Source: a virus
Taxonomy: Duplodnaviria; Caudoviricetes
Length of the DNA stretch: 55,054 nucleotides
IMG/VR virus record: IMGVR_UViG_3300025018_000181
Coordinates: 1 to 55,054 of that record
Strand: one strand, 5' to 3'
In this document: positions 1 through 55,054 of the stretch, piece by piece
Numbering within the stretch: the stretch's first letter is position 1
Layout: every line of letters starts with the position of its first letter
Program-made: the position numbers and the translations under genes
The notes under the pieces: generated by a model
Databases searched by the model: none
What the model was told of the DNA's origin: nothing
What the model saw: only the letters and a program-made list of their open reading frames with translations

Positions 1-143
1 TAGAGTCTACTCTATTTCTATATATGAGAGAGAATCTAAAGTTTTAAGAAGTTAATAGTAGTTCGTAGAGTCGGCTCTGGAGGCTCAGCGACTCAAGGAC
101 TCAAGGACTCAAGGACTCAACGACTTAAGAGGGTTTAAGTCGC
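1..143. repeat. AT-rich element duplicated at 37408-37533 (direct orientation)
   Basis: 1-38 (TAGAGTCTACTCTATTTCTATATATGAGAGAGAATCTA) is identical to 37408-37445. Similarity continues through GAGTCGGCTCTGGAG, ACTCAAGG and TTTAAGTCGC. Confidence 0.9.
90..129. repeat. 8-bp tandem repeat (GACTCAAG) x5, last two units imperfect
   Basis: Read directly from sequence. Confidence 0.95.
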
Positions 144-222
144 ACTGTGGCGCGGGCGGCGGGCTCGATGCCAAGCGCGCGCAAAACGCGCACACTAAAG
201 TGCGAGAGTGCGAGGGTGCGAC

Positions 223-250
223 GCGGCTCGCGGCTCGCGGCTCGCGGCTC
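223..250. repeat. 7-bp tandem repeat (GCGGCTC) x4
   Basis: Read directly from sequence. Confidence 0.95.
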
Positions 251-328
251 GCGCAAAGCGCGCATACTAAAGTGCATCCAAGCGGCGAGGCGGCGGGCAG
301 CAGCGCATGATCCTTTCTACCCTGCCGC

Positions 329-378
329 GCGTCGCCGCGTCGCCGCGTCGCCGCGTCGCCGCGTCGCCGCGTCGCCGC
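329..378. repeat. 8-bp tandem repeat (GCGTCGCC) x6.25
   Basis: Read directly from sequence. Confidence 0.97.
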
Positions 379-405
379 TCCTCTGCGGTATACTTTAATC
401 TTTCC

Positions 406-506
406 GCACCGCTGCACCGCTGCACCGCTGCACCGCTGCACCGCTGCACCGCTGCACCGCTGCACCGCTGCACCGCTGCACCGCTGCACCGCTGCACCGC
501 TGCACC
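406..506. repeat. 8-bp tandem repeat (GCACCGCT) x12.6
   Basis: Read directly from sequence; flanked by TATACTTTARTCTTTC at 389-404 and 507-522. Confidence 0.97.
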
Positions 507-570
507 TATACTTTAGTCTTTCTGCGTTTCTAGCCCCGAACTGGCCGCCGAAAATAAGTTTACTTTTTTC

Positions 571-599
571 TTGACTTCTAGGTGCGTTTATGATACAAT
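571..599 (+). promoter_or_regulatory. sigma70-type promoter for the morphogenesis operon
   Basis: TTGACT-N17-TACAAT with TGn extended -10, just upstream of the first gene. Confidence 0.7.
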
Positions 600-609
600 A
601 TGATCATAA

Positions 610-1170
610 TTGAAGGGGAAGTATAGAGTGAGCAGCTTTGAAGGTTACGAGCTAGAGGTTGGCCGCGCTCGCGAGTATCTAGCGTCTCGCGACTCGAAGC
701 ACTTAAGTGTGCCTGCCACCTGGCGCGAAGACCTCGTTGCACTCTGCTATGCTTATGACCTTCCCGTCACTATCAGCGCTAGTCTCGCTGGTGTGACTTT
801 AGCCTATGTGCGCCGCTACCTGCGCGAAAACCATGATCCCGGATTGGAGCAAGCCCTTGAAGACGCTCGAGTTGGTAACTTTAGTTCTCGCGTGGATCAC
901 CCTCGCGCTCGCGATATCAAGGCTCCTGGCATCGCCTTGGCCGGCATCCGTGCAATACAAGACGGATACAACAAACAGGCTGGCGACGTCAAGGACTTTG
1001 GCAGCATTATTCAGAGTATGCGCGAGGAGCGACTTAAGTTGGACCTCACACTTCGTGCGCTTGACGTGTCGGAAGCCGCCCTGAGAGAACAGAATCGCGG
1101 CTCTTCACAGAAGGCCCCTGGAATCTTGGGCTTAACAGACGCAGTGGTCATAGATGAAAAAGAAGAGTGA
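610..1170 (+). CDS. probable terminase small subunit (HTH-like); true start may be GTG 628
   Basis: Position before TerL; helical HTH-like segment (ITSASLAGVT-type) and C-terminal coiled coil. Confidence 0.55.
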   Translation: MKGKYRVSSFEGYELEVGRAREYLASRDSKHLSVPATWREDLVALCYAYDLPVTISASLAGVTLAYVRRYLRENHDPGLEQALEDARVGNFSSRVDHPRARDIKAPGIALAGIRAIQDGYNKQAGDVKDFGSIIQSMREERLKLDLTLRALDVSEAALREQNRGSSQKAPGILGLTDAVVIDEKEE

Positions 1171-1568
1171 ACATGGGATCTCGTGATGGTGATGGCGATC
1201 ACGATGACGATGATACGCCACCTGCTCGCCGCAGGGCAGCAAACGCTCGAAAGTCTGAAACAATTCGAGTCAACCTTGTCTTCATGTTCGAGGTTGCTAT
1301 CAAAGTTTGCTTTCCCTTCTTGGTTGGTATCGCAGGCTGGACCGGCACGAGCCTGCTTGACCTGAATAATCGCGTTCAGCGCCTTGAAAACACCCGCTAC
1401 ACACGCGAAAATGCAGAAGCAGAATTTCTGCGCATACGTGAAGAGCTGCGGGCCATTCAGAAACAAGCGGCGGAAGCCGCAGCCGAAGATCGTGCAACCT
1501 CGGCTATCCTTCTACGGCTAGAAGTCAACGTGCGTGACATCATTAACAGGCTTCCCGAGAGAAAGTAA
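1167..1568 (+). CDS. hypothetical single-TM coiled-coil membrane protein (holin/antiholin-like architecture)
   Basis: Hydrophobic segment FEVAIKVCFPFLVGIAGW followed by a coiled coil; overlaps upstream stop. Confidence 0.55.
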   Translation: MNMGSRDGDGDHDDDDTPPARRRAANARKSETIRVNLVFMFEVAIKVCFPFLVGIAGWTGTSLLDLNNRVQRLENTRYTRENAEAEFLRIREELRAIQKQAAEAAAEDRATSAILLRLEVNVRDIINRLPERK

Positions 1569-1573
1569 CTAAA

Positions 1574-3142
1574 GTGTCGAACGCACTGTTCGAGGCGGCG
1601 CGCAATTTGCCTTACCCTGAGTTCGCCGAGACTTTCTTGAGCATCGTAGACAAAAAAGGCCGCGCTCGCCCTTTCATTCGCAACACAATACAAAAGAAAT
1701 ACAACTCGCTGAAGATCCTAGCTAAGCGGCGCGGATATAAGCGTTTTCTCGCACTTAAGTATCGTCGAGGGGGCATTACTACTGAGGAGCAGGCCCAAAG
1801 CTTCTACAGAATCCTACGAAACAACATGTCGGCCTTTACCTTGGCCCACACTATTGAAGACACTATAACCATCTTCAAGATTATCAACAACTATTACACC
1901 AACCTACCTGAGCAGGTGCAGCCCGAAAGGTCGCAAAGTCGCAAGAAGACTATAGAATTCCCAACACTGAACTCGCGGTTGACGGTCGGAACGGCCAAAG
2001 CTAAGGCTTCTGCCCGTGGATCTACGCTTCAAAAGGTGCATGGCTCTGAAGTCGCTTTCTGGCCAGGACAGACTACCGACATTGATAGCCTTATCGCTTC
2101 TCTGGGGGAAGCCTGTTCAGAGGGCGAAGTTGTCCTCGAAACAACCGCAAACGGCTACAACCACTATTATGAGCTGTGGAAGTCCGCAAAAACAAACTCC
2201 GAGTCTGAATGGGTTGGCATCTTTCTACCGTGGTTCCAAGACCCAACTAACTCACTTCCTCTGGTTGGCGACGAAGAGACTTATATACACGACACATTAG
2301 CGGAAGATGAGAAGTTTCTAATCGAGCACCATGGCCTTACTTTTGATCAGGTCAAATGGCGTAGGCGCAAACAGATCGAGCTTCCCCGCCTTTTCCTCCA
2401 AGAATACCCCGAAGACGACGAAACTGCCTTTCTGCTCACAGGTCGGGTCTACTTTGACAAAGATCTAGTTACTAAAGGCTTAAATGCCTGCGTATCTCCA
2501 AAGCAAATGCCCGGCGGCTATTCCTTGTATAACAACATGCTTTCAGTGTGGCGGGGGCCGAAGCCTGGACGGCAATATGTTATCGGCGCCGACGTAGCTA
2601 GTGGCACTTCTGGTGGTAAAGATGGTGACTTAGACTGGTCTGTAGCCTTTGTCTTGGATAAGCGCAGTGGTCAGCACATGGCTACTTTAACCTGCCAGCT
2701 CAAACCTCACGATTTTGCAGTCAAGTGTGTCGATCTCGCTAAAAAATACAACAATGCACTGCTCGGCTTCGAGAGACAACAGCACGGACATGCCGCGATT
2801 TCCTTCGCAGAGTTCGACTTAAACTATCCTAACCTCTACAAACACGTGGAATACAACTACAAAGGGAAGACCATCATAGAACAAAAGAAGCAGACAGGCT
2901 GGCCAACTTCTTCAAAAACACGGCCAATTATGCTAGATAGGCTGGCAAAACTGCTCTTAGAGCAAAACTTGGATTGCTTAGACTCAAGACTTTGGGAAGA
3001 AATGGGTGTCTTTGTTGCAGATACACACGGAAAGTGGGGAGCTTCTAACGGCGAACACGATGACCATATCTTTGCATACGGTATCGCCCAGTGTATACGT
3101 GACTACGAGCCAACTAAACCCACTATGACAGTGGTGGATTGA
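1574..3142 (+). CDS. terL: terminase large subunit
   Basis: LKYRRGGITT Walker A-like, HGSEVAFW Walker B, ETTANG coupling motif, GADVA and HDD nuclease acids. Confidence 0.95.
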   Translation: MSNALFEAARNLPYPEFAETFLSIVDKKGRARPFIRNTIQKKYNSLKILAKRRGYKRFLALKYRRGGITTEEQAQSFYRILRNNMSAFTLAHTIEDTITIFKIINNYYTNLPEQVQPERSQSRKKTIEFPTLNSRLTVGTAKAKASARGSTLQKVHGSEVAFWPGQTTDIDSLIASLGEACSEGEVVLETTANGYNHYYELWKSAKTNSESEWVGIFLPWFQDPTNSLPLVGDEETYIHDTLAEDEKFLIEHHGLTFDQVKWRRRKQIELPRLFLQEYPEDDETAFLLTGRVYFDKDLVTKGLNACVSPKQMPGGYSLYNNMLSVWRGPKPGRQYVIGADVASGTSGGKDGDLDWSVAFVLDKRSGQHMATLTCQLKPHDFAVKCVDLAKKYNNALLGFERQQHGHAAISFAEFDLNYPNLYKHVEYNYKGKTIIEQKKQTGWPTSSKTRPIMLDRLAKLLLEQNLDCLDSRLWEEMGVFVADTHGKWGASNGEHDDHIFAYGIAQCIRDYEPTKPTMTVVD

Positions 3143-3145
3143 TAT

Positions 3146-4759
3146 ATGTCTGGGATACAGGGGCTGGATTCATTGTTTACTGGGTGGCAAGGCTACTTAG
3201 CTCGCCAGCCACGGCTTACTATGCCCTTGACACAATCTGGGGCTGTTTTTGCAGCCGTTAACCGTATCGCCACGCAGGTCGCGAGTATCCCGATTAAAGT
3301 ACTTCAGGCACCAGGGATCAATAAAAGCTCCAATCGTCGCAAAATTTTAGACCTCTACTATAGTGGTCTTAAAGAGAGCCCAGAATTTAAGTATAAGAAG
3401 GCAATCAAAGAGAAATACGTAACTTCTGGGGCCATTGAAGAGCGAGATGACCACTGGCTTCTAGAGCTTCTTTATCGCCCGAACCCTCAGATGGTTCAGT
3501 ATAACTTTATGCTGAATAGCATCACGAAATTGATGCACGATGGGTCGGTTTTTTGGGTTAATAACAGAAGCTCCCAGGGGAAAATCACTGAACTTTGGGT
3601 TAAGCCCCAAAGTGAATTCACCCCCGTGGGTGAAGATGGCCGCATTACCCATTGGGTAAGGAAAGGTACAAAAATTGAGCTAAATCGCTTAAGTCGGCTC
3701 TACCTTCTGCAAGACCCAAGAGATGAGACTAAAGCGTTGTCTCCTTTGCGTGCTATTTCCTCGGAATTAAACCAAGCGCACTTCGCTAGCGTTTATAATG
3801 AAGCATTCTTTGAGAATGGTGGTACTATTGGCGACATTTTCACCACTGAACAGGAGCTGTCAAAGGAGCAGCGCGAAGAATTAACGGCCACACTTAGGTC
3901 GCGCCACGGCGGACCTGGACAAGCGCACAAAACACTCTTTTTAGATGGCGGTTTAAAGCCTTTCCTTGGCAAAAACCATAAAGACATGGAGTTCACTGAC
4001 CAGCAAAAATGGGTAGTCCAGATGGTGCGCATGATTTATGGCATACCTGAGTCTATAATGGGTGGTGGAAGTGGAGAAGGTAAAGACTTTTACGAGAGTA
4101 AGATTGCCTTCTTTGAAATTTGTATCATCCCGATTTTGCGCTACTTAAGTGAACAGATGCACAATGACTTCTTTCGCGGTACTAAAGATGATAATTCTTT
4201 AGTTGTCTACGATCTAGCACGCGTCGAAGGTCTTAGAGGGTCATTAGTTGACGCTACAGAGGCTGCGAAAAACCTACTTGGCGCTGGCTTTTCGCGCAAT
4301 GAGGTTAATGCTCGCTACGATATGGGCTTTGAAGACACAACTTGGGGTGGAGAAGCACTAGCTAATGGTGCTTTGCGTGCGTGCAGTAAGCTTGCTGAGG
4401 CTAAAGTTGAAAGTGGTTCCCAGGTCCCTGTTGCTAGTGACTCGCCACATGCAGGGAACCCTGACGGAAACACAGTATCGGCTAGTTTACAAGGACTGGC
4501 AGACTTAGTAACCAAAGATTTTAGTTTTCTATCGAGCCCTGGCGCTATTTCTTACTTAAGTCAGGTTATGCACCCTCAGAAAATTAAAAAACTTGACGTA
4601 GCTGATGAGCTTCGAAACACTCAAGAACGACTAAAGCTACTTCTCGAGTATTTAAAGAACTCAGGGCTTGATGAAACTCAGCTCAAGGATGCACTGCCGC
4701 TCTTAGTTACGGCGGAATTGCAATTGACTTATGTAAGATTAGGAGGTAATAGTGTCTAA
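3146..4759 (+). CDS. portal protein, HK97 family, with C-terminal extension
   Basis: AVFAAVNRIA..VASIP, LLYRPNPQM, FFENGG, KDMEF, YGIPES motifs; follows TerL. Confidence 0.93.
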   Translation: MSGIQGLDSLFTGWQGYLARQPRLTMPLTQSGAVFAAVNRIATQVASIPIKVLQAPGINKSSNRRKILDLYYSGLKESPEFKYKKAIKEKYVTSGAIEERDDHWLLELLYRPNPQMVQYNFMLNSITKLMHDGSVFWVNNRSSQGKITELWVKPQSEFTPVGEDGRITHWVRKGTKIELNRLSRLYLLQDPRDETKALSPLRAISSELNQAHFASVYNEAFFENGGTIGDIFTTEQELSKEQREELTATLRSRHGGPGQAHKTLFLDGGLKPFLGKNHKDMEFTDQQKWVVQMVRMIYGIPESIMGGGSGEGKDFYESKIAFFEICIIPILRYLSEQMHNDFFRGTKDDNSLVVYDLARVEGLRGSLVDATEAAKNLLGAGFSRNEVNARYDMGFEDTTWGGEALANGALRACSKLAEAKVESGSQVPVASDSPHAGNPDGNTVSASLQGLADLVTKDFSFLSSPGAISYLSQVMHPQKIKKLDVADELRNTQERLKLLLEYLKNSGLDETQLKDALPLLVTAELQLTYVRLGGNSV

Positions 4760-5528
4760 GCCAGAGCTGATGACAATCAAGTCTTTTAAAGGTATCTCCA
4801 CTATGGAGGGAAAGCCTAAAGAAGAAGTCGTAAAAATGCGATTTGAGAAGCTCGGACTTAAGTACGAAGATGGCGACTATGAGCGCGTCATGGTAGTGCG
4901 AGCCAGCAATGGTGAAGTTGACTCGGATGGTGATATCATTGATCCTAGAGGCTGGGTCAATATGGGCAAGTTTATGCAGAACCCCGTTCTCTTGCATAAC
5001 CACAATGCCTACTCGGAAGACCCAATTGGTGCCGTATTGGAGACGACTATTGCTGTTCGGCAAGACGCCGGTCCTCACGACCATCAAAAGTCCGAGCTTC
5101 AGGCACTTGTATACTTTGACCGCTCTACTAAAGGCCAAGCGGTCCTAGATAAGTATATGAAAGGAACTATGCGCGCTTTTAGTGTCCGCTTTCGGCCACT
5201 TAAGTTTCGTGACATTACCGATGATCAGCGCAATGAGTATAAGATGGGTCGCTATGGCAATTATATTGCCGAGCAAGAACTTATCGAGTTATCTGCGGTG
5301 GGTCTTCCATCGAACAGGGACGCAATTGTACTAGAGAAAGCCGCGAAAGAAGAACTGAGCAAGTCTGTGAAAGACATGGCTCATGAGATCAACGAGCTTA
5401 AGACGTGCGTTAAAGGGCTCGAGAGCTTAGTGAAGACCCTTTTGGCCCCTAAAGAGGCAAAAGTCATTGAAACCCATTCCGCCTTACTGGCGGATATTCT
5501 TAACGCCGCAAAGCCAGTGAGGAACTAA
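4752..5528 (+). CDS. prohead (maturation) protease, HK97 family
   Basis: VDSDGDIIDPRGW, NPVLLHNH, AFSVRF, ELIELSAVGLPSN. Confidence 0.93.
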   Translation: MSKPELMTIKSFKGISTMEGKPKEEVVKMRFEKLGLKYEDGDYERVMVVRASNGEVDSDGDIIDPRGWVNMGKFMQNPVLLHNHNAYSEDPIGAVLETTIAVRQDAGPHDHQKSELQALVYFDRSTKGQAVLDKYMKGTMRAFSVRFRPLKFRDITDDQRNEYKMGRYGNYIAEQELIELSAVGLPSNRDAIVLEKAAKEELSKSVKDMAHEINELKTCVKGLESLVKTLLAPKEAKVIETHSALLADILNAAKPVRN

Positions 5529-5529
5529 A

Positions 5530-6828
5530 GTGGATATTGAACAACAACTGATTGAACTCAAGAAGCTTCTTGACGACCGCAATCTACAAGACACTGAGCG
5601 CTCTGAGAAGGTCAAGGCATTCGAAGCTCGTTTGGCCGAGATCGAGAAGAGTCAAGTCGCGAAAGCAAACGAGCCGCAATTTGGTGTGGACTTCCCGCAA
5701 GATGACGTAAACCAGTTCTCTATTGCCAAGTGCATTATGGGTGCTATTAAAGGGCGCCAAAGCGGTGGTAACTATAGTGAAGCCTTTAAGTCACTTGGTG
5801 CCAAGCGCGAATGGGAAATGGTCAACGCCCAGTACGAGAATTTTATCGAAACCGGTGCGGTGACTAAAGCCCGTCACCAAGCTGCTGTCGATCACAGCGG
5901 CGGCCTCTTCATTCCTGAGCAGGTTTCTTCGACGTTGATTTCCGCACTGCGAGAGCGCCTGGTCTTGGAGCCTCTTGGTGTGACGGTCTATGATGATATC
6001 TCGGCTGACAAGTTCAAGATTCCGCGCCAAGCCACAAAGTCCAGTGCTGCTTGGGTGCCTGAGAACGGCGTCCCCACCGAAACCAGCATCAGCTTTGACA
6101 ACCTTGTGCTTGAACCCCACTATTGTCAGAACTTCGTGACCATCAGCAATGTCCTGTTGCAAATGTCTCCAAAGATGGTTGAGAAGCTCATTCGCGATGA
6201 CTTGGCTAAGCAGCTTCGCCTCACGATGGAGTATTCATTCCTCTTTGGTGGTGGCGGTGTTGAGCCAACTGGCCTGATTCCTCTCTTAGCTGCCGTTCCA
6301 GGAACCCCGAACCGTAGCCAGCTTAATGCTGGTGTTGGTCGGCGGTTCAATTTTGATGATGCAGAGATTTTCCGCAATGCTATTGAAGAGCGACTCATTG
6401 ACGGTGATGTCGCTTTCCTTTCGCGCCCAACTACTTGGAGCCTGATGAAGCGCCAAAAGGTTGACCATTACGCAGGTCAGTCGGTTAATCAAGAGTATCT
6501 TGCTGGTCGCCCACCGTCCACAGACGCGATGCTTCGCGAGTTTCTTGGTGGCGACTTTAAGAAAACAACCTTGATGCCGAAGACCAATGCTGCGACTGGC
6601 GCGATTTTGGCGGCTGGAACAGCTGCACACGTTATTGGCGGCGTTTGGGAAGACTTTGTTCTCGGCTTTTGGAACCGTATCCGTCTTCGCGTCTCTACCG
6701 AGGCAAGCCTTGCGAACCGCTCGGCTTTCTTGCAGAACGAAACTTGGCTGGTCTTCGACGTTGCGGCTGACTGCAATGTGATGCGCACCGAGTCTTTCCA
6801 GTATGCTGATGACGCGCTCCAGATCTAA
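5530..6828 (+). CDS. major capsid protein, HK97 fold
   Basis: N-terminal coiled-coil delta domain, GGLFIPEQ, AAWVPEN, ISNVLL, EPTGL, AFLQNET. Confidence 0.93.
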   Translation: MDIEQQLIELKKLLDDRNLQDTERSEKVKAFEARLAEIEKSQVAKANEPQFGVDFPQDDVNQFSIAKCIMGAIKGRQSGGNYSEAFKSLGAKREWEMVNAQYENFIETGAVTKARHQAAVDHSGGLFIPEQVSSTLISALRERLVLEPLGVTVYDDISADKFKIPRQATKSSAAWVPENGVPTETSISFDNLVLEPHYCQNFVTISNVLLQMSPKMVEKLIRDDLAKQLRLTMEYSFLFGGGGVEPTGLIPLLAAVPGTPNRSQLNAGVGRRFNFDDAEIFRNAIEERLIDGDVAFLSRPTTWSLMKRQKVDHYAGQSVNQEYLAGRPPSTDAMLREFLGGDFKKTTLMPKTNAATGAILAAGTAAHVIGGVWEDFVLGFWNRIRLRVSTEASLANRSAFLQNETWLVFDVAADCNVMRTESFQYADDALQI

Positions 6829-6861
6829 GCCACACTGGCTTAAGATTCACTAAAGTCAATC

Positions 6862-6887
6862 TGCCCTTACCTAGCTAGGTGGGGGCA
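6862..6887 (+). terminator. stem-loop after capsid gene
   Basis: TGCCCTTACCT-AGCT-AGGTGGGGGCA (two G-U pairs); no U-tract. Confidence 0.55.
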
Positions 6888-6909
6888 AACTCAAAATCAG
6901 GAGTAAATC

Positions 6910-7401
6910 ATGAAGGGCGACCTTTTACGCCTCACGCAGTACTCGACTTTGCTAGCGCCCGCTAGTCAAAACGGCGCATTTGTCACCGGCGACTTTGACC
7001 TGACCAGTGTATTTGAAGCGTTGATCCTCCTCACAACCGGTGCTCTTGGTGGCGCAACTACCTTAGCTGTTACCATGACGCAGAAAGACAGCCTTGGCAA
7101 CTATGTCAATCTGACCGACGCTAATGGGAACACCCTCACGGCCGCAGCGTTCCTCTTGGCTGCTGCGAAGACTTATGTAGTTCGCATTGACGCTCGCGCT
7201 CTTCGTGCTGGGCCAGCCGTTGCTCCTGGTGCCGTATATATCCCAACTGTCCAGCTGTCCTGCACCGCTGCTGTTAGCACTGTGATCATCGGTGCTGTCG
7301 GCGTCAAAGGCTCGCGCCGCGAAGTGAACCGTGGCTTGGGTGAAGTCCCGGCTGCTTACCCGCTCCTTGAGCTGTCTCCGCAGCACGCTCTTATGAGCTA
7401 A
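6910..7401 (+). CDS. probable head decoration/cement protein
   Basis: Beta-rich, Ala/Thr/Gly-rich; directly after capsid; AGGAG RBS. Confidence 0.55.
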   Translation: MKGDLLRLTQYSTLLAPASQNGAFVTGDFDLTSVFEALILLTTGALGGATTLAVTMTQKDSLGNYVNLTDANGNTLTAAAFLLAAAKTYVVRIDARALRAGPAVAPGAVYIPTVQLSCTAAVSTVIIGAVGVKGSRREVNRGLGEVPAAYPLLELSPQHALMS

Positions 7402-7411
7402 GGGGCGAATC

Positions 7412-8149
7412 GTGTTAACCGACCTCGCGTCTTTAAAATCTTACTTAAATATCAATGGCGCCCAGAGTGATACTGTGCTTACACAGATTATCTCTGGAGT
7501 CAGTGACGAGATTTTGAATTACTTGGGACGCGAGGTTCTGGTTAAGCTCAGGACGCAGACTTTTGATATCGAGTTTTTTCAGCGCGATTTTTACCTGCCA
7601 GCGGCTCCGACACATAGCATTGAGTCGATACGCTATGATCCTGACCGCGACTTTAGTTCGACAGCAGAATTAGAACTCGACGAGTATGACTGGGAATCTG
7701 AAGTCAGGCGCCGTAAGGGCATTATCTCACTTGACCGTCTTACACTTCTCCCAGGTCCTGGCCACTTGCGTGTTTCGTGGGTAGGAGGCTGGGCCTTTGA
7801 TCGTGACTATTACACGACACGACAAGATGACCCTCCAATGAGCCCTGCCACAGGCTCTAAGTATTTAGTTGGTGCGACACCGACTGGTGCCTGGGTAGGC
7901 AAAGAGAATCAAATCGCGACTTGGGATGGCGCAGCTTGGACGTTTCAAACGCACCTTGAAATCCTACGAATACTAAAACCCGGTCTGGAGAGTGCTTGCC
8001 TGAACCAGTCCTCTTATCAGTTCCGCACTAAAGACCTTCAAGGCACGCAAACGGCCTCGAATCGCACCGGAAGCCTGAATGTTCGCTCTTTAGGGCTCTT
8101 GAACAGCACACTAGACTATATAAGACCATACAGAAGTCGGCTGGTGTAA
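7412..8149 (+). CDS. head-tail connector (gp6-like) with DUF2793-like insertion
   Basis: LTDLASLKSYLNI..D..L..II, NYLGR, C-terminal IRPYR; inserted PP.SPA.G..YLVGATPTGAW.GKENQIA.WDG.W.F. Confidence 0.8.
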   Translation: MLTDLASLKSYLNINGAQSDTVLTQIISGVSDEILNYLGREVLVKLRTQTFDIEFFQRDFYLPAAPTHSIESIRYDPDRDFSSTAELELDEYDWESEVRRRKGIISLDRLTLLPGPGHLRVSWVGGWAFDRDYYTTRQDDPPMSPATGSKYLVGATPTGAWVGKENQIATWDGAAWTFQTHLEILRILKPGLESACLNQSSYQFRTKDLQGTQTASNRTGSLNVRSLGLLNSTLDYIRPYRSRLV

Positions 8150-8150
8150 T

Positions 8151-8867
8151 ATGGTGCAGTTCAGCGTTAAGAATCGAATTTCTCCTGTCTTAGACAAGAT
8201 GACTTTTACGTCTTTCACAGACCGCCAAGCTAAACGAGTTGTAAGAGAGACTGTAAGCGGGCTTCGGCTACACACTGCGCGGTTTAAAAAGTACCTTCGC
8301 GCTACTCGTTTTGTTGGTGGCGATGGCATTACGCAACGCACACGGCGCTTGTTTAACAGTGTTAAAGCGCGCATTGACGTTAGTGCTACAGGTCGCACGT
8401 TTACTTACGTTGTCAGTATTGGTGAAGAGCCACCTGGGACACCGCAAGCAAAGAAGCAAGAAGATGGTGGAAAAATCTCCGTGAAGCGGGGGAAGTACCT
8501 CACCATCCCTTTAGATGCAGCCAAAGACCCTAAAACACATGTGCCTACATTCACTAGTGCATATCACATAGACTTTAATACGTTCGTATTCAGGTCGAAA
8601 AAAGGAAAACGTTTCATTGCTGCACGCTTCCCTAGTTATAGCGAGGCAGTACAAGAGTTAGGGCTGACGCGGCGCCCTCGAATCGTACTTAAGCAGGGTA
8701 GAACCGTTGTTTTACTTCTATATCTCTTGCGCAAGAGGGTGACTTTACCCAAAAGACTAAAGTTTAAAGAGACTTTTCTTTCAGCACCTATGGTTAAAGA
8801 TAGAGAAGAGAGACTCAGTTCGGCAATCCAAGGCTCGTTATCTCGAGCTTTTGCAAGGTTAGGGTGA
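8151..8867 (+). CDS. neck/virion morphogenesis protein (HK97 gp10-like)
   Basis: Basic protein with RT.RL..S, QEDGG.I..K.GKYL.IP and V.LPKR motifs; neck gene position. Confidence 0.65.
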   Translation: MVQFSVKNRISPVLDKMTFTSFTDRQAKRVVRETVSGLRLHTARFKKYLRATRFVGGDGITQRTRRLFNSVKARIDVSATGRTFTYVVSIGEEPPGTPQAKKQEDGGKISVKRGKYLTIPLDAAKDPKTHVPTFTSAYHIDFNTFVFRSKKGKRFIAARFPSYSEAVQELGLTRRPRIVLKQGRTVVLLLYLLRKRVTLPKRLKFKETFLSAPMVKDREERLSSAIQGSLSRAFARLG

Positions 8868-8871
8868 AATA

Positions 8872-9291
8872 ATGACTTTGGATCATCAGGCGTTAAATGA
8901 AAGCGAAGACGTGCTTCTTGAGCGCCCTCGTCAGTCTTATCCCACTCCTGGCTGGGATCGCGGAGACGCAAAAACGACGGCTTTTGCAGTTCTCACCGGA
9001 AAGAAGTATCGTATTGACCTAGCTACAACTGGAAACGTTGTAGCAACGTTGCCTACGAGTCCAGTTGTTGGTGAGCGCGTGGGCTTCTGGATTTATGCTG
9101 GACACGCAACTCGTAAGCTAGTTATCACCGCTGGTAGTTCCATCATTGCAGCCCCTGGCGCGGCACTTGGCGCGACACACTCGTTTCCTTATGGCACCAA
9201 TGACTTCGAGTACATTGAACTCGAGTTTGAAGGGACTTACTGGGTGGTCACACAGCAGACTTGGCTCTCTTCTAATATTATCAACGTTTGA
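8872..9291 (+). CDS. hypothetical virion structural protein
   Basis: GNVVATLPTSPVVGERVGF motif typical of baseplate/fibre beta modules. Confidence 0.55.
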   Translation: MTLDHQALNESEDVLLERPRQSYPTPGWDRGDAKTTAFAVLTGKKYRIDLATTGNVVATLPTSPVVGERVGFWIYAGHATRKLVITAGSSIIAAPGAALGATHSFPYGTNDFEYIELEFEGTYWVVTQQTWLSSNIINV

Positions 9292-9316
9292 GAAGCCCCC
9301 TTGTGAGGAGTAACCC

Positions 9317-10087
9317 GTGAGCTACGCAGTAGACCTCGACCAGTTAGACGTAGAGCTAACGACTATCGGAGATACTCAATTAACTTTGACGCTTTTAGCT
9401 GTGCCAACCGATGGCGCACTAGTATCTGTCGAGGTTTTGTATCGTCCAGTAGGTGTAGGGGCTTGGTCTACTGCACTCTTCTCATCTCTTTCCATTAACA
9501 CAACTTTAGTCATAACAGGACTCACTGAAAGCACGCGATATGAACTCTTTGCGCGCTGCTTAAGTGCTTCTGATGAGTCTAATCCAGATGGGTTCGTTGT
9601 TTTTTACACTCGCTCTAGCTCTCAGCCCGCTGCTGACCCAATAAATGAGCGCATTCTTGATAATATCGTGACTGCGCTAGGGAGCATTGTGCAAGGCCCA
9701 GGTTACTTCAACACTTTAGTTGAGGCGACTCGAAGAAACTTGAGCAACTTCGAGTCAATGAATCAACCTTGTGCGCTGGTTTATGTCGAAGACTCCGATG
9801 AGGAGGTCATAACCAATGGCCTTACACAAAGGGTTTTACTACATACGGTGATTCAAGTTCACTTTAGAGACTTTGCCGACATAGATCAAGCTTGCAGTCG
9901 TTGGATTCATGATGTTAAGAAAGCTGTAGGGCAAGACGACACGGTCGGGGGTCTGGCGGTTAACTCAGAAGTAAAAAGTACCGTTGCGGTTCACAGTGAA
10001 GATCAGCCCGGCGTAGGTGCTGTTATAGTATTCCTTGACGTCGTTTATCGGCATTTGCGAACTGACCCAACTTTAGTGAGGTGCTAA
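9317..10087 (+). CDS. tail terminator/completion protein with N-terminal FN3 domain
   Basis: N-terminal V.YRPVG..W...ITGL...T.YE FN3 motif; C-terminal ERIL.NI..AL..I...GY and D.TVGGLA. Confidence 0.7.
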   Translation: MSYAVDLDQLDVELTTIGDTQLTLTLLAVPTDGALVSVEVLYRPVGVGAWSTALFSSLSINTTLVITGLTESTRYELFARCLSASDESNPDGFVVFYTRSSSQPAADPINERILDNIVTALGSIVQGPGYFNTLVEATRRNLSNFESMNQPCALVYVEDSDEEVITNGLTQRVLLHTVIQVHFRDFADIDQACSRWIHDVKKAVGQDDTVGGLAVNSEVKSTVAVHSEDQPGVGAVIVFLDVVYRHLRTDPTLVRC

Positions 10088-10088
10088 A

Positions 10089-10490
10089 ATGGCGACTTTG
10101 CTTGACACGGATTTTGCTGCAACACCTCAAAACACCGCAACTGTCAAAGTGCTCGCCACAGGCATTTTAGTAGAGTCTTACGGCTCTGTCAGAATTGCGG
10201 TTAATCTCAATTTTAATAGCCAGACTAACATTGCTTTCCAAGTCAATGTGTGTGAGACGGAAGACGGCACATACGTTCCGCTCTATATAGCTGGGGCTCA
10301 CGCGTCGAACCCTGCGTATCGCACCTATGGAAAGTCGGGCCACGTTTTTGAAGCTGCGGAAGTCGGTGTGGGCGATCAGTGGATCACTTTTATCCTTTTG
10401 GTATCCGGGGTCAAATACTTTCAGCTCACTGGACTAGGGAGTGGAGCCGTAATAGTAAACCGCGTGGTAATTGATGGTGGCAAAGCATAA
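10089..10490 (+). CDS. hypothetical structural protein (beta-sandwich-like)
   Basis: In structural operon, tightly coupled, beta-strand pattern. Confidence 0.5.
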   Translation: MATLLDTDFAATPQNTATVKVLATGILVESYGSVRIAVNLNFNSQTNIAFQVNVCETEDGTYVPLYIAGAHASNPAYRTYGKSGHVFEAAEVGVGDQWITFILLVSGVKYFQLTGLGSGAVIVNRVVIDGGKA

Positions 10491-11215
10491 TGTTTCCATG
10501 GAATGGTAGTCCTGGCTCGCAGAGCGCTTCTAGCGGTAACGGTAGTGGCCCATCGGCCACATTCGGAAATGCCACGCTCAATACTTTAGTGGACAGTGTT
10601 TTAGCCTATTATCCGGGCAGTACACTAAATGAGCAGAATGTAGCAGACAAGGGTTTTCTCCGTCCCTTAGGCACCGGGGTTAGTACTGTTGACGGAAAAA
10701 CTCGCATAGCAGAGAGCGCGGGTGTTAAAAAGCTCTTTGCCGCTATTCCGGGAGACTTCAGGCAATACACGACTTGGGTACCATACACTATCTCGTTTAA
10801 GATTGATCCTGCGCGATTAACCACAAGCCCTAGTGGTGACTTTTTACAGGCGTGCTCTGGCTCGGCACCCTTTGGGTTGGTAGTTAACTTCAGTAATACA
10901 AATCTACTACGCATACACACGGGTATAACTGGGTATGTAGGATTTGCCGATACGGGCGGGTCTTTGTTCGTAGGCCCCGGGACCGAAGAGCAAGTTTCAT
11001 TTATTTGCCGTCTTGAGGCCGGCGTACCTACATTGATCTTACGTGTTGGAGGTGTCACCAAGTTTACCTGGGCTGGCCTAACTGTTATAGGGGATATAAA
11101 CGGTCTCGTATTTACACACCCTGGGGACTACAGAGACATATATTTTTTCAACACGGGCCTTACGGATGCACAAGAGACACTTCTAGCGTCCCATAACTAT
11201 ACCCCAACTAACTAA
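10490..11215 (+). CDS. accessory virion protein, LamG/concanavalin-like; N-terminus MFPWNGSPGSQ
   Basis: LVDSVLAYY... and C-terminal DIYFFNTGLTDAQ, a LamG-type ending. Confidence 0.55.
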   Translation: MFPWNGSPGSQSASSGNGSGPSATFGNATLNTLVDSVLAYYPGSTLNEQNVADKGFLRPLGTGVSTVDGKTRIAESAGVKKLFAAIPGDFRQYTTWVPYTISFKIDPARLTTSPSGDFLQACSGSAPFGLVVNFSNTNLLRIHTGITGYVGFADTGGSLFVGPGTEEQVSFICRLEAGVPTLILRVGGVTKFTWAGLTVIGDINGLVFTHPGDYRDIYFFNTGLTDAQETLLASHNYTPTN

Positions 11216-11228
11216 GAGGATCTGCCGA

Positions 11229-13154
11229 ATGTTTCCATGGAACGGTAGTCCAGGGTCTCAAGGTAGTACCAGTGGTGGCGGTGGCAGTGGCGGTGACGCC
11301 AGCGCCAGTGTTGAGGTTTACACTGAGGTCGCGACTCTAGCGGCGCTGCTCGCTGCTCGGGCCAATGGGGCTCGTCTTCTCGTGACTAATGATATCGCGA
11401 TGAGTTTGACCGACACGATTGATCTTACCAGTTACACCAGCCTCACTATCGCTATTCAAGATGGCAAAAAAGTCAGCCACAGCGGCACAGCTAATATCTT
11501 CTCCGCAAGCTCGGGGACATGCCGACTGACTTTAGAGACAGGAGCGCGCTCTCCATTGGCGCCGGCCTTTGAAGTGACCGGCACCGGAAAAATCGCGGAC
11601 TCGAGTGGCGTGCTTATACTCGACTGGTCGAAGCGCCTGCACATCGACGGCCCGTCTGGCGCGTGGACGCCATTCGGCACGGGCGTAAAGCTCGACGGCG
11701 ACGGTCTTGTCGTGGATTGCGGGAATGGGCTCGTAACAATCGGACATGGTTACGGGCGGATCAAGTCTTTGATTGCAAACGGAGGCGGGTCGAGTTGCGC
11801 CGTGCTGCTTAAAGTCGGCTGCGGACCAGTCACGTATCGCGGTCAGTTTCGCTCTTACGCAGGCTCAATGAACAGCCACTATGCCCTCTCTGTTCAGACC
11901 GCGTTCAACCCTACTATGAGCCCGGTCGGCCCGATCCAATTCGACACTACCGGTCAGACCTACACTCCATCGGTCCTCGCTAGCGGCCTCGTAAGCCTGA
12001 CTGGTGTCCACGGTACCGACAACAGCTATGTCCCGCGCGTCGGTCTTGCGGATCATTCGCGATGCCTGAATTCGCGAATCGTTCCGGTCTGGGTTAACAC
12101 TGGCTATTCGGGAAGCTTCAGCCAGTGCTACTTCCAGGGTGGCCTGTTTGAGTCTTCGGCGAAGTGCGGCGACATCCAGTCTTGTACTTTCGCCGTGGCG
12201 ACGACGACGACATTCCCGAGCGGATCAAAGCCGCGAATCGTCGGTGGCTTGATCCATGGAACCACCGTTTTTCAATCAGGGTCGGAGCCAATCGTCCAGG
12301 CTGTTAACGTGGTGGGAACAATCACCATCAACAGCGGCGCCAATGGTCGATTTACAGCCCTTCAAGACGGCTCTGGAACCTTGACGAATAGCGACCCGCT
12401 TAGTGTTGTGACCCTCAGCGAGAACGTGGCCTGGGACACTACGCCAGCGACTCGTCGTTGGGTTGATTCGAGCGGCAACCCACTGCCAGAGCTTAACGCG
12501 TTGCTGCCTTACCTCGTGTGTTATTTCGATTTCAAGGAGGAACCAAGCCCAAGCAAAGCTCCGTTTGGCCAGCCAAGCACCGCGTCATGGGATGGCAGCA
12601 TATCGCTGAGTTCAGATGGTGTAGATGGTAAAGGGCTCAACTTCGCCGGGTCTGGCGATAACGTTCTTGTTCCCGTCAGGTTTAGCCCGCTAGGGTCGGC
12701 GGAATACACTGTAGCGCTCTTCTACAAGCCCGTTGATGCGACTCCTTTAGGCGCCTGCACGGTGGTCTCTCTAACAGACGGGGCCTCAAGCGCTGGCGAA
12801 TGGGACCTTAATCACCTTTCCAGTGGCATTCTGTCCTTTTGGAACGGCGGAGGAAGCACCGACGGGTTAACGGCGTTGACCAATGGGGTAGCTTCCCATG
12901 TTGCGTTTCGCAAAAGGCGGGTTTCCGGGACTCCCACGTACGAAATGCTTTTAGATGCTGTTTTGGAAGCGTCGACGACTGGTAACGCGTCGACTGCGCC
13001 CAACGTGAACAGCGTCTTGCACGTTGGTGACTACGGCGGGAACCCCTCAAATCCTGGCGTTTACAGCGTTTTGTGCGCTTTCTCGTGCGCTCTGGCTGAC
13101 GCGCGGATCGCAGAAATGGCCGCTGGTGCGCGGCTGATAGGAGCGGGTCTATGA
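11229..13154 (+). CDS. receptor-binding/fibre-like protein (beta-helix-like middle plus C-terminal LamG-like domain); N-terminus MFPWNGSPGSQ
   Basis: Gly/Ser/Thr-rich beta repeats; LVCYFDF..., YTVALFYKP, HVAF, LHVG, FSCALADARI LamG pattern. Confidence 0.65.
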   Translation: MFPWNGSPGSQGSTSGGGGSGGDASASVEVYTEVATLAALLAARANGARLLVTNDIAMSLTDTIDLTSYTSLTIAIQDGKKVSHSGTANIFSASSGTCRLTLETGARSPLAPAFEVTGTGKIADSSGVLILDWSKRLHIDGPSGAWTPFGTGVKLDGDGLVVDCGNGLVTIGHGYGRIKSLIANGGGSSCAVLLKVGCGPVTYRGQFRSYAGSMNSHYALSVQTAFNPTMSPVGPIQFDTTGQTYTPSVLASGLVSLTGVHGTDNSYVPRVGLADHSRCLNSRIVPVWVNTGYSGSFSQCYFQGGLFESSAKCGDIQSCTFAVATTTTFPSGSKPRIVGGLIHGTTVFQSGSEPIVQAVNVVGTITINSGANGRFTALQDGSGTLTNSDPLSVVTLSENVAWDTTPATRRWVDSSGNPLPELNALLPYLVCYFDFKEEPSPSKAPFGQPSTASWDGSISLSSDGVDGKGLNFAGSGDNVLVPVRFSPLGSAEYTVALFYKPVDATPLGACTVVSLTDGASSAGEWDLNHLSSGILSFWNGGGSTDGLTALTNGVASHVAFRKRRVSGTPTYEMLLDAVLEASTTGNASTAPNVNSVLHVGDYGGNPSNPGVYSVLCAFSCALADARIAEMAAGARLIGAGL

Positions 13155-13432
13155 GCGTGGTTGAGAGTTACAGAGCAGCAGTAGAAACGCGTGAGTCCTT
13201 ACGGCAACCTGCAGAGGAGGCGCGTAAGGCGGCTCATACCGCAAGAAAGGCGTGGATTAAAGCCGTGGAAGACACAAGGGGTCCGACGGCGGCTGAGCAA
13301 AGCGCGGTCATCGCTATGGGGTCTGCCATGCGGGATCTCCAAGCGCGCCGCTCTGAGCTTTTGGCCATTGAAAGCCTGACTGACGCGGAGGCTAGCGAAT
13401 TTGCGGACATTAAGTCGGAGCTTGGCGAATGA
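13151..13432 (+). CDS. hypothetical helical protein
   Basis: 93-aa ORF with ATGA overlaps on both sides. Confidence 0.6.
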   Translation: MSVVESYRAAVETRESLRQPAEEARKAAHTARKAWIKAVEDTRGPTAAEQSAVIAMGSAMRDLQARRSELLAIESLTDAEASEFADIKSELGE

Positions 13433-13740
13433 GCGTTAATCGACATTGCCGTTATTGCCGTCGCATGATCCCCGACGGAGCCAAGCGCTGCAACTCATCG
13501 CGTTGTCGCTTGCTTCGGAATGTTTTAGCAACCCCACATAAGTGCCGCCTAAATGGCGTCAACGTTGAGTTGGTGGGTGTTAAAACCTATGATGAACTTT
13601 GCGAGCTGGCAGGTCAGCCCATCGGGGCGACTTGCACCTACGTGTTCAAAAGCGGCGGAAACGGCGAACTAAAACCTGAGCAGTCTTTGGGCATTACCGG
13701 GCCATGTTCAATCTCATGCGTTGTGACAGGAGTTGCGTGA
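13429..13740 (+). CDS. Zn-ribbon plus multi-ubiquitin-like (beta-grasp) protein
   Basis: HCRYC..IP....C...RC, then LNG.NVE....TYDELCELAG....TCTY....GELKPEQSL.I.....SCVVTG, resembling Multi_ubiq (PF14452). Confidence 0.6.
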   Translation: MSVNRHCRYCRRMIPDGAKRCNSSRCRLLRNVLATPHKCRLNGVNVELVGVKTYDELCELAGQPIGATCTYVFKSGGNGELKPEQSLGITGPCSISCVVTGVA

Positions 13741-14720
13741 TGAGATTTAGAAACCCACTCCTGGACTCTTACGAGTCTAGCCTTGTAGCCGTGCTGCCTT
13801 TCCGAGAAATAGACGATAATGAACTGCTAGCCCCTCGAAACTATAAGACGCAGCGGCGTTGCGCACCTTTCTATCCATTAACGCAAGGTGCCTCTTATCG
13901 AGACGTCGCTATTGACAAGGGCTTTGAAACCCGAGATAGCTTTAATCTCACAGACTTTACGCTTTGCTTTTGGGCGCAGGCCCTCGCGTACGGGCCTGGG
14001 GCGAACCCTTTAGTGTCTATGAAATTTGGTACAACTTGGCTACACCTAACCCGTGATGGGGCGACGGCCTACTTTTTAAATAACAGTGGTATACAAGTTG
14101 GGCCAAGCCCGTGGACAGACGTTGATAGCTCCTCTGACGAGGGCGACTACTTTCCAGTGATCGTAACCCGTGCTTCGGGTGTCATGACTATACAACTCGG
14201 TGTGAGGGTATTAAGTTACAGCTCGGGTTCTCATATTACAAGCCCACTTAATGAATTTGGCTATCACCAGCCACTCTTTAACTTGAACCTGCGTCTCGGC
14301 TCAATGTACCTTTGGAATGTTGCCCTCGGCAGCGCAGCTATAAGTGTATTGACGGGATTTGTTACCAGCCTTGTTCCAGACCCATTAGGATACGTGTTTG
14401 ACGATCTAGGCTTTATTTATGGCTACCCAGTAGAAGAACTGATACAGCACGATACAGTCTCGACGTCCCAACAAGAAGGGCGCTCACTTCGGCGCCGAAG
14501 AAATGAGCGCCAAAGGCGCACATTTCAGCTTACCAACGGCGTTACGCCGCTGTGCGAATGGGAAGAATTCTTAGAGCAGGCTTTAGTCCACACCCCAATT
14601 ATGTGGACACCGCCAAACGAAGTAGAGCCTTTAGAAGTTTTAGTCGATGTAAGAAGTATCCAAACTTCTTATGTCAGTAACAAGGTTGTTCAAGTAAGCC
14701 TATCGCTTAGGGAGATCTAG
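13740..14720 (+). CDS. LamG-like domain fused to gpM/distal-tail-like domain
   Basis: DFTLCFW and MYLWNVAL LamG pattern; C-terminal RRTFQL...WTPP gpM-like; start taken at ATG 13740 (TGATG overlap). Confidence 0.55.
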   Translation: MRFRNPLLDSYESSLVAVLPFREIDDNELLAPRNYKTQRRCAPFYPLTQGASYRDVAIDKGFETRDSFNLTDFTLCFWAQALAYGPGANPLVSMKFGTTWLHLTRDGATAYFLNNSGIQVGPSPWTDVDSSSDEGDYFPVIVTRASGVMTIQLGVRVLSYSSGSHITSPLNEFGYHQPLFNLNLRLGSMYLWNVALGSAAISVLTGFVTSLVPDPLGYVFDDLGFIYGYPVEELIQHDTVSTSQQEGRSLRRRRNERQRRTFQLTNGVTPLCEWEEFLEQALVHTPIMWTPPNEVEPLEVLVDVRSIQTSYVSNKVVQVSLSLREI

Positions 14721-14721
14721 C

Positions 14722-16116
14722 ATGGCAGACTGCGCGTTACGAAATAGAATCAAGCAGCTTGCTGCTAAGCTGCAAAACGCCGAAGAAACTACGGAAACGT
14801 TGACTTCAGCACACGTCTTTCCTACGGTCTTCGAGATTAACCCGAACCAAAACGTTTCAACTTTCTTGCGCCAGCCTTACCGGAGTGACTTGAGCAAGGA
14901 AGCGAACCTGACGGGGATTATCGAGTCCACGTTGTCTTTTGAAGCAGAGTTGAAAGGCACAGGATCCGCAGGTACCGAGCCGAACTATAGTCACTTCCTG
15001 ATTGGCTGTGGCTTTATGTCGGTAAAGCTTGTTGAGCTGACTGTTTCGGCGGCATCGGGAACGCTCGCGCTCGGTGAGCTTTTGACTGATAGCGTTGGCA
15101 ATACTTACTATCTTTTCCACCTTCTCCGTAATGCCACTAAAGTGGTCGCTTATCGCTACTCTCTTAATATGCCCGGCACGCTCGGGGCTCCGATCAGTAT
15201 TGCAGGTAGCGGCAGTGGTAGCTATGCGGCAACTATCGACAGCATCAATGAAAACTACGGCTGGGGGTTCAAGCCACAGTCCAAGACGGCCCGCATTGTT
15301 CCTCTCGGAGCTATCACTGGCACGTTTTTGCAGGGTGAACTCGTAACAGGTACAGGCGTTTCGGGCATTGTACTTTACGTTGAAGGCTCGAACAAGAACC
15401 TCTGGTATATCCCACTGACTGGGGTTATCGGAAATACTGTTGCGCTCACTGGGCAAGTCTCAAATGCGACAGGGACTACAACTGCGGCTTCGGGATGCTC
15501 GCAAAGTTCTCCCCCTCTAACTTTCTACGTTAACGAGGATGGAGTTCAGCGCATTTTTGGCGGCGCGCGTGGTCGCGTAAACTTCAACTTCAACGCAGTC
15601 GGGGAACCGGCTCGTATGCAGTTCGAGTTTCAAGGTCCGGGTGCTGTTAACCCCACCGATACCCCGGCATTCGCTGAGGGGACTGACTCAGTGATTCCCC
15701 CGAAGTTCCAGGGTGCCGCGATCCAGCTTGGCGATCCGACTTCGAGCCCTTTCTTGCCGGTCATGGCTGGCATGAACGTCCAGGTAGATAATACCTTGAC
15801 GAGCCGCCAAGATGCGACCGCAGCCTCAGGACTTCGCTCGACACTTATTGTTGACCGCGACTTTAGTGGTCAGATGAATCCCGAAGCAGTTTCCGTCGGG
15901 ACGTATCCTTTCCTTGCTCGCTTGTTCTCGGATACGCTTACTCGCTCTTACTTCCAAGTCGGTTCGAGCAATGGCAATATCGTTGAACTGATCGGTGAAC
16001 GGATGCAGTTCACCAATGTTCAGAACGGTAATCGTGACGAGATTCTAATCAATGACGTTTCATTTCGTTTCGTTCGCACCATTGGCGATGACGAGTTCCA
16101 GATCGTTGTTCGCTAG
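14722..16116 (+). CDS. major tail tube protein with internal inserted domains
   Basis: LSFEAELKG.G.AGT.P....L.GCG N-terminus; GARG.V.F....GEP..M.FEF.G; precedes chaperones and TMP. Confidence 0.8.
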   Translation: MADCALRNRIKQLAAKLQNAEETTETLTSAHVFPTVFEINPNQNVSTFLRQPYRSDLSKEANLTGIIESTLSFEAELKGTGSAGTEPNYSHFLIGCGFMSVKLVELTVSAASGTLALGELLTDSVGNTYYLFHLLRNATKVVAYRYSLNMPGTLGAPISIAGSGSGSYAATIDSINENYGWGFKPQSKTARIVPLGAITGTFLQGELVTGTGVSGIVLYVEGSNKNLWYIPLTGVIGNTVALTGQVSNATGTTTAASGCSQSSPPLTFYVNEDGVQRIFGGARGRVNFNFNAVGEPARMQFEFQGPGAVNPTDTPAFAEGTDSVIPPKFQGAAIQLGDPTSSPFLPVMAGMNVQVDNTLTSRQDATAASGLRSTLIVDRDFSGQMNPEAVSVGTYPFLARLFSDTLTRSYFQVGSSNGNIVELIGERMQFTNVQNGNRDEILINDVSFRFVRTIGDDEFQIVVR

Positions 16117-16125
16117 CCTCTTCTC

Positions 16126-16181
16126 CACAACACTATAGCGCGGCGCGGTGCTAAGCTATAGTGTTGTGAACTGCGCCGTGC
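16126..16181 (+). promoter_or_regulatory. 14-bp perfect hairpin whose loop can pair downstream (pseudoknot or alternative fold)
   Basis: CACAACACTATAGC (16126-39) pairs with GCTATAGTGTTGTG (16155-68); GCGCGGCGCGGT (16138-49) pairs with ACTGCGCCGTGC (16170-81). Confidence 0.65.
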
Positions 16182-16198
16182 TAACAAGGAGACTTGCC

Positions 16199-16561
16199 AT
16201 GGCTATTGCTATTGGACCAAACACCACGAAACCTTATATCTTGGCGGAAGATCGCGAGCTGCCTAAAGAGCAGCAAAGCGTTTTTCACGTCTCGGTCTTG
16301 ACTTATCTACGCGTGATCGAGCTGCAGGAAGTCATCGACGATCTTGAGAGCGGCGCGAAAACACTTAAAGAGACTGCTGAAGTCTACATGAAAATTCTTC
16401 CTTCTTGTGTGTGCCGCTGGGATAACTACAAAGACGCTGAAGGAAATGATATCCCGCACGGGGACTTTAGTCGATTCTCATTTACCCAGTTGCAAGAGTT
16501 GATTCTTGCGGTTTTCCAATCGCAGAAGCTTAGCGAGAAAGAAGCGGGAAACTCGAACTGA
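16199..16561 (+). CDS. tail assembly chaperone (lambda G-like)
   Basis: AGGAG RBS then ATG 16199; ends with slippery G GGA AAC. Confidence 0.8.
   Translation: MAIAIGPNTTKPYILAEDRELPKEQQSVFHVSVLTYLRVIELQEVIDDLESGAKTLKETAEVYMKILPSCVCRWDNYKDAEGNDIPHGDFSRFSFTQLQELILAVFQSQKLSEKEAGNSN
16546..16552 (+). other. programmed -1 ribosomal frameshift site GGGAAAC
   Basis: X XXY YYZ heptamer; the -1 frame is open into ORF 16570..16980. Confidence 0.85.
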
Positions 16562-16569
16562 TCGCCCGC

Positions 16570-16980
16570 ATGGCTGACGGAAGCTTACTAGAAGGGCATG
16601 GGCAAACATGTCCTGAAGGTGATATCTTCCGTGCAGCTTGGGGTTGCGATCATGATCTCGAAGATATCCGCATGTCGCGTTGGCTTACACGCTGCTCAAA
16701 GTGCCGAGGAGATGGCTGCAATGCTCCAGGGTGTTTTGGTGGCGTTCAGAAGATGCCTCGCTGCCCTCTGTTCTACTTAAGTCAAGCCCGTGTTGAGCGG
16801 CGCGTATTTCAAGCGTTCGCGCTCTTGAAGAATTATAACACTTGGCCTGCTGTTGGTGGCCTACTCGCACAGTCCAATTGGTTCATTGAGGCAGTTTGCC
16901 ATATCGGTAACTGTATGAATGAGCTTGAGCGCAAGCGCATCGAGGAGGCTCGTAGTGGCCGACAAAAAGGTGGAGGTTAG
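16570..16980 (+). CDS. tail assembly chaperone frameshift extension (lambda T-like), Cys-rich
   Basis: In the -1 frame of the upstream chaperone; WP.VGG...Q..WF motif; just before TMP. Confidence 0.75.
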   Translation: MADGSLLEGHGQTCPEGDIFRAAWGCDHDLEDIRMSRWLTRCSKCRGDGCNAPGCFGGVQKMPRCPLFYLSQARVERRVFQAFALLKNYNTWPAVGGLLAQSNWFIEAVCHIGNCMNELERKRIEEARSGRQKGGG

Positions 16981-19900
16981 GTTACAGCTCTCGGAGAATG
17001 TTAGTGAGATTTTTCGGGGCCTGCGTAAGAGTATTCGTGGCGCCTCTTTAAGTCTCAAAGAATTTGAAGAGGAATTTCGTCCTGTTGGCACTGCAGCCGC
17101 TAAGACGGAGAAATTCCTCTCCAAGTTCGCTAAAGAATCCGCCGCTGGCATCAGTGACGTAAATCGTCAGCTTAAAGTCCTCGGCATCACTATGCGGTCT
17201 GGGCTTCCAGTTGACAACGCATTAACTCGCATCTCCCGCGATGCAATCACTGCAGAACGCCGCTTGCGCGGCGTCGCGCAAGCAGCATCGACTTTGCGCG
17301 CTCGATTAAGTGCGCGAGGACAGGGTATTGCTAGTGTTGCGGCAGTTGCAGGTGCTGGCAACACTAGTGATTTAAGCTCAGCTACGCGATTAGGTTTACT
17401 TACACGACTTAAAGGAGCGCAAGGGACCGGCCAAGGAAGCACGGCTTCTCTTGCTGCTCTAGTCGCACTTGCGAGTAAGACCACCAATACCCAAGCCTTG
17501 TCCAAGGTAAATCGCCTAATCGGACAAGTCGCAGGTGGTAGTGGTCCGATTAGTCTTAGAGACGCTATAACGAAACTAGAGTCTGAACTCAAAACGAGCG
17601 CTGGTACTGGTCGCAGAGGACAGACTTCTGGCGTTATTAAAACGGACCTGTTTGCTGACGTTAAGAAGGCTGCAAAAAAGACTTTTGTCGATGACTTCAA
17701 GATGGGCATAAAACGCGCTATTATAAATAGTCGCAGGCGTGACCGGCTTGTTAGAAATACCTCAGGACTGCTAGGGGTAGAAGAAATTGCGGCTAGTCGG
17801 CTTAGAGAGAGAGCTGCTGCCGCGGAGCAGAACAGAGCCGAAAATGCGAGGCGCTTAAGACTAGACAGAGAGGAAGCGCGTGCGGGTATTAACCGTGTAG
17901 CAGCCAGGAGAACTTATCTTGCGCGTACACGGCCTAAAGCAACTGTGCCTCAGATTCCGCGAGGCTCACTCTTGGCAGGTCTACGGCAATTTCGACTTCT
18001 GAGGCTTCCGGAGCTAGAGGGCGACGTGCTTCCGACCCTAGAGGGCGACGTGCCTTCGGCCTCAGAAGGGAATGTAGGTGCCCGACCGAAAGCAAGAAAT
18101 CGTTCAGTAGCCAAAGGGCTACCGAGAGCTCAAGAGCGGCGTCGAGCCATTCAGGCTAATGCACTTCAACCACGCAGTCTCTTGCCTGTAGAAGACATTG
18201 AGGGTCTTAAAGCAGCTATCTCGCAGGCAGAACCTCGAATCGCGGCTTTGCGATCCAACCTGTCAAATTTAAGTAAAGTCCCTACAATGCAGCGTTTTAC
18301 CGAGTCACTTGCGCGAGGCATCTTGCCCGCAAAAGAGCTGGTAAGCGCCCTTTCTTACTTCGGGACTCCTGCACTAAAGTTAGGCTTAAGAACCTTAAGT
18401 GTTGGGTTCAATGCGGCCCGCGCTTCTTTGAATGCTGTGGCTGACGCTGCATTCGGGGCCTTGCGTGTACTTCGCTCTTTGGCTCTGCCCGCTGCTATCT
18501 TCGGTACGATTGCAGTATCCGCTTTTGCTAAAGTATCTTCATCAATTATACGAACCACTGGGGAGTATGAGCTTTACCGCACGCAGTTGCGTGCGGTCGT
18601 AAAAGACATCAATGTAGCCGACCAAGAGTTTGAGCAGCTTCGCACTGAAGCGATTCAGTCACCTCTCGGGGCTAAAGACTTCGTCGAGTCTTTCGTCCGG
18701 TTACGAGCCGTCGGCGTGCCTGCTGCACGAGAAACAATCCGTGCCCTCGCAGACATTGCCATTACTTTCAACCGTGACTTAAAAGATGTTGCAAGTGCAT
18801 TCATCGGTGTTGAGACTGAGGTGCTACGGCGCTTAGGTATCTTGCTGGTTCGTACTGGGTCACGTGCTTTTATCCAGTCGCAAGGAATCGTTCGTTTCGT
18901 CAATAATGATATTGAGTCTATCCGCGCGGCAATCTTAGATATTACCCAGAAGACGTTACCAGATGCAGCGGCTCAGGTTCGTAAGACCCTGATCGGGCGC
19001 TTTCGTGAGTTTCGCTCTTTACTCGACGAAGTTGCTTTCGATATAGGCACGGCTTTTAGCCCAGCTCTTAAGTCGAGTCTTGAAGGGCTCATCGATTTTG
19101 TCAATAAAGCTCGTCCAGCAATCAAGTCTTTTGCTAACCTACTAGTAAAAGATGCCGCAAGAGGCTTTAGAGACTTAACGACTTTAGCGAAAAAGACATT
19201 TCAAGCCTTATTCTCGCCAACACAATCCAATATTGAATACTTTGCTGGCATAGAGGAGAGCTTAAAGAACATAGTTACAAGCCTTAGCCGCCTGCTCTTC
19301 GAGTCTTTAACAACCACTTTCTTGGCCGTAGGAGAGGTGCTTAGAGCGACTTTAGTTGGTAGTACTGAAGAAGCGCTTGCACTTATATCTGACCGGTATT
19401 TGCGCTCTACTTTTGGAACCTCTGGAGCAACAGCGGCAAAAAACTTTCTTACTAATACCGACTCTAAGTTGACCGGGTTTTTTAAAGATTCCGCCGGTAG
19501 TGAGATCAGCAAGGCTGAATTGCTGGAGATACTTAAGCCACCGCAAGCCACAGCATTGGGGCTTGACTTAAGTCGCATAAGCGAAAAAGATACTTTCACG
19601 GCGTCAGGTCTCTTTGCCCGCTTTTCATCTATTGCTGAGTTTGAGGCCGCCGCAAAAACCGCTGAAAAGAGCTTTGCAAGACTAACCGGTGAATTCAAGA
19701 CATTCAGCGAGCTTGTTGAACTTGAAGAGTCGGGTGGCTTACCTAGTGGGTTCAGACTGCCTTCTCGCCCGTCTTCAGGAACCCCTGAAGGGCGAAAGGC
19801 TAGAGTTGGCTCTCTGGAGGATATAGTCCGCGATAACCTCGGCCTCCCGGAGTCTCGCGAGACCGCCTCACGGCGCCGAAATGATAATGTTGCGGCTGCC

Positions 19901-22705
19901 ATTGCGCGGGTAAAAGCACTGATTGATGGTCAATCCCCAGTCATACTGGACAGTATGCGCGCCACATTAGGCGGAATCGCAGATTTAACTAGCAATACTG
20001 CCAAGCTTGTAACTGATTCAATCACTACCGTGGGGCCAGTATATGATAAGATCATTGCGCAGCAAGAGCGGTTCGACTTGAGTGCTGCGTTTATCAATGC
20101 AGCTAAATCGAAGCCTAACGAAGACTTTGAAGGGCGTAGTCTCCTATTCAATCGTCTTGAGGGGCTTCGTGAGAGTCAAAAAGGCAACCCTTTTGCCGAT
20201 CCAAACGAAGAGTTTTTCTTACGCAGCAAGCTCGGACTAAGCGGAGCAAATTTTCCACTCCGAACGGTAAGCCCAATCCAGACGAACCGCGAAATTCTCG
20301 CCAACCTAGAAGCTAATGATGCCTTTGGTGGGCCAGTCTTAAAAGGTAACGTCAATAACTCACCTCTCTTTAGTCGCTTGTTGCGCACTAACACCGAGAT
20401 ATCTAACCAGTTTCGCGAATTCGCAATTACGGCAGACGGGGGTGCCTTCTTACAAAAGGCTCTTAGATCGAAAAATGCAACGCAGCAGACATTTGAGAAG
20501 CTTCGTGAAGGTGTTGGTCAAGAAGGCGGAGCTACAGAGATCGCAAAGCGCACTATTGATAGTGTCTTCACTAACCGAGACCGCTCTTTCCGCTTATCTA
20601 GCGAAGACTTAAATCGAGCGAATAATCGACTCGGCGGCGCGATCGTTACGCGCCTTGACGAACTCGTTCGCGAAGCCCTAAACTCAGTAGATCCTGAAGA
20701 GCTAACCACTAACTTTGAAACCGTAATTAAGAGAGGTGGCATTAACTCGATACGCAAAGAGATCGCACAAACTGACGCCTTCTTGAAGACCGCGAATACA
20801 GCCGAAGCTGATGAAATATTTCGCACGCTGCGCTTACCTAAGTCACTTGAACTATCGTCACAGTCCTTAGGGTTGGAAGAGCAGGTTAAAGCAGAACTGC
20901 GTAGCTTTATTGACAGTGATAATGCGAGTGAGACAACCCCGACCTTGTATCAGGCACGCCTGAGAGAGATCGACAAGGAAATAACGCGCTTCGTAGATAC
21001 GGGTGGAGAGTCTTTCTTAGCACTTAGTAAAGTCATCGAGGCCGCCACTAACAAAATCATTAACACCGTCGATCCGCTGCTGCGCGATAAATTCCGTGAA
21101 AGTTCGCAGAGATTCAGCAAGTCTGTACTGGTCACGCAGCCTGAGGCAGTAAAAGCTGATGCTTTTCGCAATCTGTCGGACCAAGAAGAGCAGATCCGCA
21201 AAGAGCTTGAAGGTATCAGTGACGATGATGGGCTGCAGCGCATAGTCGAAGAGCTTAAGCAGATCAGCTCTTTTAGTCCCAGGGCTCGTGCTGAGGTTAA
21301 GAAACTCTTTGCCTCTATAGTTTTGAAGCCGGGTGGAGATGTTGTTGGGCGCTTACGGACTGGGCTGACACAGCTGACTTCTGGCGTTCAGGGATTCTTG
21401 CTGCGTATTGAGAAAGCCCTTGATCGCGTTACGGGAACTTTCAAGCTATTCATAGACGGACTCACAGGCCGCAACGGAGACTTCTATGATACGTTGATTG
21501 GTAGCGGGCTTGAAGGTATCAACACTATAGTCAATAGTATCGCTGATTCGCTGGAGACTCGATTCTCCGAGGCGTTTGCAGCCGTACTGGTTGATGGTAA
21601 GTCTTTCACTGAGAGTTTCAAAGGTGTCCTCAAGGACCTTGAGAAAGAGATCTTGCGAGCCGCAATCCGCCAAGCTATTAGTCTCGTCGTAGATCTTGGC
21701 TTTCAAGCGCTCGGGTCGCTGGCCGGGGGTGCTTTAGGTGGCGTGCTTGGCGGCGCAGCAGCCGGTGCTGGCGGGGCAGCTGTTAATGATGGCAATGCAA
21801 ATGCTGGTGGTTTTGGCGGCTTCTTTAGTAACCTGCTAGGGCTCGGTGGAACACCGAACACTGGGCGTGGATCAATCACCTCTGGGAATTCAGCAGGAGC
21901 AGGCAGCATCTTTGGAGGTAGTGGCTTTAGCTCTGCAGCCTCGCAGCCAACCTTTACGCCCTTTGCGCGTGGAGGTGTCGTTAGCAAGCCCACATATGCA
22001 AAGTTTGGTGAAGCTGGTCCAGAAGCGTTTGTTCCGCTACCTGATGGGCGCTCTATTCCAGTTACAATTACAAACAGCAGCGGTCCTGGAGGTAGCGGCG
22101 AACCAGCCGACTTTAAGGCGCTCTTGCAAGGACTACTTGGAGAGGTGTTCACAAGTTACATTGGTAGTCTCTTATCGCGTATCGGTGGAGGTGGCGGTGG
22201 CAGTGGCAGTGGAGCTGGTGCAACGCCTACAGGAGGTGCTGCCGGTGGTGGAGCCGCTGGGGGCCTGGGTAGCCTACTTGCCTCAACAATTTTTGGTGGT
22301 CGCACGGCGCCAACTAGCGGCAATCAAGGTGGGTCAGCCGCAGGCTTTGCGGGCCTGCTGGGTGGTATCACGCCGTTTGCACAAGGTGGAGTGGTCAATC
22401 GTCCAACTTTTACACTTTCAGGGGAAGCCGGGCCTGAAGCTTTTGTCCCTCTCCCTGATGGCCGCACGATTCCTGTTAGTATCAATGATGGGCAAGGAAT
22501 TCTTGGGCCCAGAGGTGGTGGACGTGGTGGCGACACTTATGTCAGCAACGTTTACAACGTTGACACGCTAGACTCGCAATCTTTTGAAGATGCCTTACGC
22601 CGCAGCGGTGGAGCCTTAGGTGTCTTGAACGGTAAAAACAGCTTACGCTCAGGTAAATTAGGTAAGGCATACGGCAAGTATGAGAAAGCGTCCAGAGGCT
22701 TATGA
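16955..22705 (+). CDS. tail tape measure protein
   Basis: ~1916 aa, helical and Ala-rich; tape-measure core near 18540-19200; twin C-terminal FA.GGVV..PT...GEAGPEA motifs; GTG 16955 after GAGGAGG. Confidence 0.92.
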   Translation: MADKKVEVRLQLSENVSEIFRGLRKSIRGASLSLKEFEEEFRPVGTAAAKTEKFLSKFAKESAAGISDVNRQLKVLGITMRSGLPVDNALTRISRDAITAERRLRGVAQAASTLRARLSARGQGIASVAAVAGAGNTSDLSSATRLGLLTRLKGAQGTGQGSTASLAALVALASKTTNTQALSKVNRLIGQVAGGSGPISLRDAITKLESELKTSAGTGRRGQTSGVIKTDLFADVKKAAKKTFVDDFKMGIKRAIINSRRRDRLVRNTSGLLGVEEIAASRLRERAAAAEQNRAENARRLRLDREEARAGINRVAARRTYLARTRPKATVPQIPRGSLLAGLRQFRLLRLPELEGDVLPTLEGDVPSASEGNVGARPKARNRSVAKGLPRAQERRRAIQANALQPRSLLPVEDIEGLKAAISQAEPRIAALRSNLSNLSKVPTMQRFTESLARGILPAKELVSALSYFGTPALKLGLRTLSVGFNAARASLNAVADAAFGALRVLRSLALPAAIFGTIAVSAFAKVSSSIIRTTGEYELYRTQLRAVVKDINVADQEFEQLRTEAIQSPLGAKDFVESFVRLRAVGVPAARETIRALADIAITFNRDLKDVASAFIGVETEVLRRLGILLVRTGSRAFIQSQGIVRFVNNDIESIRAAILDITQKTLPDAAAQVRKTLIGRFREFRSLLDEVAFDIGTAFSPALKSSLEGLIDFVNKARPAIKSFANLLVKDAARGFRDLTTLAKKTFQALFSPTQSNIEYFAGIEESLKNIVTSLSRLLFESLTTTFLAVGEVLRATLVGSTEEALALISDRYLRSTFGTSGATAAKNFLTNTDSKLTGFFKDSAGSEISKAELLEILKPPQATALGLDLSRISEKDTFTASGLFARFSSIAEFEAAAKTAEKSFARLTGEFKTFSELVELEESGGLPSGFRLPSRPSSGTPEGRKARVGSLEDIVRDNLGLPESRETASRRRNDNVAAAIARVKALIDGQSPVILDSMRATLGGIADLTSNTAKLVTDSITTVGPVYDKIIAQQERFDLSAAFINAAKSKPNEDFEGRSLLFNRLEGLRESQKGNPFADPNEEFFLRSKLGLSGANFPLRTVSPIQTNREILANLEANDAFGGPVLKGNVNNSPLFSRLLRTNTEISNQFREFAITADGGAFLQKALRSKNATQQTFEKLREGVGQEGGATEIAKRTIDSVFTNRDRSFRLSSEDLNRANNRLGGAIVTRLDELVREALNSVDPEELTTNFETVIKRGGINSIRKEIAQTDAFLKTANTAEADEIFRTLRLPKSLELSSQSLGLEEQVKAELRSFIDSDNASETTPTLYQARLREIDKEITRFVDTGGESFLALSKVIEAATNKIINTVDPLLRDKFRESSQRFSKSVLVTQPEAVKADAFRNLSDQEEQIRKELEGISDDDGLQRIVEELKQISSFSPRARAEVKKLFASIVLKPGGDVVGRLRTGLTQLTSGVQGFLLRIEKALDRVTGTFKLFIDGLTGRNGDFYDTLIGSGLEGINTIVNSIADSLETRFSEAFAAVLVDGKSFTESFKGVLKDLEKEILRAAIRQAISLVVDLGFQALGSLAGGALGGVLGGAAAGAGGAAVNDGNANAGGFGGFFSNLLGLGGTPNTGRGSITSGNSAGAGSIFGGSGFSSAASQPTFTPFARGGVVSKPTYAKFGEAGPEAFVPLPDGRSIPVTITNSSGPGGSGEPADFKALLQGLLGEVFTSYIGSLLSRIGGGGGGSGSGAGATPTGGAAGGGAAGGLGSLLASTIFGGRTAPTSGNQGGSAAGFAGLLGGITPFAQGGVVNRPTFTLSGEAGPEAFVPLPDGRTIPVSINDGQGILGPRGGGRGGDTYVSNVYNVDTLDSQSFEDALRRSGGALGVLNGKNSLRSGKLGKAYGKYEKASRGL

Positions 22706-23058
22706 TGAACAAACTACCTGTCTCTTCTGAGCCTAGCGCTGTAGCGACACTGACGATCGAACCTTCTATAGCCACACGCGTGACGAAGACTTTAGACACT
22801 AGGGAGCTAGATACTGATGGTGGATATCTCTCGGTAGTGCCTACCTTCTCTCGAAGCCGCACAGAGTATGAACTAGCCTGGGCCTCACTATCTGCGGCCC
22901 AAGTAAACAGTTTACGGACTTTAGTTCATCTCTGTAAAGGGCAATTCTCAAGCTTCTTGTGGGGCAGTATACGGGTTCGATTTACTGTTAACCCAACTAT
23001 CATACTAGTCAATCCTGGTGTCTACGATGCTCGTGCAACCGTGGAGGTGATACCTTGA
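22702..23058 (+). CDS. distal tail protein (gpM-like)
   Basis: Position after TMP; YELAW..L, G....FLW, VRF pattern. Confidence 0.7.
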   Translation: MMNKLPVSSEPSAVATLTIEPSIATRVTKTLDTRELDTDGGYLSVVPTFSRSRTEYELAWASLSAAQVNSLRTLVHLCKGQFSSFLWGSIRVRFTVNPTIILVNPGVYDARATVEVIP

Positions 23059-23717
23059 GGCAGCTACCCGCAGCTTTTATAGCCGCAAAGAATAAGACCG
23101 TCAACCCGAATGCTTGGGTCTGGTGTCTTCAAATTCAGGTTGACTCGCAGACTGATGACGGCTTCTTTATTACCGGAAACAATGAGCCTGTTACACTGGG
23201 CTCAGATGTTTACGATCCTTATCCTTTGCGTGTTGATGAGATGTCAGAAGGACTCGAAGGCGCCGAAAGTGGAGTCAACATCATCATAAATGATGTTGTC
23301 AGCGACTTTATGGCTTACGTTATTCCTGGAGAGGGCCTCATAGGGAATAATGTCCTCATGACATTAGTAAACCTTGAAGACCTTAATAGCACTTATGTGC
23401 TTGATTTTAAAATCAACTCTATACGCGCGCGAGGGCCGGCCCTTAATATCCAGCTGGTTGCTTTCAACACCTTCGATCGCGGCTTGGGGAACTTGACTTA
23501 CCAAAGAAACTTTTGTCGGTGGGACTTCACCGGAGAAGAGTGTGGGGTCGATCCAAGCGTCCCCTTAGCAGGCGAAATTTGCACTAAACGACTGCAAGGA
23601 ACATTTGGGTGTGAGTATTGGGGTGATAGGGAAGCACTTGCGGCCTTTCCGAAGCTTCATCCTATGCGTTTTGGTGCCTTCCCGTCACTAATCACTGGGC
23701 GTTCCTTCGAGGTCTAA
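23055..23717 (+). CDS. minor tail/hub protein (lambda gpL-like)
   Basis: Y.PYP, C-terminal CRW.F.GEECG..C.K....C..FGAFP Cys motif. Confidence 0.8.
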   Translation: MRQLPAAFIAAKNKTVNPNAWVWCLQIQVDSQTDDGFFITGNNEPVTLGSDVYDPYPLRVDEMSEGLEGAESGVNIIINDVVSDFMAYVIPGEGLIGNNVLMTLVNLEDLNSTYVLDFKINSIRARGPALNIQLVAFNTFDRGLGNLTYQRNFCRWDFTGEECGVDPSVPLAGEICTKRLQGTFGCEYWGDREALAAFPKLHPMRFGAFPSLITGRSFEV

Positions 23718-26700
23718 ATGGCGTCTAACCTCCGTTACGAAGACTTCTTTCTTCCGCTGTCCATAGATGAAACTGGTGGTGTGCGCCAGACGGCTAACTT
23801 AGATGTGCTGTTAGAAGCCACTCGTTCCAGAGTGACGCCAGCGCGGCAGCTTGGGCTTGGCGCGGGTAATATAATACCACTAATCTATGGTACTTATAAA
23901 GCCGGTGCCCAGATCATTGAGGCGGGCATCTCAAGTATTCCGATTTTAGGGCATCAAAAGCTGCGGCTATTAGTCTGCTTTGGCTATGGCCCTGTATATG
24001 CTATTGGAGACATAAACAAAACGGCTCTAACCTTGGACGAGCTGCCGAACACAATCGGAAATATATTTCTTGATGATAATGACTTAGCCAATTTCTCGGC
24101 ACTTAAAATTGCCGCGAGATTTGGCGACTTTGATCAAGACTACCTTCCGGGCAGTCAAAACCAACTGAACACTCAAATAATTAACCACACATTTTCTACC
24201 TCAGGAACTTTAGTATCCTTTACCACCGTTAATGAAGTAGACCTGCTGAACTTTGAGTTTAACTTCCCTAATGGCGCTTTTGATAAGGGTCCAGCAGGAA
24301 ACCTAACAGTTGGCCTACTTTTTCAATACCGTTTTCGCGAAAGCACTGGGCCAGGAGCTTGGTCTGCTTGGTTCCCAATACGTTTTGAGGGTTTCGCTGA
24401 CTCCTCATTTAACGTTTCTACACAAGGAAGAGAACCTCTATCTTCTCAAGTCGGTGGGCCTGCTTTTAGTCGCGCCCAATATGATATCGAAATAGTCTAC
24501 TTGGGGACTGACCCGGCGAACCTCTTTCCTGGCTCTCCTGATCCCGACCCTCGGTTTATCAGTGTGACCGAGTATGGCGGCTCGCCTCGCGCTTATCCGG
24601 GTATGGTATTGCTTGAGCTGCAAGATGTGGTCGCATCTGAGACAAACACTGAAGCCCCAAAATCAGTTACAGCACTTATACGAGGCCGCTTAGTCAAAGA
24701 TATAAGTCCTGGCCCCGCAACCTTAGGTAGCGTTGCGCAGCTCGCATCGAGTAATCCTGCGCTAAATGCGATTGACCTTTTACTAAACCCGGTCTTTGGC
24801 CTTGGGCGATACTTCACTGTTGCCAACTTAGACTTGGAATCTTTCCTAGCCTGGAAGAACTATTGTGATGAGATTATCTCAGGTACCGATGTTCGACATA
24901 CTTTTGACGCGATCCTAAACACCCCTGAAAATGCTTGGACTGTCTTCTTAAACATCTGTCGCAGCAGTTTTGCATTTCCGCGTTACGTTGATGGCCGCTT
25001 GTCCATTGTCTTGGATAAGGCCAGAGCCGTTGAATTTCTAGTCTCTCAAGCCTCAGTCATTACAGGCTCTTTAGATATCCAGTGGCGCGACCGCGACCAG
25101 CTCTATGACGCTGTGGAAGTTACGTTCAATAGTGTAGACCTCGACTACGATTCTGATACCGAGGTAGCGAGGCGCGCAACGCCTTTTGAACGTGGCTCTT
25201 ATCGCACTCAGAACTTAAGCCCTCTTGGTGTAACCCGGCGCAATCAGGCTGCGCGCTATGCCACAAGGAGGCTAAACGAGAATCTTTATCGGCGCCAAGT
25301 CATAATCTTTGAAATGCAGCTTTCTGGCTTCGCGCTGCAGCCCGGAGATCTTTTCTACTTCGCACATGACTTAGTTGGGTATGGCTTCTCAGGGAGAATC
25401 ACTGCAAGTTGGCCTAGCCCATATGATGGTGATGAATACTTCTTAGTGTTTGATCGTGATCTTACAATAGTCACCGGGGATCTACTCTACATTTTGAACA
25501 ATGAGAATGATGCATTCTCAACACATGCAAGCGCACCAGCGACTTCTCCCGATGGTGTATACCCGGCTGGAACACCTATCGCGTTCGACGGCTTTACGTC
25601 CACCGCCGAGCCGGGACGCTTTTCAGACTTTAGCTATGGCACCGAGCCCGGTAAGCCATTTGAGGTGCAGACAATTGAGCTTACTCAAGTCTTCACCTTG
25701 AAGATTCAAGCTCTCGAGTATTCGGCCAGTGTTTATACCGATGTCATTTCAGATCGAGATACTGACTATACTAGACTGCCGCGCGCCGGGGTGCTTCCAG
25801 CCGCCGTAACGAGTCTTGCAGCGGCAAACGTCACAAGAACGAGGCTTGACGGCACTACGTTTAGCACCGTGCAAGTATCTTGGCAAGTAACTAACATCGA
25901 CTTTGTGAATGGCATACCTGCGCCTTCTTATGTCGAAGTTCACGTTCGTGCCCTGGGGAGAACCTACTGGCAGTTAGTGGGGACAGTTAACTTTCCAGGG
26001 CAGTCTTTAATCCTGACTGAAGAGCTGGTTGCTGGCACGACTTATGAATTCACTGCCGTGCCAGTTTCTATTCGAGGCAATAAGGGTTCGCCCGACACCT
26101 CTCCGTCTGTCTTTTTAGTCTTCTTTGGTTCGGGGGTTCGTCCACAAGGTATCACAGGACTCGCTATAGCTGCGACCAACAGTGACTCACTAGATATTGT
26201 TTGGGATCGGCTAGTCGATGAATCTGAGATAGCCTATTATGAGCTGCGATATGGCACCGGCTGGAATTCTGGTGTAACTTTAGCAACAGTTTTATCCGGC
26301 ACTTCTACCATCCCGCAGAGCGTTCTTAAGTGGAACAATACTACGGGCCTTACGGCTGGCTCCTATGAGATTGAAAACTATCTCATGGTGCGAGCCATGA
26401 ACATTGCAGGACTCTACTCTTCAACACAAGCTGCTATACCTCTATCTCACCCGCAGCTAGGCTTAGGAACAATTAGTGCAGATGAAATAGGCTCCGCCGT
26501 GGAGTATATAAATCCATTTGGATTTAAAATGGGCTTCACCTTGGAAACAGTAACTAACCATTTGAAGTCGACAACTACTAAGATTCTGCAGTCGTCGCCA
26601 ACTTTAATGGAGAACCTGCTCTTTACGTCTACTTTTGATAGCACTCTAGTCGCGACTCCGAAGTTCTTTATTTTCAGCTTTACCCTCTTGGTCAGTGATA

Positions 26701-26972
26701 ATAACTATGACTGGACCTATACTGGCACCTGGGCTGATGGCAATATTGCCTGGGAGTCTGAGCTAGAGAATCAAGCTTGGACTGTTGAGGCGGGCATTCA
26801 AACAACTAACACGCTATCTAGTCCTATCATTTATGATGAGATGGCCTATGACCGAAATCTTACTGAAGCAACAACAGACCGTTACTGCGGAGCAATGCTC
26901 CGTGTCGTAAATCAAGACCCGAGCCGCTACACAATTAAAGTCTTAGAAACCAGACTTATATCGCACGCATAA
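23718..26972 (+). CDS. tail tip / central fibre host-specificity protein (gpJ-like) with FN3 domains
   Basis: IPLIYG, SSNPA...DLL.NP.FGLG, GVTRRNQA.R, LQPGD, ALEY, FN3 repeats. Confidence 0.9.
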   Translation: MASNLRYEDFFLPLSIDETGGVRQTANLDVLLEATRSRVTPARQLGLGAGNIIPLIYGTYKAGAQIIEAGISSIPILGHQKLRLLVCFGYGPVYAIGDINKTALTLDELPNTIGNIFLDDNDLANFSALKIAARFGDFDQDYLPGSQNQLNTQIINHTFSTSGTLVSFTTVNEVDLLNFEFNFPNGAFDKGPAGNLTVGLLFQYRFRESTGPGAWSAWFPIRFEGFADSSFNVSTQGREPLSSQVGGPAFSRAQYDIEIVYLGTDPANLFPGSPDPDPRFISVTEYGGSPRAYPGMVLLELQDVVASETNTEAPKSVTALIRGRLVKDISPGPATLGSVAQLASSNPALNAIDLLLNPVFGLGRYFTVANLDLESFLAWKNYCDEIISGTDVRHTFDAILNTPENAWTVFLNICRSSFAFPRYVDGRLSIVLDKARAVEFLVSQASVITGSLDIQWRDRDQLYDAVEVTFNSVDLDYDSDTEVARRATPFERGSYRTQNLSPLGVTRRNQAARYATRRLNENLYRRQVIIFEMQLSGFALQPGDLFYFAHDLVGYGFSGRITASWPSPYDGDEYFLVFDRDLTIVTGDLLYILNNENDAFSTHASAPATSPDGVYPAGTPIAFDGFTSTAEPGRFSDFSYGTEPGKPFEVQTIELTQVFTLKIQALEYSASVYTDVISDRDTDYTRLPRAGVLPAAVTSLAAANVTRTRLDGTTFSTVQVSWQVTNIDFVNGIPAPSYVEVHVRALGRTYWQLVGTVNFPGQSLILTEELVAGTTYEFTAVPVSIRGNKGSPDTSPSVFLVFFGSGVRPQGITGLAIAATNSDSLDIVWDRLVDESEIAYYELRYGTGWNSGVTLATVLSGTSTIPQSVLKWNNTTGLTAGSYEIENYLMVRAMNIAGLYSSTQAAIPLSHPQLGLGTISADEIGSAVEYINPFGFKMGFTLETVTNHLKSTTTKILQSSPTLMENLLFTSTFDSTLVATPKFFIFSFTLLVSDNNYDWTYTGTWADGNIAWESELENQAWTVEAGIQTTNTLSSPIIYDEMAYDRNLTEATTDRYCGAMLRVVNQDPSRYTIKVLETRLISHA

Positions 26973-26981
26973 GGAGCCAAA

Positions 26982-27776
26982 ATGGCATACAGTGATATTC
27001 TTGCCGGAGATAGTCTTTTAGACTCTTTAGCGCCACTTAAAGCTCGCGACGATGCACTGCGAGCTTTCGAGGCTGCGAATAGCGCGCCGGTTAGTCCGGT
27101 TGCGTATCAGCTTTGGATCGACACTAGTACCGGCGATATTAAACGTCGAAACGCAGCTAACAGTGCCTGGGTAGCTATTGGAAAAGTAACAGATAGCTAC
27201 GATGGATTTGTCAATGCTCGCACTCCGGTGCTGCTCGCTACAATGGACGCCGGCAATAACCAGATTGGTAACGTAGCCGATCCCAGTGCAGCTAAAGACG
27301 CAGTGCCTCGTGACTGGATCTTTAGTCAAATGGCCGGGCGGTTGGTCCTAGGTACTAAAGCTGTCGGGTGGGTGACAGGGCCAAACGACGTTTTACAGTA
27401 TGCTTCCGGAGGCTCACTAGTCAAGAAGAACTCAGGGTTTACTATCTCAGGTACGGATAGTGAGAAATTCAGCCCAAATCAAGATGGCTATTACTTGGTC
27501 AACTTTAGTATAACCATGACATCGCTAAGTGCCATTATCACTGCGGGGCTTTATTGCCTTACCGGGGCCACGGCTGGATATCCCCTGGCTGGAGACTTCC
27601 TACTAAAGCAGACAATTTCGTCTTTCGCGGTACCTTGGACAATTCGGGGTGGCGGCATTGTGCGCTTGAAAGCCGGTGACACGTATCAGATTAAAGCTGC
27701 TGGCCCCACAGTTGGCATATCAGCTAGTGCGGATGACAATGATTTAACTGTGTTGTTCTTAAGCCCCGATGTCTAG
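26982..27776 (+). CDS. tail fibre/receptor-binding protein (C1q/TNF-like C-terminus)
   Basis: AP.SPVAYQLWIDT, NVADP.AAKDAV fibre motifs; F.P..DGYYLVNF...IVRLKAGD. Confidence 0.7.
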   Translation: MAYSDILAGDSLLDSLAPLKARDDALRAFEAANSAPVSPVAYQLWIDTSTGDIKRRNAANSAWVAIGKVTDSYDGFVNARTPVLLATMDAGNNQIGNVADPSAAKDAVPRDWIFSQMAGRLVLGTKAVGWVTGPNDVLQYASGGSLVKKNSGFTISGTDSEKFSPNQDGYYLVNFSITMTSLSAIITAGLYCLTGATAGYPLAGDFLLKQTISSFAVPWTIRGGGIVRLKAGDTYQIKAAGPTVGISASADDNDLTVLFLSPDV

Positions 27777-27789
27777 AACATAAGTAGTG

Positions 27790-27825
27790 GTAGAGCGGTA
27801 GGGAAACTAATCCTTACCGCTCTAC
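27790..27825. terminator. bidirectional terminator hairpin between convergent operons
   Basis: GTAGAGCGGTAGGGA pairs with TCCTTACCGCTCTAC, 15-bp stem. Confidence 0.8.
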
Positions 27826-27847
27826 AGTTTGTCTAGTTTTTCGCGAC

Positions 27848-28135
27848 TCAGAGCAGTGCGGTCTTCATAATGGTCTTTGCGACCGTTGTGAGGACTTTTG
27901 TCACTTCTTGCCAAAAGGCGTGCTGCACGGCCTCAGCATACCGCGCCGAGACATTCAATAATGTCGCTTGAATGTGTCGCATCTCGCGCTCGAAATACTC
28001 TGGACCTTTTGAGATCGACTTGCCCACAATCTTAGCACTGTCCTTAAGTACTGCCTCGATCAAGTCTTTATCTTCTTGAGTCACCTGATCATAGATCGGG
28101 CCGAGTCGCGCCTTAATGCCGTCAATCGTTAGCAT
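27848..28135 (-). CDS. hypothetical helical protein (possible lysis accessory)
   Basis: MLTIDG start overlapping end of upstream gene; GAGG RBS. Confidence 0.6.
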   Translation of the reverse strand: MLTIDGIKARLGPIYDQVTQEDKDLIEAVLKDSAKIVGKSISKGPEYFEREMRHIQATLLNVSARYAEAVQHAFWQEVTKVLTTVAKTIMKTALL

Positions 28136-28733
28136 CTTTTGCCTCTTCCGGGATTGGTTCTCCGAGCCTTTGAGCCCAGCTGCGGATGTTTCTGTGGCGC
28201 CGCAAAAGCTCTTCGCCGTCCAATTCAGGGTCTTTGCTAGTATAAGCGGCATACTCGAGCCCGATCGACTGAAAGACTTTAATCTCTGCTTCGCGCTGCA
28301 CAGCAGCCTCTAGGCAACAGCCACTAAGCAAGACCGCAAAGAAGATAATAACCTTGGGTCCAGCCGACTTGGCAACCGCTCGAACAGGAGCATAGCCCAT
28401 TGCCGCAAGACCCGCAGCAGCAGCACCGATAGCCTTGTCCGCATCTGTACCGTCCACGGCGCCCGACGCAACAACAAAGCCTAGAATCGTTTGTGTGCTC
28501 GTGAGCCAAAACTCGGTGGTCTTCCAGCCAGGACCATCACCATCTTGATTCTTCTTGGCTGCGCCACGCGCAACACTATAACCTAGTGTCGCCAGAACGG
28601 CTGTAATCATGCCAACCGTCTTATCAAAGCCTGTGCCAGGGTGGACTACCCCGGATACAAACAGCAGTGATATTAAAGTGGCCAATGCGGTAAGCCAAAA
28701 CTCGGTTGTCTTCCAACCCTGCTTTACTTCCAT
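28122..28733 (-). CDS. holin-like membrane protein, duplicated GWKTTEFWLT unit, with internal lipobox-like LSGC
   Basis: Two repeated two-TM units, then VIIFFAVLLSGCC; AAGGAG RBS before ATG 28733. Confidence 0.65.
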   Translation of the reverse strand: MEVKQGWKTTEFWLTALATLISLLFVSGVVHPGTGFDKTVGMITAVLATLGYSVARGAAKKNQDGDGPGWKTTEFWLTSTQTILGFVVASGAVDGTDADKAIGAAAAGLAAMGYAPVRAVAKSAGPKVIIFFAVLLSGCCLEAAVQREAEIKVFQSIGLEYAAYTSKDPELDGEELLRRHRNIRSWAQRLGEPIPEEAKDAND

Positions 28734-28768
28734 ATTATTCTCCTTGACTTTTGCGTAAGATCCCGTGT

Positions 28769-29242
28769 TCATTCTTTTGCCTCGGCAGCTTCTCTTCTCA
28801 TTTCTTCGAGAATCTCGGCGCGCAGCTTCTCGCGCATCTCAGCCATAGGGTCGCGACCTTGCTGAATTGCTTCGCGAACTTCTTTAATCTGTTCTTCGTT
28901 CTGCTGCACCTTTTTGGCCTGCACGATAGCCAAAGACAGCTCTTCAGATAGTGTACCAGAGAGTTCCTTTAGAATACGCCGATGCTCTTCAATCTGCTCG
29001 ATCCAGACTTCAACTAATGTGTGCTGCCCAATCAGGCGTTCATACTGTATGCGCCAAATTGTGAAGCGTTCAAGTGCAAGCTCATAGTCACGCTTTGCAG
29101 CTTCACCAAAACTGGCAATGCCTCGACACCAAGCCGCACCCATCTCAAAGTTTGCCTGCGATGCACTCTGGCGTTCAACGCTCGACATGCGAAGTTCCGG
29201 GACACGCTCCCGTAGTTTCGCCTCAAAATTACTAAATTCCAT
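28769..29242 (-). CDS. hypothetical coiled-coil protein
   Basis: AGGAG RBS before MEFSNF; helical composition. Confidence 0.6.
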   Translation of the reverse strand: MEFSNFEAKLRERVPELRMSSVERQSASQANFEMGAAWCRGIASFGEAAKRDYELALERFTIWRIQYERLIGQHTLVEVWIEQIEEHRRILKELSGTLSEELSLAIVQAKKVQQNEEQIKEVREAIQQGRDPMAEMREKLRAEILEEMRREAAEAKE

Positions 29243-30908
29243 AGCCACTTCTCCTAAAGATTCCGCCCGTCGCCGGACCAAAGCACTTTTGTTCAATAAG
29301 GGCTCGGGCTAACTTGCACCGAACTCGCCACTTAATTCTGCGCAGAAAGTCTTGTCCTCCCGGTAAGCCATGCATGATGCGCCTACACTGTGCATAGCCT
29401 GCATCCCATCGATATGCTTGAGTTGGGTCACGGGTATACGGTGAAAAGATGAGGCGGTGCGTCACCGACTCGCGCCATAATAGTGTGGCCTTGGCCAACA
29501 TCTCTTCAGTCTCAAGCCATAAGAGATTCTTATCGCGCGCTGCCTGTATAATCTTCGCAAGAAGTGGTGTATCTTGCGGACTATAGCCAATGTTACTTTC
29601 ACATAGCCAATGCCCTTCGTCGAAGATTAAAGCAGGTGCTAGGGATTCCACTTCTTTCTTAGTCAGCCAGAACATGTGATTGTAAAGTCTGGTACTATTT
29701 ACAATCATTGAGCTAGTGTTGCATTGTTTGTTGAATCCCGCCCAAACTGCGGCATTTGCGAGCCACTCGGCACTGATTGCACTAGGTATTTCGACTTCCT
29801 CTTTCTCTCCTAAATAGTCTATACCGGGGACGCGCACGGCGCAGAAAAGCCAGATAGCATAAGGCAAGGTCTCTCGCATAGCCGCTACTGATCCCGGATT
29901 ACTTACCGGGCCAGACGTGAGAATAAGCGACTCGCGATTCTGCAGTGTAAACTGAGATGCGCCGGTCAGATTAAAGTAACTGTCGGGGTAGATCACGCTC
30001 TCAGCTTCTTGAATGTTACTAATTGAACCTATGCTAAAGTCAGAAGAAAACTTCTCAGCATTTTTGGTTTTCTCTTGTAGTTTGGGCGCTAAGAGGTGCT
30101 TCTTGTCCTCATGAACAGAGAGTATAACCTCTTCGTTATTCATATGGACTTCAGACGCCCCTGTCTTAAAGTTATAGCGAATCACGGACGGATGAGACTG
30201 GCACTTACCACTCTTGAAGAGAGTGAAGTAAAGTGTCCAAGGTGTGGTCAGCGCAACAAAAGCTGACGCCGAGAATGCAAAGCCATCTACACGGTACACA
30301 CGGTGCCGAAGCCAGTCACGGAAGCGCTTAAGTTGTGGACGGTGTAAGTAAGATATTGGCGAAAAGATCCCAATTTCATAGCTTTTTAGGCCCAGCTCTT
30401 CAGCGAGGCTGACACACTTGAAGATAAACTGTATGTAAGCCTGGTGGCGCCCTGGAAGGCTACCCATTTCTTTCTTGACTTTAGTGTCGGTTACATTTTC
30501 CGTAAGTGTTGTTTCCCAGCGATTAGAAATACTACCGGGGCGAACGTATGGAGGGTTCAAAAGAAACAGCACATTGGCGGCACCTTTTAGATATTCCTTA
30601 ACAGGCTGCGGCACGGTGTCATTCAGAAAGTCGAGTTGGAACTTTACCGCATTCGGAGATTCAATCTTGTCAAGGTCTTGAGACAATAGCGTTGATAACA
30701 CTATCCCAGCAGCTACACCGTCAAGTCCAGCGGTTAGTCGGCCAACACCACAGCAGGGATCATAGACTATTGTATTTTCCCAGTAGTCTTCAGGCATCGC
30801 GGCTGTGATCAAGTCTTGGGCTTTGCGTGCCCATGCAGGCGGAGTCCAGAACTCTCCTTCAGCCCTGACTCGTGAGTCTTGAGTGTCTTTGAAAATAGGG
30901 CTATTCAT
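29232..30908 (-). CDS. N6-adenine DNA methyltransferase with C-terminal target-recognition region (orphan)
   Basis: GEFWTP (motif X), YDPCCGVG (motif I), LNPPY (motif IV). Confidence 0.88.
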   Translation of the reverse strand: MNSPIFKDTQDSRVRAEGEFWTPPAWARKAQDLITAAMPEDYWENTIVYDPCCGVGRLTAGLDGVAAGIVLSTLLSQDLDKIESPNAVKFQLDFLNDTVPQPVKEYLKGAANVLFLLNPPYVRPGSISNRWETTLTENVTDTKVKKEMGSLPGRHQAYIQFIFKCVSLAEELGLKSYEIGIFSPISYLHRPQLKRFRDWLRHRVYRVDGFAFSASAFVALTTPWTLYFTLFKSGKCQSHPSVIRYNFKTGASEVHMNNEEVILSVHEDKKHLLAPKLQEKTKNAEKFSSDFSIGSISNIQEAESVIYPDSYFNLTGASQFTLQNRESLILTSGPVSNPGSVAAMRETLPYAIWLFCAVRVPGIDYLGEKEEVEIPSAISAEWLANAAVWAGFNKQCNTSSMIVNSTRLYNHMFWLTKKEVESLAPALIFDEGHWLCESNIGYSPQDTPLLAKIIQAARDKNLLWLETEEMLAKATLLWRESVTHRLIFSPYTRDPTQAYRWDAGYAQCRRIMHGLPGGQDFLRRIKWRVRCKLARALIEQKCFGPATGGIFRRSGYGI

Positions 30909-31561
30909 TCCCTCTCCTCTAGGTGGTCAATGAATGACCGAGGCGCAGCATAGAGCGCTACTATTTCAAGTATTTCGGCCATGTCAGCCGGTATTCTTGA
31001 CCAATTGAAATTGCGTCCAACCTGACGAGGCTCAAAATAGCTATAAATATCGAATTGCTCATCCTGAACTAGGTTCAGGTACTCTAAGTCAATACCCATT
31101 TCTTCTTCGCGCCCGCGCTGTCGGATGCGTTCCAAGCAGACTGTTGTCGGGGCATTTAGAAAGATTGCTAGGTCAGGAGTTCGCAAGCATTCTTCAGCAG
31201 ACTTAAAATTGAGTTGATACCGGAACCAGTCACGGTCACTCATATTTCCTAGTCGATGATGCACTCTAGCAAAGCAAGCATCGCCATAAATACTGCGATC
31301 AATGATAACATCTGAGCCGCCGCGAGTCAAGTCAGCCACTTTACTATACCCAGTAATCTTGTCGTTGAGTATGGTAAACTGCATGTCTGTAGCCCACTCT
31401 TTAGGGTTATCATAGTAGTGTTCTCTCAAAGCCTTGAGAACACTCATCCCTGCCGTTTCTTCAATCAGGACGGCCTTGGGCAATGAGTCTACAAGGCGCT
31501 GGCAGAACAAAGTCTTGCCAACACCTATATTACCGTCAACTGTTATAAGTCTTCCGACCAT
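30905..31561 (-). CDS. deoxynucleoside kinase
   Basis: DGNIGVGKT P-loop, DRSIYGD, RI..RGR.EE lid. Confidence 0.93.
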   Translation of the reverse strand: MVGRLITVDGNIGVGKTLFCQRLVDSLPKAVLIEETAGMSVLKALREHYYDNPKEWATDMQFTILNDKITGYSKVADLTRGGSDVIIDRSIYGDACFARVHHRLGNMSDRDWFRYQLNFKSAEECLRTPDLAIFLNAPTTVCLERIRQRGREEEMGIDLEYLNLVQDEQFDIYSYFEPRQVGRNFNWSRIPADMAEILEIVALYAAPRSFIDHLEERE

Positions 31562-31563
31562 TC

Positions 31564-31839
31564 TTACTCACCTTCTTCTACAATTGGCTGGTTCTTGCCC
31601 ATAAAAAACACCGGGCCAACTATAGCCCGTTGAAACTTTCGCGACGCAGTTTCGTTCAAAGGCCATTTGCCGAGCTTATGCCGGTCGGCGTCGAGGAAGA
31701 CTATCATTTTGCAGGTTTTGAAGCTCTCAAGGTGCGAGGCGCCGAGGAGCTTTCGGATGAGGTCATAAGTGACCACACCGAAAGCATCGCGCTCACACCC
31801 ATCGGCATTAACCCACCCGTAGTAGCTCGTCGAGTCCAT
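31564..31839 (-). CDS. hypothetical protein (DUF3846-like)
   Basis: LG.WPLN..AS...IVGPV pattern. Confidence 0.5.
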   Translation of the reverse strand: MDSTSYYGWVNADGCERDAFGVVTYDLIRKLLGASHLESFKTCKMIVFLDADRHKLGKWPLNETASRKFQRAIVGPVFFMGKNQPIVEEGE

Positions 31840-32101
31840 CGAAGTTCCACACCAATAAAAGAGAGATAACAGAATTGAGCCGATTTACGTCACCTTTGCA
31901 GTACTGTTCTACTGCACTTGAAGCTAAGACACGAATGGCGCGTTCACCCGCCTCGTCTATCAACTTGCGCTTAGCCTGGATTGCCTGAAATGCTTCCTCC
32001 GGGATAACCGAAATCCAAGTCTTACCTACAAGGTAGTTTATGGCTATCTTCTCAGCAAAAAAATAGTAAAACTCTTGCTTCTTCTCATCGTAAGCGTTCA
32101 T
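31808..32101 (-). CDS. hypothetical protein
   Basis: ORF coupled to primase stop (ATGA overlap). Confidence 0.6.
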   Translation of the reverse strand: MNAYDEKKQEFYYFFAEKIAINYLVGKTWISVIPEEAFQAIQAKRKLIDEAGERAIRVLASSAVEQYCKGDVNRLNSVISLLLVWNFDGLDELLRVG

Positions 32102-34794
32102 CTCACTAGCTCCCGGCCCATAAGTCTATAGGGCGCTCCTGGTGGAAAATCTTCAGACAGACTAATGTTGGCGAAGTAAGTCTTGCGCTCTGGCCCACAA
32201 ATACCTTTAAGCCACTCAGCCGGACAAGATGAGGCAATCTTGTTCTTGGTCCACTGCGTTGCAACCTCGTTGCCATACTCTTTCATAATCCAAATTTCGG
32301 CATTATGATAGAAGTCAGACACATTAGTCAGCGCTCCAGGGATACGGAAAACCTGAGACTTGAGATATACGTCCATTGGAGTCCGCGAGGCTTCCATTGT
32401 AGCTTGCTTCTCAATCGTTTCTAAGACCGGCAGCTGGAGACGGCCAAAACGCTCTGGTAGAGGCGTCGATACTAATGTGTGCGTAAAGGCGCTGTTTTCG
32501 TCTTTGACTTGCTCGTGCAGCTTATAGCCATCCATAGCCGCATCCTGTGAGATCGGTGGTACGTTAATCATAACGATTCGCGTATCCCCGTCAAAGAGCG
32601 GAGTATAGTTAGCATGGTTCGAGAACTGCATCCAGTGCGTGCAGTTTTCCCCTAGAAACGGCGTACCACCTTTGATATGCACTGAGAGAGTTCGGCTAGT
32701 TACCCAGTCTTTAATCTTATCCGCATACTTGCGGTTGTTAAGGTTAACCTCTTCAATGACACACAATAGTGCGCCTTGCAGCTCGCCGTTGAACGTGCCT
32801 TCACTACGAATGGCTTGATCGGCGCGCACGTATCCTCGGCCACCTGCAAAGAGCGTAGCTAAAGACTCGTGAAAAGTCGATTTGCCCGTGCCCTCTTGTT
32901 TTGAGAAGAAAGAGAGATAAGGCAGTGACTCTTTTGGGCGCTGAAAGCAGCAAGCGAGCCAGAGCTTAAGATAGTCACCACCATTTTTGACATCGTTCTC
33001 TTCAAGCCACTTAGCGATTCTGCCACCCGGCTCTTGGATTAGCAAGGCGTCATTGAGTCCTGCACCCATATGCTGAAGTATCTTATCCCAAACAGGGTGT
33101 GGACCCTCTTTGGGCTCGTAGGCCAGCTGAGCAGCCCCTCTATTCCACTTTCGATCGCCTAGATACTCGTCTTGGAATGGCTCGGTCACAATATTCCAAG
33201 GAGAGGCAACGGCAGCGCCTAGCATTTCACGAACTTCTTGAGGATCAAAGCCCCGGTAGCCAATGGCGTCGAGCAAGTCAGCTCTGCCGAGCAGCATCCA
33301 CTCACCATTGGTGGTCCGATAATAGTAACCCTCGAAGCGGCCTCCAAAACGCACTCCTCGAATAAGGTTATCACAGGCCTCAATTTCTTGAGACTCACGC
33401 TGCTCCCTAAACTTAAAGACTTTAATCCAGCGCTTGGGCTTATCAACTGGTTCGCGGCGCCAGCTTGTCATTTGATCGAGTGGATCGCGAGGTTCAAACG
33501 GAACCTCCATGATAATCATGTCTTTCTTATTGGCCAACGTAGCAACGCGCCGACTAATGACCGGATCAAGCTCTAGGTTGAATCCTAGCGCAGCAAGTGC
33601 CTTACCCGCTTGCTCGGCTGTCTCGAATTCATAGTCTTTGCGCTTGCCAAAGATCCCTTTGAACGCTCGTACTACACAGTCGAACGTTGGTGCGGTATCG
33701 AACCGACAAACTGTCCAGCCATTAGTATCTTTATCCCAAGCTGGGTGTTCATCGCATCCCTTAGTATAGCGCCTCACGATCCAGCCTGAGGCTGTTGGCA
33801 TTGCGAAGCAGTTCCAGTCGCCTTCTGTGCGACCTGATGCAATCGTGAAGAAGATGCCTTGGAAGCCGAGTGCCATATGCATCTCTTCCAAAACTTTAGT
33901 ATGTGTTACCAAGCAGTTATGCTCGGCATCCCACCAGCCAAGCTGCTTTTCAACAACAGCGGAGATGAGTTTCCTATGACGATCAGTGAGGCTGATGAAG
34001 TTGGCTTGGCCTTGAAGCTCGACAAAGGCGGTGATATTTTCGTCAGTGATACCATCAACTTTGCGAAGAGCCTCGATTAAAGCACGCTTCTTTGAGACGC
34101 GGCTATTAGCCGCGCTCATGTGGTCGGCCCAGTTTACCGGGATATGAGACAGATACTCGGAGCTGGTCTTCACAATCTCATAAGCACCTTCTTTCGCGTC
34201 CCGGTGCCAGAGCCACATATTTTGGCCGACGCAATCCACACCATCACTAAAGTTAAACCCGGTCAAGCCGCTCATCTGCTGAAGGATAGAGCGCGCCAAA
34301 GCCGCGTGTAGCCCGTGGTTAGTAACAGAAGGACTGTTGTTGATAAACACGAATACGTGAAATCCGGCTCCTGACTTAGACTTGCGAATCATTGTCCAAG
34401 GGATTTCTTTGAGCTTCTCAAGGATCAGGTTCATAGTCTCGGCGCTATGACCTTTAGTGTGATTTACAATCGAGTCGAAGTCGAAGCCTACCCACTCGGA
34501 AATGTTTTGTTTCCAGTTCCACCCAGTAGAGCCAATGCCCTGCGCGTGCTTGTGCAGGTCATAAGTCATGAGCTTATTGTCGTAGTAGTGTGCGTCGCTC
34601 TTTGCATCTTTTGGTATGCGAAAGTTATACCACGTATCGCCCGTTGTTGGGTTGCGATAAAGAAGGCCAGGTGTTTTTGGGTCTTTCTGACCAGGGACGA
34701 CATTAACCTGAGTCTCAAGCTCTGGATTCCAGAGAGGGTTTTTAACAGGCTGCGAGTCTAAGAAGAGGCGAATCGCCTCAAGTCTGGGCATCAT
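32098..34794 (-). CDS. primase-helicase (AEP-type primase plus SF3/DUF5906 helicase)
   Basis: GFDFD and SKSGAGFHV AEP motifs; QEGTGKST Walker A, VIEE Walker B, FSNH, GDTR. Confidence 0.88.
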   Translation of the reverse strand: MMPRLEAIRLFLDSQPVKNPLWNPELETQVNVVPGQKDPKTPGLLYRNPTTGDTWYNFRIPKDAKSDAHYYDNKLMTYDLHKHAQGIGSTGWNWKQNISEWVGFDFDSIVNHTKGHSAETMNLILEKLKEIPWTMIRKSKSGAGFHVFVFINNSPSVTNHGLHAALARSILQQMSGLTGFNFSDGVDCVGQNMWLWHRDAKEGAYEIVKTSSEYLSHIPVNWADHMSAANSRVSKKRALIEALRKVDGITDENITAFVELQGQANFISLTDRHRKLISAVVEKQLGWWDAEHNCLVTHTKVLEEMHMALGFQGIFFTIASGRTEGDWNCFAMPTASGWIVRRYTKGCDEHPAWDKDTNGWTVCRFDTAPTFDCVVRAFKGIFGKRKDYEFETAEQAGKALAALGFNLELDPVISRRVATLANKKDMIIMEVPFEPRDPLDQMTSWRREPVDKPKRWIKVFKFREQRESQEIEACDNLIRGVRFGGRFEGYYYRTTNGEWMLLGRADLLDAIGYRGFDPQEVREMLGAAVASPWNIVTEPFQDEYLGDRKWNRGAAQLAYEPKEGPHPVWDKILQHMGAGLNDALLIQEPGGRIAKWLEENDVKNGGDYLKLWLACCFQRPKESLPYLSFFSKQEGTGKSTFHESLATLFAGGRGYVRADQAIRSEGTFNGELQGALLCVIEEVNLNNRKYADKIKDWVTSRTLSVHIKGGTPFLGENCTHWMQFSNHANYTPLFDGDTRIVMINVPPISQDAAMDGYKLHEQVKDENSAFTHTLVSTPLPERFGRLQLPVLETIEKQATMEASRTPMDVYLKSQVFRIPGALTNVSDFYHNAEIWIMKEYGNEVATQWTKNKIASSCPAEWLKGICGPERKTYFANISLSEDFPPGAPYRLMGRELVR

Positions 34795-35399
34795 TTACAG
34801 GCTCCTGTAGGTTCTGAGAAAGATAAGTACGCCTTATGACCGCCAAGTACTTCTCCGGTTAAATGCTTTGACCAGAACCAGTAGCTTGGTAAGGTAATAA
34901 ACTCGCCGTGCGGCACCTGCCCGCAATAACGGGCAAGGACATAGATATTTGCTAGATTTACTAAAGGATACGTAGGGGTCGAAGGCTTAGAGCCAAGCAT
35001 AGATAGCATGGCCTTGCACACAAACAATTCTAGCATGGGTTCTAGCGGATCCATGGGTCTTTGGGTCTGAGCGCAGTTAAATACTGCTAGGGTTACGAGC
35101 TGCACGGCTTGTGCGAGCTGTGCAGGCTGCGGCCTTTCGCACAGCTTGCCTATGATCAACATAAGCTCGCGGTGCCTGAAACTTGCGGCCTCACCTATTA
35201 GCCTGACAACTTCAGGGTAAGATGCCTCAAGCGTGACAGGGTTATAAGTGTGGCCTACTTGACAGTTACAAGGCGGTAGGCCTAACCCTTTGGCTATCAT
35301 TGGATTGTGAGCTGCATCTTCGCGAAGATCTGAGGAAATGAACTTTTGAGCGACGGCGTCAAAGAATATCTGCCGCTCTTTCTTGGTAAGGTTAATCAC
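34791..35399 (-). CDS. hypothetical protein
   Basis: ORF coupled between HD hydrolase and primase. Confidence 0.6.
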   Translation of the reverse strand: MINLTKKERQIFFDAVAQKFISSDLREDAAHNPMIAKGLGLPPCNCQVGHTYNPVTLEASYPEVVRLIGEAASFRHRELMLIIGKLCERPQPAQLAQAVQLVTLAVFNCAQTQRPMDPLEPMLELFVCKAMLSMLGSKPSTPTYPLVNLANIYVLARYCGQVPHGEFITLPSYWFWSKHLTGEVLGGHKAYLSFSEPTGACK

Positions 35400-35400
35400 T

Positions 35401-36060
35401 TTAGTCTCCGTTCCTTACTACCGCAATCTCATTGCGGCGTGTAAGCATATCATGCCGACTTGTATACTCCTCTACGTCTGAGAGTTTACTAGGCGGCAGC
35501 GCTGCGATTTTCTTAGCAAACTCAGGGTGTGGCACCTCTCCAACAATAGTATCAATGTTCGGAAACTCGCGCTGCGCTTCTAGGTAAGCCACGATGCGGT
35601 CAGCAAGGTGAACGACTTCTATAACTGCTTCGTAACCATATGCTTGTTGATGGTAATCAAAGCCATAGAGGTCTCTGCATACTGCCTGCTGTATTCGAGC
35701 TTGGACTAAATCAATCTCTTTACAGTCGAGATGCCTTTTGAAAGGTGTAGGTAAGTCAAGCGGCGGAAATGCCTCATGATCATCATGATGGAGTGCAATC
35801 AGTGCGGCTCGCGCGATTCTTTGCGGGGTCCAAGATGGATCATCTTCGGAATAAGTTTGGCCAATCAGCTCTGCGATCTTAGAAACACTAACTGCGTGCT
35901 GACACACATTAGTCCGAGCTAGACCAAGCCCCGACCAACGAATGATTCTGCTTAGGAGCGTGGGATGATCGGGAGAAATCAGTGGATCAATTACGGGGTT
36001 ATTAAAGTATAACCTCTTAATCTCTGCTGCTTTAGTCCGGTAAGCGATGTACCAATCCAT
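35401..36060 (-). CDS. HD-domain 5'-deoxynucleotidase-like (YfbR/YfdR family)
   Basis: VCQH, ALHHDDHEA, DLPTPFK, LADR motifs. Confidence 0.85.
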   Translation of the reverse strand: MDWYIAYRTKAAEIKRLYFNNPVIDPLISPDHPTLLSRIIRWSGLGLARTNVCQHAVSVSKIAELIGQTYSEDDPSWTPQRIARAALIALHHDDHEAFPPLDLPTPFKRHLDCKEIDLVQARIQQAVCRDLYGFDYHQQAYGYEAVIEVVHLADRIVAYLEAQREFPNIDTIVGEVPHPEFAKKIAALPPSKLSDVEEYTSRHDMLTRRNEIAVVRNGD

Positions 36061-36215
36061 TACAACTCCTCTTCGTCCACTTCGATTGGGCGTTCGGCCC
36101 GGAAAAGTTGCTGCCCTGCAAAACAGCCGTCACACAACTTTCGATAAAAAGGCTCCGGTCGAAACACTGTAGTGCGGTCTTTAGTATCGCCGCACTGGTC
36201 ACAGGTTAAAAGCAT
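36060..36215 (-). CDS. small Zn-ribbon protein (51 aa, not in ORF track)
   Basis: MLLTCDQCGDTKDRTTVFRPEPFYRKLCDGCFAG...EEEL; AGGAG RBS; TAATG overlap with HD gene. Confidence 0.7.
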   Translation of the reverse strand: MLLTCDQCGDTKDRTTVFRPEPFYRKLCDGCFAGQQLFRAERPIEVDEEEL

Positions 36216-36591
36216 CAGCCATGCTCCTATGCCGCCAGTCTCGGGCGATCACGCTAAAGTCGGTAGTACTAAAAGCAATCCAATTCATGCATCCGTCTTG
36301 GGCTAGGAGGCACTGCTCATAGTTGTTGGTGGGGACCAGCACGAAAAATCCAAATTGAGTCTTTTTGTGTGCGAGCTTGAGACGCGAAATGTGATAAGAT
36401 AAGTGCCGTGTCGAGCTAGGCGGCCCCGAAGCGACTAAAATCTGCTTGCAGCCGCAAGGGTCGAGCCCTTGAGCTAATTCTTTCGCCACCACCTCCGCAC
36501 TAATGGTCTTAAGTAGGGATCGAAGCGACTTAGAGTATCGGCACATGCGATAAAGACCAGGAGTAGCAAGGCGGCTAAGTGTAGTGTCCAT
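36199..36591 (-). CDS. hypothetical protein
   Basis: AAGGAG RBS before ATG 36591, just downstream of a promoter. Confidence 0.6.
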   Translation of the reverse strand: MDTTLSRLATPGLYRMCRYSKSLRSLLKTISAEVVAKELAQGLDPCGCKQILVASGPPSSTRHLSYHISRLKLAHKKTQFGFFVLVPTNNYEQCLLAQDGCMNWIAFSTTDFSVIARDWRHRSMADAFNL

Positions 36592-36619
36592 AATAGGACT
36601 CCTTTCTTTCATTCCCTCT

Positions 36620-36647
36620 ATTATACCATAATTTCGGGAAAAGTCAA
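36620..36647 (-). promoter_or_regulatory. conserved phage sigma70-type promoter
   Basis: TTGACT-N16-TATAAT within CGCTTGAC..GAAATTATGGTATAATAG. Confidence 0.85.
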
Positions 36648-37285
36648 GCGAAAAACTTTCTTTTCTTTTTGGCGCAAATTTGATTCACCTTTTTGCACAT
36701 TTTGGGTGAAACCAGAGAAGGTATACCATAGAGCGCGGCTCCATAGTCACTATTTCTGAGAATCCTAAAGATTCTCCATCGGGGGAGCTTGGTTGTCTTC
36801 TCCAAAAGACTTACCATAGTAGGCACGGTCTTCCCAGATCCACGACAGCGCATGACAAATTCATAGCAGTAGCGGACCAGCCGCGCTTCCTCGAAGTCAA
36901 TAGTTGTCCCATGGCCAGGCATAGACCGAAACCCGAAGCATATCGCACCTCTTACGCACACTTTAGATTGCGTGATACGCTTGTCCATTCTAAGAGCCTT
37001 GCAGCGCGCCTCGAATGCGTCGAGCGACATAATGATAGGATCGCAGCTCAGCTCAATAGGCCCGAAGTTAGGGTGAACAAAGGTGCCGTCTGGGGTGACA
37101 ATAGTTGGCTGATAACTAAGGCCGTCTAGGTCGGCGATGCGAGCGGTAAGGAAAGAAGTGCGATAGCGGGGCACTTTAGTGACATTCTCGCGCAGCGGGA
37201 AAAGAGCGAGCTGTTTTGCGCGCTCCCAGAAGGCATCATGCGTATCTGGTGTCGGGCTCCAGGCGTAATGTACTTTAGTGCTCAT
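36644..37285 (-). CDS. serine-recombinase 'recombinase domain' (PF07508-like) protein with degenerate catalytic N-terminus
   Basis: G.ICFGF....IDFEEARLVRY.YE...G.T...M...L......IFRILRN.DY.....PSLVS....KVNQ; no intact YxRxS or DRLxR motif. Confidence 0.6.
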   Translation of the reverse strand: MSTKVHYAWSPTPDTHDAFWERAKQLALFPLRENVTKVPRYRTSFLTARIADLDGLSYQPTIVTPDGTFVHPNFGPIELSCDPIIMSLDAFEARCKALRMDKRITQSKVCVRGAICFGFRSMPGHGTTIDFEEARLVRYCYEFVMRCRGSGKTVPTMVSLLEKTTKLPRWRIFRILRNSDYGAALYGIPSLVSPKMCKKVNQICAKKKRKFFA

Positions 37286-37313
37286 AAGATGTTCCTTCCA
37301 GCGCTGGACGCGC

Positions 37314-37364
37314 TTCTTGCTTGTCCCCCTATTATACCATAATTCTCTCCAAAGTCAAGCGACT
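37314..37364. repeat. left arm of 51-bp inverted repeat (partner 37529-37579)
   Basis: 49/51 match to the reverse complement of 37529-37579. Confidence 0.95.
37331..37358 (-). promoter_or_regulatory. leftward conserved promoter
   Basis: TTGACT-N16-TATAAT on the - strand. Confidence 0.85.
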
Positions 37365-37407
37365 ATTGTATTCTCTTATTTTTATCCTCTGAGAGTCAAG
37401 AGTATAC

Positions 37408-37533
37408 TAGAGTCTACTCTATTTCTATATATGAGAGAGAATCTAGAGTTTTAAAAAGTAAGTAGTGCTTTGCCGAGTCGGCTCTGGAGACTCTCCAACT
37501 CAAGGCATACTTAAAAGAAAAAGATTTAAGTCG
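37408..37533. repeat. second copy of the genome-end AT-rich element (1-143)
   Basis: 38-bp identity plus degenerate continuation. Confidence 0.9.
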
Positions 37534-37579
37534 CTTGACTTTGGGCAGAATTATGGTATAATAGGGGGACAAGCAAGAA
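37529..37579. repeat. right arm of 51-bp inverted repeat
   Basis: See 37314-37364. Confidence 0.95.
37535..37562 (+). promoter_or_regulatory. rightward conserved promoter
   Basis: TTGACT-N16-TATAAT with TG extension. Confidence 0.85.
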
Positions 37580-37593
37580 AGGAGCCCCTAACT

Positions 37594-38265
37594 ATGGGCA
37601 AGAAACGTCCGCAGCAGATAGTAGTGGTTGTGAAAACCGCCACATGCACTCCCGGAGATGAGGCCGCACTAAAGTATATCAAGAGCAAGGTGCGCAATAC
37701 CAAGTTCGTCTCGACACTCCTCGCCCCGGCTCCCGCAAAGGTGAATGGCGTTATCTACCTAGGCAACCCAACTAAAGGACTCGACCCACAATACCATAAA
37801 GTTGCGCCCAACGCATGGTATGTCAGGATTGCACTCGACCCGTTTTGGCCACTCAGACTATGGGGCCCGAAGACACCTACCGAGCCGGGCAAGGTGGTTG
37901 CACTAAAGTCTACCGGCAAAGCGCGACTCGCAGAAGCGCTGCGTATCGTAGCTTATGGCGACGTGCCTCACGGGCTGACTAAAGTGCATGATCCTCACGC
38001 CCTAATATATCCCTATGTCGTTGAACGGATCGAATCGTATGAATTGGCACAAGAATTGCTAACGCGCGCGCGTTCCGATATTATACGATCTTGCACCCTT
38101 CGCCTCATGCCTGGATACGTGAAGACGACATCTCTTGTGGACAAAATTATATCTTTTCTCGCTTGCGTTTCGGATTATCCCATGTATAATAGGGGAAGAT
38201 TGCGACGGGACCCACAGATTAAAAGGTTCTGGCCTCGATACAAACAAGGCCAGAATCCAAGATAA
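37594..38265 (+). CDS. hypothetical basic protein (first early gene)
   Basis: AAGGAG RBS before ATG 37594; the longer ORF-track start lies upstream of the promoter. Confidence 0.7.
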   Translation: MGKKRPQQIVVVVKTATCTPGDEAALKYIKSKVRNTKFVSTLLAPAPAKVNGVIYLGNPTKGLDPQYHKVAPNAWYVRIALDPFWPLRLWGPKTPTEPGKVVALKSTGKARLAEALRIVAYGDVPHGLTKVHDPHALIYPYVVERIESYELAQELLTRARSDIIRSCTLRLMPGYVKTTSLVDKIISFLACVSDYPMYNRGRLRRDPQIKRFWPRYKQGQNPR

Positions 38266-38277
38266 GGAGTCTTATCC

Positions 38278-38694
38278 ATGAAGCTTTACATTCTCGTCAT
38301 GCGCGAAGGTTATCATAAGTTCACCGTCTCCGGCTCGAAGATCCGATTTAAGTCAGCTCTACAGTTGAGCCTTGAGAAAGACTTGCGCTTCAACCCCACC
38401 ACACAAGAGTTTTCTTACCGTCGCATTGCTCGCGAATACGAGCCGCTGACTGGCCTCTCACCTTTTCGGGTTGTTGAGAATATGGATCGGGTCGAAGCTG
38501 CTCGCAAAGACATTATTCAGGCCGCACTGGAAGCGAATATCTTGACTCGCATGCGTGTGTTCAACACGGAAGTCGAGGCCCTCTTCGCTGAGGCTTTAGC
38601 CTTGCACAAAGATTGCCGCAAGGCTAAAAACAAGAAGCTGATCAGCCCACATATGCGCGCAATTGCCGGTCTTTGCAAGCGCTTACAAAAGTAG
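38278..38694 (+). CDS. hypothetical protein
   Basis: AAGGAG RBS. Confidence 0.7.
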   Translation: MKLYILVMREGYHKFTVSGSKIRFKSALQLSLEKDLRFNPTTQEFSYRRIAREYEPLTGLSPFRVVENMDRVEAARKDIIQAALEANILTRMRVFNTEVEALFAEALALHKDCRKAKNKKLISPHMRAIAGLCKRLQK

Positions 38695-38701
38695 AGGAAA
38701 C

Positions 38702-39004
38702 ATGAATCACCTAATTATCGAGGCCGATCGCAAGATCGTGAACGCAGTTCTGAAAGAGTCCGAGCTTAAGCGCGGACTTAAGGAAGCACAAGACAAGGTC
38801 ACGAGGCTCGAACGGACACGGGCGAACTTAATTAAGTGGTATTGCCCGACGCCTAGCTACCTGGAGCACGTAACGGAAGCTCTTCAAGACGCAACAAAGG
38901 CCTTAGAAGAGGCCGAGAAGCGCTACGCGGAAGCTCGCAAAGACACCGAAGTTGCCATGCGCAACTATAGTGAGTTGAGAAAGGCCGAGATCAATGTTAA
39001 GTAA
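38702..39004 (+). CDS. hypothetical coiled-coil protein
   Basis: GAGGA RBS before ATG 38702. Confidence 0.7.
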   Translation: MNHLIIEADRKIVNAVLKESELKRGLKEAQDKVTRLERTRANLIKWYCPTPSYLEHVTEALQDATKALEEAEKRYAEARKDTEVAMRNYSELRKAEINVK

Positions 39005-39212
39005 TAACCAGAGACTTAAAGGGCTGCATTGCAACTTCTGCGATGCTGAAAATGAAGAGGTGCTTTTCACCTCTCTTATGCTCGACCAAGGCTATAGTGG
39101 TGTCGAGAATCTTGGTGAAGATACAGGACCGCGATTCAGCCGAGCCTGCGCTGGGTGTGCTGAGACAATCCTAGGGCCATTCGGACGGGCAAAGCTTGGC
39201 AACCAGCATTAA
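38994..39212 (+). CDS. small Zn-finger-like protein
   Basis: CNFC...CAGC. Confidence 0.6.
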   Translation: MLSNNQRLKGLHCNFCDAENEEVLFTSLMLDQGYSGVENLGEDTGPRFSRACAGCAETILGPFGRAKLGNQH

Positions 39213-39570
39213 GTCTCTTCAAGTGTCGCGAAATCCTATAACTTGGATTATCTCCCTTCTCCGTCCACTGGATATTACCCTTCCTCACAGTCAGACTTTT
39301 GTAAGTCTGCTGAAACGCTTGGCCAACACTTGTAAAGGACCAGCTAAGAGCTATTGGTTAGTGAAACGCAAGCACCTGGTTGGCTATGACGAACACCATA
39401 GTAAGGTAGTTCGCGCTTACTCACCCAGCCATGCGCAGCGTGTCGCAATGGCGGGTGTTATTGGTGACGAAGGGTCTCTATCTTGGGCTGATATCCGTTT
39501 GCTGGATATCACGAACCTAGACGATATCCAAGACGATCGAGATATACTGGTAGCAACTAACAAGGGTTAA
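39196..39570 (+). CDS. hypothetical protein
   Basis: Overlaps upstream gene; paralogous remnant at 40081-40224. Confidence 0.6.
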   Translation: MATSIKSLQVSRNPITWIISLLRPLDITLPHSQTFVSLLKRLANTCKGPAKSYWLVKRKHLVGYDEHHSKVVRAYSPSHAQRVAMAGVIGDEGSLSWADIRLLDITNLDDIQDDRDILVATNKG

Positions 39571-39595
39571 AATAGTTAAACCCCAAGAGGTAACA

Positions 39596-40069
39596 GTGGA
39601 ATACTTGGGAACAATCAAGGTTGACGGCGACGAATTGACGATAGTTCGTCGCGACAACGGCTCTTTGACAGCCGTTGGATATCAAAACGAGGTCGAGGAC
39701 TGGGTCCTCGTGGAGCAGTCGAAGATAGTCGGCGGGCCATGCCGCCGGCGGATTCACGCTCTCGAAGAGGGAGCGAGGGCTGAGGCCCTGAGACGCGGAC
39801 TCATCCGCGTAGAGCCCCTAGGGCTCGAAGGCTACACAAGCGAGGCGGTGACTAAAAGCGCCGAGTTCTACGATGGTCCCGCTGTGTTCACTGATGGAGA
39901 CCACTGCTTCAGCGTTGAGATCACAACTACCGCAATGCCCATTCAAGGGCGCGGAACCGTCTCTTGCAGTCACATTCGGTTCGTCCTTTTGCCTTCTCGA
40001 AGGCATCGCGGCGAGCTGCTGCTGTACGGCGAGGTCCCAAAGACTGTTCGTCGGTTCTATGGGAGCTGA
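39596..40069 (+). CDS. hypothetical protein
   Basis: GAGG RBS, GTG start. Confidence 0.65.
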   Translation: MEYLGTIKVDGDELTIVRRDNGSLTAVGYQNEVEDWVLVEQSKIVGGPCRRRIHALEEGARAEALRRGLIRVEPLGLEGYTSEAVTKSAEFYDGPAVFTDGDHCFSVEITTTAMPIQGRGTVSCSHIRFVLLPSRRHRGELLLYGEVPKTVRRFYGS

Positions 40070-40080
40070 CAGAGGATATT

Positions 40081-40224
40081 ATGCGCGTGGCTTTTCTGTT
40101 GCAAAAAACTGTTGACTAGGGTTTTGAGGCATCCGCGCCAACGCGAGCTTGGGTCTATGCCCAAGTACTAGACATTACGAATCTCGAAGACCGAGATAGA
40201 ATGGTGGTAACTAACAATGGTTAG
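40081..40224 (+). pseudogene. TAG-interrupted paralogue of the C-terminus of 39196..39570
   Basis: MRVAFLLQKTVD*GFE...VLDITNLEDRDRMVVTNNG versus LLDITNLDDIQDDRDILVATNKG; GAGGA RBS. Confidence 0.6.
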
Positions 40225-40924
40225 ACCTGAAATTGATCACAAGCTCGTGGCCTATGTACACTATCGGATTCCTTCGGTTGTGCGTGAGGTTCTTCAAGAC
40301 TTTTGTTCTCCGCGAGCTGTCGTCGCGGGTGGTTTCATTCGTGACGCCACGTATAACTACTTTAAGCAAGAACAAAGTGAGAGCGTTGTTTCGCGAGATA
40401 TTGATATCTTCGTGTTGGGAGACCTCGAAGAACGCCGCTCAGTCGCGCATACTATTGCATACCGCATTGCGGCTCGCAACCCTTATAATCAGGCTCTCTA
40501 CAAGAGAAAGGCCTCTGGGTACTTAGTCTGCGAAGCTATCGGCTCCGACCACAAGCCGATCGAGGTTCAAGTTATATACCGGTGCAAGGAAAGTTCTGTT
40601 GCTAAGCTCTTGGAGAATTTTGACTTTTACATGTGTCAAGCCGCGTTTGTGTTCAACCCGCACCCTGAGACTTTGATATTCTCAGATAAGTACTTAGAGT
40701 GTGCCGTGACGCGCACACTTAAGTTCAATGCGGATATCAGGCAAGTGCCATACCGCAGTCTTGAGCGATATCAGCGTTTTATTGAGCGAGGGTTTACTCC
40801 GTGCCCTGAGGCTGAAAAGGATATCGAGGCCCGCATCTCTAACTTTGAAAATCGCTTAAAATCCCCTGAGCTACTCAGTGTTATAGAGTATGATAATTTC
40901 TATTCAGAAGGCGATTCCGAGTGA
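40217..40924 (+). CDS. nucleotidyltransferase (poly(A) polymerase/CCA head-domain-like)
   Basis: VAGGFIRD, RDIDIF, NFDF, R..R...RGF. Confidence 0.85.
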   Translation: MVRPEIDHKLVAYVHYRIPSVVREVLQDFCSPRAVVAGGFIRDATYNYFKQEQSESVVSRDIDIFVLGDLEERRSVAHTIAYRIAARNPYNQALYKRKASGYLVCEAIGSDHKPIEVQVIYRCKESSVAKLLENFDFYMCQAAFVFNPHPETLIFSDKYLECAVTRTLKFNADIRQVPYRSLERYQRFIERGFTPCPEAEKDIEARISNFENRLKSPELLSVIEYDNFYSEGDSE

Positions 40925-41226
40925 GCGGACTTAAAGTTGGGAACTATGTTCTTGCTACTAAGCATAGTAATGGGTGCGCTACTGATCCGTGGGCTTATGG
41001 GGCTATTATAGCGATCCATTACACAGGTCAAAAGCGGGCCTACCAACTAGACTCAGGACCAACGCAGTGCTTTAGTACTGCAAGACGCATTACAAAAGCT
41101 GAAGGGCTCTATTTTAGGCGGCACGCTCGTGACCTAAAAAGAAGGAGCGTGAAGCTGTGGACGTTATTGCGCCAATTGAGGCGAGGTCAAATTGAAGGCT
41201 TTAAAGAAAACATCTATGAAGACTAA
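40921..41226 (+). CDS. hypothetical basic protein
   Basis: Coupled ORF; G.YVLATK......DPW..G. Confidence 0.6.
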   Translation: MSGLKVGNYVLATKHSNGCATDPWAYGAIIAIHYTGQKRAYQLDSGPTQCFSTARRITKAEGLYFRRHARDLKRRSVKLWTLLRQLRRGQIEGFKENIYED

Positions 41227-42160
41227 AGTATACTTTCATGGCAACTGTGCCGACGGCACGCTTGCTGCAGCGGTATTCGACTTGCTGATGAGGGACCGGA
41301 GCTGCGCCTCGACGGTGACTTATGAGAAGTTCGTCTACAACACTACGGAAATCATGGCAGAGCCTGATGTTGATACCCTGGTGTTCGTGGACTGCAATGT
41401 CACGAAAGAAGCAATACTCAAAGTCAAAGAGGGTCGCGAGTCGCTCATCGTCAAGGTCTTTGATCATCATGAAGGCTCGGAGTGGGTCCGCCACACCTGG
41501 GAAGTCGATGGGCTTCATGACCCCAGGTATTCCGGCGCAGCTTTAGTCATGTTCGCGTCGATGGCTCCAAAGATCTTATCAATCGGCCTGCATGTTGGCT
41601 TGCCCATCTTTACTGCTACCGCCGATCTTCTTAGCCGCGTTGCGCCATTGGTTGAAGCAATCTCTAAATATGATACTTGGAGCCCAGATAAGAGTGCCTC
41701 AGATACTGCTATCTCCAAGGCGCTGCACTTCAGGTATTGCGACCAGCCGGAGTTATTAGCCCGGCATATCATTGAGAAACCTAGGCTCTTCAAAGAGCTG
41801 CAAATCATGGGTGAGACTTTAGTGGCCCAAGAAGCTCAAATCATTGAGAATATGTCAAAGAATCGCCATATTGTAGTTATTGGCGATTGTGCTTGCCCTC
41901 TTATTATGACTGGCGGCTCGGAGACTCCTTTTCTCAACGAAGCTTTACACGCAATTGCGAGTAAAGAAGAGGGCGTAGCTTGCGGCGCATACCTTGACTT
42001 CAATAAGAGACTTAAGCTTTCTTTCCGCTCGGTAGCCGAAGGTAAGGCGCTAACTCTCGCCAAAGAGCTTGGAGGTGGTGGGCACCCAAACGCTGCTGGG
42101 GTAAAACTTTCTGTGGATGATTCCAAGAAGTTCATGGAAAAGATTTTGGCAATTTTTTAA
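41216..42160 (+). CDS. DHH/DHHA1 phosphoesterase (nanoRNase-like)
   Basis: HGNCADG, FVD, DHH, SGA, YDTW, SFRS, GGGGHPNAAG. Confidence 0.92.
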   Translation: MKTKVYFHGNCADGTLAAAVFDLLMRDRSCASTVTYEKFVYNTTEIMAEPDVDTLVFVDCNVTKEAILKVKEGRESLIVKVFDHHEGSEWVRHTWEVDGLHDPRYSGAALVMFASMAPKILSIGLHVGLPIFTATADLLSRVAPLVEAISKYDTWSPDKSASDTAISKALHFRYCDQPELLARHIIEKPRLFKELQIMGETLVAQEAQIIENMSKNRHIVVIGDCACPLIMTGGSETPFLNEALHAIASKEEGVACGAYLDFNKRLKLSFRSVAEGKALTLAKELGGGGHPNAAGVKLSVDDSKKFMEKILAIF

Positions 42161-42169
42161 AATTGTCGC

Positions 42170-42197
42170 TTGACAACTCGAGAAATTATGGTATAAT
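42170..42197 (+). promoter_or_regulatory. conserved phage promoter
   Basis: TTGACA-N16-TATAAT. Confidence 0.88.
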
Positions 42198-42246
42198 AGG
42201 GGCATGACGCAAGGGTAACGAGCCCCTTGTACGAAAGAGGATTAAA

Positions 42247-43023
42247 GTGCGGACACAGCTGCCGAATGGTGTTCAGGTGTTCAGCTTCATTGGCGACTTA
42301 CCGAAGTGTCTTGTCGCGCAGCTTCGGACCCACCAAAGAATGCCAGCTATACCGTTGGCACTGTCTTGCCAGTCCAGTCGGGCCGTCCCGACCGAATCGG
42401 TTATGACTAAAGTGCCGGTCTACGTTCCAGAGTTTAGGCGCCGCTTGGCGGGTATGGAAGAAGGCCCAGTTTTTGAGGGCCGCGAGCAAGCCGAGATGCA
42501 AGCCATATGGCGTGAACACGAGCGTTTCACACTTGAAACGATGAACAAGCTCGCCAATGTTGCCCCGAACATTAGTAAGGGGCAGATCAATAGGCTCTTG
42601 GAGCCGCATCGGATGACGCGCATACTTATGACTGCGCCTATTTCGATCTGGGAGTACTTTTGGGCGCTCCGAGCCACACCGAATGCACAAGGAGAGATGG
42701 AAGCTTTCGCGGTTCAGACTCTCGAAGCTTTTAATCGCGCAATCAAAGTCGAGGCTCCGGTGCATCGTCCTTTCCAGGTCGATACGAACGAAGAAGCCGT
42801 AGTTATGGCGGCGCGCGTCTCATTCCGCTCCGACTCTCGCAAGAATATTCTTGAGCGCTTCAAGCAGCTGTGGGACGATCAGCACTATGGTCCTTTCGAG
42901 CATGTGGTCTACCCAACGCCAGAAGAGCATGAAGGCGACTATACGTTTGAAGGGCGCTTTGTTGGGCACCGAGCAATGCCACTGCGGCAATATATGCTCA
43001 ATGATCTTTGGCGGCCTACATGA
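42247..43023 (+). CDS. thyX: FAD-dependent thymidylate synthase, phage type
   Basis: QLRTH..., SSRAVP, INRLLEP, F.ALR....AQ.E, AARVS, H.GPFEH. Confidence 0.8.
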   Translation: MRTQLPNGVQVFSFIGDLPKCLVAQLRTHQRMPAIPLALSCQSSRAVPTESVMTKVPVYVPEFRRRLAGMEEGPVFEGREQAEMQAIWREHERFTLETMNKLANVAPNISKGQINRLLEPHRMTRILMTAPISIWEYFWALRATPNAQGEMEAFAVQTLEAFNRAIKVEAPVHRPFQVDTNEEAVVMAARVSFRSDSRKNILERFKQLWDDQHYGPFEHVVYPTPEEHEGDYTFEGRFVGHRAMPLRQYMLNDLWRPT

Positions 43024-43122
43024 CTGAGTAGGTAGTTTTAGAGTATTTTGGGCCCTGGTCAATAAGTGCCGGAACCTCGGCGATCAGTGGCAAGTATCGA
43101 TCCCGACAAGGAAGCCAGTTAA

Positions 43123-43500
43123 TTGGATACCCCTAATATGGCCTTGGCTGAGAGTGATAGTTCTCTCACGGGACTACCGCTGACAATAGTCTTCAACTAC
43201 GAGTTCCGCGAGGACCTTTTTAAGAAGTCCTCGCGGTGGAGCTTCCCGGTTAAAAAGCTCCTCGTATATGCCTTGAGCCGCAAAGTCTCATTCACTATAG
43301 CCCAGCAGCCTGGAGGTGCCTCATGCTCTAAACGATATGTCTTACTGTGGGAAGACAGACACTGGTGCCGTCTCTATGTTGCCAGTGGTTCGACCTTTAT
43401 ACGTGCTACTATGAAGGAGTCGCAAGAGATCATGAAAGGATACCCTTTCCACCAGCCAATAAGGACACGCTATGAAGTATATTCACCCAGTCATTGTTGA
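43123..43500 (+). CDS. hypothetical protein
   Basis: ORF in operon; start uncertain. Confidence 0.5.
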   Translation: MDTPNMALAESDSSLTGLPLTIVFNYEFREDLFKKSSRWSFPVKKLLVYALSRKVSFTIAQQPGGASCSKRYVLLWEDRHWCRLYVASGSTFIRATMKESQEIMKGYPFHQPIRTRYEVYSPSHC

Positions 43501-43720
43501 CTGGCGCTACCCCTACATCAAGCTCAGTGAGATACGCTGGTATGAGCGTTCGTTTGGGCACGTGGAAGTATACTTGCCAACGCTCGAAATGGCCCGGCTG
43601 GCTCGAACTCGCGAAGGTCGCAAGTGGCCACCGGCATTCCGTAACAGCCCAAAGATCTTACTTGCAGGAAGGCACATGGAGGCCTTTCTAAAGTCTGTTA
43701 AAGAAATTGAGGAAGTATGA
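43472..43720 (+). CDS. hypothetical protein
   Basis: AAGGA RBS, coupled ORF. Confidence 0.6.
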   Translation: MKYIHPVIVDWRYPYIKLSEIRWYERSFGHVEVYLPTLEMARLARTREGRKWPPAFRNSPKILLAGRHMEAFLKSVKEIEEV

Positions 43721-44202
43721 GCAAGCCAGTGCTTGACTTTGATGAGAAGACGTGGTATGCTTACCGAGACTTTGTTGTGGCCCACACAACCCGGTATTAT
43801 ACCGGACCACAAGGAAATGCTTATGGCAATCTCTACATGCAGCTTAGCTTAGGGTCTGTTATCAAACTAGCATTAAGTGTGCATCGTGGAAAGCCTTTAG
43901 ACTATGCTCGCAAGAAGACCTTTCGCAAGCATGTTTCTTCCGTGCTTTGGAATTTTGTCGCAACTCGGCTCCGAGAAACAAGCTGGGAAAAGATTTCGCG
44001 CTGCCTCGGGGCTGACACTGAGCTAGACGTTCCTGTAACCCCTGGGTGCCTCCGTGACTTTAGTGACCTTATAACAGAAATTCGAGACTCTAGCGAAGAC
44101 GTATTCGCGCTGTTCAACGCACTCTTCCGCTGGGCCGGTGTAGAGTGTACAATGAAACAGCTAATGAGCCGAACAATGGTGAGAAATGGTGAGAAATGGT
44201 GA
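43717..44202 (+). CDS. degenerate (probably inactive) MazG-like paralogue
   Basis: Aligns by eye to the next gene, but EVGE is SLGS and ETGDVLW is HVSSVLW. Confidence 0.55.
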   Translation: MSKPVLDFDEKTWYAYRDFVVAHTTRYYTGPQGNAYGNLYMQLSLGSVIKLALSVHRGKPLDYARKKTFRKHVSSVLWNFVATRLRETSWEKISRCLGADTELDVPVTPGCLRDFSDLITEIRDSSEDVFALFNALFRWAGVECTMKQLMSRTMVRNGEKW

Positions 44203-44210
44203 GAAATGGT
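44175..44210. repeat. 10-bp tandem repeat (AATGGTGAGA) x3.6 spanning a stop/start junction
   Basis: Read directly from sequence. Confidence 0.95.
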
Positions 44211-44748
44211 AGATGAACCTCTCTTAGAGAATTACTTAACCAGGGAAGCCTTTGACCGGCATCAGGTTTTGATCCGTAAGACTTCAATCTATAAGGAGAA
44301 GATTGATTGTGAGGCTGTTAGAGATGCTTACCCACTTCTAGGTCTTATCTCCGAAGTAGGGGAGTTAGCTGACATACTTAAGACGCGCCTTCGAGCCTCT
44401 GAGTTTTTGTCAGATGATGACCGCACGAAGTTCCTCAGTGAAACTGGTGATGTGCTGTGGTACCTCGGCTGCATATTTCACGACTATAACCAAGCCGTGA
44501 ATCACACTCAGTGCCGCATCCTTAACAGTGATGATATTAGTCAGCTTAACCCGGTCACTGACGCCGTTGATGCTGCAACAGTCTTACTGCGTATTCTCGC
44601 AGGGCCTGACGAGTACCTAGACCTGCAGCGGGTGCTGACTTATGTATGCCCGGGCAAAACTCTCAATGACGCAATCGAAGTCAACATTGCGAAGCTCGAA
44701 GCACGCTTCGAGCAGGGCTCGCTCCACGACAAAAGTAAGAGGGGTTAA
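44206..44748 (+). CDS. mazG: MazG-like nucleotide pyrophosphohydrolase
   Basis: LGLISEVGE, ETGDVLWY, NIAKLEAR. Confidence 0.9.
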   Translation: MVDEPLLENYLTREAFDRHQVLIRKTSIYKEKIDCEAVRDAYPLLGLISEVGELADILKTRLRASEFLSDDDRTKFLSETGDVLWYLGCIFHDYNQAVNHTQCRILNSDDISQLNPVTDAVDAATVLLRILAGPDEYLDLQRVLTYVCPGKTLNDAIEVNIAKLEARFEQGSLHDKSKRG

Positions 44749-44979
44749 ATGAAAATATTTCCATTAAAGAGAGGCCGCATTTCAAAGACTTCGAGCGGCG
44801 GCCAAGTTACACTCATACTGATGAGTAACGAAACTCCGCTCGCCATTGAGTTTAGTACCCACTTTGGACGCAGGGGAAAACTTGAGTTAGACCGAGTAGA
44901 ACTCATCAATCTACTCGTCGAAGTCCGAGATGCGTTTCGGGAGAAGGACATCAATCTAATCTTAGAGAGAATAAAATAA
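44749..44979 (+). CDS. hypothetical protein
   Basis: GAGG RBS; fills the operon end. Confidence 0.6.
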   Translation: MKIFPLKRGRISKTSSGGQVTLILMSNETPLAIEFSTHFGRRGKLELDRVELINLLVEVRDAFREKDINLILERIK

Positions 44980-44987
44980 TTTCTCGC

Positions 44988-45015
44988 TTGACAAGGCAGG
45001 AAATTATGTTACAAT
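44988..45015 (+). promoter_or_regulatory. conserved phage promoter (parB operon)
   Basis: TTGACA-N16-TACAAT. Confidence 0.8.
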
Positions 45016-45033
45016 AGGGCCTCATGCAGCGCG

Positions 45034-45110
45034 CTCACGCCTCACGCCTCATGCCTCATGCCTCACCACACTTTAACTGTCTTTAACTGTCTTTAACCGT
45101 CTTTAACCGA
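45034..45110. repeat. (CTCAYGC) x4.7 and (CTTTAACYGW) x4 in the parB leader
   Basis: Read directly from sequence. Confidence 0.95.
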
Positions 45111-45121
45111 AGGAGCCACTA

Positions 45122-46300
45122 ATGGCTATCGACTTTGCGCAGGCGACTAAAAGCCGCCCAATTACTGTTTATGTTTCTATCGACTCGATCGTTGTGCCTG
45201 CTCAAACTCTCCGCGACGTGGACATGGAGAGTGAAGCATTCAAAGAGATTTACAATAGTCTCATTGAAAAAGGTCAAGAGACGGCTATCACCGTTCGCAG
45301 TGTCGGTGGTGTTCACCCTGTCGCTTTCCGTCCTGACTCTGGCGCACTTGCAAACGAAGTGGCGACGCTCTCCCCCACTGGTCTCGTTGATGGGGGACAC
45401 CGCTATGCGGCTTTGAAAAAGGTCGCGCAAGACGTTGCCGAAGGCAAGCTTGACCCAGAGACGGTCGCTCTGCCCGACTACAAAATGATTCGGGCTGAGT
45501 ACATTGGCGATGTGTCTGAAGTAGACATGTTAGTTATGCAGGTGTCGAAGAACCTCATAAAAGCTGATACTCGCCCCATCGAGGTCAGCCGTCAGCTCCA
45601 GCGCCTCAGTGCTTTGGAGCCGACGATCACGCAAAAGGAGCTGGCCGCTCGGCTCTGTATGCACCCATCGAGACTCGCCAAGCTGCTCAAGATGAACACA
45701 CTCCCACAGGAAGTGCAGGATAAAATCGAGTCTGGCGAGATCAAAGCGGCGAATGCCTTGCGCATGACCGAACTTAAGCCGGCCACGGCTCTAGAGCTGA
45801 TGGACGAACTTGCTGGCGCCTCGGTTGAGGAAGCCAATCAACTTATCAACACGGCCCGCAAAGTTGATAGGGCGAAAGCTGAAGCTGGGGGTAAAGAAGT
45901 ATTTGTCCCACCAGCTCCACATGTCCGCAAGAAAGACGAAATTCTTGCTCGTATCCAAGATCCTGGTGATCTTGCTGAAGCTACAGTTGTCGAGGTGCTT
46001 GAGTGGGTTGTCGGACTCGATGCTGAGTCGGTGGCCGAGCACCGCGTCAAGTGGGAAGCCGCTGTTAAGAAGCGGATCGAGAATGGCTTGACCGCCAATC
46101 TTCGTCGTAGTGCCGTGTCGGTTGGCTGTTTGACCGATGAGCAGGTGAAGGGCAAAACGTTTGGACAGCTCACAGAGCTGCTGAACGCTGCGAACAGCAA
46201 GCTCTCTACCGAGATGGCTGCAAGCGCACAACGTTCGCTCATTGAAACCGTGGCTAAGACGCTCGCTGAAGCGAACGAGCCTGTTGCCACCGCTAAGTGA
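45122..46300 (+). CDS. parB: ParB-like protein (ParB/Srx N-domain plus HTH)
   Basis: SL.EKGQ..AITVR, LVDGGHRY.A, N...D..PIE, TQKELAARL..HPS. Confidence 0.85.
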   Translation: MAIDFAQATKSRPITVYVSIDSIVVPAQTLRDVDMESEAFKEIYNSLIEKGQETAITVRSVGGVHPVAFRPDSGALANEVATLSPTGLVDGGHRYAALKKVAQDVAEGKLDPETVALPDYKMIRAEYIGDVSEVDMLVMQVSKNLIKADTRPIEVSRQLQRLSALEPTITQKELAARLCMHPSRLAKLLKMNTLPQEVQDKIESGEIKAANALRMTELKPATALELMDELAGASVEEANQLINTARKVDRAKAEAGGKEVFVPPAPHVRKKDEILARIQDPGDLAEATVVEVLEWVVGLDAESVAEHRVKWEAAVKKRIENGLTANLRRSAVSVGCLTDEQVKGKTFGQLTELLNAANSKLSTEMAASAQRSLIETVAKTLAEANEPVATAK

Positions 46301-46315
46301 GTTGAGTACTTAAGT

Positions 46316-46341
46316 CCCTACACCTGCTAATTGGTGTAGGG
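46316..46341 (+). terminator. stem-loop after parB
   Basis: CCCTACACC pairs with GGTGTAGGG. Confidence 0.6.
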
Positions 46342-46349
46342 GCCTGAGG

Positions 46350-46383
46350 CAGCAATTCAGCAATTCAGCAATTCAGCAATTCA
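46350..46383. repeat. 8-bp tandem repeat (CAGCAATT) x4
   Basis: Read directly from sequence. Confidence 0.95.
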
Positions 46384-46397
46384 AGAAGGAAACACTT

Positions 46398-47129
46398 ATG
46401 TCTGATAGCCTCCCAGTTGTACCGACTACTTTTGGCGCATTCCGCCAAGAGCGACTGCCGGACGACGTTCTCAAGATGCAAGAAGAAGCGAGCCGCAAAG
46501 ATTATCTGCCACAAGCTAAAGTCTTGCAGGCAGGTTCCAAGCCAATCAAGGCACGCCGCCCAGACGCAGTCATTGGGCACATTGACTGGCAGGACAAGGC
46601 TTTCGAGACGCTCAAGATCATTCCTCTGATGAGCCGCACGGCGGCTTATGAGTTCTCGTCAGATAAGACAGGCATTAGCCGCTGGTCTTACATCGCGGAC
46701 TCCGATCTATTCAAGGAAATCGCGAGCTATAAGAAGTCTCCGCGCCATGCTTTCGGTGTGGAGATCTTGTTTTGGTGTCTCTCTGGCGATACGCCAAGCT
46801 TCGGGCGTATCATGCTCAAGGGTGGCAACATGACAGATGATTTAGATAGCTTCATGACCGCTCGTGGCTATGTCGCAGAGATTTGGACAAAGCAGATCTT
46901 TTGGAAAGGTGAAGACTGGTACAATGCAAAGTGCCGATTCTTCCGCGACGCCCAAGATCGTGTCATTTCGGGCGACGATATCCCCGACGTCTTGCTACCG
47001 TCTCAAGACGCGCTCAGCGCTGCTACGGCGCTCTTCAAAGAGCGTACTGAAAGCAGCGATAGTACCGCGCCGGCTCCGATGCAAAGTGCCACTGATATGC
47101 CTCCACCACCAGCCGCTGTCCCTTCGTAG
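46398..47129 (+). CDS. hypothetical replication protein, possibly ssDNA-binding
   Basis: LPQAKVLQ..S motif, beta-rich core, Pro/Ala-rich tail; flanked by hairpins. Confidence 0.45.
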   Translation: MSDSLPVVPTTFGAFRQERLPDDVLKMQEEASRKDYLPQAKVLQAGSKPIKARRPDAVIGHIDWQDKAFETLKIIPLMSRTAAYEFSSDKTGISRWSYIADSDLFKEIASYKKSPRHAFGVEILFWCLSGDTPSFGRIMLKGGNMTDDLDSFMTARGYVAEIWTKQIFWKGEDWYNAKCRFFRDAQDRVISGDDIPDVLLPSQDALSAATALFKERTESSDSTAPAPMQSATDMPPPPAAVPS

Positions 47130-47143
47130 TATCATTAGCCTTA

Positions 47144-47171
47144 AAGCCCTCTACTAGTATGTAGAGGGCTT
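47144..47171 (+). terminator. stem-loop
   Basis: AAGCCCTCTAC pairs with GTAGAGGGCTT, 11-bp stem. Confidence 0.65.
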
Positions 47172-47189
47172 GCCTCACTTATACTTAAG

Positions 47190-48998
47190 TTGAAAGGAGA
47201 TCAAGTGGAGGGCACTTACGCAATATGGGACGACGTAGACCTGCGCTACTGTGAGACGCATGTTTCGCAATTCGGAAGCTCGGAGTATATACTCCAGTAC
47301 CAGTTTAATCAAAATCTTAACAATGCTTTTAGGCAGCACTTAGGTGCGCGCTGGAATCCTGGACTTAAGAAGTGGACTATTGAAAAGACAGCTCGGGCAC
47401 TTTATGGGCTTTCATTCTTGAGCAATGGAGAAGCGCGAAAGCGCTACTATCAGCTATTGCCTCCGGAAGTCCAACCTAGGCGCAGCCTCAAGAGGACGCA
47501 GCAAGATCTTCTAAATGAAACAATGTTTAAGTGTGGTGTCTTAGGCGCTCATGATATGGGATTAGGCAAGACTTTAGCCGCTATCGAGATTATGGAGCAA
47601 ACATACTATAGCATGCCTGAGGCCATGCATCCACTGACTGAGTGGTTCTTCTGGGTCATACTACCCAAGGGCTTGATTTCGACGTGGAAGAACGAACTCA
47701 AGAAGTGGGGCAGTCCGATCAAGCCCAAGTTCATTGTTAATAGCCTCGCCAGTATCAAGTCGGCGGTGGCCAGTGCAACTTTTGTGCCAAGGGTTTTAGT
47801 CATTGACGAAATCGCTGAGTTTCGCCGACCTTCACAGCGCACAGCAATAACAGCCGCGCTCACCAACAAGATGTTCGTAACTCACGGGCTCTTTAACTGT
47901 CAAGTTCTTGGCCTATCCGGTCAACCAGCTCCTCGCGACCTTGCAGACTATTACTACCCGATAGAAATAGTTCGCCCCGGATTTCTAAAAGAACATAAGC
48001 ATTATGACTTCGATCGACGCCTTTCGGTCTACGAGTCAATGACCGGTGATGATGGCTCCTCCTTTCCCAAGAGAATGTGCTGGAAGACAGGCACTTGTGC
48101 AGTTTGCAACGGAGCTAGAGAAGAACATCCATCTTTAAATTGTGCAGAATACTATCAGCGCACTTTATGTAAAGAATGTAATAAGCTCCACCTTGGGCGC
48201 GGCTGCGGCAAGTTTAGAAGTGATGCCCCTGATATAGACGAGGTATCGCTACTCTATCAGCGCATTGCACCGGTGGTCTTGGTTGAAAGAAAAGACCCTT
48301 CCAAGCTACCTGAAATTGAGCATGTAATCATTCAAGCGGAGCCGACACCAGAGCTACTAGAGTACGCCGAGCTGGTCTTAGACACTTGCACCTCTAAGCT
48401 GGAAGTGATACGCAAGTTAAGGCAGCTCTCGGACGGATTCCTTTACCCTGAAGAAGGTGAAGCAGTGCTGATGCCTCAAGCACCGAAGCTAGAAGCCTAT
48501 ATTGATTATATGTCGGCTCGCAGCCCGAGAAGGACTATTATCTTCTCCTCGAATACGGCTAGTATAGACCTATTGTGTGGAGCCATGCAGCGCCTCAACT
48601 ACACGGTTATCCGCATTGATGGTCGCGGGACTCGCATGATCTCGCGCCCTATTGGCCAGTTCAAAGACGTAGAAGACTACTTCTCTAAAGATACTCCGGA
48701 GAAGATAGCTATAGTTGGGCACCCCACTTGCTTATCTATGGGGTGGAACTTGCAAGTCGCAAAGTTAGTTGCATTCTACTCGAACGGCGATCGCAATGAC
48801 CACAGGACCCAGGGCATTGCAAGAGCTTGGCGAGATGGGGCCTCAATGGAGTCAATTACATTAGTTGACTTTCTATGTCTTGGCATTGATCGTGTGGTCA
48901 TGACTGCTCTCATGGAGAAGCGGGACGCTGAGACTATTACCTTAGACGAAGTTAAGAGGTGCTTAGGTGAGAGACGACAACGAAACAGTAAAGATTAA
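47190..48998 (+). CDS. SNF2-family helicase with Cys-rich insertion
   Basis: DMGLGKT, VIDE, LSGQP, RIDG, GWNLQ, Q...RA.R.G. Confidence 0.88.
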   Translation: MKGDQVEGTYAIWDDVDLRYCETHVSQFGSSEYILQYQFNQNLNNAFRQHLGARWNPGLKKWTIEKTARALYGLSFLSNGEARKRYYQLLPPEVQPRRSLKRTQQDLLNETMFKCGVLGAHDMGLGKTLAAIEIMEQTYYSMPEAMHPLTEWFFWVILPKGLISTWKNELKKWGSPIKPKFIVNSLASIKSAVASATFVPRVLVIDEIAEFRRPSQRTAITAALTNKMFVTHGLFNCQVLGLSGQPAPRDLADYYYPIEIVRPGFLKEHKHYDFDRRLSVYESMTGDDGSSFPKRMCWKTGTCAVCNGAREEHPSLNCAEYYQRTLCKECNKLHLGRGCGKFRSDAPDIDEVSLLYQRIAPVVLVERKDPSKLPEIEHVIIQAEPTPELLEYAELVLDTCTSKLEVIRKLRQLSDGFLYPEEGEAVLMPQAPKLEAYIDYMSARSPRRTIIFSSNTASIDLLCGAMQRLNYTVIRIDGRGTRMISRPIGQFKDVEDYFSKDTPEKIAIVGHPTCLSMGWNLQVAKLVAFYSNGDRNDHRTQGIARAWRDGASMESITLVDFLCLGIDRVVMTALMEKRDAETITLDEVKRCLGERRQRNSKD

Positions 48999-49443
48999 AG
49001 TTGCGAGAGTCATCGCCTCGACACAGACGCAAGCCTACAAAGAGCATTGGAGCCAACGAAAGCTCAGCTATGTTACCTACCGCAAAAGGTTTCAAGAGCT
49101 AGTCGAAACCCTGGACTTGGTTGACGCGAGCCTTGACCCTTACGAAATTGTAGCAGACTGGCGTTTCCAACACTATCCTTGGTGGTCAGCCTCTGCACAG
49201 GCTTTTGAAGCAGGTAAGTCATTGCTAGACCAGATCTTCGAGCTGGCAGTTCTTGTGCGAAGTGAGAAAGAGTCTCTTCGCCGCGTGGGGTATGACTATG
49301 ATTCACTGTTAGCCACCGGCTTAGCCCCAAAGGCTGAGTACTACAAAAAGCAGCTTGTAGCTCTTTGGAGGACACGGGACAAAAGAGCCGATCCGCCCAA
49401 TGAAAAAGCCGCAGTACCACCCCAGGAGGCCAAGCAGTGCTAG
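48967..49443 (+). CDS. hypothetical protein
   Basis: Coupled ORF. Confidence 0.6.
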   Translation: MRDDNETVKIKVARVIASTQTQAYKEHWSQRKLSYVTYRKRFQELVETLDLVDASLDPYEIVADWRFQHYPWWSASAQAFEAGKSLLDQIFELAVLVRSEKESLRRVGYDYDSLLATGLAPKAEYYKKQLVALWRTRDKRADPPNEKAAVPPQEAKQC

Positions 49444-49937
49444 AGCGCATTGAAAAGCTGGCGGAGCGCTTAAAACTCTTGCCATTCCCTGCAGTACCGG
49501 GTGTAAATCGCTTAGAGTATACACTTCTTCGCACGGCACACCTTACAGTTTTGAGTCCGACATATGCTGCGGAGAAACTAGTCGGAGAATGGGTGTGCTT
49601 AGAGCTTGGCCTCTATAATCTCATAAACTATGAGAGGATCATAGACAAGCTCATGCTCCGGCAGGCGGCTGAGCGTTGGGCCACCGAGTGGCTAACAGTC
49701 GAAGACTTAGTTAGGTTTCCAGTGGTCTGCCAGACCGAAATCGCTTTCATGCTCAACAAGTCTAGTAAGTTCACTCGCTTACTACACTTCTATAGGAGTC
49801 TCACGATCACTGAGCGCGAGTTGCAGCTCGCCTCATTTGCAGAACTTATGGACGTTGTTTTTCAAGACCCGAGAGGATCAGCACCTATCCTCGAAGTTAC
49901 ATTAAGGAGGCTTTATGCCTACGCCAAAGAAGCTTAA
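49437..49937 (+). CDS. hypothetical protein
   Basis: AGGAGG RBS, GTG start. Confidence 0.6.
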   Translation: MLERIEKLAERLKLLPFPAVPGVNRLEYTLLRTAHLTVLSPTYAAEKLVGEWVCLELGLYNLINYERIIDKLMLRQAAERWATEWLTVEDLVRFPVVCQTEIAFMLNKSSKFTRLLHFYRSLTITERELQLASFAELMDVVFQDPRGSAPILEVTLRRLYAYAKEA

Positions 49938-50313
49938 AGTCCTGTCTTACAACGATGTTGACTGGGACATTGACGCCAAAGCCTCAGAGTTTCACCGAAA
50001 TGGTCGGCGCCTAGCGTTCGCTTTCTGGGCACCATATAAAGACAGCATCAACTTTAGTGATGTAAGAGGCTTTCACTCTTATCCGGTCTGCTCCGACTTA
50101 GAGTCGTGGGTCGAGCAAGTGCAATACCTTACACGAGAAGTTATGCCAGTGGTCGATGCCTATTCAAAGTGGCGCCTTTCTCCGTTTTACTCAGAGAATC
50201 AAAAGCAGCATGACGCTACACTGCGCCAGAACATTCGCTCGGTGTGGGCGGCTCGACCTAAGAAAAGAAGAGGTCAAAGTGGTGAGGCGGCAACGGAAGA
50301 AAGCTTGCTCTGA
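49915..50313 (+). CDS. hypothetical protein
   Basis: AAGGAGG RBS. Confidence 0.65.
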   Translation: MPTPKKLKVLSYNDVDWDIDAKASEFHRNGRRLAFAFWAPYKDSINFSDVRGFHSYPVCSDLESWVEQVQYLTREVMPVVDAYSKWRLSPFYSENQKQHDATLRQNIRSVWAARPKKRRGQSGEAATEESLL

Positions 50314-50908
50314 GGCAGACTTAGAGCTTGCCTCGCACAGCAACGGCAACCAAGCTGGCTGGCCGCGATACTTTTGTGCAGCTGGTGGTAAGCAATGGTG
50401 GTACCACGATGCTGAGACTTTAACCGCAAACAAATTTGTCCGTTTTCTTCGTTGGCAGCAGGCTGGGATCGAAATACGATCCCGGCTGCCGCTGGCTACC
50501 ATGAGATGTACCGGTCCTAATTCGAGCGATGAAGAGCTGCGAGCCTTATATTTGTCGCAAGCACTACCTGAACCTGGATATGGCCCTGGGCCTGAAGCAC
50601 GCATCTGTCAAGAACTAAAGCTTTGGTCACAACAGCTTGGGTGGGTCTGTGATAAGACGTTCGGTACAGTATATCAGTCGGGTTGGCCGGACTTTTACAT
50701 GGCACACAAAGACCACGGCACTTTTTGGGTTGAAGTCAAAACTGAATCAGGCGCACTGGAAGCCTCACAGTTTGGGCACTTTAGCAAGCTCGAAAAGTAT
50801 GGTATTGGTGTATGGGTTGTGCGTGACGCAGAGACTTTCATGGACGTACTTAAGAAGGCGCCAAACTGGCGCGGTGTTAGGAGGAAGAAGTGGAAGGTCG
50901 AGTTATAG
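50156..50908 (+). CDS. VRR-NUC domain nuclease (true start probably downstream)
   Basis: GPEA.I...L, GWPD, WVEVK..G.L...Q. Confidence 0.85.
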   Translation: MPIQSGAFLRFTQRIKSSMTLHCARTFARCGRLDLRKEEVKVVRRQRKKACSEADLELASHSNGNQAGWPRYFCAAGGKQWWYHDAETLTANKFVRFLRWQQAGIEIRSRLPLATMRCTGPNSSDEELRALYLSQALPEPGYGPGPEARICQELKLWSQQLGWVCDKTFGTVYQSGWPDFYMAHKDHGTFWVEVKTESGALEASQFGHFSKLEKYGIGVWVVRDAETFMDVLKKAPNWRGVRRKKWKVEL

Positions 50909-51468
50909 TCGCCATTATCGGCTCTGCCGGAAGTGGAAAATCAACCCTTGGACAGGCAATCTTGCGATCTTCCCGTATGGGTCGCAGGCTAGCTTTTGCT
51001 GAGCCGATAAAGCGAGCACTTGCGGCATTGTTTGGGATTCCCCGAATCTCTCTTGACCAAGAACACTTTAAGCGTCAAGTCGAGCCTGTCTCTGGAAAGA
51101 CCTATCGGCAGCTTTTGCAGACCCTAGGTACCGAATGGGGGCGCGATATAGTTGATAAGAATCTATGGGTCAATCTTGGCATTGCTGACATTGAAGCTGA
51201 TGCTCGACACCGAGTTTTCGTCGTTGATGATGCTCGCTTCCTCAATGAGGTTAAAGCACTGCGCAGCTCAGGTATCAAGTGCTTTGTTGTCCGTGTAGTC
51301 AGAACCAACGCGGCGCCGCCCGGCGAACACATAAGTGAGCGAGAGCAAAGTGACATTTTTGCAGACTTAACATACTATAACGAGCCTTGTGCAAAGAACA
51401 AGGCCGTGACTCAAGCCAAAAACTGGCTTGCCTCCTTAGGCAAAGAGATACTGAAAGAAATACAATAG
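50890..51468 (+). CDS. deoxynucleotide monophosphate kinase
   Basis: GSAGSGKST, FAEPIK, RQLLQ.LGTEWGR, DDARF.NE, HISE. Confidence 0.92.
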   Translation: MEGRVIVAIIGSAGSGKSTLGQAILRSSRMGRRLAFAEPIKRALAALFGIPRISLDQEHFKRQVEPVSGKTYRQLLQTLGTEWGRDIVDKNLWVNLGIADIEADARHRVFVVDDARFLNEVKALRSSGIKCFVVRVVRTNAAPPGEHISEREQSDIFADLTYYNEPCAKNKAVTQAKNWLASLGKEILKEIQ

Positions 51469-51469
51469 T

Positions 51470-53752
51470 ATGGTATTGCACGTAGACTCCGAAGGTATCG
51501 GATTTAACGGCCCGCTCGTTCTTTTGCAATATGCAGAAGACGACGGACCAGTCGCACTTCATCATGTCTTTCTTGAGCCTGTCCGCAAGACCTTAGACAA
51601 GCTCGAGATGTTCTGTGATAGCGAAGTTGTTGCGTGGAACCTGAAACATGACTGGTTCCACTTTGTTAAGCTATATAATATACTTAAGCAGGTCAAAGAC
51701 GTTGGGCAAGTGCCACAGGTCTTCGAGATTGCCGACATTGAAGCCAAAAATCCGTGCGACTACTTCTTGCGCCCAAAAGCCGCTTTAGATCTTATGATCC
51801 ATGCAACAGAAGGCGACTACCAATTTCTCATGGAGCGCAAGCCTTTCGTTTTGCGTCGCGTCCCACGGTTTCTCGCTTATAAGCTCATCGAGAAGCTGAA
51901 TAACAAGGTCAAGTATGACTCTATTCTCTTTGCCAAGTATAAGAAGAAAGAATCACTAGGCTGGGAGCCTGTTGAACTTTCGCCGCCACACCCTGACTTA
52001 GTAGACGTTCGCATTAAGTTCAACCCTTCAGCGTCGTTAGACGCTGTGGGCGAGTTTGTTGTTGGCCGCAACAAAGTCGTCCAAGACTGGTCAGTGTTGC
52101 CAGACGTAAGTCCTCCGGCTTGGCGTCCTTATGGTGGAAATTGGCGCTTCTTTGTCGAGGACTATATTGAGTTCTGGCAAAGGCCAATTAACCTTGAGTA
52201 TGCTTCCAGAGACGTTGAACTGTTGCAGGATATACATGCGGCTTGGGGCAAGCCAGCTCCAGGGCATATGAATGGAGAGCTGTCGGTTGCCGTCGCTAAT
52301 GCACGTTGGAAAGGCTTTGCGCTTGACTTGAAAGAGATTAAGCGGGTCCATGACGAAGCGTCCGAGCTTGTCGCCTCTTGCCCGATCAACATGAACAGCC
52401 CCAAGGCCGTAAAGAAATATATTATTGCTGCCATGGACCCGATGAAAGCAGCGCTCTTTAAGTCTACCGGCAAAGCGACCCTAGAAGTCATGGCCAAAGA
52501 TAGTGGAGAAGCGGGTAAGCGCGCAGCATATATGCTCAGTGTCCGCAAGGCCGAGGCCCTTATGCGGGTCTTCACGAAGCTCTTAGCCGCTGGTCGGTTC
52601 CATCCCAACTATAATGTGCATGGCGCATTATCTTCTCGTATGGCCGGAACTGGTGGCATTAACGCGCAAGGGCTCCATAAAGGACACCGCAAAGTCTTCC
52701 TTCTCGCTGATCCTGATGAAGTTGGAGAATCAGGTGACTTCGATGCTTTTGAGACCGGTATAGCTGTTGCTGTCTACCGTGACCCAGTGTTAGAAGAGGC
52801 TCTCTTAAGTGGGGTCAAGCCTCATGCCGACATGGCTGCCTCTATCTACCAGGAAAGCTATGAGGACATCCTTGACACCGAGAAGGGTAAGTGTGGCAAG
52901 TGTGACGGAACGGGATCAGTTGAAGCAGAAGATGCTTCAGACCTAGAGTTTGTTCCTAACGAGTGGATAAAAGACACTAAAGTCACTTGTTACTTCTGTG
53001 AGGGAACTGGCGCCGTTGAAGACAAGTATGGAAAAGGTAAAAGCGTATTTTATGCATCTCTCTATGGAGCCCACGAAGAAAAGCTTGCACTGATAACTGG
53101 TAAATCTGCTGGCTTCATGAAAGAAGGGCTCCTATCTTGGCAAAGCAAATACCCAATGATGATGGCCTACCAGCTAGAGTCTGAGCGGAATTATATACCA
53201 GTATACTTTAATGACAAGAACAAGCTATGTTGGCGCGAGCCAAAAATGTACGCCAAGTCTCTTCTTGGCTTCAAGCGTTCATTTAAAATCGAGTTTGACA
53301 CGATTAGAGCGATGTTTGAAATACTACAGCACTGGCCAGCCGAGTGGTCAAGTATACCGATCACAGTGACGCGCAAACACACTAAAGGAGAGCAGAACGC
53401 AGGCAACGCTTGCATGTCGGCTCTAATTGGTGCAATGTTTAGCTTAAGTAGCTCTGTCAAACGACAGGCTAATAATCACGAGATTCAAGCAACTGGTGCT
53501 GGCCTAACTAAAGAGCTGCAGCTACGAATCTGGACTGAAATGCAGCCCGTAGGTATCCATGAGCCAATTGTAAGACTTATGAATACCCATGACGAGCTGT
53601 CAGCGGTGCTTAAGAAAGGCTATTCTTGCGCACCCATTGTCAAAAGGTTTATAGAAGAAAAAAGAGCAATCGTCAGGCTTCTTGGCATGACTTGGGATTG
53701 TGGAATTCAATACTGGGGCGATAAGAACCCTAGAGAAAAGGTTGTGTGCTGA
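51470..53752 (+). CDS. polA: DNA polymerase family A with 3'-5' exonuclease domain and Zn-finger insertion
   Basis: DSEG and WNLKHD exo motifs; DFDAFE motif A; K...Y...YG motif B; N..IQ.TGA; HDE motif C. Confidence 0.9.
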   Translation: MVLHVDSEGIGFNGPLVLLQYAEDDGPVALHHVFLEPVRKTLDKLEMFCDSEVVAWNLKHDWFHFVKLYNILKQVKDVGQVPQVFEIADIEAKNPCDYFLRPKAALDLMIHATEGDYQFLMERKPFVLRRVPRFLAYKLIEKLNNKVKYDSILFAKYKKKESLGWEPVELSPPHPDLVDVRIKFNPSASLDAVGEFVVGRNKVVQDWSVLPDVSPPAWRPYGGNWRFFVEDYIEFWQRPINLEYASRDVELLQDIHAAWGKPAPGHMNGELSVAVANARWKGFALDLKEIKRVHDEASELVASCPINMNSPKAVKKYIIAAMDPMKAALFKSTGKATLEVMAKDSGEAGKRAAYMLSVRKAEALMRVFTKLLAAGRFHPNYNVHGALSSRMAGTGGINAQGLHKGHRKVFLLADPDEVGESGDFDAFETGIAVAVYRDPVLEEALLSGVKPHADMAASIYQESYEDILDTEKGKCGKCDGTGSVEAEDASDLEFVPNEWIKDTKVTCYFCEGTGAVEDKYGKGKSVFYASLYGAHEEKLALITGKSAGFMKEGLLSWQSKYPMMMAYQLESERNYIPVYFNDKNKLCWREPKMYAKSLLGFKRSFKIEFDTIRAMFEILQHWPAEWSSIPITVTRKHTKGEQNAGNACMSALIGAMFSLSSSVKRQANNHEIQATGAGLTKELQLRIWTEMQPVGIHEPIVRLMNTHDELSAVLKKGYSCAPIVKRFIEEKRAIVRLLGMTWDCGIQYWGDKNPREKVVC

Positions 53753-54807
53753 TGGTAGACTTTAGTGCATTTCGAGAGCGCGATCCTATTCCTGAGATCG
53801 CGCCAACACGTTATCCAAAGTATATCTCTCCTTCGAGTCTGAGCCATTGGCAGCAGTGTCAACACTATTTCTACCTTAAAAGAATGACCGACATTAAAGT
53901 ACCCCCTGAACCAACTAGTGAAGCCGCCGCAGCTGGTATTGGCTTTGATGCCCATGTTAAGTGTTGGATCAACCAGTATCAACAGGACTTGTTTCCAGGA
54001 CAAAGACTTATGACTGATCCTATGGTCATGATCAAAGATGGTATAGCCGATGAAGATTTACAAATAAAAGCTAATATCATTGGAAGGAATCTACTTTTAG
54101 TCTATATCCAAGGGCCAGGGCTAGACATACTAGAACACTGCCCGATTAAAGTGGAGATGGACGAGACGCAAATTCTACCGGGCTATAATGTTCCGCTCAG
54201 ATGCAAAATTGACGCATTACTGCAGGATAATACGGTCTTAGATTGGAAGGTTCGAGGCTACGCCTCAGCCGCTAAGTCTCCAACTCAAGGATATTTCCAA
54301 CGATGGAAAGGTGGCAAGCATTACCCTGACCCTCATGACAAGCATACAGAGAACTTTGAAGTTATTGAAAGGAAGTGGGCGACTCAGCTCGCTATATATG
54401 CTTTTAGTGTTGGGCACATACCCGGAGAGCCTTTGATCGGGAAGATCGATGAACTTTCTATGCGAGATGTAATGAACCCTGAAGAAATTACTATAGATAG
54501 TGTAGCCTGCACTCAACTTAGGCTCCCTATCGGAAGGTCTTTTCAGCTAGAGGTGGCAGAAGAGCTTCGTGATACCTGGAACAAGATTACTACTGACCAG
54601 ATTGAAGTACCAATACCTACTTACAAGAGATGCTATCAGTATCGGAAGCTCTGCCAAGTTGCATCTTCTTGTACCCATTACTTAAAGATTGAAGACATTA
54701 TTCAATCTTATGCTAGCTCAATTCACAGTAAGCCGATATTCTTAACAGGGTATGATAAAATGATGAAAGCTTTCACAGACTCTGAGGTGCCTCCTGAGCC
54801 GGTATGA
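53746..54807 (+). CDS. PD-(D/E)XK exonuclease (Cas4/AddB-like)
   Basis: SPSSL..W..C, KIDA..., DWK, QLAIY, C-terminal Cys cluster. Confidence 0.85.
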   Translation: MLMVDFSAFRERDPIPEIAPTRYPKYISPSSLSHWQQCQHYFYLKRMTDIKVPPEPTSEAAAAGIGFDAHVKCWINQYQQDLFPGQRLMTDPMVMIKDGIADEDLQIKANIIGRNLLLVYIQGPGLDILEHCPIKVEMDETQILPGYNVPLRCKIDALLQDNTVLDWKVRGYASAAKSPTQGYFQRWKGGKHYPDPHDKHTENFEVIERKWATQLAIYAFSVGHIPGEPLIGKIDELSMRDVMNPEEITIDSVACTQLRLPIGRSFQLEVAEELRDTWNKITTDQIEVPIPTYKRCYQYRKLCQVASSCTHYLKIEDIIQSYASSIHSKPIFLTGYDKMMKAFTDSEVPPEPV

Positions 54808-54865
54808 GAATTTCAGCTGAAAAGTGAAAAGGTTGCTAGTCTCAACGGCCCTCGTGCCTATACCT

Positions 54866-54909
54866 ATGCACAGTGTATGCGTGTCCCAGGCGCTTATACT
54901 GTGCATTTT
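54866..54909 (+). terminator. long hairpin plus short T-run ending the early operon
   Basis: ATGCACAGTGTATGCG pairs with CGCTTATACTGTGCAT (one G-U, one mismatch), followed by TTT. Confidence 0.65.
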
Positions 54910-54960
54910 CGTATCCATAGCTAAAGTCGGCCTCTGCGGTAGCCTAGCTGCTTGACGACA

Positions 54961-55054
54961 ATGGCTAAAGACTACATGGCTAAAGACTAAAGTCGACGCC
55001 GCCAGAGACTAAAGTCAGAGCGGCTAGAGACTAAAGCCTACACCTCTAGAGACT
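54961..55054. repeat. iteron-like A(A/G)AGACTAAAG motifs at 22-bp spacing
   Basis: Copies at 54982, 55004, 55026 and partial at 55048; ATGGCTAAAGACTA twice (54961, 54976). Confidence 0.85.

What the first reader, a model, noticed from the sequence alone, without database searches (positions are those of the whole stretch)
13429..13740. Phage-encoded Zn-ribbon plus multi-ubiquitin-like protein among tail genes: candidate anti-Bil/Bub decoy or tail-tagging factor
Seen: a 103-aa gene with an N-terminal HCxxC...C...C ribbon and a C-terminal LNG.NVE....TYDELCELAG....TCTY....GELKPEQSL.I.....SCVVTGVA. By eye this fits the Multi_ubiq (PF14452) beta-grasp pattern. It ends in a Gly with a 2-aa extension (TG-VA). 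Known: bacterial Bil/Bub systems activate such Ubls with E1/E2 after JAB-protease trimming, and Bil conjugates them to the phage central tail fibre. Lambdoid gpI/gpK are a Ubl/JAB pair, and they are absent here between gpL and gpJ. Inference: with no phage E1, E2 or JAB gene, this Ubl could be a decoy that titrates a host ubiquitin-like defence, or a gpI substitute.
Basis: partly seen in the sequence, partly recalled or inferred. Interest (0 to 1): 0.75.

Follow-up and report, generated by a model that had tools for sequence, protein, structure and literature searches.

The report
Phage zinc-ribbon plus BubA-like ubiquitin-fold protein
An uncultured groundwater phage carries, among its tail and appendage genes, a small protein that joins a zinc-binding module to a ubiquitin-like fold most like the tag protein of bacterial Bub anti-phage systems, but what it does is untested.

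Summary
The 103-aa ORF at 13429-13740 is real. It has its own Shine-Dalgarno site and overlaps both neighbouring genes in a late structural operon. It has only three detectable relatives, all metagenomic.

**What is supported**
- The N-terminus is a very basic module (pI 11.2). Its four cysteines keep the spacing CxxC-x10-C-x4-C in 3 of 3 relatives that cover it.
- Residues 37-100 are predicted as a beta-grasp (AlphaFold2 with 4 sequences, pLDDT 85-90 there).
- The nearest solved structures are bacterial BubA/multi-ubiquitin proteins (VIA Z 9.7-7.2). Ubiquitin itself scores 6.4 or less.

**What is not supported**
- Sequence-level membership of PF14452 fails: no Pfam match, and profile comparisons are only marginal.
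- Gly101 is kept in 2 of 4 members, and its codon lies inside the AGGAG ribosome-binding site of the next gene.
- No E1, E2, JAB, BubE or gpI family was found in the 84%-complete record.

**Reading**
- A non-covalent accessory for the LamG appendage proteins encoded around it: about 0.4.
- An anti-Bub/Bil decoy: about 0.25.

Neither was tested. This scan has noted orphan phage Ubls before, on other DNA.

The parts
13417..13420 (+). Shine-Dalgarno GGAG of the gene, 8 nt before the ATG
   Evidence: Read directly from the sequence. Other genes of the block have similar sites at 7-8 nt.
13429..13740 (+). Coding sequence, 103 aa plus stop: zinc module, linker helix and beta-grasp
   Evidence: ORF list and translation. 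Relatives P0002, P0006 and P0009. Identical in a contig of a second sample, X2 record 1, which covers 12800-14178 with 0 differences.
13447..13506 (+). Cys4 zinc module (C7, C10, C21, C26) within a very basic N-terminal 36 aa
   Evidence: The spacing CxxC-x10-C-x4-C is kept in 3 of 3 sequences covering it. The N-terminal part has pI 11.2, with 9 K+R against 1 D+E, and pI 9.8-10.0 in P0006 and P0009. Model confidence here is only 60-74. Metal binding was not tested.
13498..13530 (+). Linker helix, residues 24-34
   Evidence: DSSP on model m23c00bb338fb. L33 is invariant.
13537..13728 (+). Single beta-grasp (ubiquitin-like) domain, residues 37-100
   Evidence: AlphaFold2 with 4 sequences gives block pLDDT 85-90. 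VIA: Z 9.7, rmsd 2.4 A over 69 aa to 9cd2 (E. coli Type II BubA); Z 8.9 to 9d5b; generic Ubls score 6.8 or less. ESM Atlas: TM 0.59 to a PF14452 cluster.
13728..13732 (+). AGGAG, the ribosome-binding site of the next gene (ATG at 13740), written across codons T100-G101-V102
   Evidence: Codon table and junction printout. This gives a non-chemical reason for Gly101.
13151..13432 (+). Upstream coupled gene (context): 93-aa helical, acidic-tailed protein without Cys
   Evidence: ATGA overlaps at both ends. No family match below E 0.07.
13740..14720 (+). Downstream coupled gene (context): 326-aa LamG-like protein with a gpM-like ('minor tail') C-terminal end
   Evidence: Weak matches: Laminin_G_3 E 0.026, Phage_min_tail E 0.18, phrog_14 E 0.017. 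Atlas feature hits: 0.95 to a viral LamG cluster and 0.94 to a Phage_min_tail cluster.
11229..13154 (+). Context: 641-aa appendage-like protein with a C-terminal LamG-like domain
   Evidence: Laminin_G_3 E 2e-5, 25.2 bits, just under the 27.6 cut-off. It shares its first 11 residues with the gene at 10490.

Best explanation
**Shown.** This is a real late-operon phage gene for a two-module protein. A strongly basic Cys4 zinc module is joined by a short helix to one beta-grasp domain. The nearest known structures of that domain are the C-terminal domains of bacterial BubA (Multi_ubiq) proteins.

**Inferred.** The protein is not itself a conjugated tag. It works non-covalently, and most likely serves as a small adaptor or assembly factor for the virion appendage proteins encoded on either side of it: the LamG-type 641-aa and 326-aa proteins and the 93-aa helical protein. 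In this picture the beta-grasp is a protein-binding surface. The basic zinc module would hold an acidic partner or nucleic acid.

The fold was probably captured from a host Bub-type operon and then reused.
For: - **Operon position.** The gene lies inside an unbroken run of late genes from 10089 to 16116, with gaps of -4 to +13 nt. It has ATGA and TGATG overlaps at its own two ends and SD sites at 7-8 nt. Promoter-like and terminator-like sites are not above the shuffled expectation in 8000-17500 (10 against 7.0 +/- 2.4; 9 against 10.0 +/- 3.5). It is therefore made together with its neighbours, not as a separately controlled insert.
- **Neighbours.** They look like appendage proteins: weak LamG hits, a gpM-like C-terminal end and a tail terminator upstream.
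- **Fold.**
- **Not a conjugation substrate.** Gly101 is kept in 2 of 4 members and is encoded inside the next gene's AGGAG. No E1, E2, JAB, DUF6791 or DUF6527 was found in six frames at E<=10.
- **Precedent.** Lambda-type tail assembly protein I has a ubiquitin-like domain and acts in tail assembly (Iyer et al. 2006, PMC1779556, passages read).
Against: - No binding partner has been shown.
- Neighbour annotations are all below curated cut-offs.
- The contexts of the three relatives could not be seen, so linkage to appendage genes rests on this one genome.
- The specific likeness to BubA, rather than to gpI or generic Ubls, has no obvious reason under a purely structural role and fits the decoy rival better.
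- The record is 84% complete, so enzymes could lie in the missing part.
Confidence: 0.4

Rival explanations
1. Anti-defence decoy. The BubA-like beta-grasp occupies the Ubl-binding site of a host Bub (or Bil) E1, or of the BubE protease, but cannot be transferred. This blocks tagging of phage tail proteins while they are being made.
For: - The six best-ranked solved structures are all BubA/multi-ubiquitin proteins (Z 9.7, 8.9, 8.7, 8.1, 8.1, 7.2). They stand about 3 Z units above ubiquitin, which scores 6.4 or less.
- The match is to the C-terminal domain, the one bound by the E1 and predicted to be bound by BubE (PMC11601596, passages and section 10).
- Family-conserved positions coincide in the hhalign register: N42 with the invariant Asn, ELA with ELA, G79 with the conserved Gly. 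The tail has the same length as in Type II BubA.
- The gene is orphan, with no conjugation enzymes found.
- Late expression coincides with synthesis of the tail proteins that Bil targets (10.1101/2023.09.04.556158, abstract start in the listing).
Against: - No sequence-level membership; profile tests are marginal.
- The host is unknown, so it is not known whether it carries Bub or Bil.
- Tight translational coupling inside structural genes is unusual for counter-defence genes (established knowledge, not tested here).
- The family has only 4 members in 1.84 billion representatives. That is odd for a useful inhibitor of systems found in 19 of 401 sampled Bacteroidota genomes.
- No anti-Bil or anti-Bub protein turned up in the literature searches.
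Confidence: 0.25
2. Nucleic-acid-binding late protein. The basic zinc ribbon binds RNA or DNA, for example to regulate translation of the coupled operon or to contact the DNA end at the neck. The beta-grasp mediates dimerisation or docking.
For: - The N-terminal 36 aa has pI 11.2 (9 K+R, 1 D+E), and this basic character is conserved in P0006 and P0009 (pI 10.0 and 9.8).
- The same Cys spacing appears in the weak match to the ribosomal protein eL40 zinc ribbon (E 5.8, not significant).
Against: - Neither zinc-finger match is significant (E 0.15 and 5.8).
- The N-terminal model confidence is low (60-74).
- No nucleic-acid-binding family was matched.
Confidence: 0.1
3. Conjugatable tag. After removal of Val-Ala, Gly101 is activated by host E1/E2 enzymes and attached to a phage or host protein.
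For: - The tail T-G-V-A places Gly about where ubiquitin's terminal glycines lie after strand 5.
- 12 BilA homologues carry overhangs of 2-9 aa after their conserved Gly (10.1101/2023.09.04.556158, methods passage).
Against: - Gly is present in only 2 of 4 members and is encoded within the next gene's AGGAG.
- No JAB, E1 or E2 was found in the record.
- A tag that depends on a defence system's enzymes would be lost with them.
Confidence: 0.05
4. Functional replacement of lambda gpI (tail assembly protein I) in tail-tip assembly.
For: - No gene lies between the gpL-like and gpJ-like ORFs.
- PF06805 and JAB are absent.
- gpI has a ubiquitin-like domain (PMC1779556).
Against: - The gene lies about 9.3 kb upstream of the tip module.
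- It lacks the second domain of gpI, since the protein ends 3 residues after the beta-grasp.
- A lambda-type tail assembly protein in BFVD matches only at TMq 0.40, E 0.097, worse than BubA.
- The tip genes resemble the DUF2460 / phiJL001-gp84 / Phage-tail_3 type rather than lambda's.
Confidence: 0.05

Closest known systems
BubA, the ubiquitin-like protein of Type I/II Bub operons (Pfam Multi_ubiq PF14452). Solved examples: 9cd2 (E. coli ZDHYS365), 9d5b, 8u38, 9d59/9d5a, 9ea8/9eav.
   Same: - Single beta-grasp with the best structural agreement of anything in the PDB (Z 9.7, rmsd 2.2-2.4 A over 68-69 aa).
- An architecture of 'variable N-terminal domain plus one beta-grasp', as described for Ubl1 forms (10.1101/2024.11.21.623966, section 5).
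- The conserved Asn in the first hairpin, the ELA helix motif and a loop Gly coincide in the alignment, and the tail length is the same.
   Different: - No Pfam match at E<=1 or at E<=10 in six frames; identity is only 16-17%.
- Encoded by a phage, without the E2-E1, JAB-E1 or DUF6527 genes that flank real BubA genes (checked here in 2 operons).
- The N-terminal domain is a Cys4 zinc module. That is not among the N-terminal types named in section 5 of the paper; its Table S1 could not be seen.
- The terminal residue is not conserved. Citrobacter BubA ends in Gly229, and 12 of 12 sampled Bacteroidota C-terminal-type domains end in Ser.
BilA, the Ubl of Bil (bacterial ISG15-like) defence operons
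   Same: A ubiquitin-like fold used in phage-bacterium conflict. Some BilA proteins carry short overhangs after the terminal Gly.
   Different: - No BilA structure appeared among the 50 rows shown in either VIA list. That is inconclusive, not an exclusion.
- No PADLOC model matched any of the 4 members.
- No BilB, BilC or BilD equivalents were found in the record.
Lambda tail assembly protein I (TAPI/gpI, PF06805)
   Same: A phage-encoded ubiquitin-like domain in a tail gene cluster.
   Different: - gpI is ThiS/MoaD-like, has a conserved terminal Gly and a second C-terminal domain, and sits between gpK (JAB+NlpC/P60) and gpJ (PMC1779556).
- Here there is no PF06805 match, no second domain, no JAB and a different position.
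Zinc ribbon paired with ubiquitin in eukaryotes (Ub-eL40 fusion; Cuz1 AN1 finger plus Ubl)
   Same: A small Cys-rich zinc module and a ubiquitin fold in one polypeptide. eL40 has the same CxxC-x10-C-x4-C spacing in the printed alignment.
   Different: - The matches are not significant (E 5.8 and 0.15).
- Domain order is reversed relative to Ub-eL40.
- This is a resemblance only, not evidence of kinship.

Membership tests
Multi_ubiq (PF14452) / BubA | Beta-grasp fold closest to solved BubA/multi-ubiquitin domains | tested here: met
   Model pLDDT is 85-90 over residues 31-100. VIA Z 9.7/8.9/7.4/7.3 against 48,161 chains. The top six of 1000 in the second look are all BubA-type. Foldseek TMq 0.51-0.54 with probability 1.00, but E 0.02-0.07. 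Atlas TM 0.59. All of this rests on predicted models from a 4-sequence alignment.
Multi_ubiq (PF14452) / BubA | Match to the Pfam model above its gathering score (24.5 bits) | tested here: not met
   No family at E<=1. No six-frame match at E<=10.
Multi_ubiq (PF14452) / BubA | Profile-level sequence similarity to genuine members | tested here: inconclusive
   hhalign: P 0.086 (probability 0.7%) against 12 C-terminal-type domains and P 0.0084 (4.8%) against 14 other domains. HMM of the C-terminal type: 159, 1, 52 and 47 of 2000 shuffles reach the real score for the four members. Other-type HMM: 200, 64, 2000 (no score) and 422 of 2000.
Multi_ubiq (PF14452) / BubA | Encoded in an operon with E1 (ThiF), E2 (DUF6791 or fused) and DUF6527 or JAB | tested here: not met
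   PF00899, PF14464, PF20590, PF20137 and PF00179 all gave no six-frame match at E<=10. The record is 84% complete. Positive control: two real operons show Multi_ubiq + DUF6791/ThiF + DUF6527.
Multi_ubiq (PF14452) / BubA | Conserved C-terminal residue presented to the E1 (Gly229 in Citrobacter BubA) | tested here: not met
   The tails are TGVA, TGAA, KDEAVV and PDEPATV, with no conserved terminal residue. The Gly101 codon lies in the next gene's AGGAG.
BilA (Bil operons) | Sequence or structural match to BilA | tested here: inconclusive
   PADLOC gave 0 families for 4 of 4 members. No BilA entry is among the rows shown by VIA; a family that is not listed is not excluded.
Lambda tail assembly protein I (PF06805) | Match to the family model | tested here: not met
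   No six-frame match at E<=10. No Pfam hit for the protein.
Lambda tail assembly protein I (PF06805) | Position between gpK (JAB+NlpC/P60) and gpJ, and a second C-terminal domain | tested here: not met
   The gene lies at 13429, while the gpL-like and gpJ-like ORFs abut at 23717/23718. The protein ends 3 residues after strand 5. No JAB was found.
ThiS/MoaD sulfur carriers | C-terminal Gly-Gly and an E1-like partner | tested here: not met
   The protein ends in Gly-Val-Ala. There is no ThiF. VIA Z is only 6.2 (5mpo_B), 5.8 (2cu3_A) and 5.4 (2lek).
Cys4 zinc ribbon / treble-clef module | Four conserved Cys in two pairs with conserved spacing | tested here: met
   C7, C10, C21 and C26 have identical spacing in 3 of 3 sequences covering the region.
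Cys4 zinc ribbon / treble-clef module | Zinc-ribbon fold and bound metal | tested here: inconclusive
   The model shows a short hairpin (residues 5-6 and 13-14) plus a helix from residue 24, at pLDDT 60-74. Fold searches barely tested this part (notes). Metal content is not testable with these tools.

The most novel reading that the evidence does not exclude
The protein is a phage-encoded mimic of the host's BubA tag. It was captured from a Bub operon and fused to a zinc module. It jams the Bub (or Bil) E1 or the BubE protease during tail assembly. If so, it would be the first described inhibitor of a bacterial ubiquitination-like defence.
Probability: 0.2. Interest if true: 0.8.

Novelty: new variant of a known kind. 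Interest (0 to 1): 0.5.

Why it matters
Bacterial Bil and Bub systems attach ubiquitin-like proteins to targets. Bil is known to tag phage tail proteins. My five literature searches found no phage counter-measure to either system.

A phage gene whose fold is specifically BubA-like, without any conjugation enzymes, is a concrete candidate that can be tested cheaply. If it proves instead to be an assembly factor, it would be a second, independent use of a ubiquitin fold in tail building, beside lambda gpI. It would also be an example of a defence-system fold reused by a virus.

Either way, the zinc-module-plus-Ubl architecture is not among the N-terminal types named in the section I read of the Ubl survey.

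Tried and rejected
**Searches for the protein and its relatives that found nothing useful**
- The single-sequence AlphaFold2 model (pLDDT 61.3) gave no useful Foldseek match. I did not use it further.
- tblastn against 50,697 phage records gave only an E 0.3 match, to two records of one Serratia phage. Megablast of 9000-24000 found nothing.
- Pattern scans for relatives found none: viral contigs, metagenome contigs and genome contigs.
- Scans with the two downstream genes found none. The word-based search with the 326-aa neighbour returned only itself and a 100%-identical shorter (233-aa) form. A syntenic-slot survey in related phages was therefore impossible.
As a result, the 15.5-kb contig of P0006 and the 63.4-kb contig of this phage could not be read.

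**Hits set aside**
- Five of the 8 phmmer hits are long proteins (840-4190 aa) matched in 5-11 stretches. I looked at two of them (P0003, P0004), saw tandem repeats, and set all five aside as repeat artefacts. The other three were not inspected.

**Tests without a usable result**
- Complex prediction of the Ubl with its two flanking gene products scored 0.00 and gave 'no answer'. This is no evidence either way.
- No RNA holder was listed among the sequencing runs.
- Laying contigs from 4 runs showed the gene intact, but no listed variation within it where covered. No test of selection was possible.
- The genome-contig scan with the deoxynucleoside kinase gave 4 distant loci in unrelated organisms. 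This gives no host.
- BFVD gave no match at E<=0.001.

**Ideas considered and dropped**
- A 2Fe-2S ferredoxin-like reading of the beta-grasp: C69, C93 and C97 are not kept in P0006 or P0009.
- The AN1 and eL40 zinc-finger matches are not significant.

**Not seen**
- Supplementary Table S1 of Gong et al. (the Ubl architecture catalogue) could not be seen and may list zinc-ribbon forms.
Full report
**The record.** The window is a linear IMG/VR virus record of 55,054 bp, estimated 84% complete.
- It encodes a siphovirus-type late block. This includes a portal (PF04860, E 5.9e-45), a capsid protein (PF05065, E 6.2e-21) and a head-tail connector.
- The late block also holds a tail terminator (phrog_4204, E 2e-7), a 1928-aa tape measure and a gpJ-like protein (PF13550, E 4.6e-13).
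- It also carries its own replication and nucleotide-metabolism genes. These are a DUF5906 primase-helicase type, family A polymerase, SNF2 helicase, ThyX, MazG, a DHH phosphoesterase and a deoxynucleoside kinase.
- No tRNA was found.
- The same stretch occurs in aquifer, groundwater and hot-spring metagenomes: 10 rows in 7 studies, one of which may be the source.
- In a second sample, one contig covers 12800-14178 without a single difference. No insertion, deletion or joint was seen in four runs.

- A GGAG lies 8 nt before its ATG.
- Its start overlaps the stop of the upstream gene (ATGA). Its stop overlaps the start of the downstream gene (TGATG).
- From 10089 to 16116 the genes follow each other with gaps of -4 to +13 nt.
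- Promoter-like and terminator-like sites in 8000-17500 are no more frequent than in shuffles.
- The gene is therefore part of the late structural transcript and is translationally coupled to its neighbours.

**Relatives are very few.**
- An exhaustive phmmer search of 1.84 billion representatives gave 8 proteins at E<=0.001.
- One is the query. Two are credible: P0002 (72 aa, 62% identical over residues 38-103) and P0006 (122 aa, 30%).
- Five are long repeat proteins matched in 5-11 stretches. I saw two of them and set all five aside.
- A profile search added P0009 (123 aa).
- All come from metagenomes and carry no informative name.
- P0002 begins without Met on a 1.6-kb contig and is probably cut.
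- The four-sequence alignment (A2) has 13 invariant columns.
- The N-terminal cysteines keep the spacing CxxC-x10-C-x4-C in 3 of 3 sequences that reach that far.
- The N-terminal part is strongly basic (pI 11.2 here, 9.8-10.0 in the two distant relatives). The C-terminal part is mildly acidic (pI 5.5-5.7).

**Family libraries are silent.**
- Pfam found nothing at E<=1. PHROGs found nothing better than E 0.47.
- NCBIfam found nothing. PADLOC found nothing for any of the 4 members.
- The PF14452 model itself found nothing in six frames at E<=10.
- PDB sequence searches gave only insignificant zinc-finger matches: the Cuz1 AN1 finger at E 0.15 and eL40 at E 5.8.

**The fold.**
- With the four-sequence alignment, AlphaFold2 gave mean pLDDT 80.6, with five models at 76.6-80.6. 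Blocks from residue 31 to 100 scored 85-90, and the N-terminal 30 residues scored 60-74.
- The order of elements from residue 37 is strand, strand, helix, strand, strand, strand. That is the beta-grasp order.
- Foldseek against the PDB had no match at E<=0.001. Its list is nevertheless made of beta-grasp proteins. The best TM-scores (0.51-0.54, probability 1.00, rmsd about 3 A) are five bacterial multi-ubiquitin entries.
- VIA-align, run independently of Foldseek against 48,161 representative chains, ranked four such entries first. These are 9cd2 (Z 9.7, rmsd 2.4 A, 69 aa), 9d5b (Z 8.9), 9d59 (Z 7.4) and BubA(155-229) in 9eav (Z 7.3). Generic ubiquitin-like domains scored 6.8 or less.
- In the second look at Foldseek's best 1000 chains, the first six entries are all of this kind (9.7, 8.9, 8.7, 8.1, 8.1, 7.2), and ubiquitin follows at 6.4.
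- The tool warns that a best Z of 7-8 is common for models without real relatives. The margin is therefore real but not large.
- A different predictor agrees. The ESM Atlas's own model of this protein (pLDDT 0.70) has as nearest cluster a family in which 100% of 84 members carry PF14452 (TM 0.59 by query, residues 20-103).
- Among predicted viral structures nothing is close. Viral ubiquitins and one lambda-type tail assembly protein appear at TMq about 0.4.

**Sequence-level test of membership.**
- I collected genuine PF14452 domains from 19 of 401 sampled Bacteroidota genomes. From these I built one alignment of 12 C-terminal-type domains (A3) and one of 14 other domains (A4).
- hhalign of the family against A3 and A4 gave P 0.086 and 0.0084, with low probabilities.
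- An HMM of A3 scored the four members better than all but 159, 1, 52 and 47 of 2000 shuffles. The A4 HMM did worse.
- The alignment register agrees with the structural one. It puts the family's invariant Asn42 on the invariant Asn of the Bub domains, ELA on ELA and Gly79 on a conserved Gly.
- My conclusion: probable distant kinship, not demonstrable by sequence with only four members.

**What the closest relatives are.**
- Two of the single-domain, 93-aa PF14452 proteins were checked in their genomes. Each is followed by a DUF6791+ThiF protein and a DUF6527 protein, with an HTH / peptidase M78 pair nearby.
- That is the Type II Bub operon described by Ye et al. (PMC11601596; abstract, passages and section 10 read).
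- 9cd2 is from E. coli ZDHYS365, the strain whose Type II BubA that paper tests.
- Gong et al. (10.1101/2024.11.21.623966; sections 3 and 5 read) describe Ubl1 forms with N/G-rich, coiled-coil or DUF1508 N-terminal parts. My sample shows coiled-coil-like and other long N-terminal extensions. A zinc module is not named there. Their Table S1 was not available to me.

**The C-terminal glycine.**
- In Bub and Bil the terminal residue enters the E1 adenylation site.
- Here the tails are TGVA, TGAA, KDEAVV and PDEPATV, so nothing is conserved.
- In this phage, codons 100-102 (ACA GGA GTT) spell AGGAG 7 nt before the next gene's ATG. The glycine may therefore owe its presence to the ribosome-binding site.
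- No ThiF, JAB, DUF6791, DUF6527, UQ_con or gpI family is detectable in six frames at E<=10. Note that 16% of the genome is missing.

**How it most likely works.**
- Shown: it is a late, coupled gene for a basic zinc module joined to a BubA-like beta-grasp, with no conserved conjugation end and no enzymes.
- Inferred: it acts by binding, not by being attached.
- My first choice (0.4) is an adaptor or assembly factor for the appendage proteins around it. Expression is coupled to theirs, and lambda gpI gives a precedent for a ubiquitin fold in tail assembly (PMC1779556, passages).
- The decoy reading (0.25) explains better why the fold is specifically BubA-like, and it fits the timing of tail-protein synthesis. 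However, it has no direct support, the host is unknown, and the family is tiny.
- A nucleic-acid-binding role for the basic zinc module (0.1), true conjugation by host enzymes (0.05) and strict gpI replacement (0.05) are less likely, for the reasons listed under rivals.

**Novelty and literature.**
- Five full-text searches returned no paper describing a phage inhibitor of Bil or Bub, or a zinc-ribbon-Ubl phage protein.
- The anti-defence catalogue paper mentions ubiquitin-like conjugation only in its reference list.
- Earlier AI notes of this scan report orphan phage Ubls on other genomes. I did not test those, and they are not independent evidence.
- I file this as a new variant of a known kind, of moderate interest.

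Noticed in passing
L006-L025 (12 loci listed); operons in L032 5622-7444 and L033 4587-6406: All 12 C-terminal-type Multi_ubiq domains sampled from Bacteroidota end in an invariant Ser (…T-D/N/G-x-S), not Gly. The two I checked lie in Type II Bub operons. The published Citrobacter BubA ends in Gly229, so the activated residue may differ between Bub subgroups.
   Followed up: partly
window 10490-10522 and 11229-11261: Two adjacent appendage-like genes begin with the same 11 residues, followed by a Gly/Ser-rich stretch. It could be a shared docking peptide.
   Followed up: no
window 1574-3142: The 522-aa ORF in the terminase position, just upstream of the portal gene, has no Pfam match at E<=0.1.
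   Followed up: no
window 14722-16116: The 464-aa protein in the major-tail-protein position, just before the two chaperone-sized ORFs and the tape measure, matches nothing in Pfam, PHROGs, NCBIfam or PDB sequences.
   Followed up: partly
window 12800-15000: Contigs at 99% identity or more to this phage occur in groundwater/aquifer runs of 2017 and in hot-spring runs of 2025, from different studies. This is an unusually wide occurrence for one genotype.
   Followed up: partly
window 22702-26972: The tail-tip genes weakly resemble the DUF2460 / phiJL001-gp84 / Phage-tail_3 set rather than lambda M-L-K-I-J. No peptidase gene lies between them.
   Followed up: no
window 13429-13740 (protein cluster P0001): The same protein is recorded on 4 contigs, the longest 63,398 bp. 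That is longer than this 55,054-bp record and fits the 84% completeness estimate.
   Followed up: no
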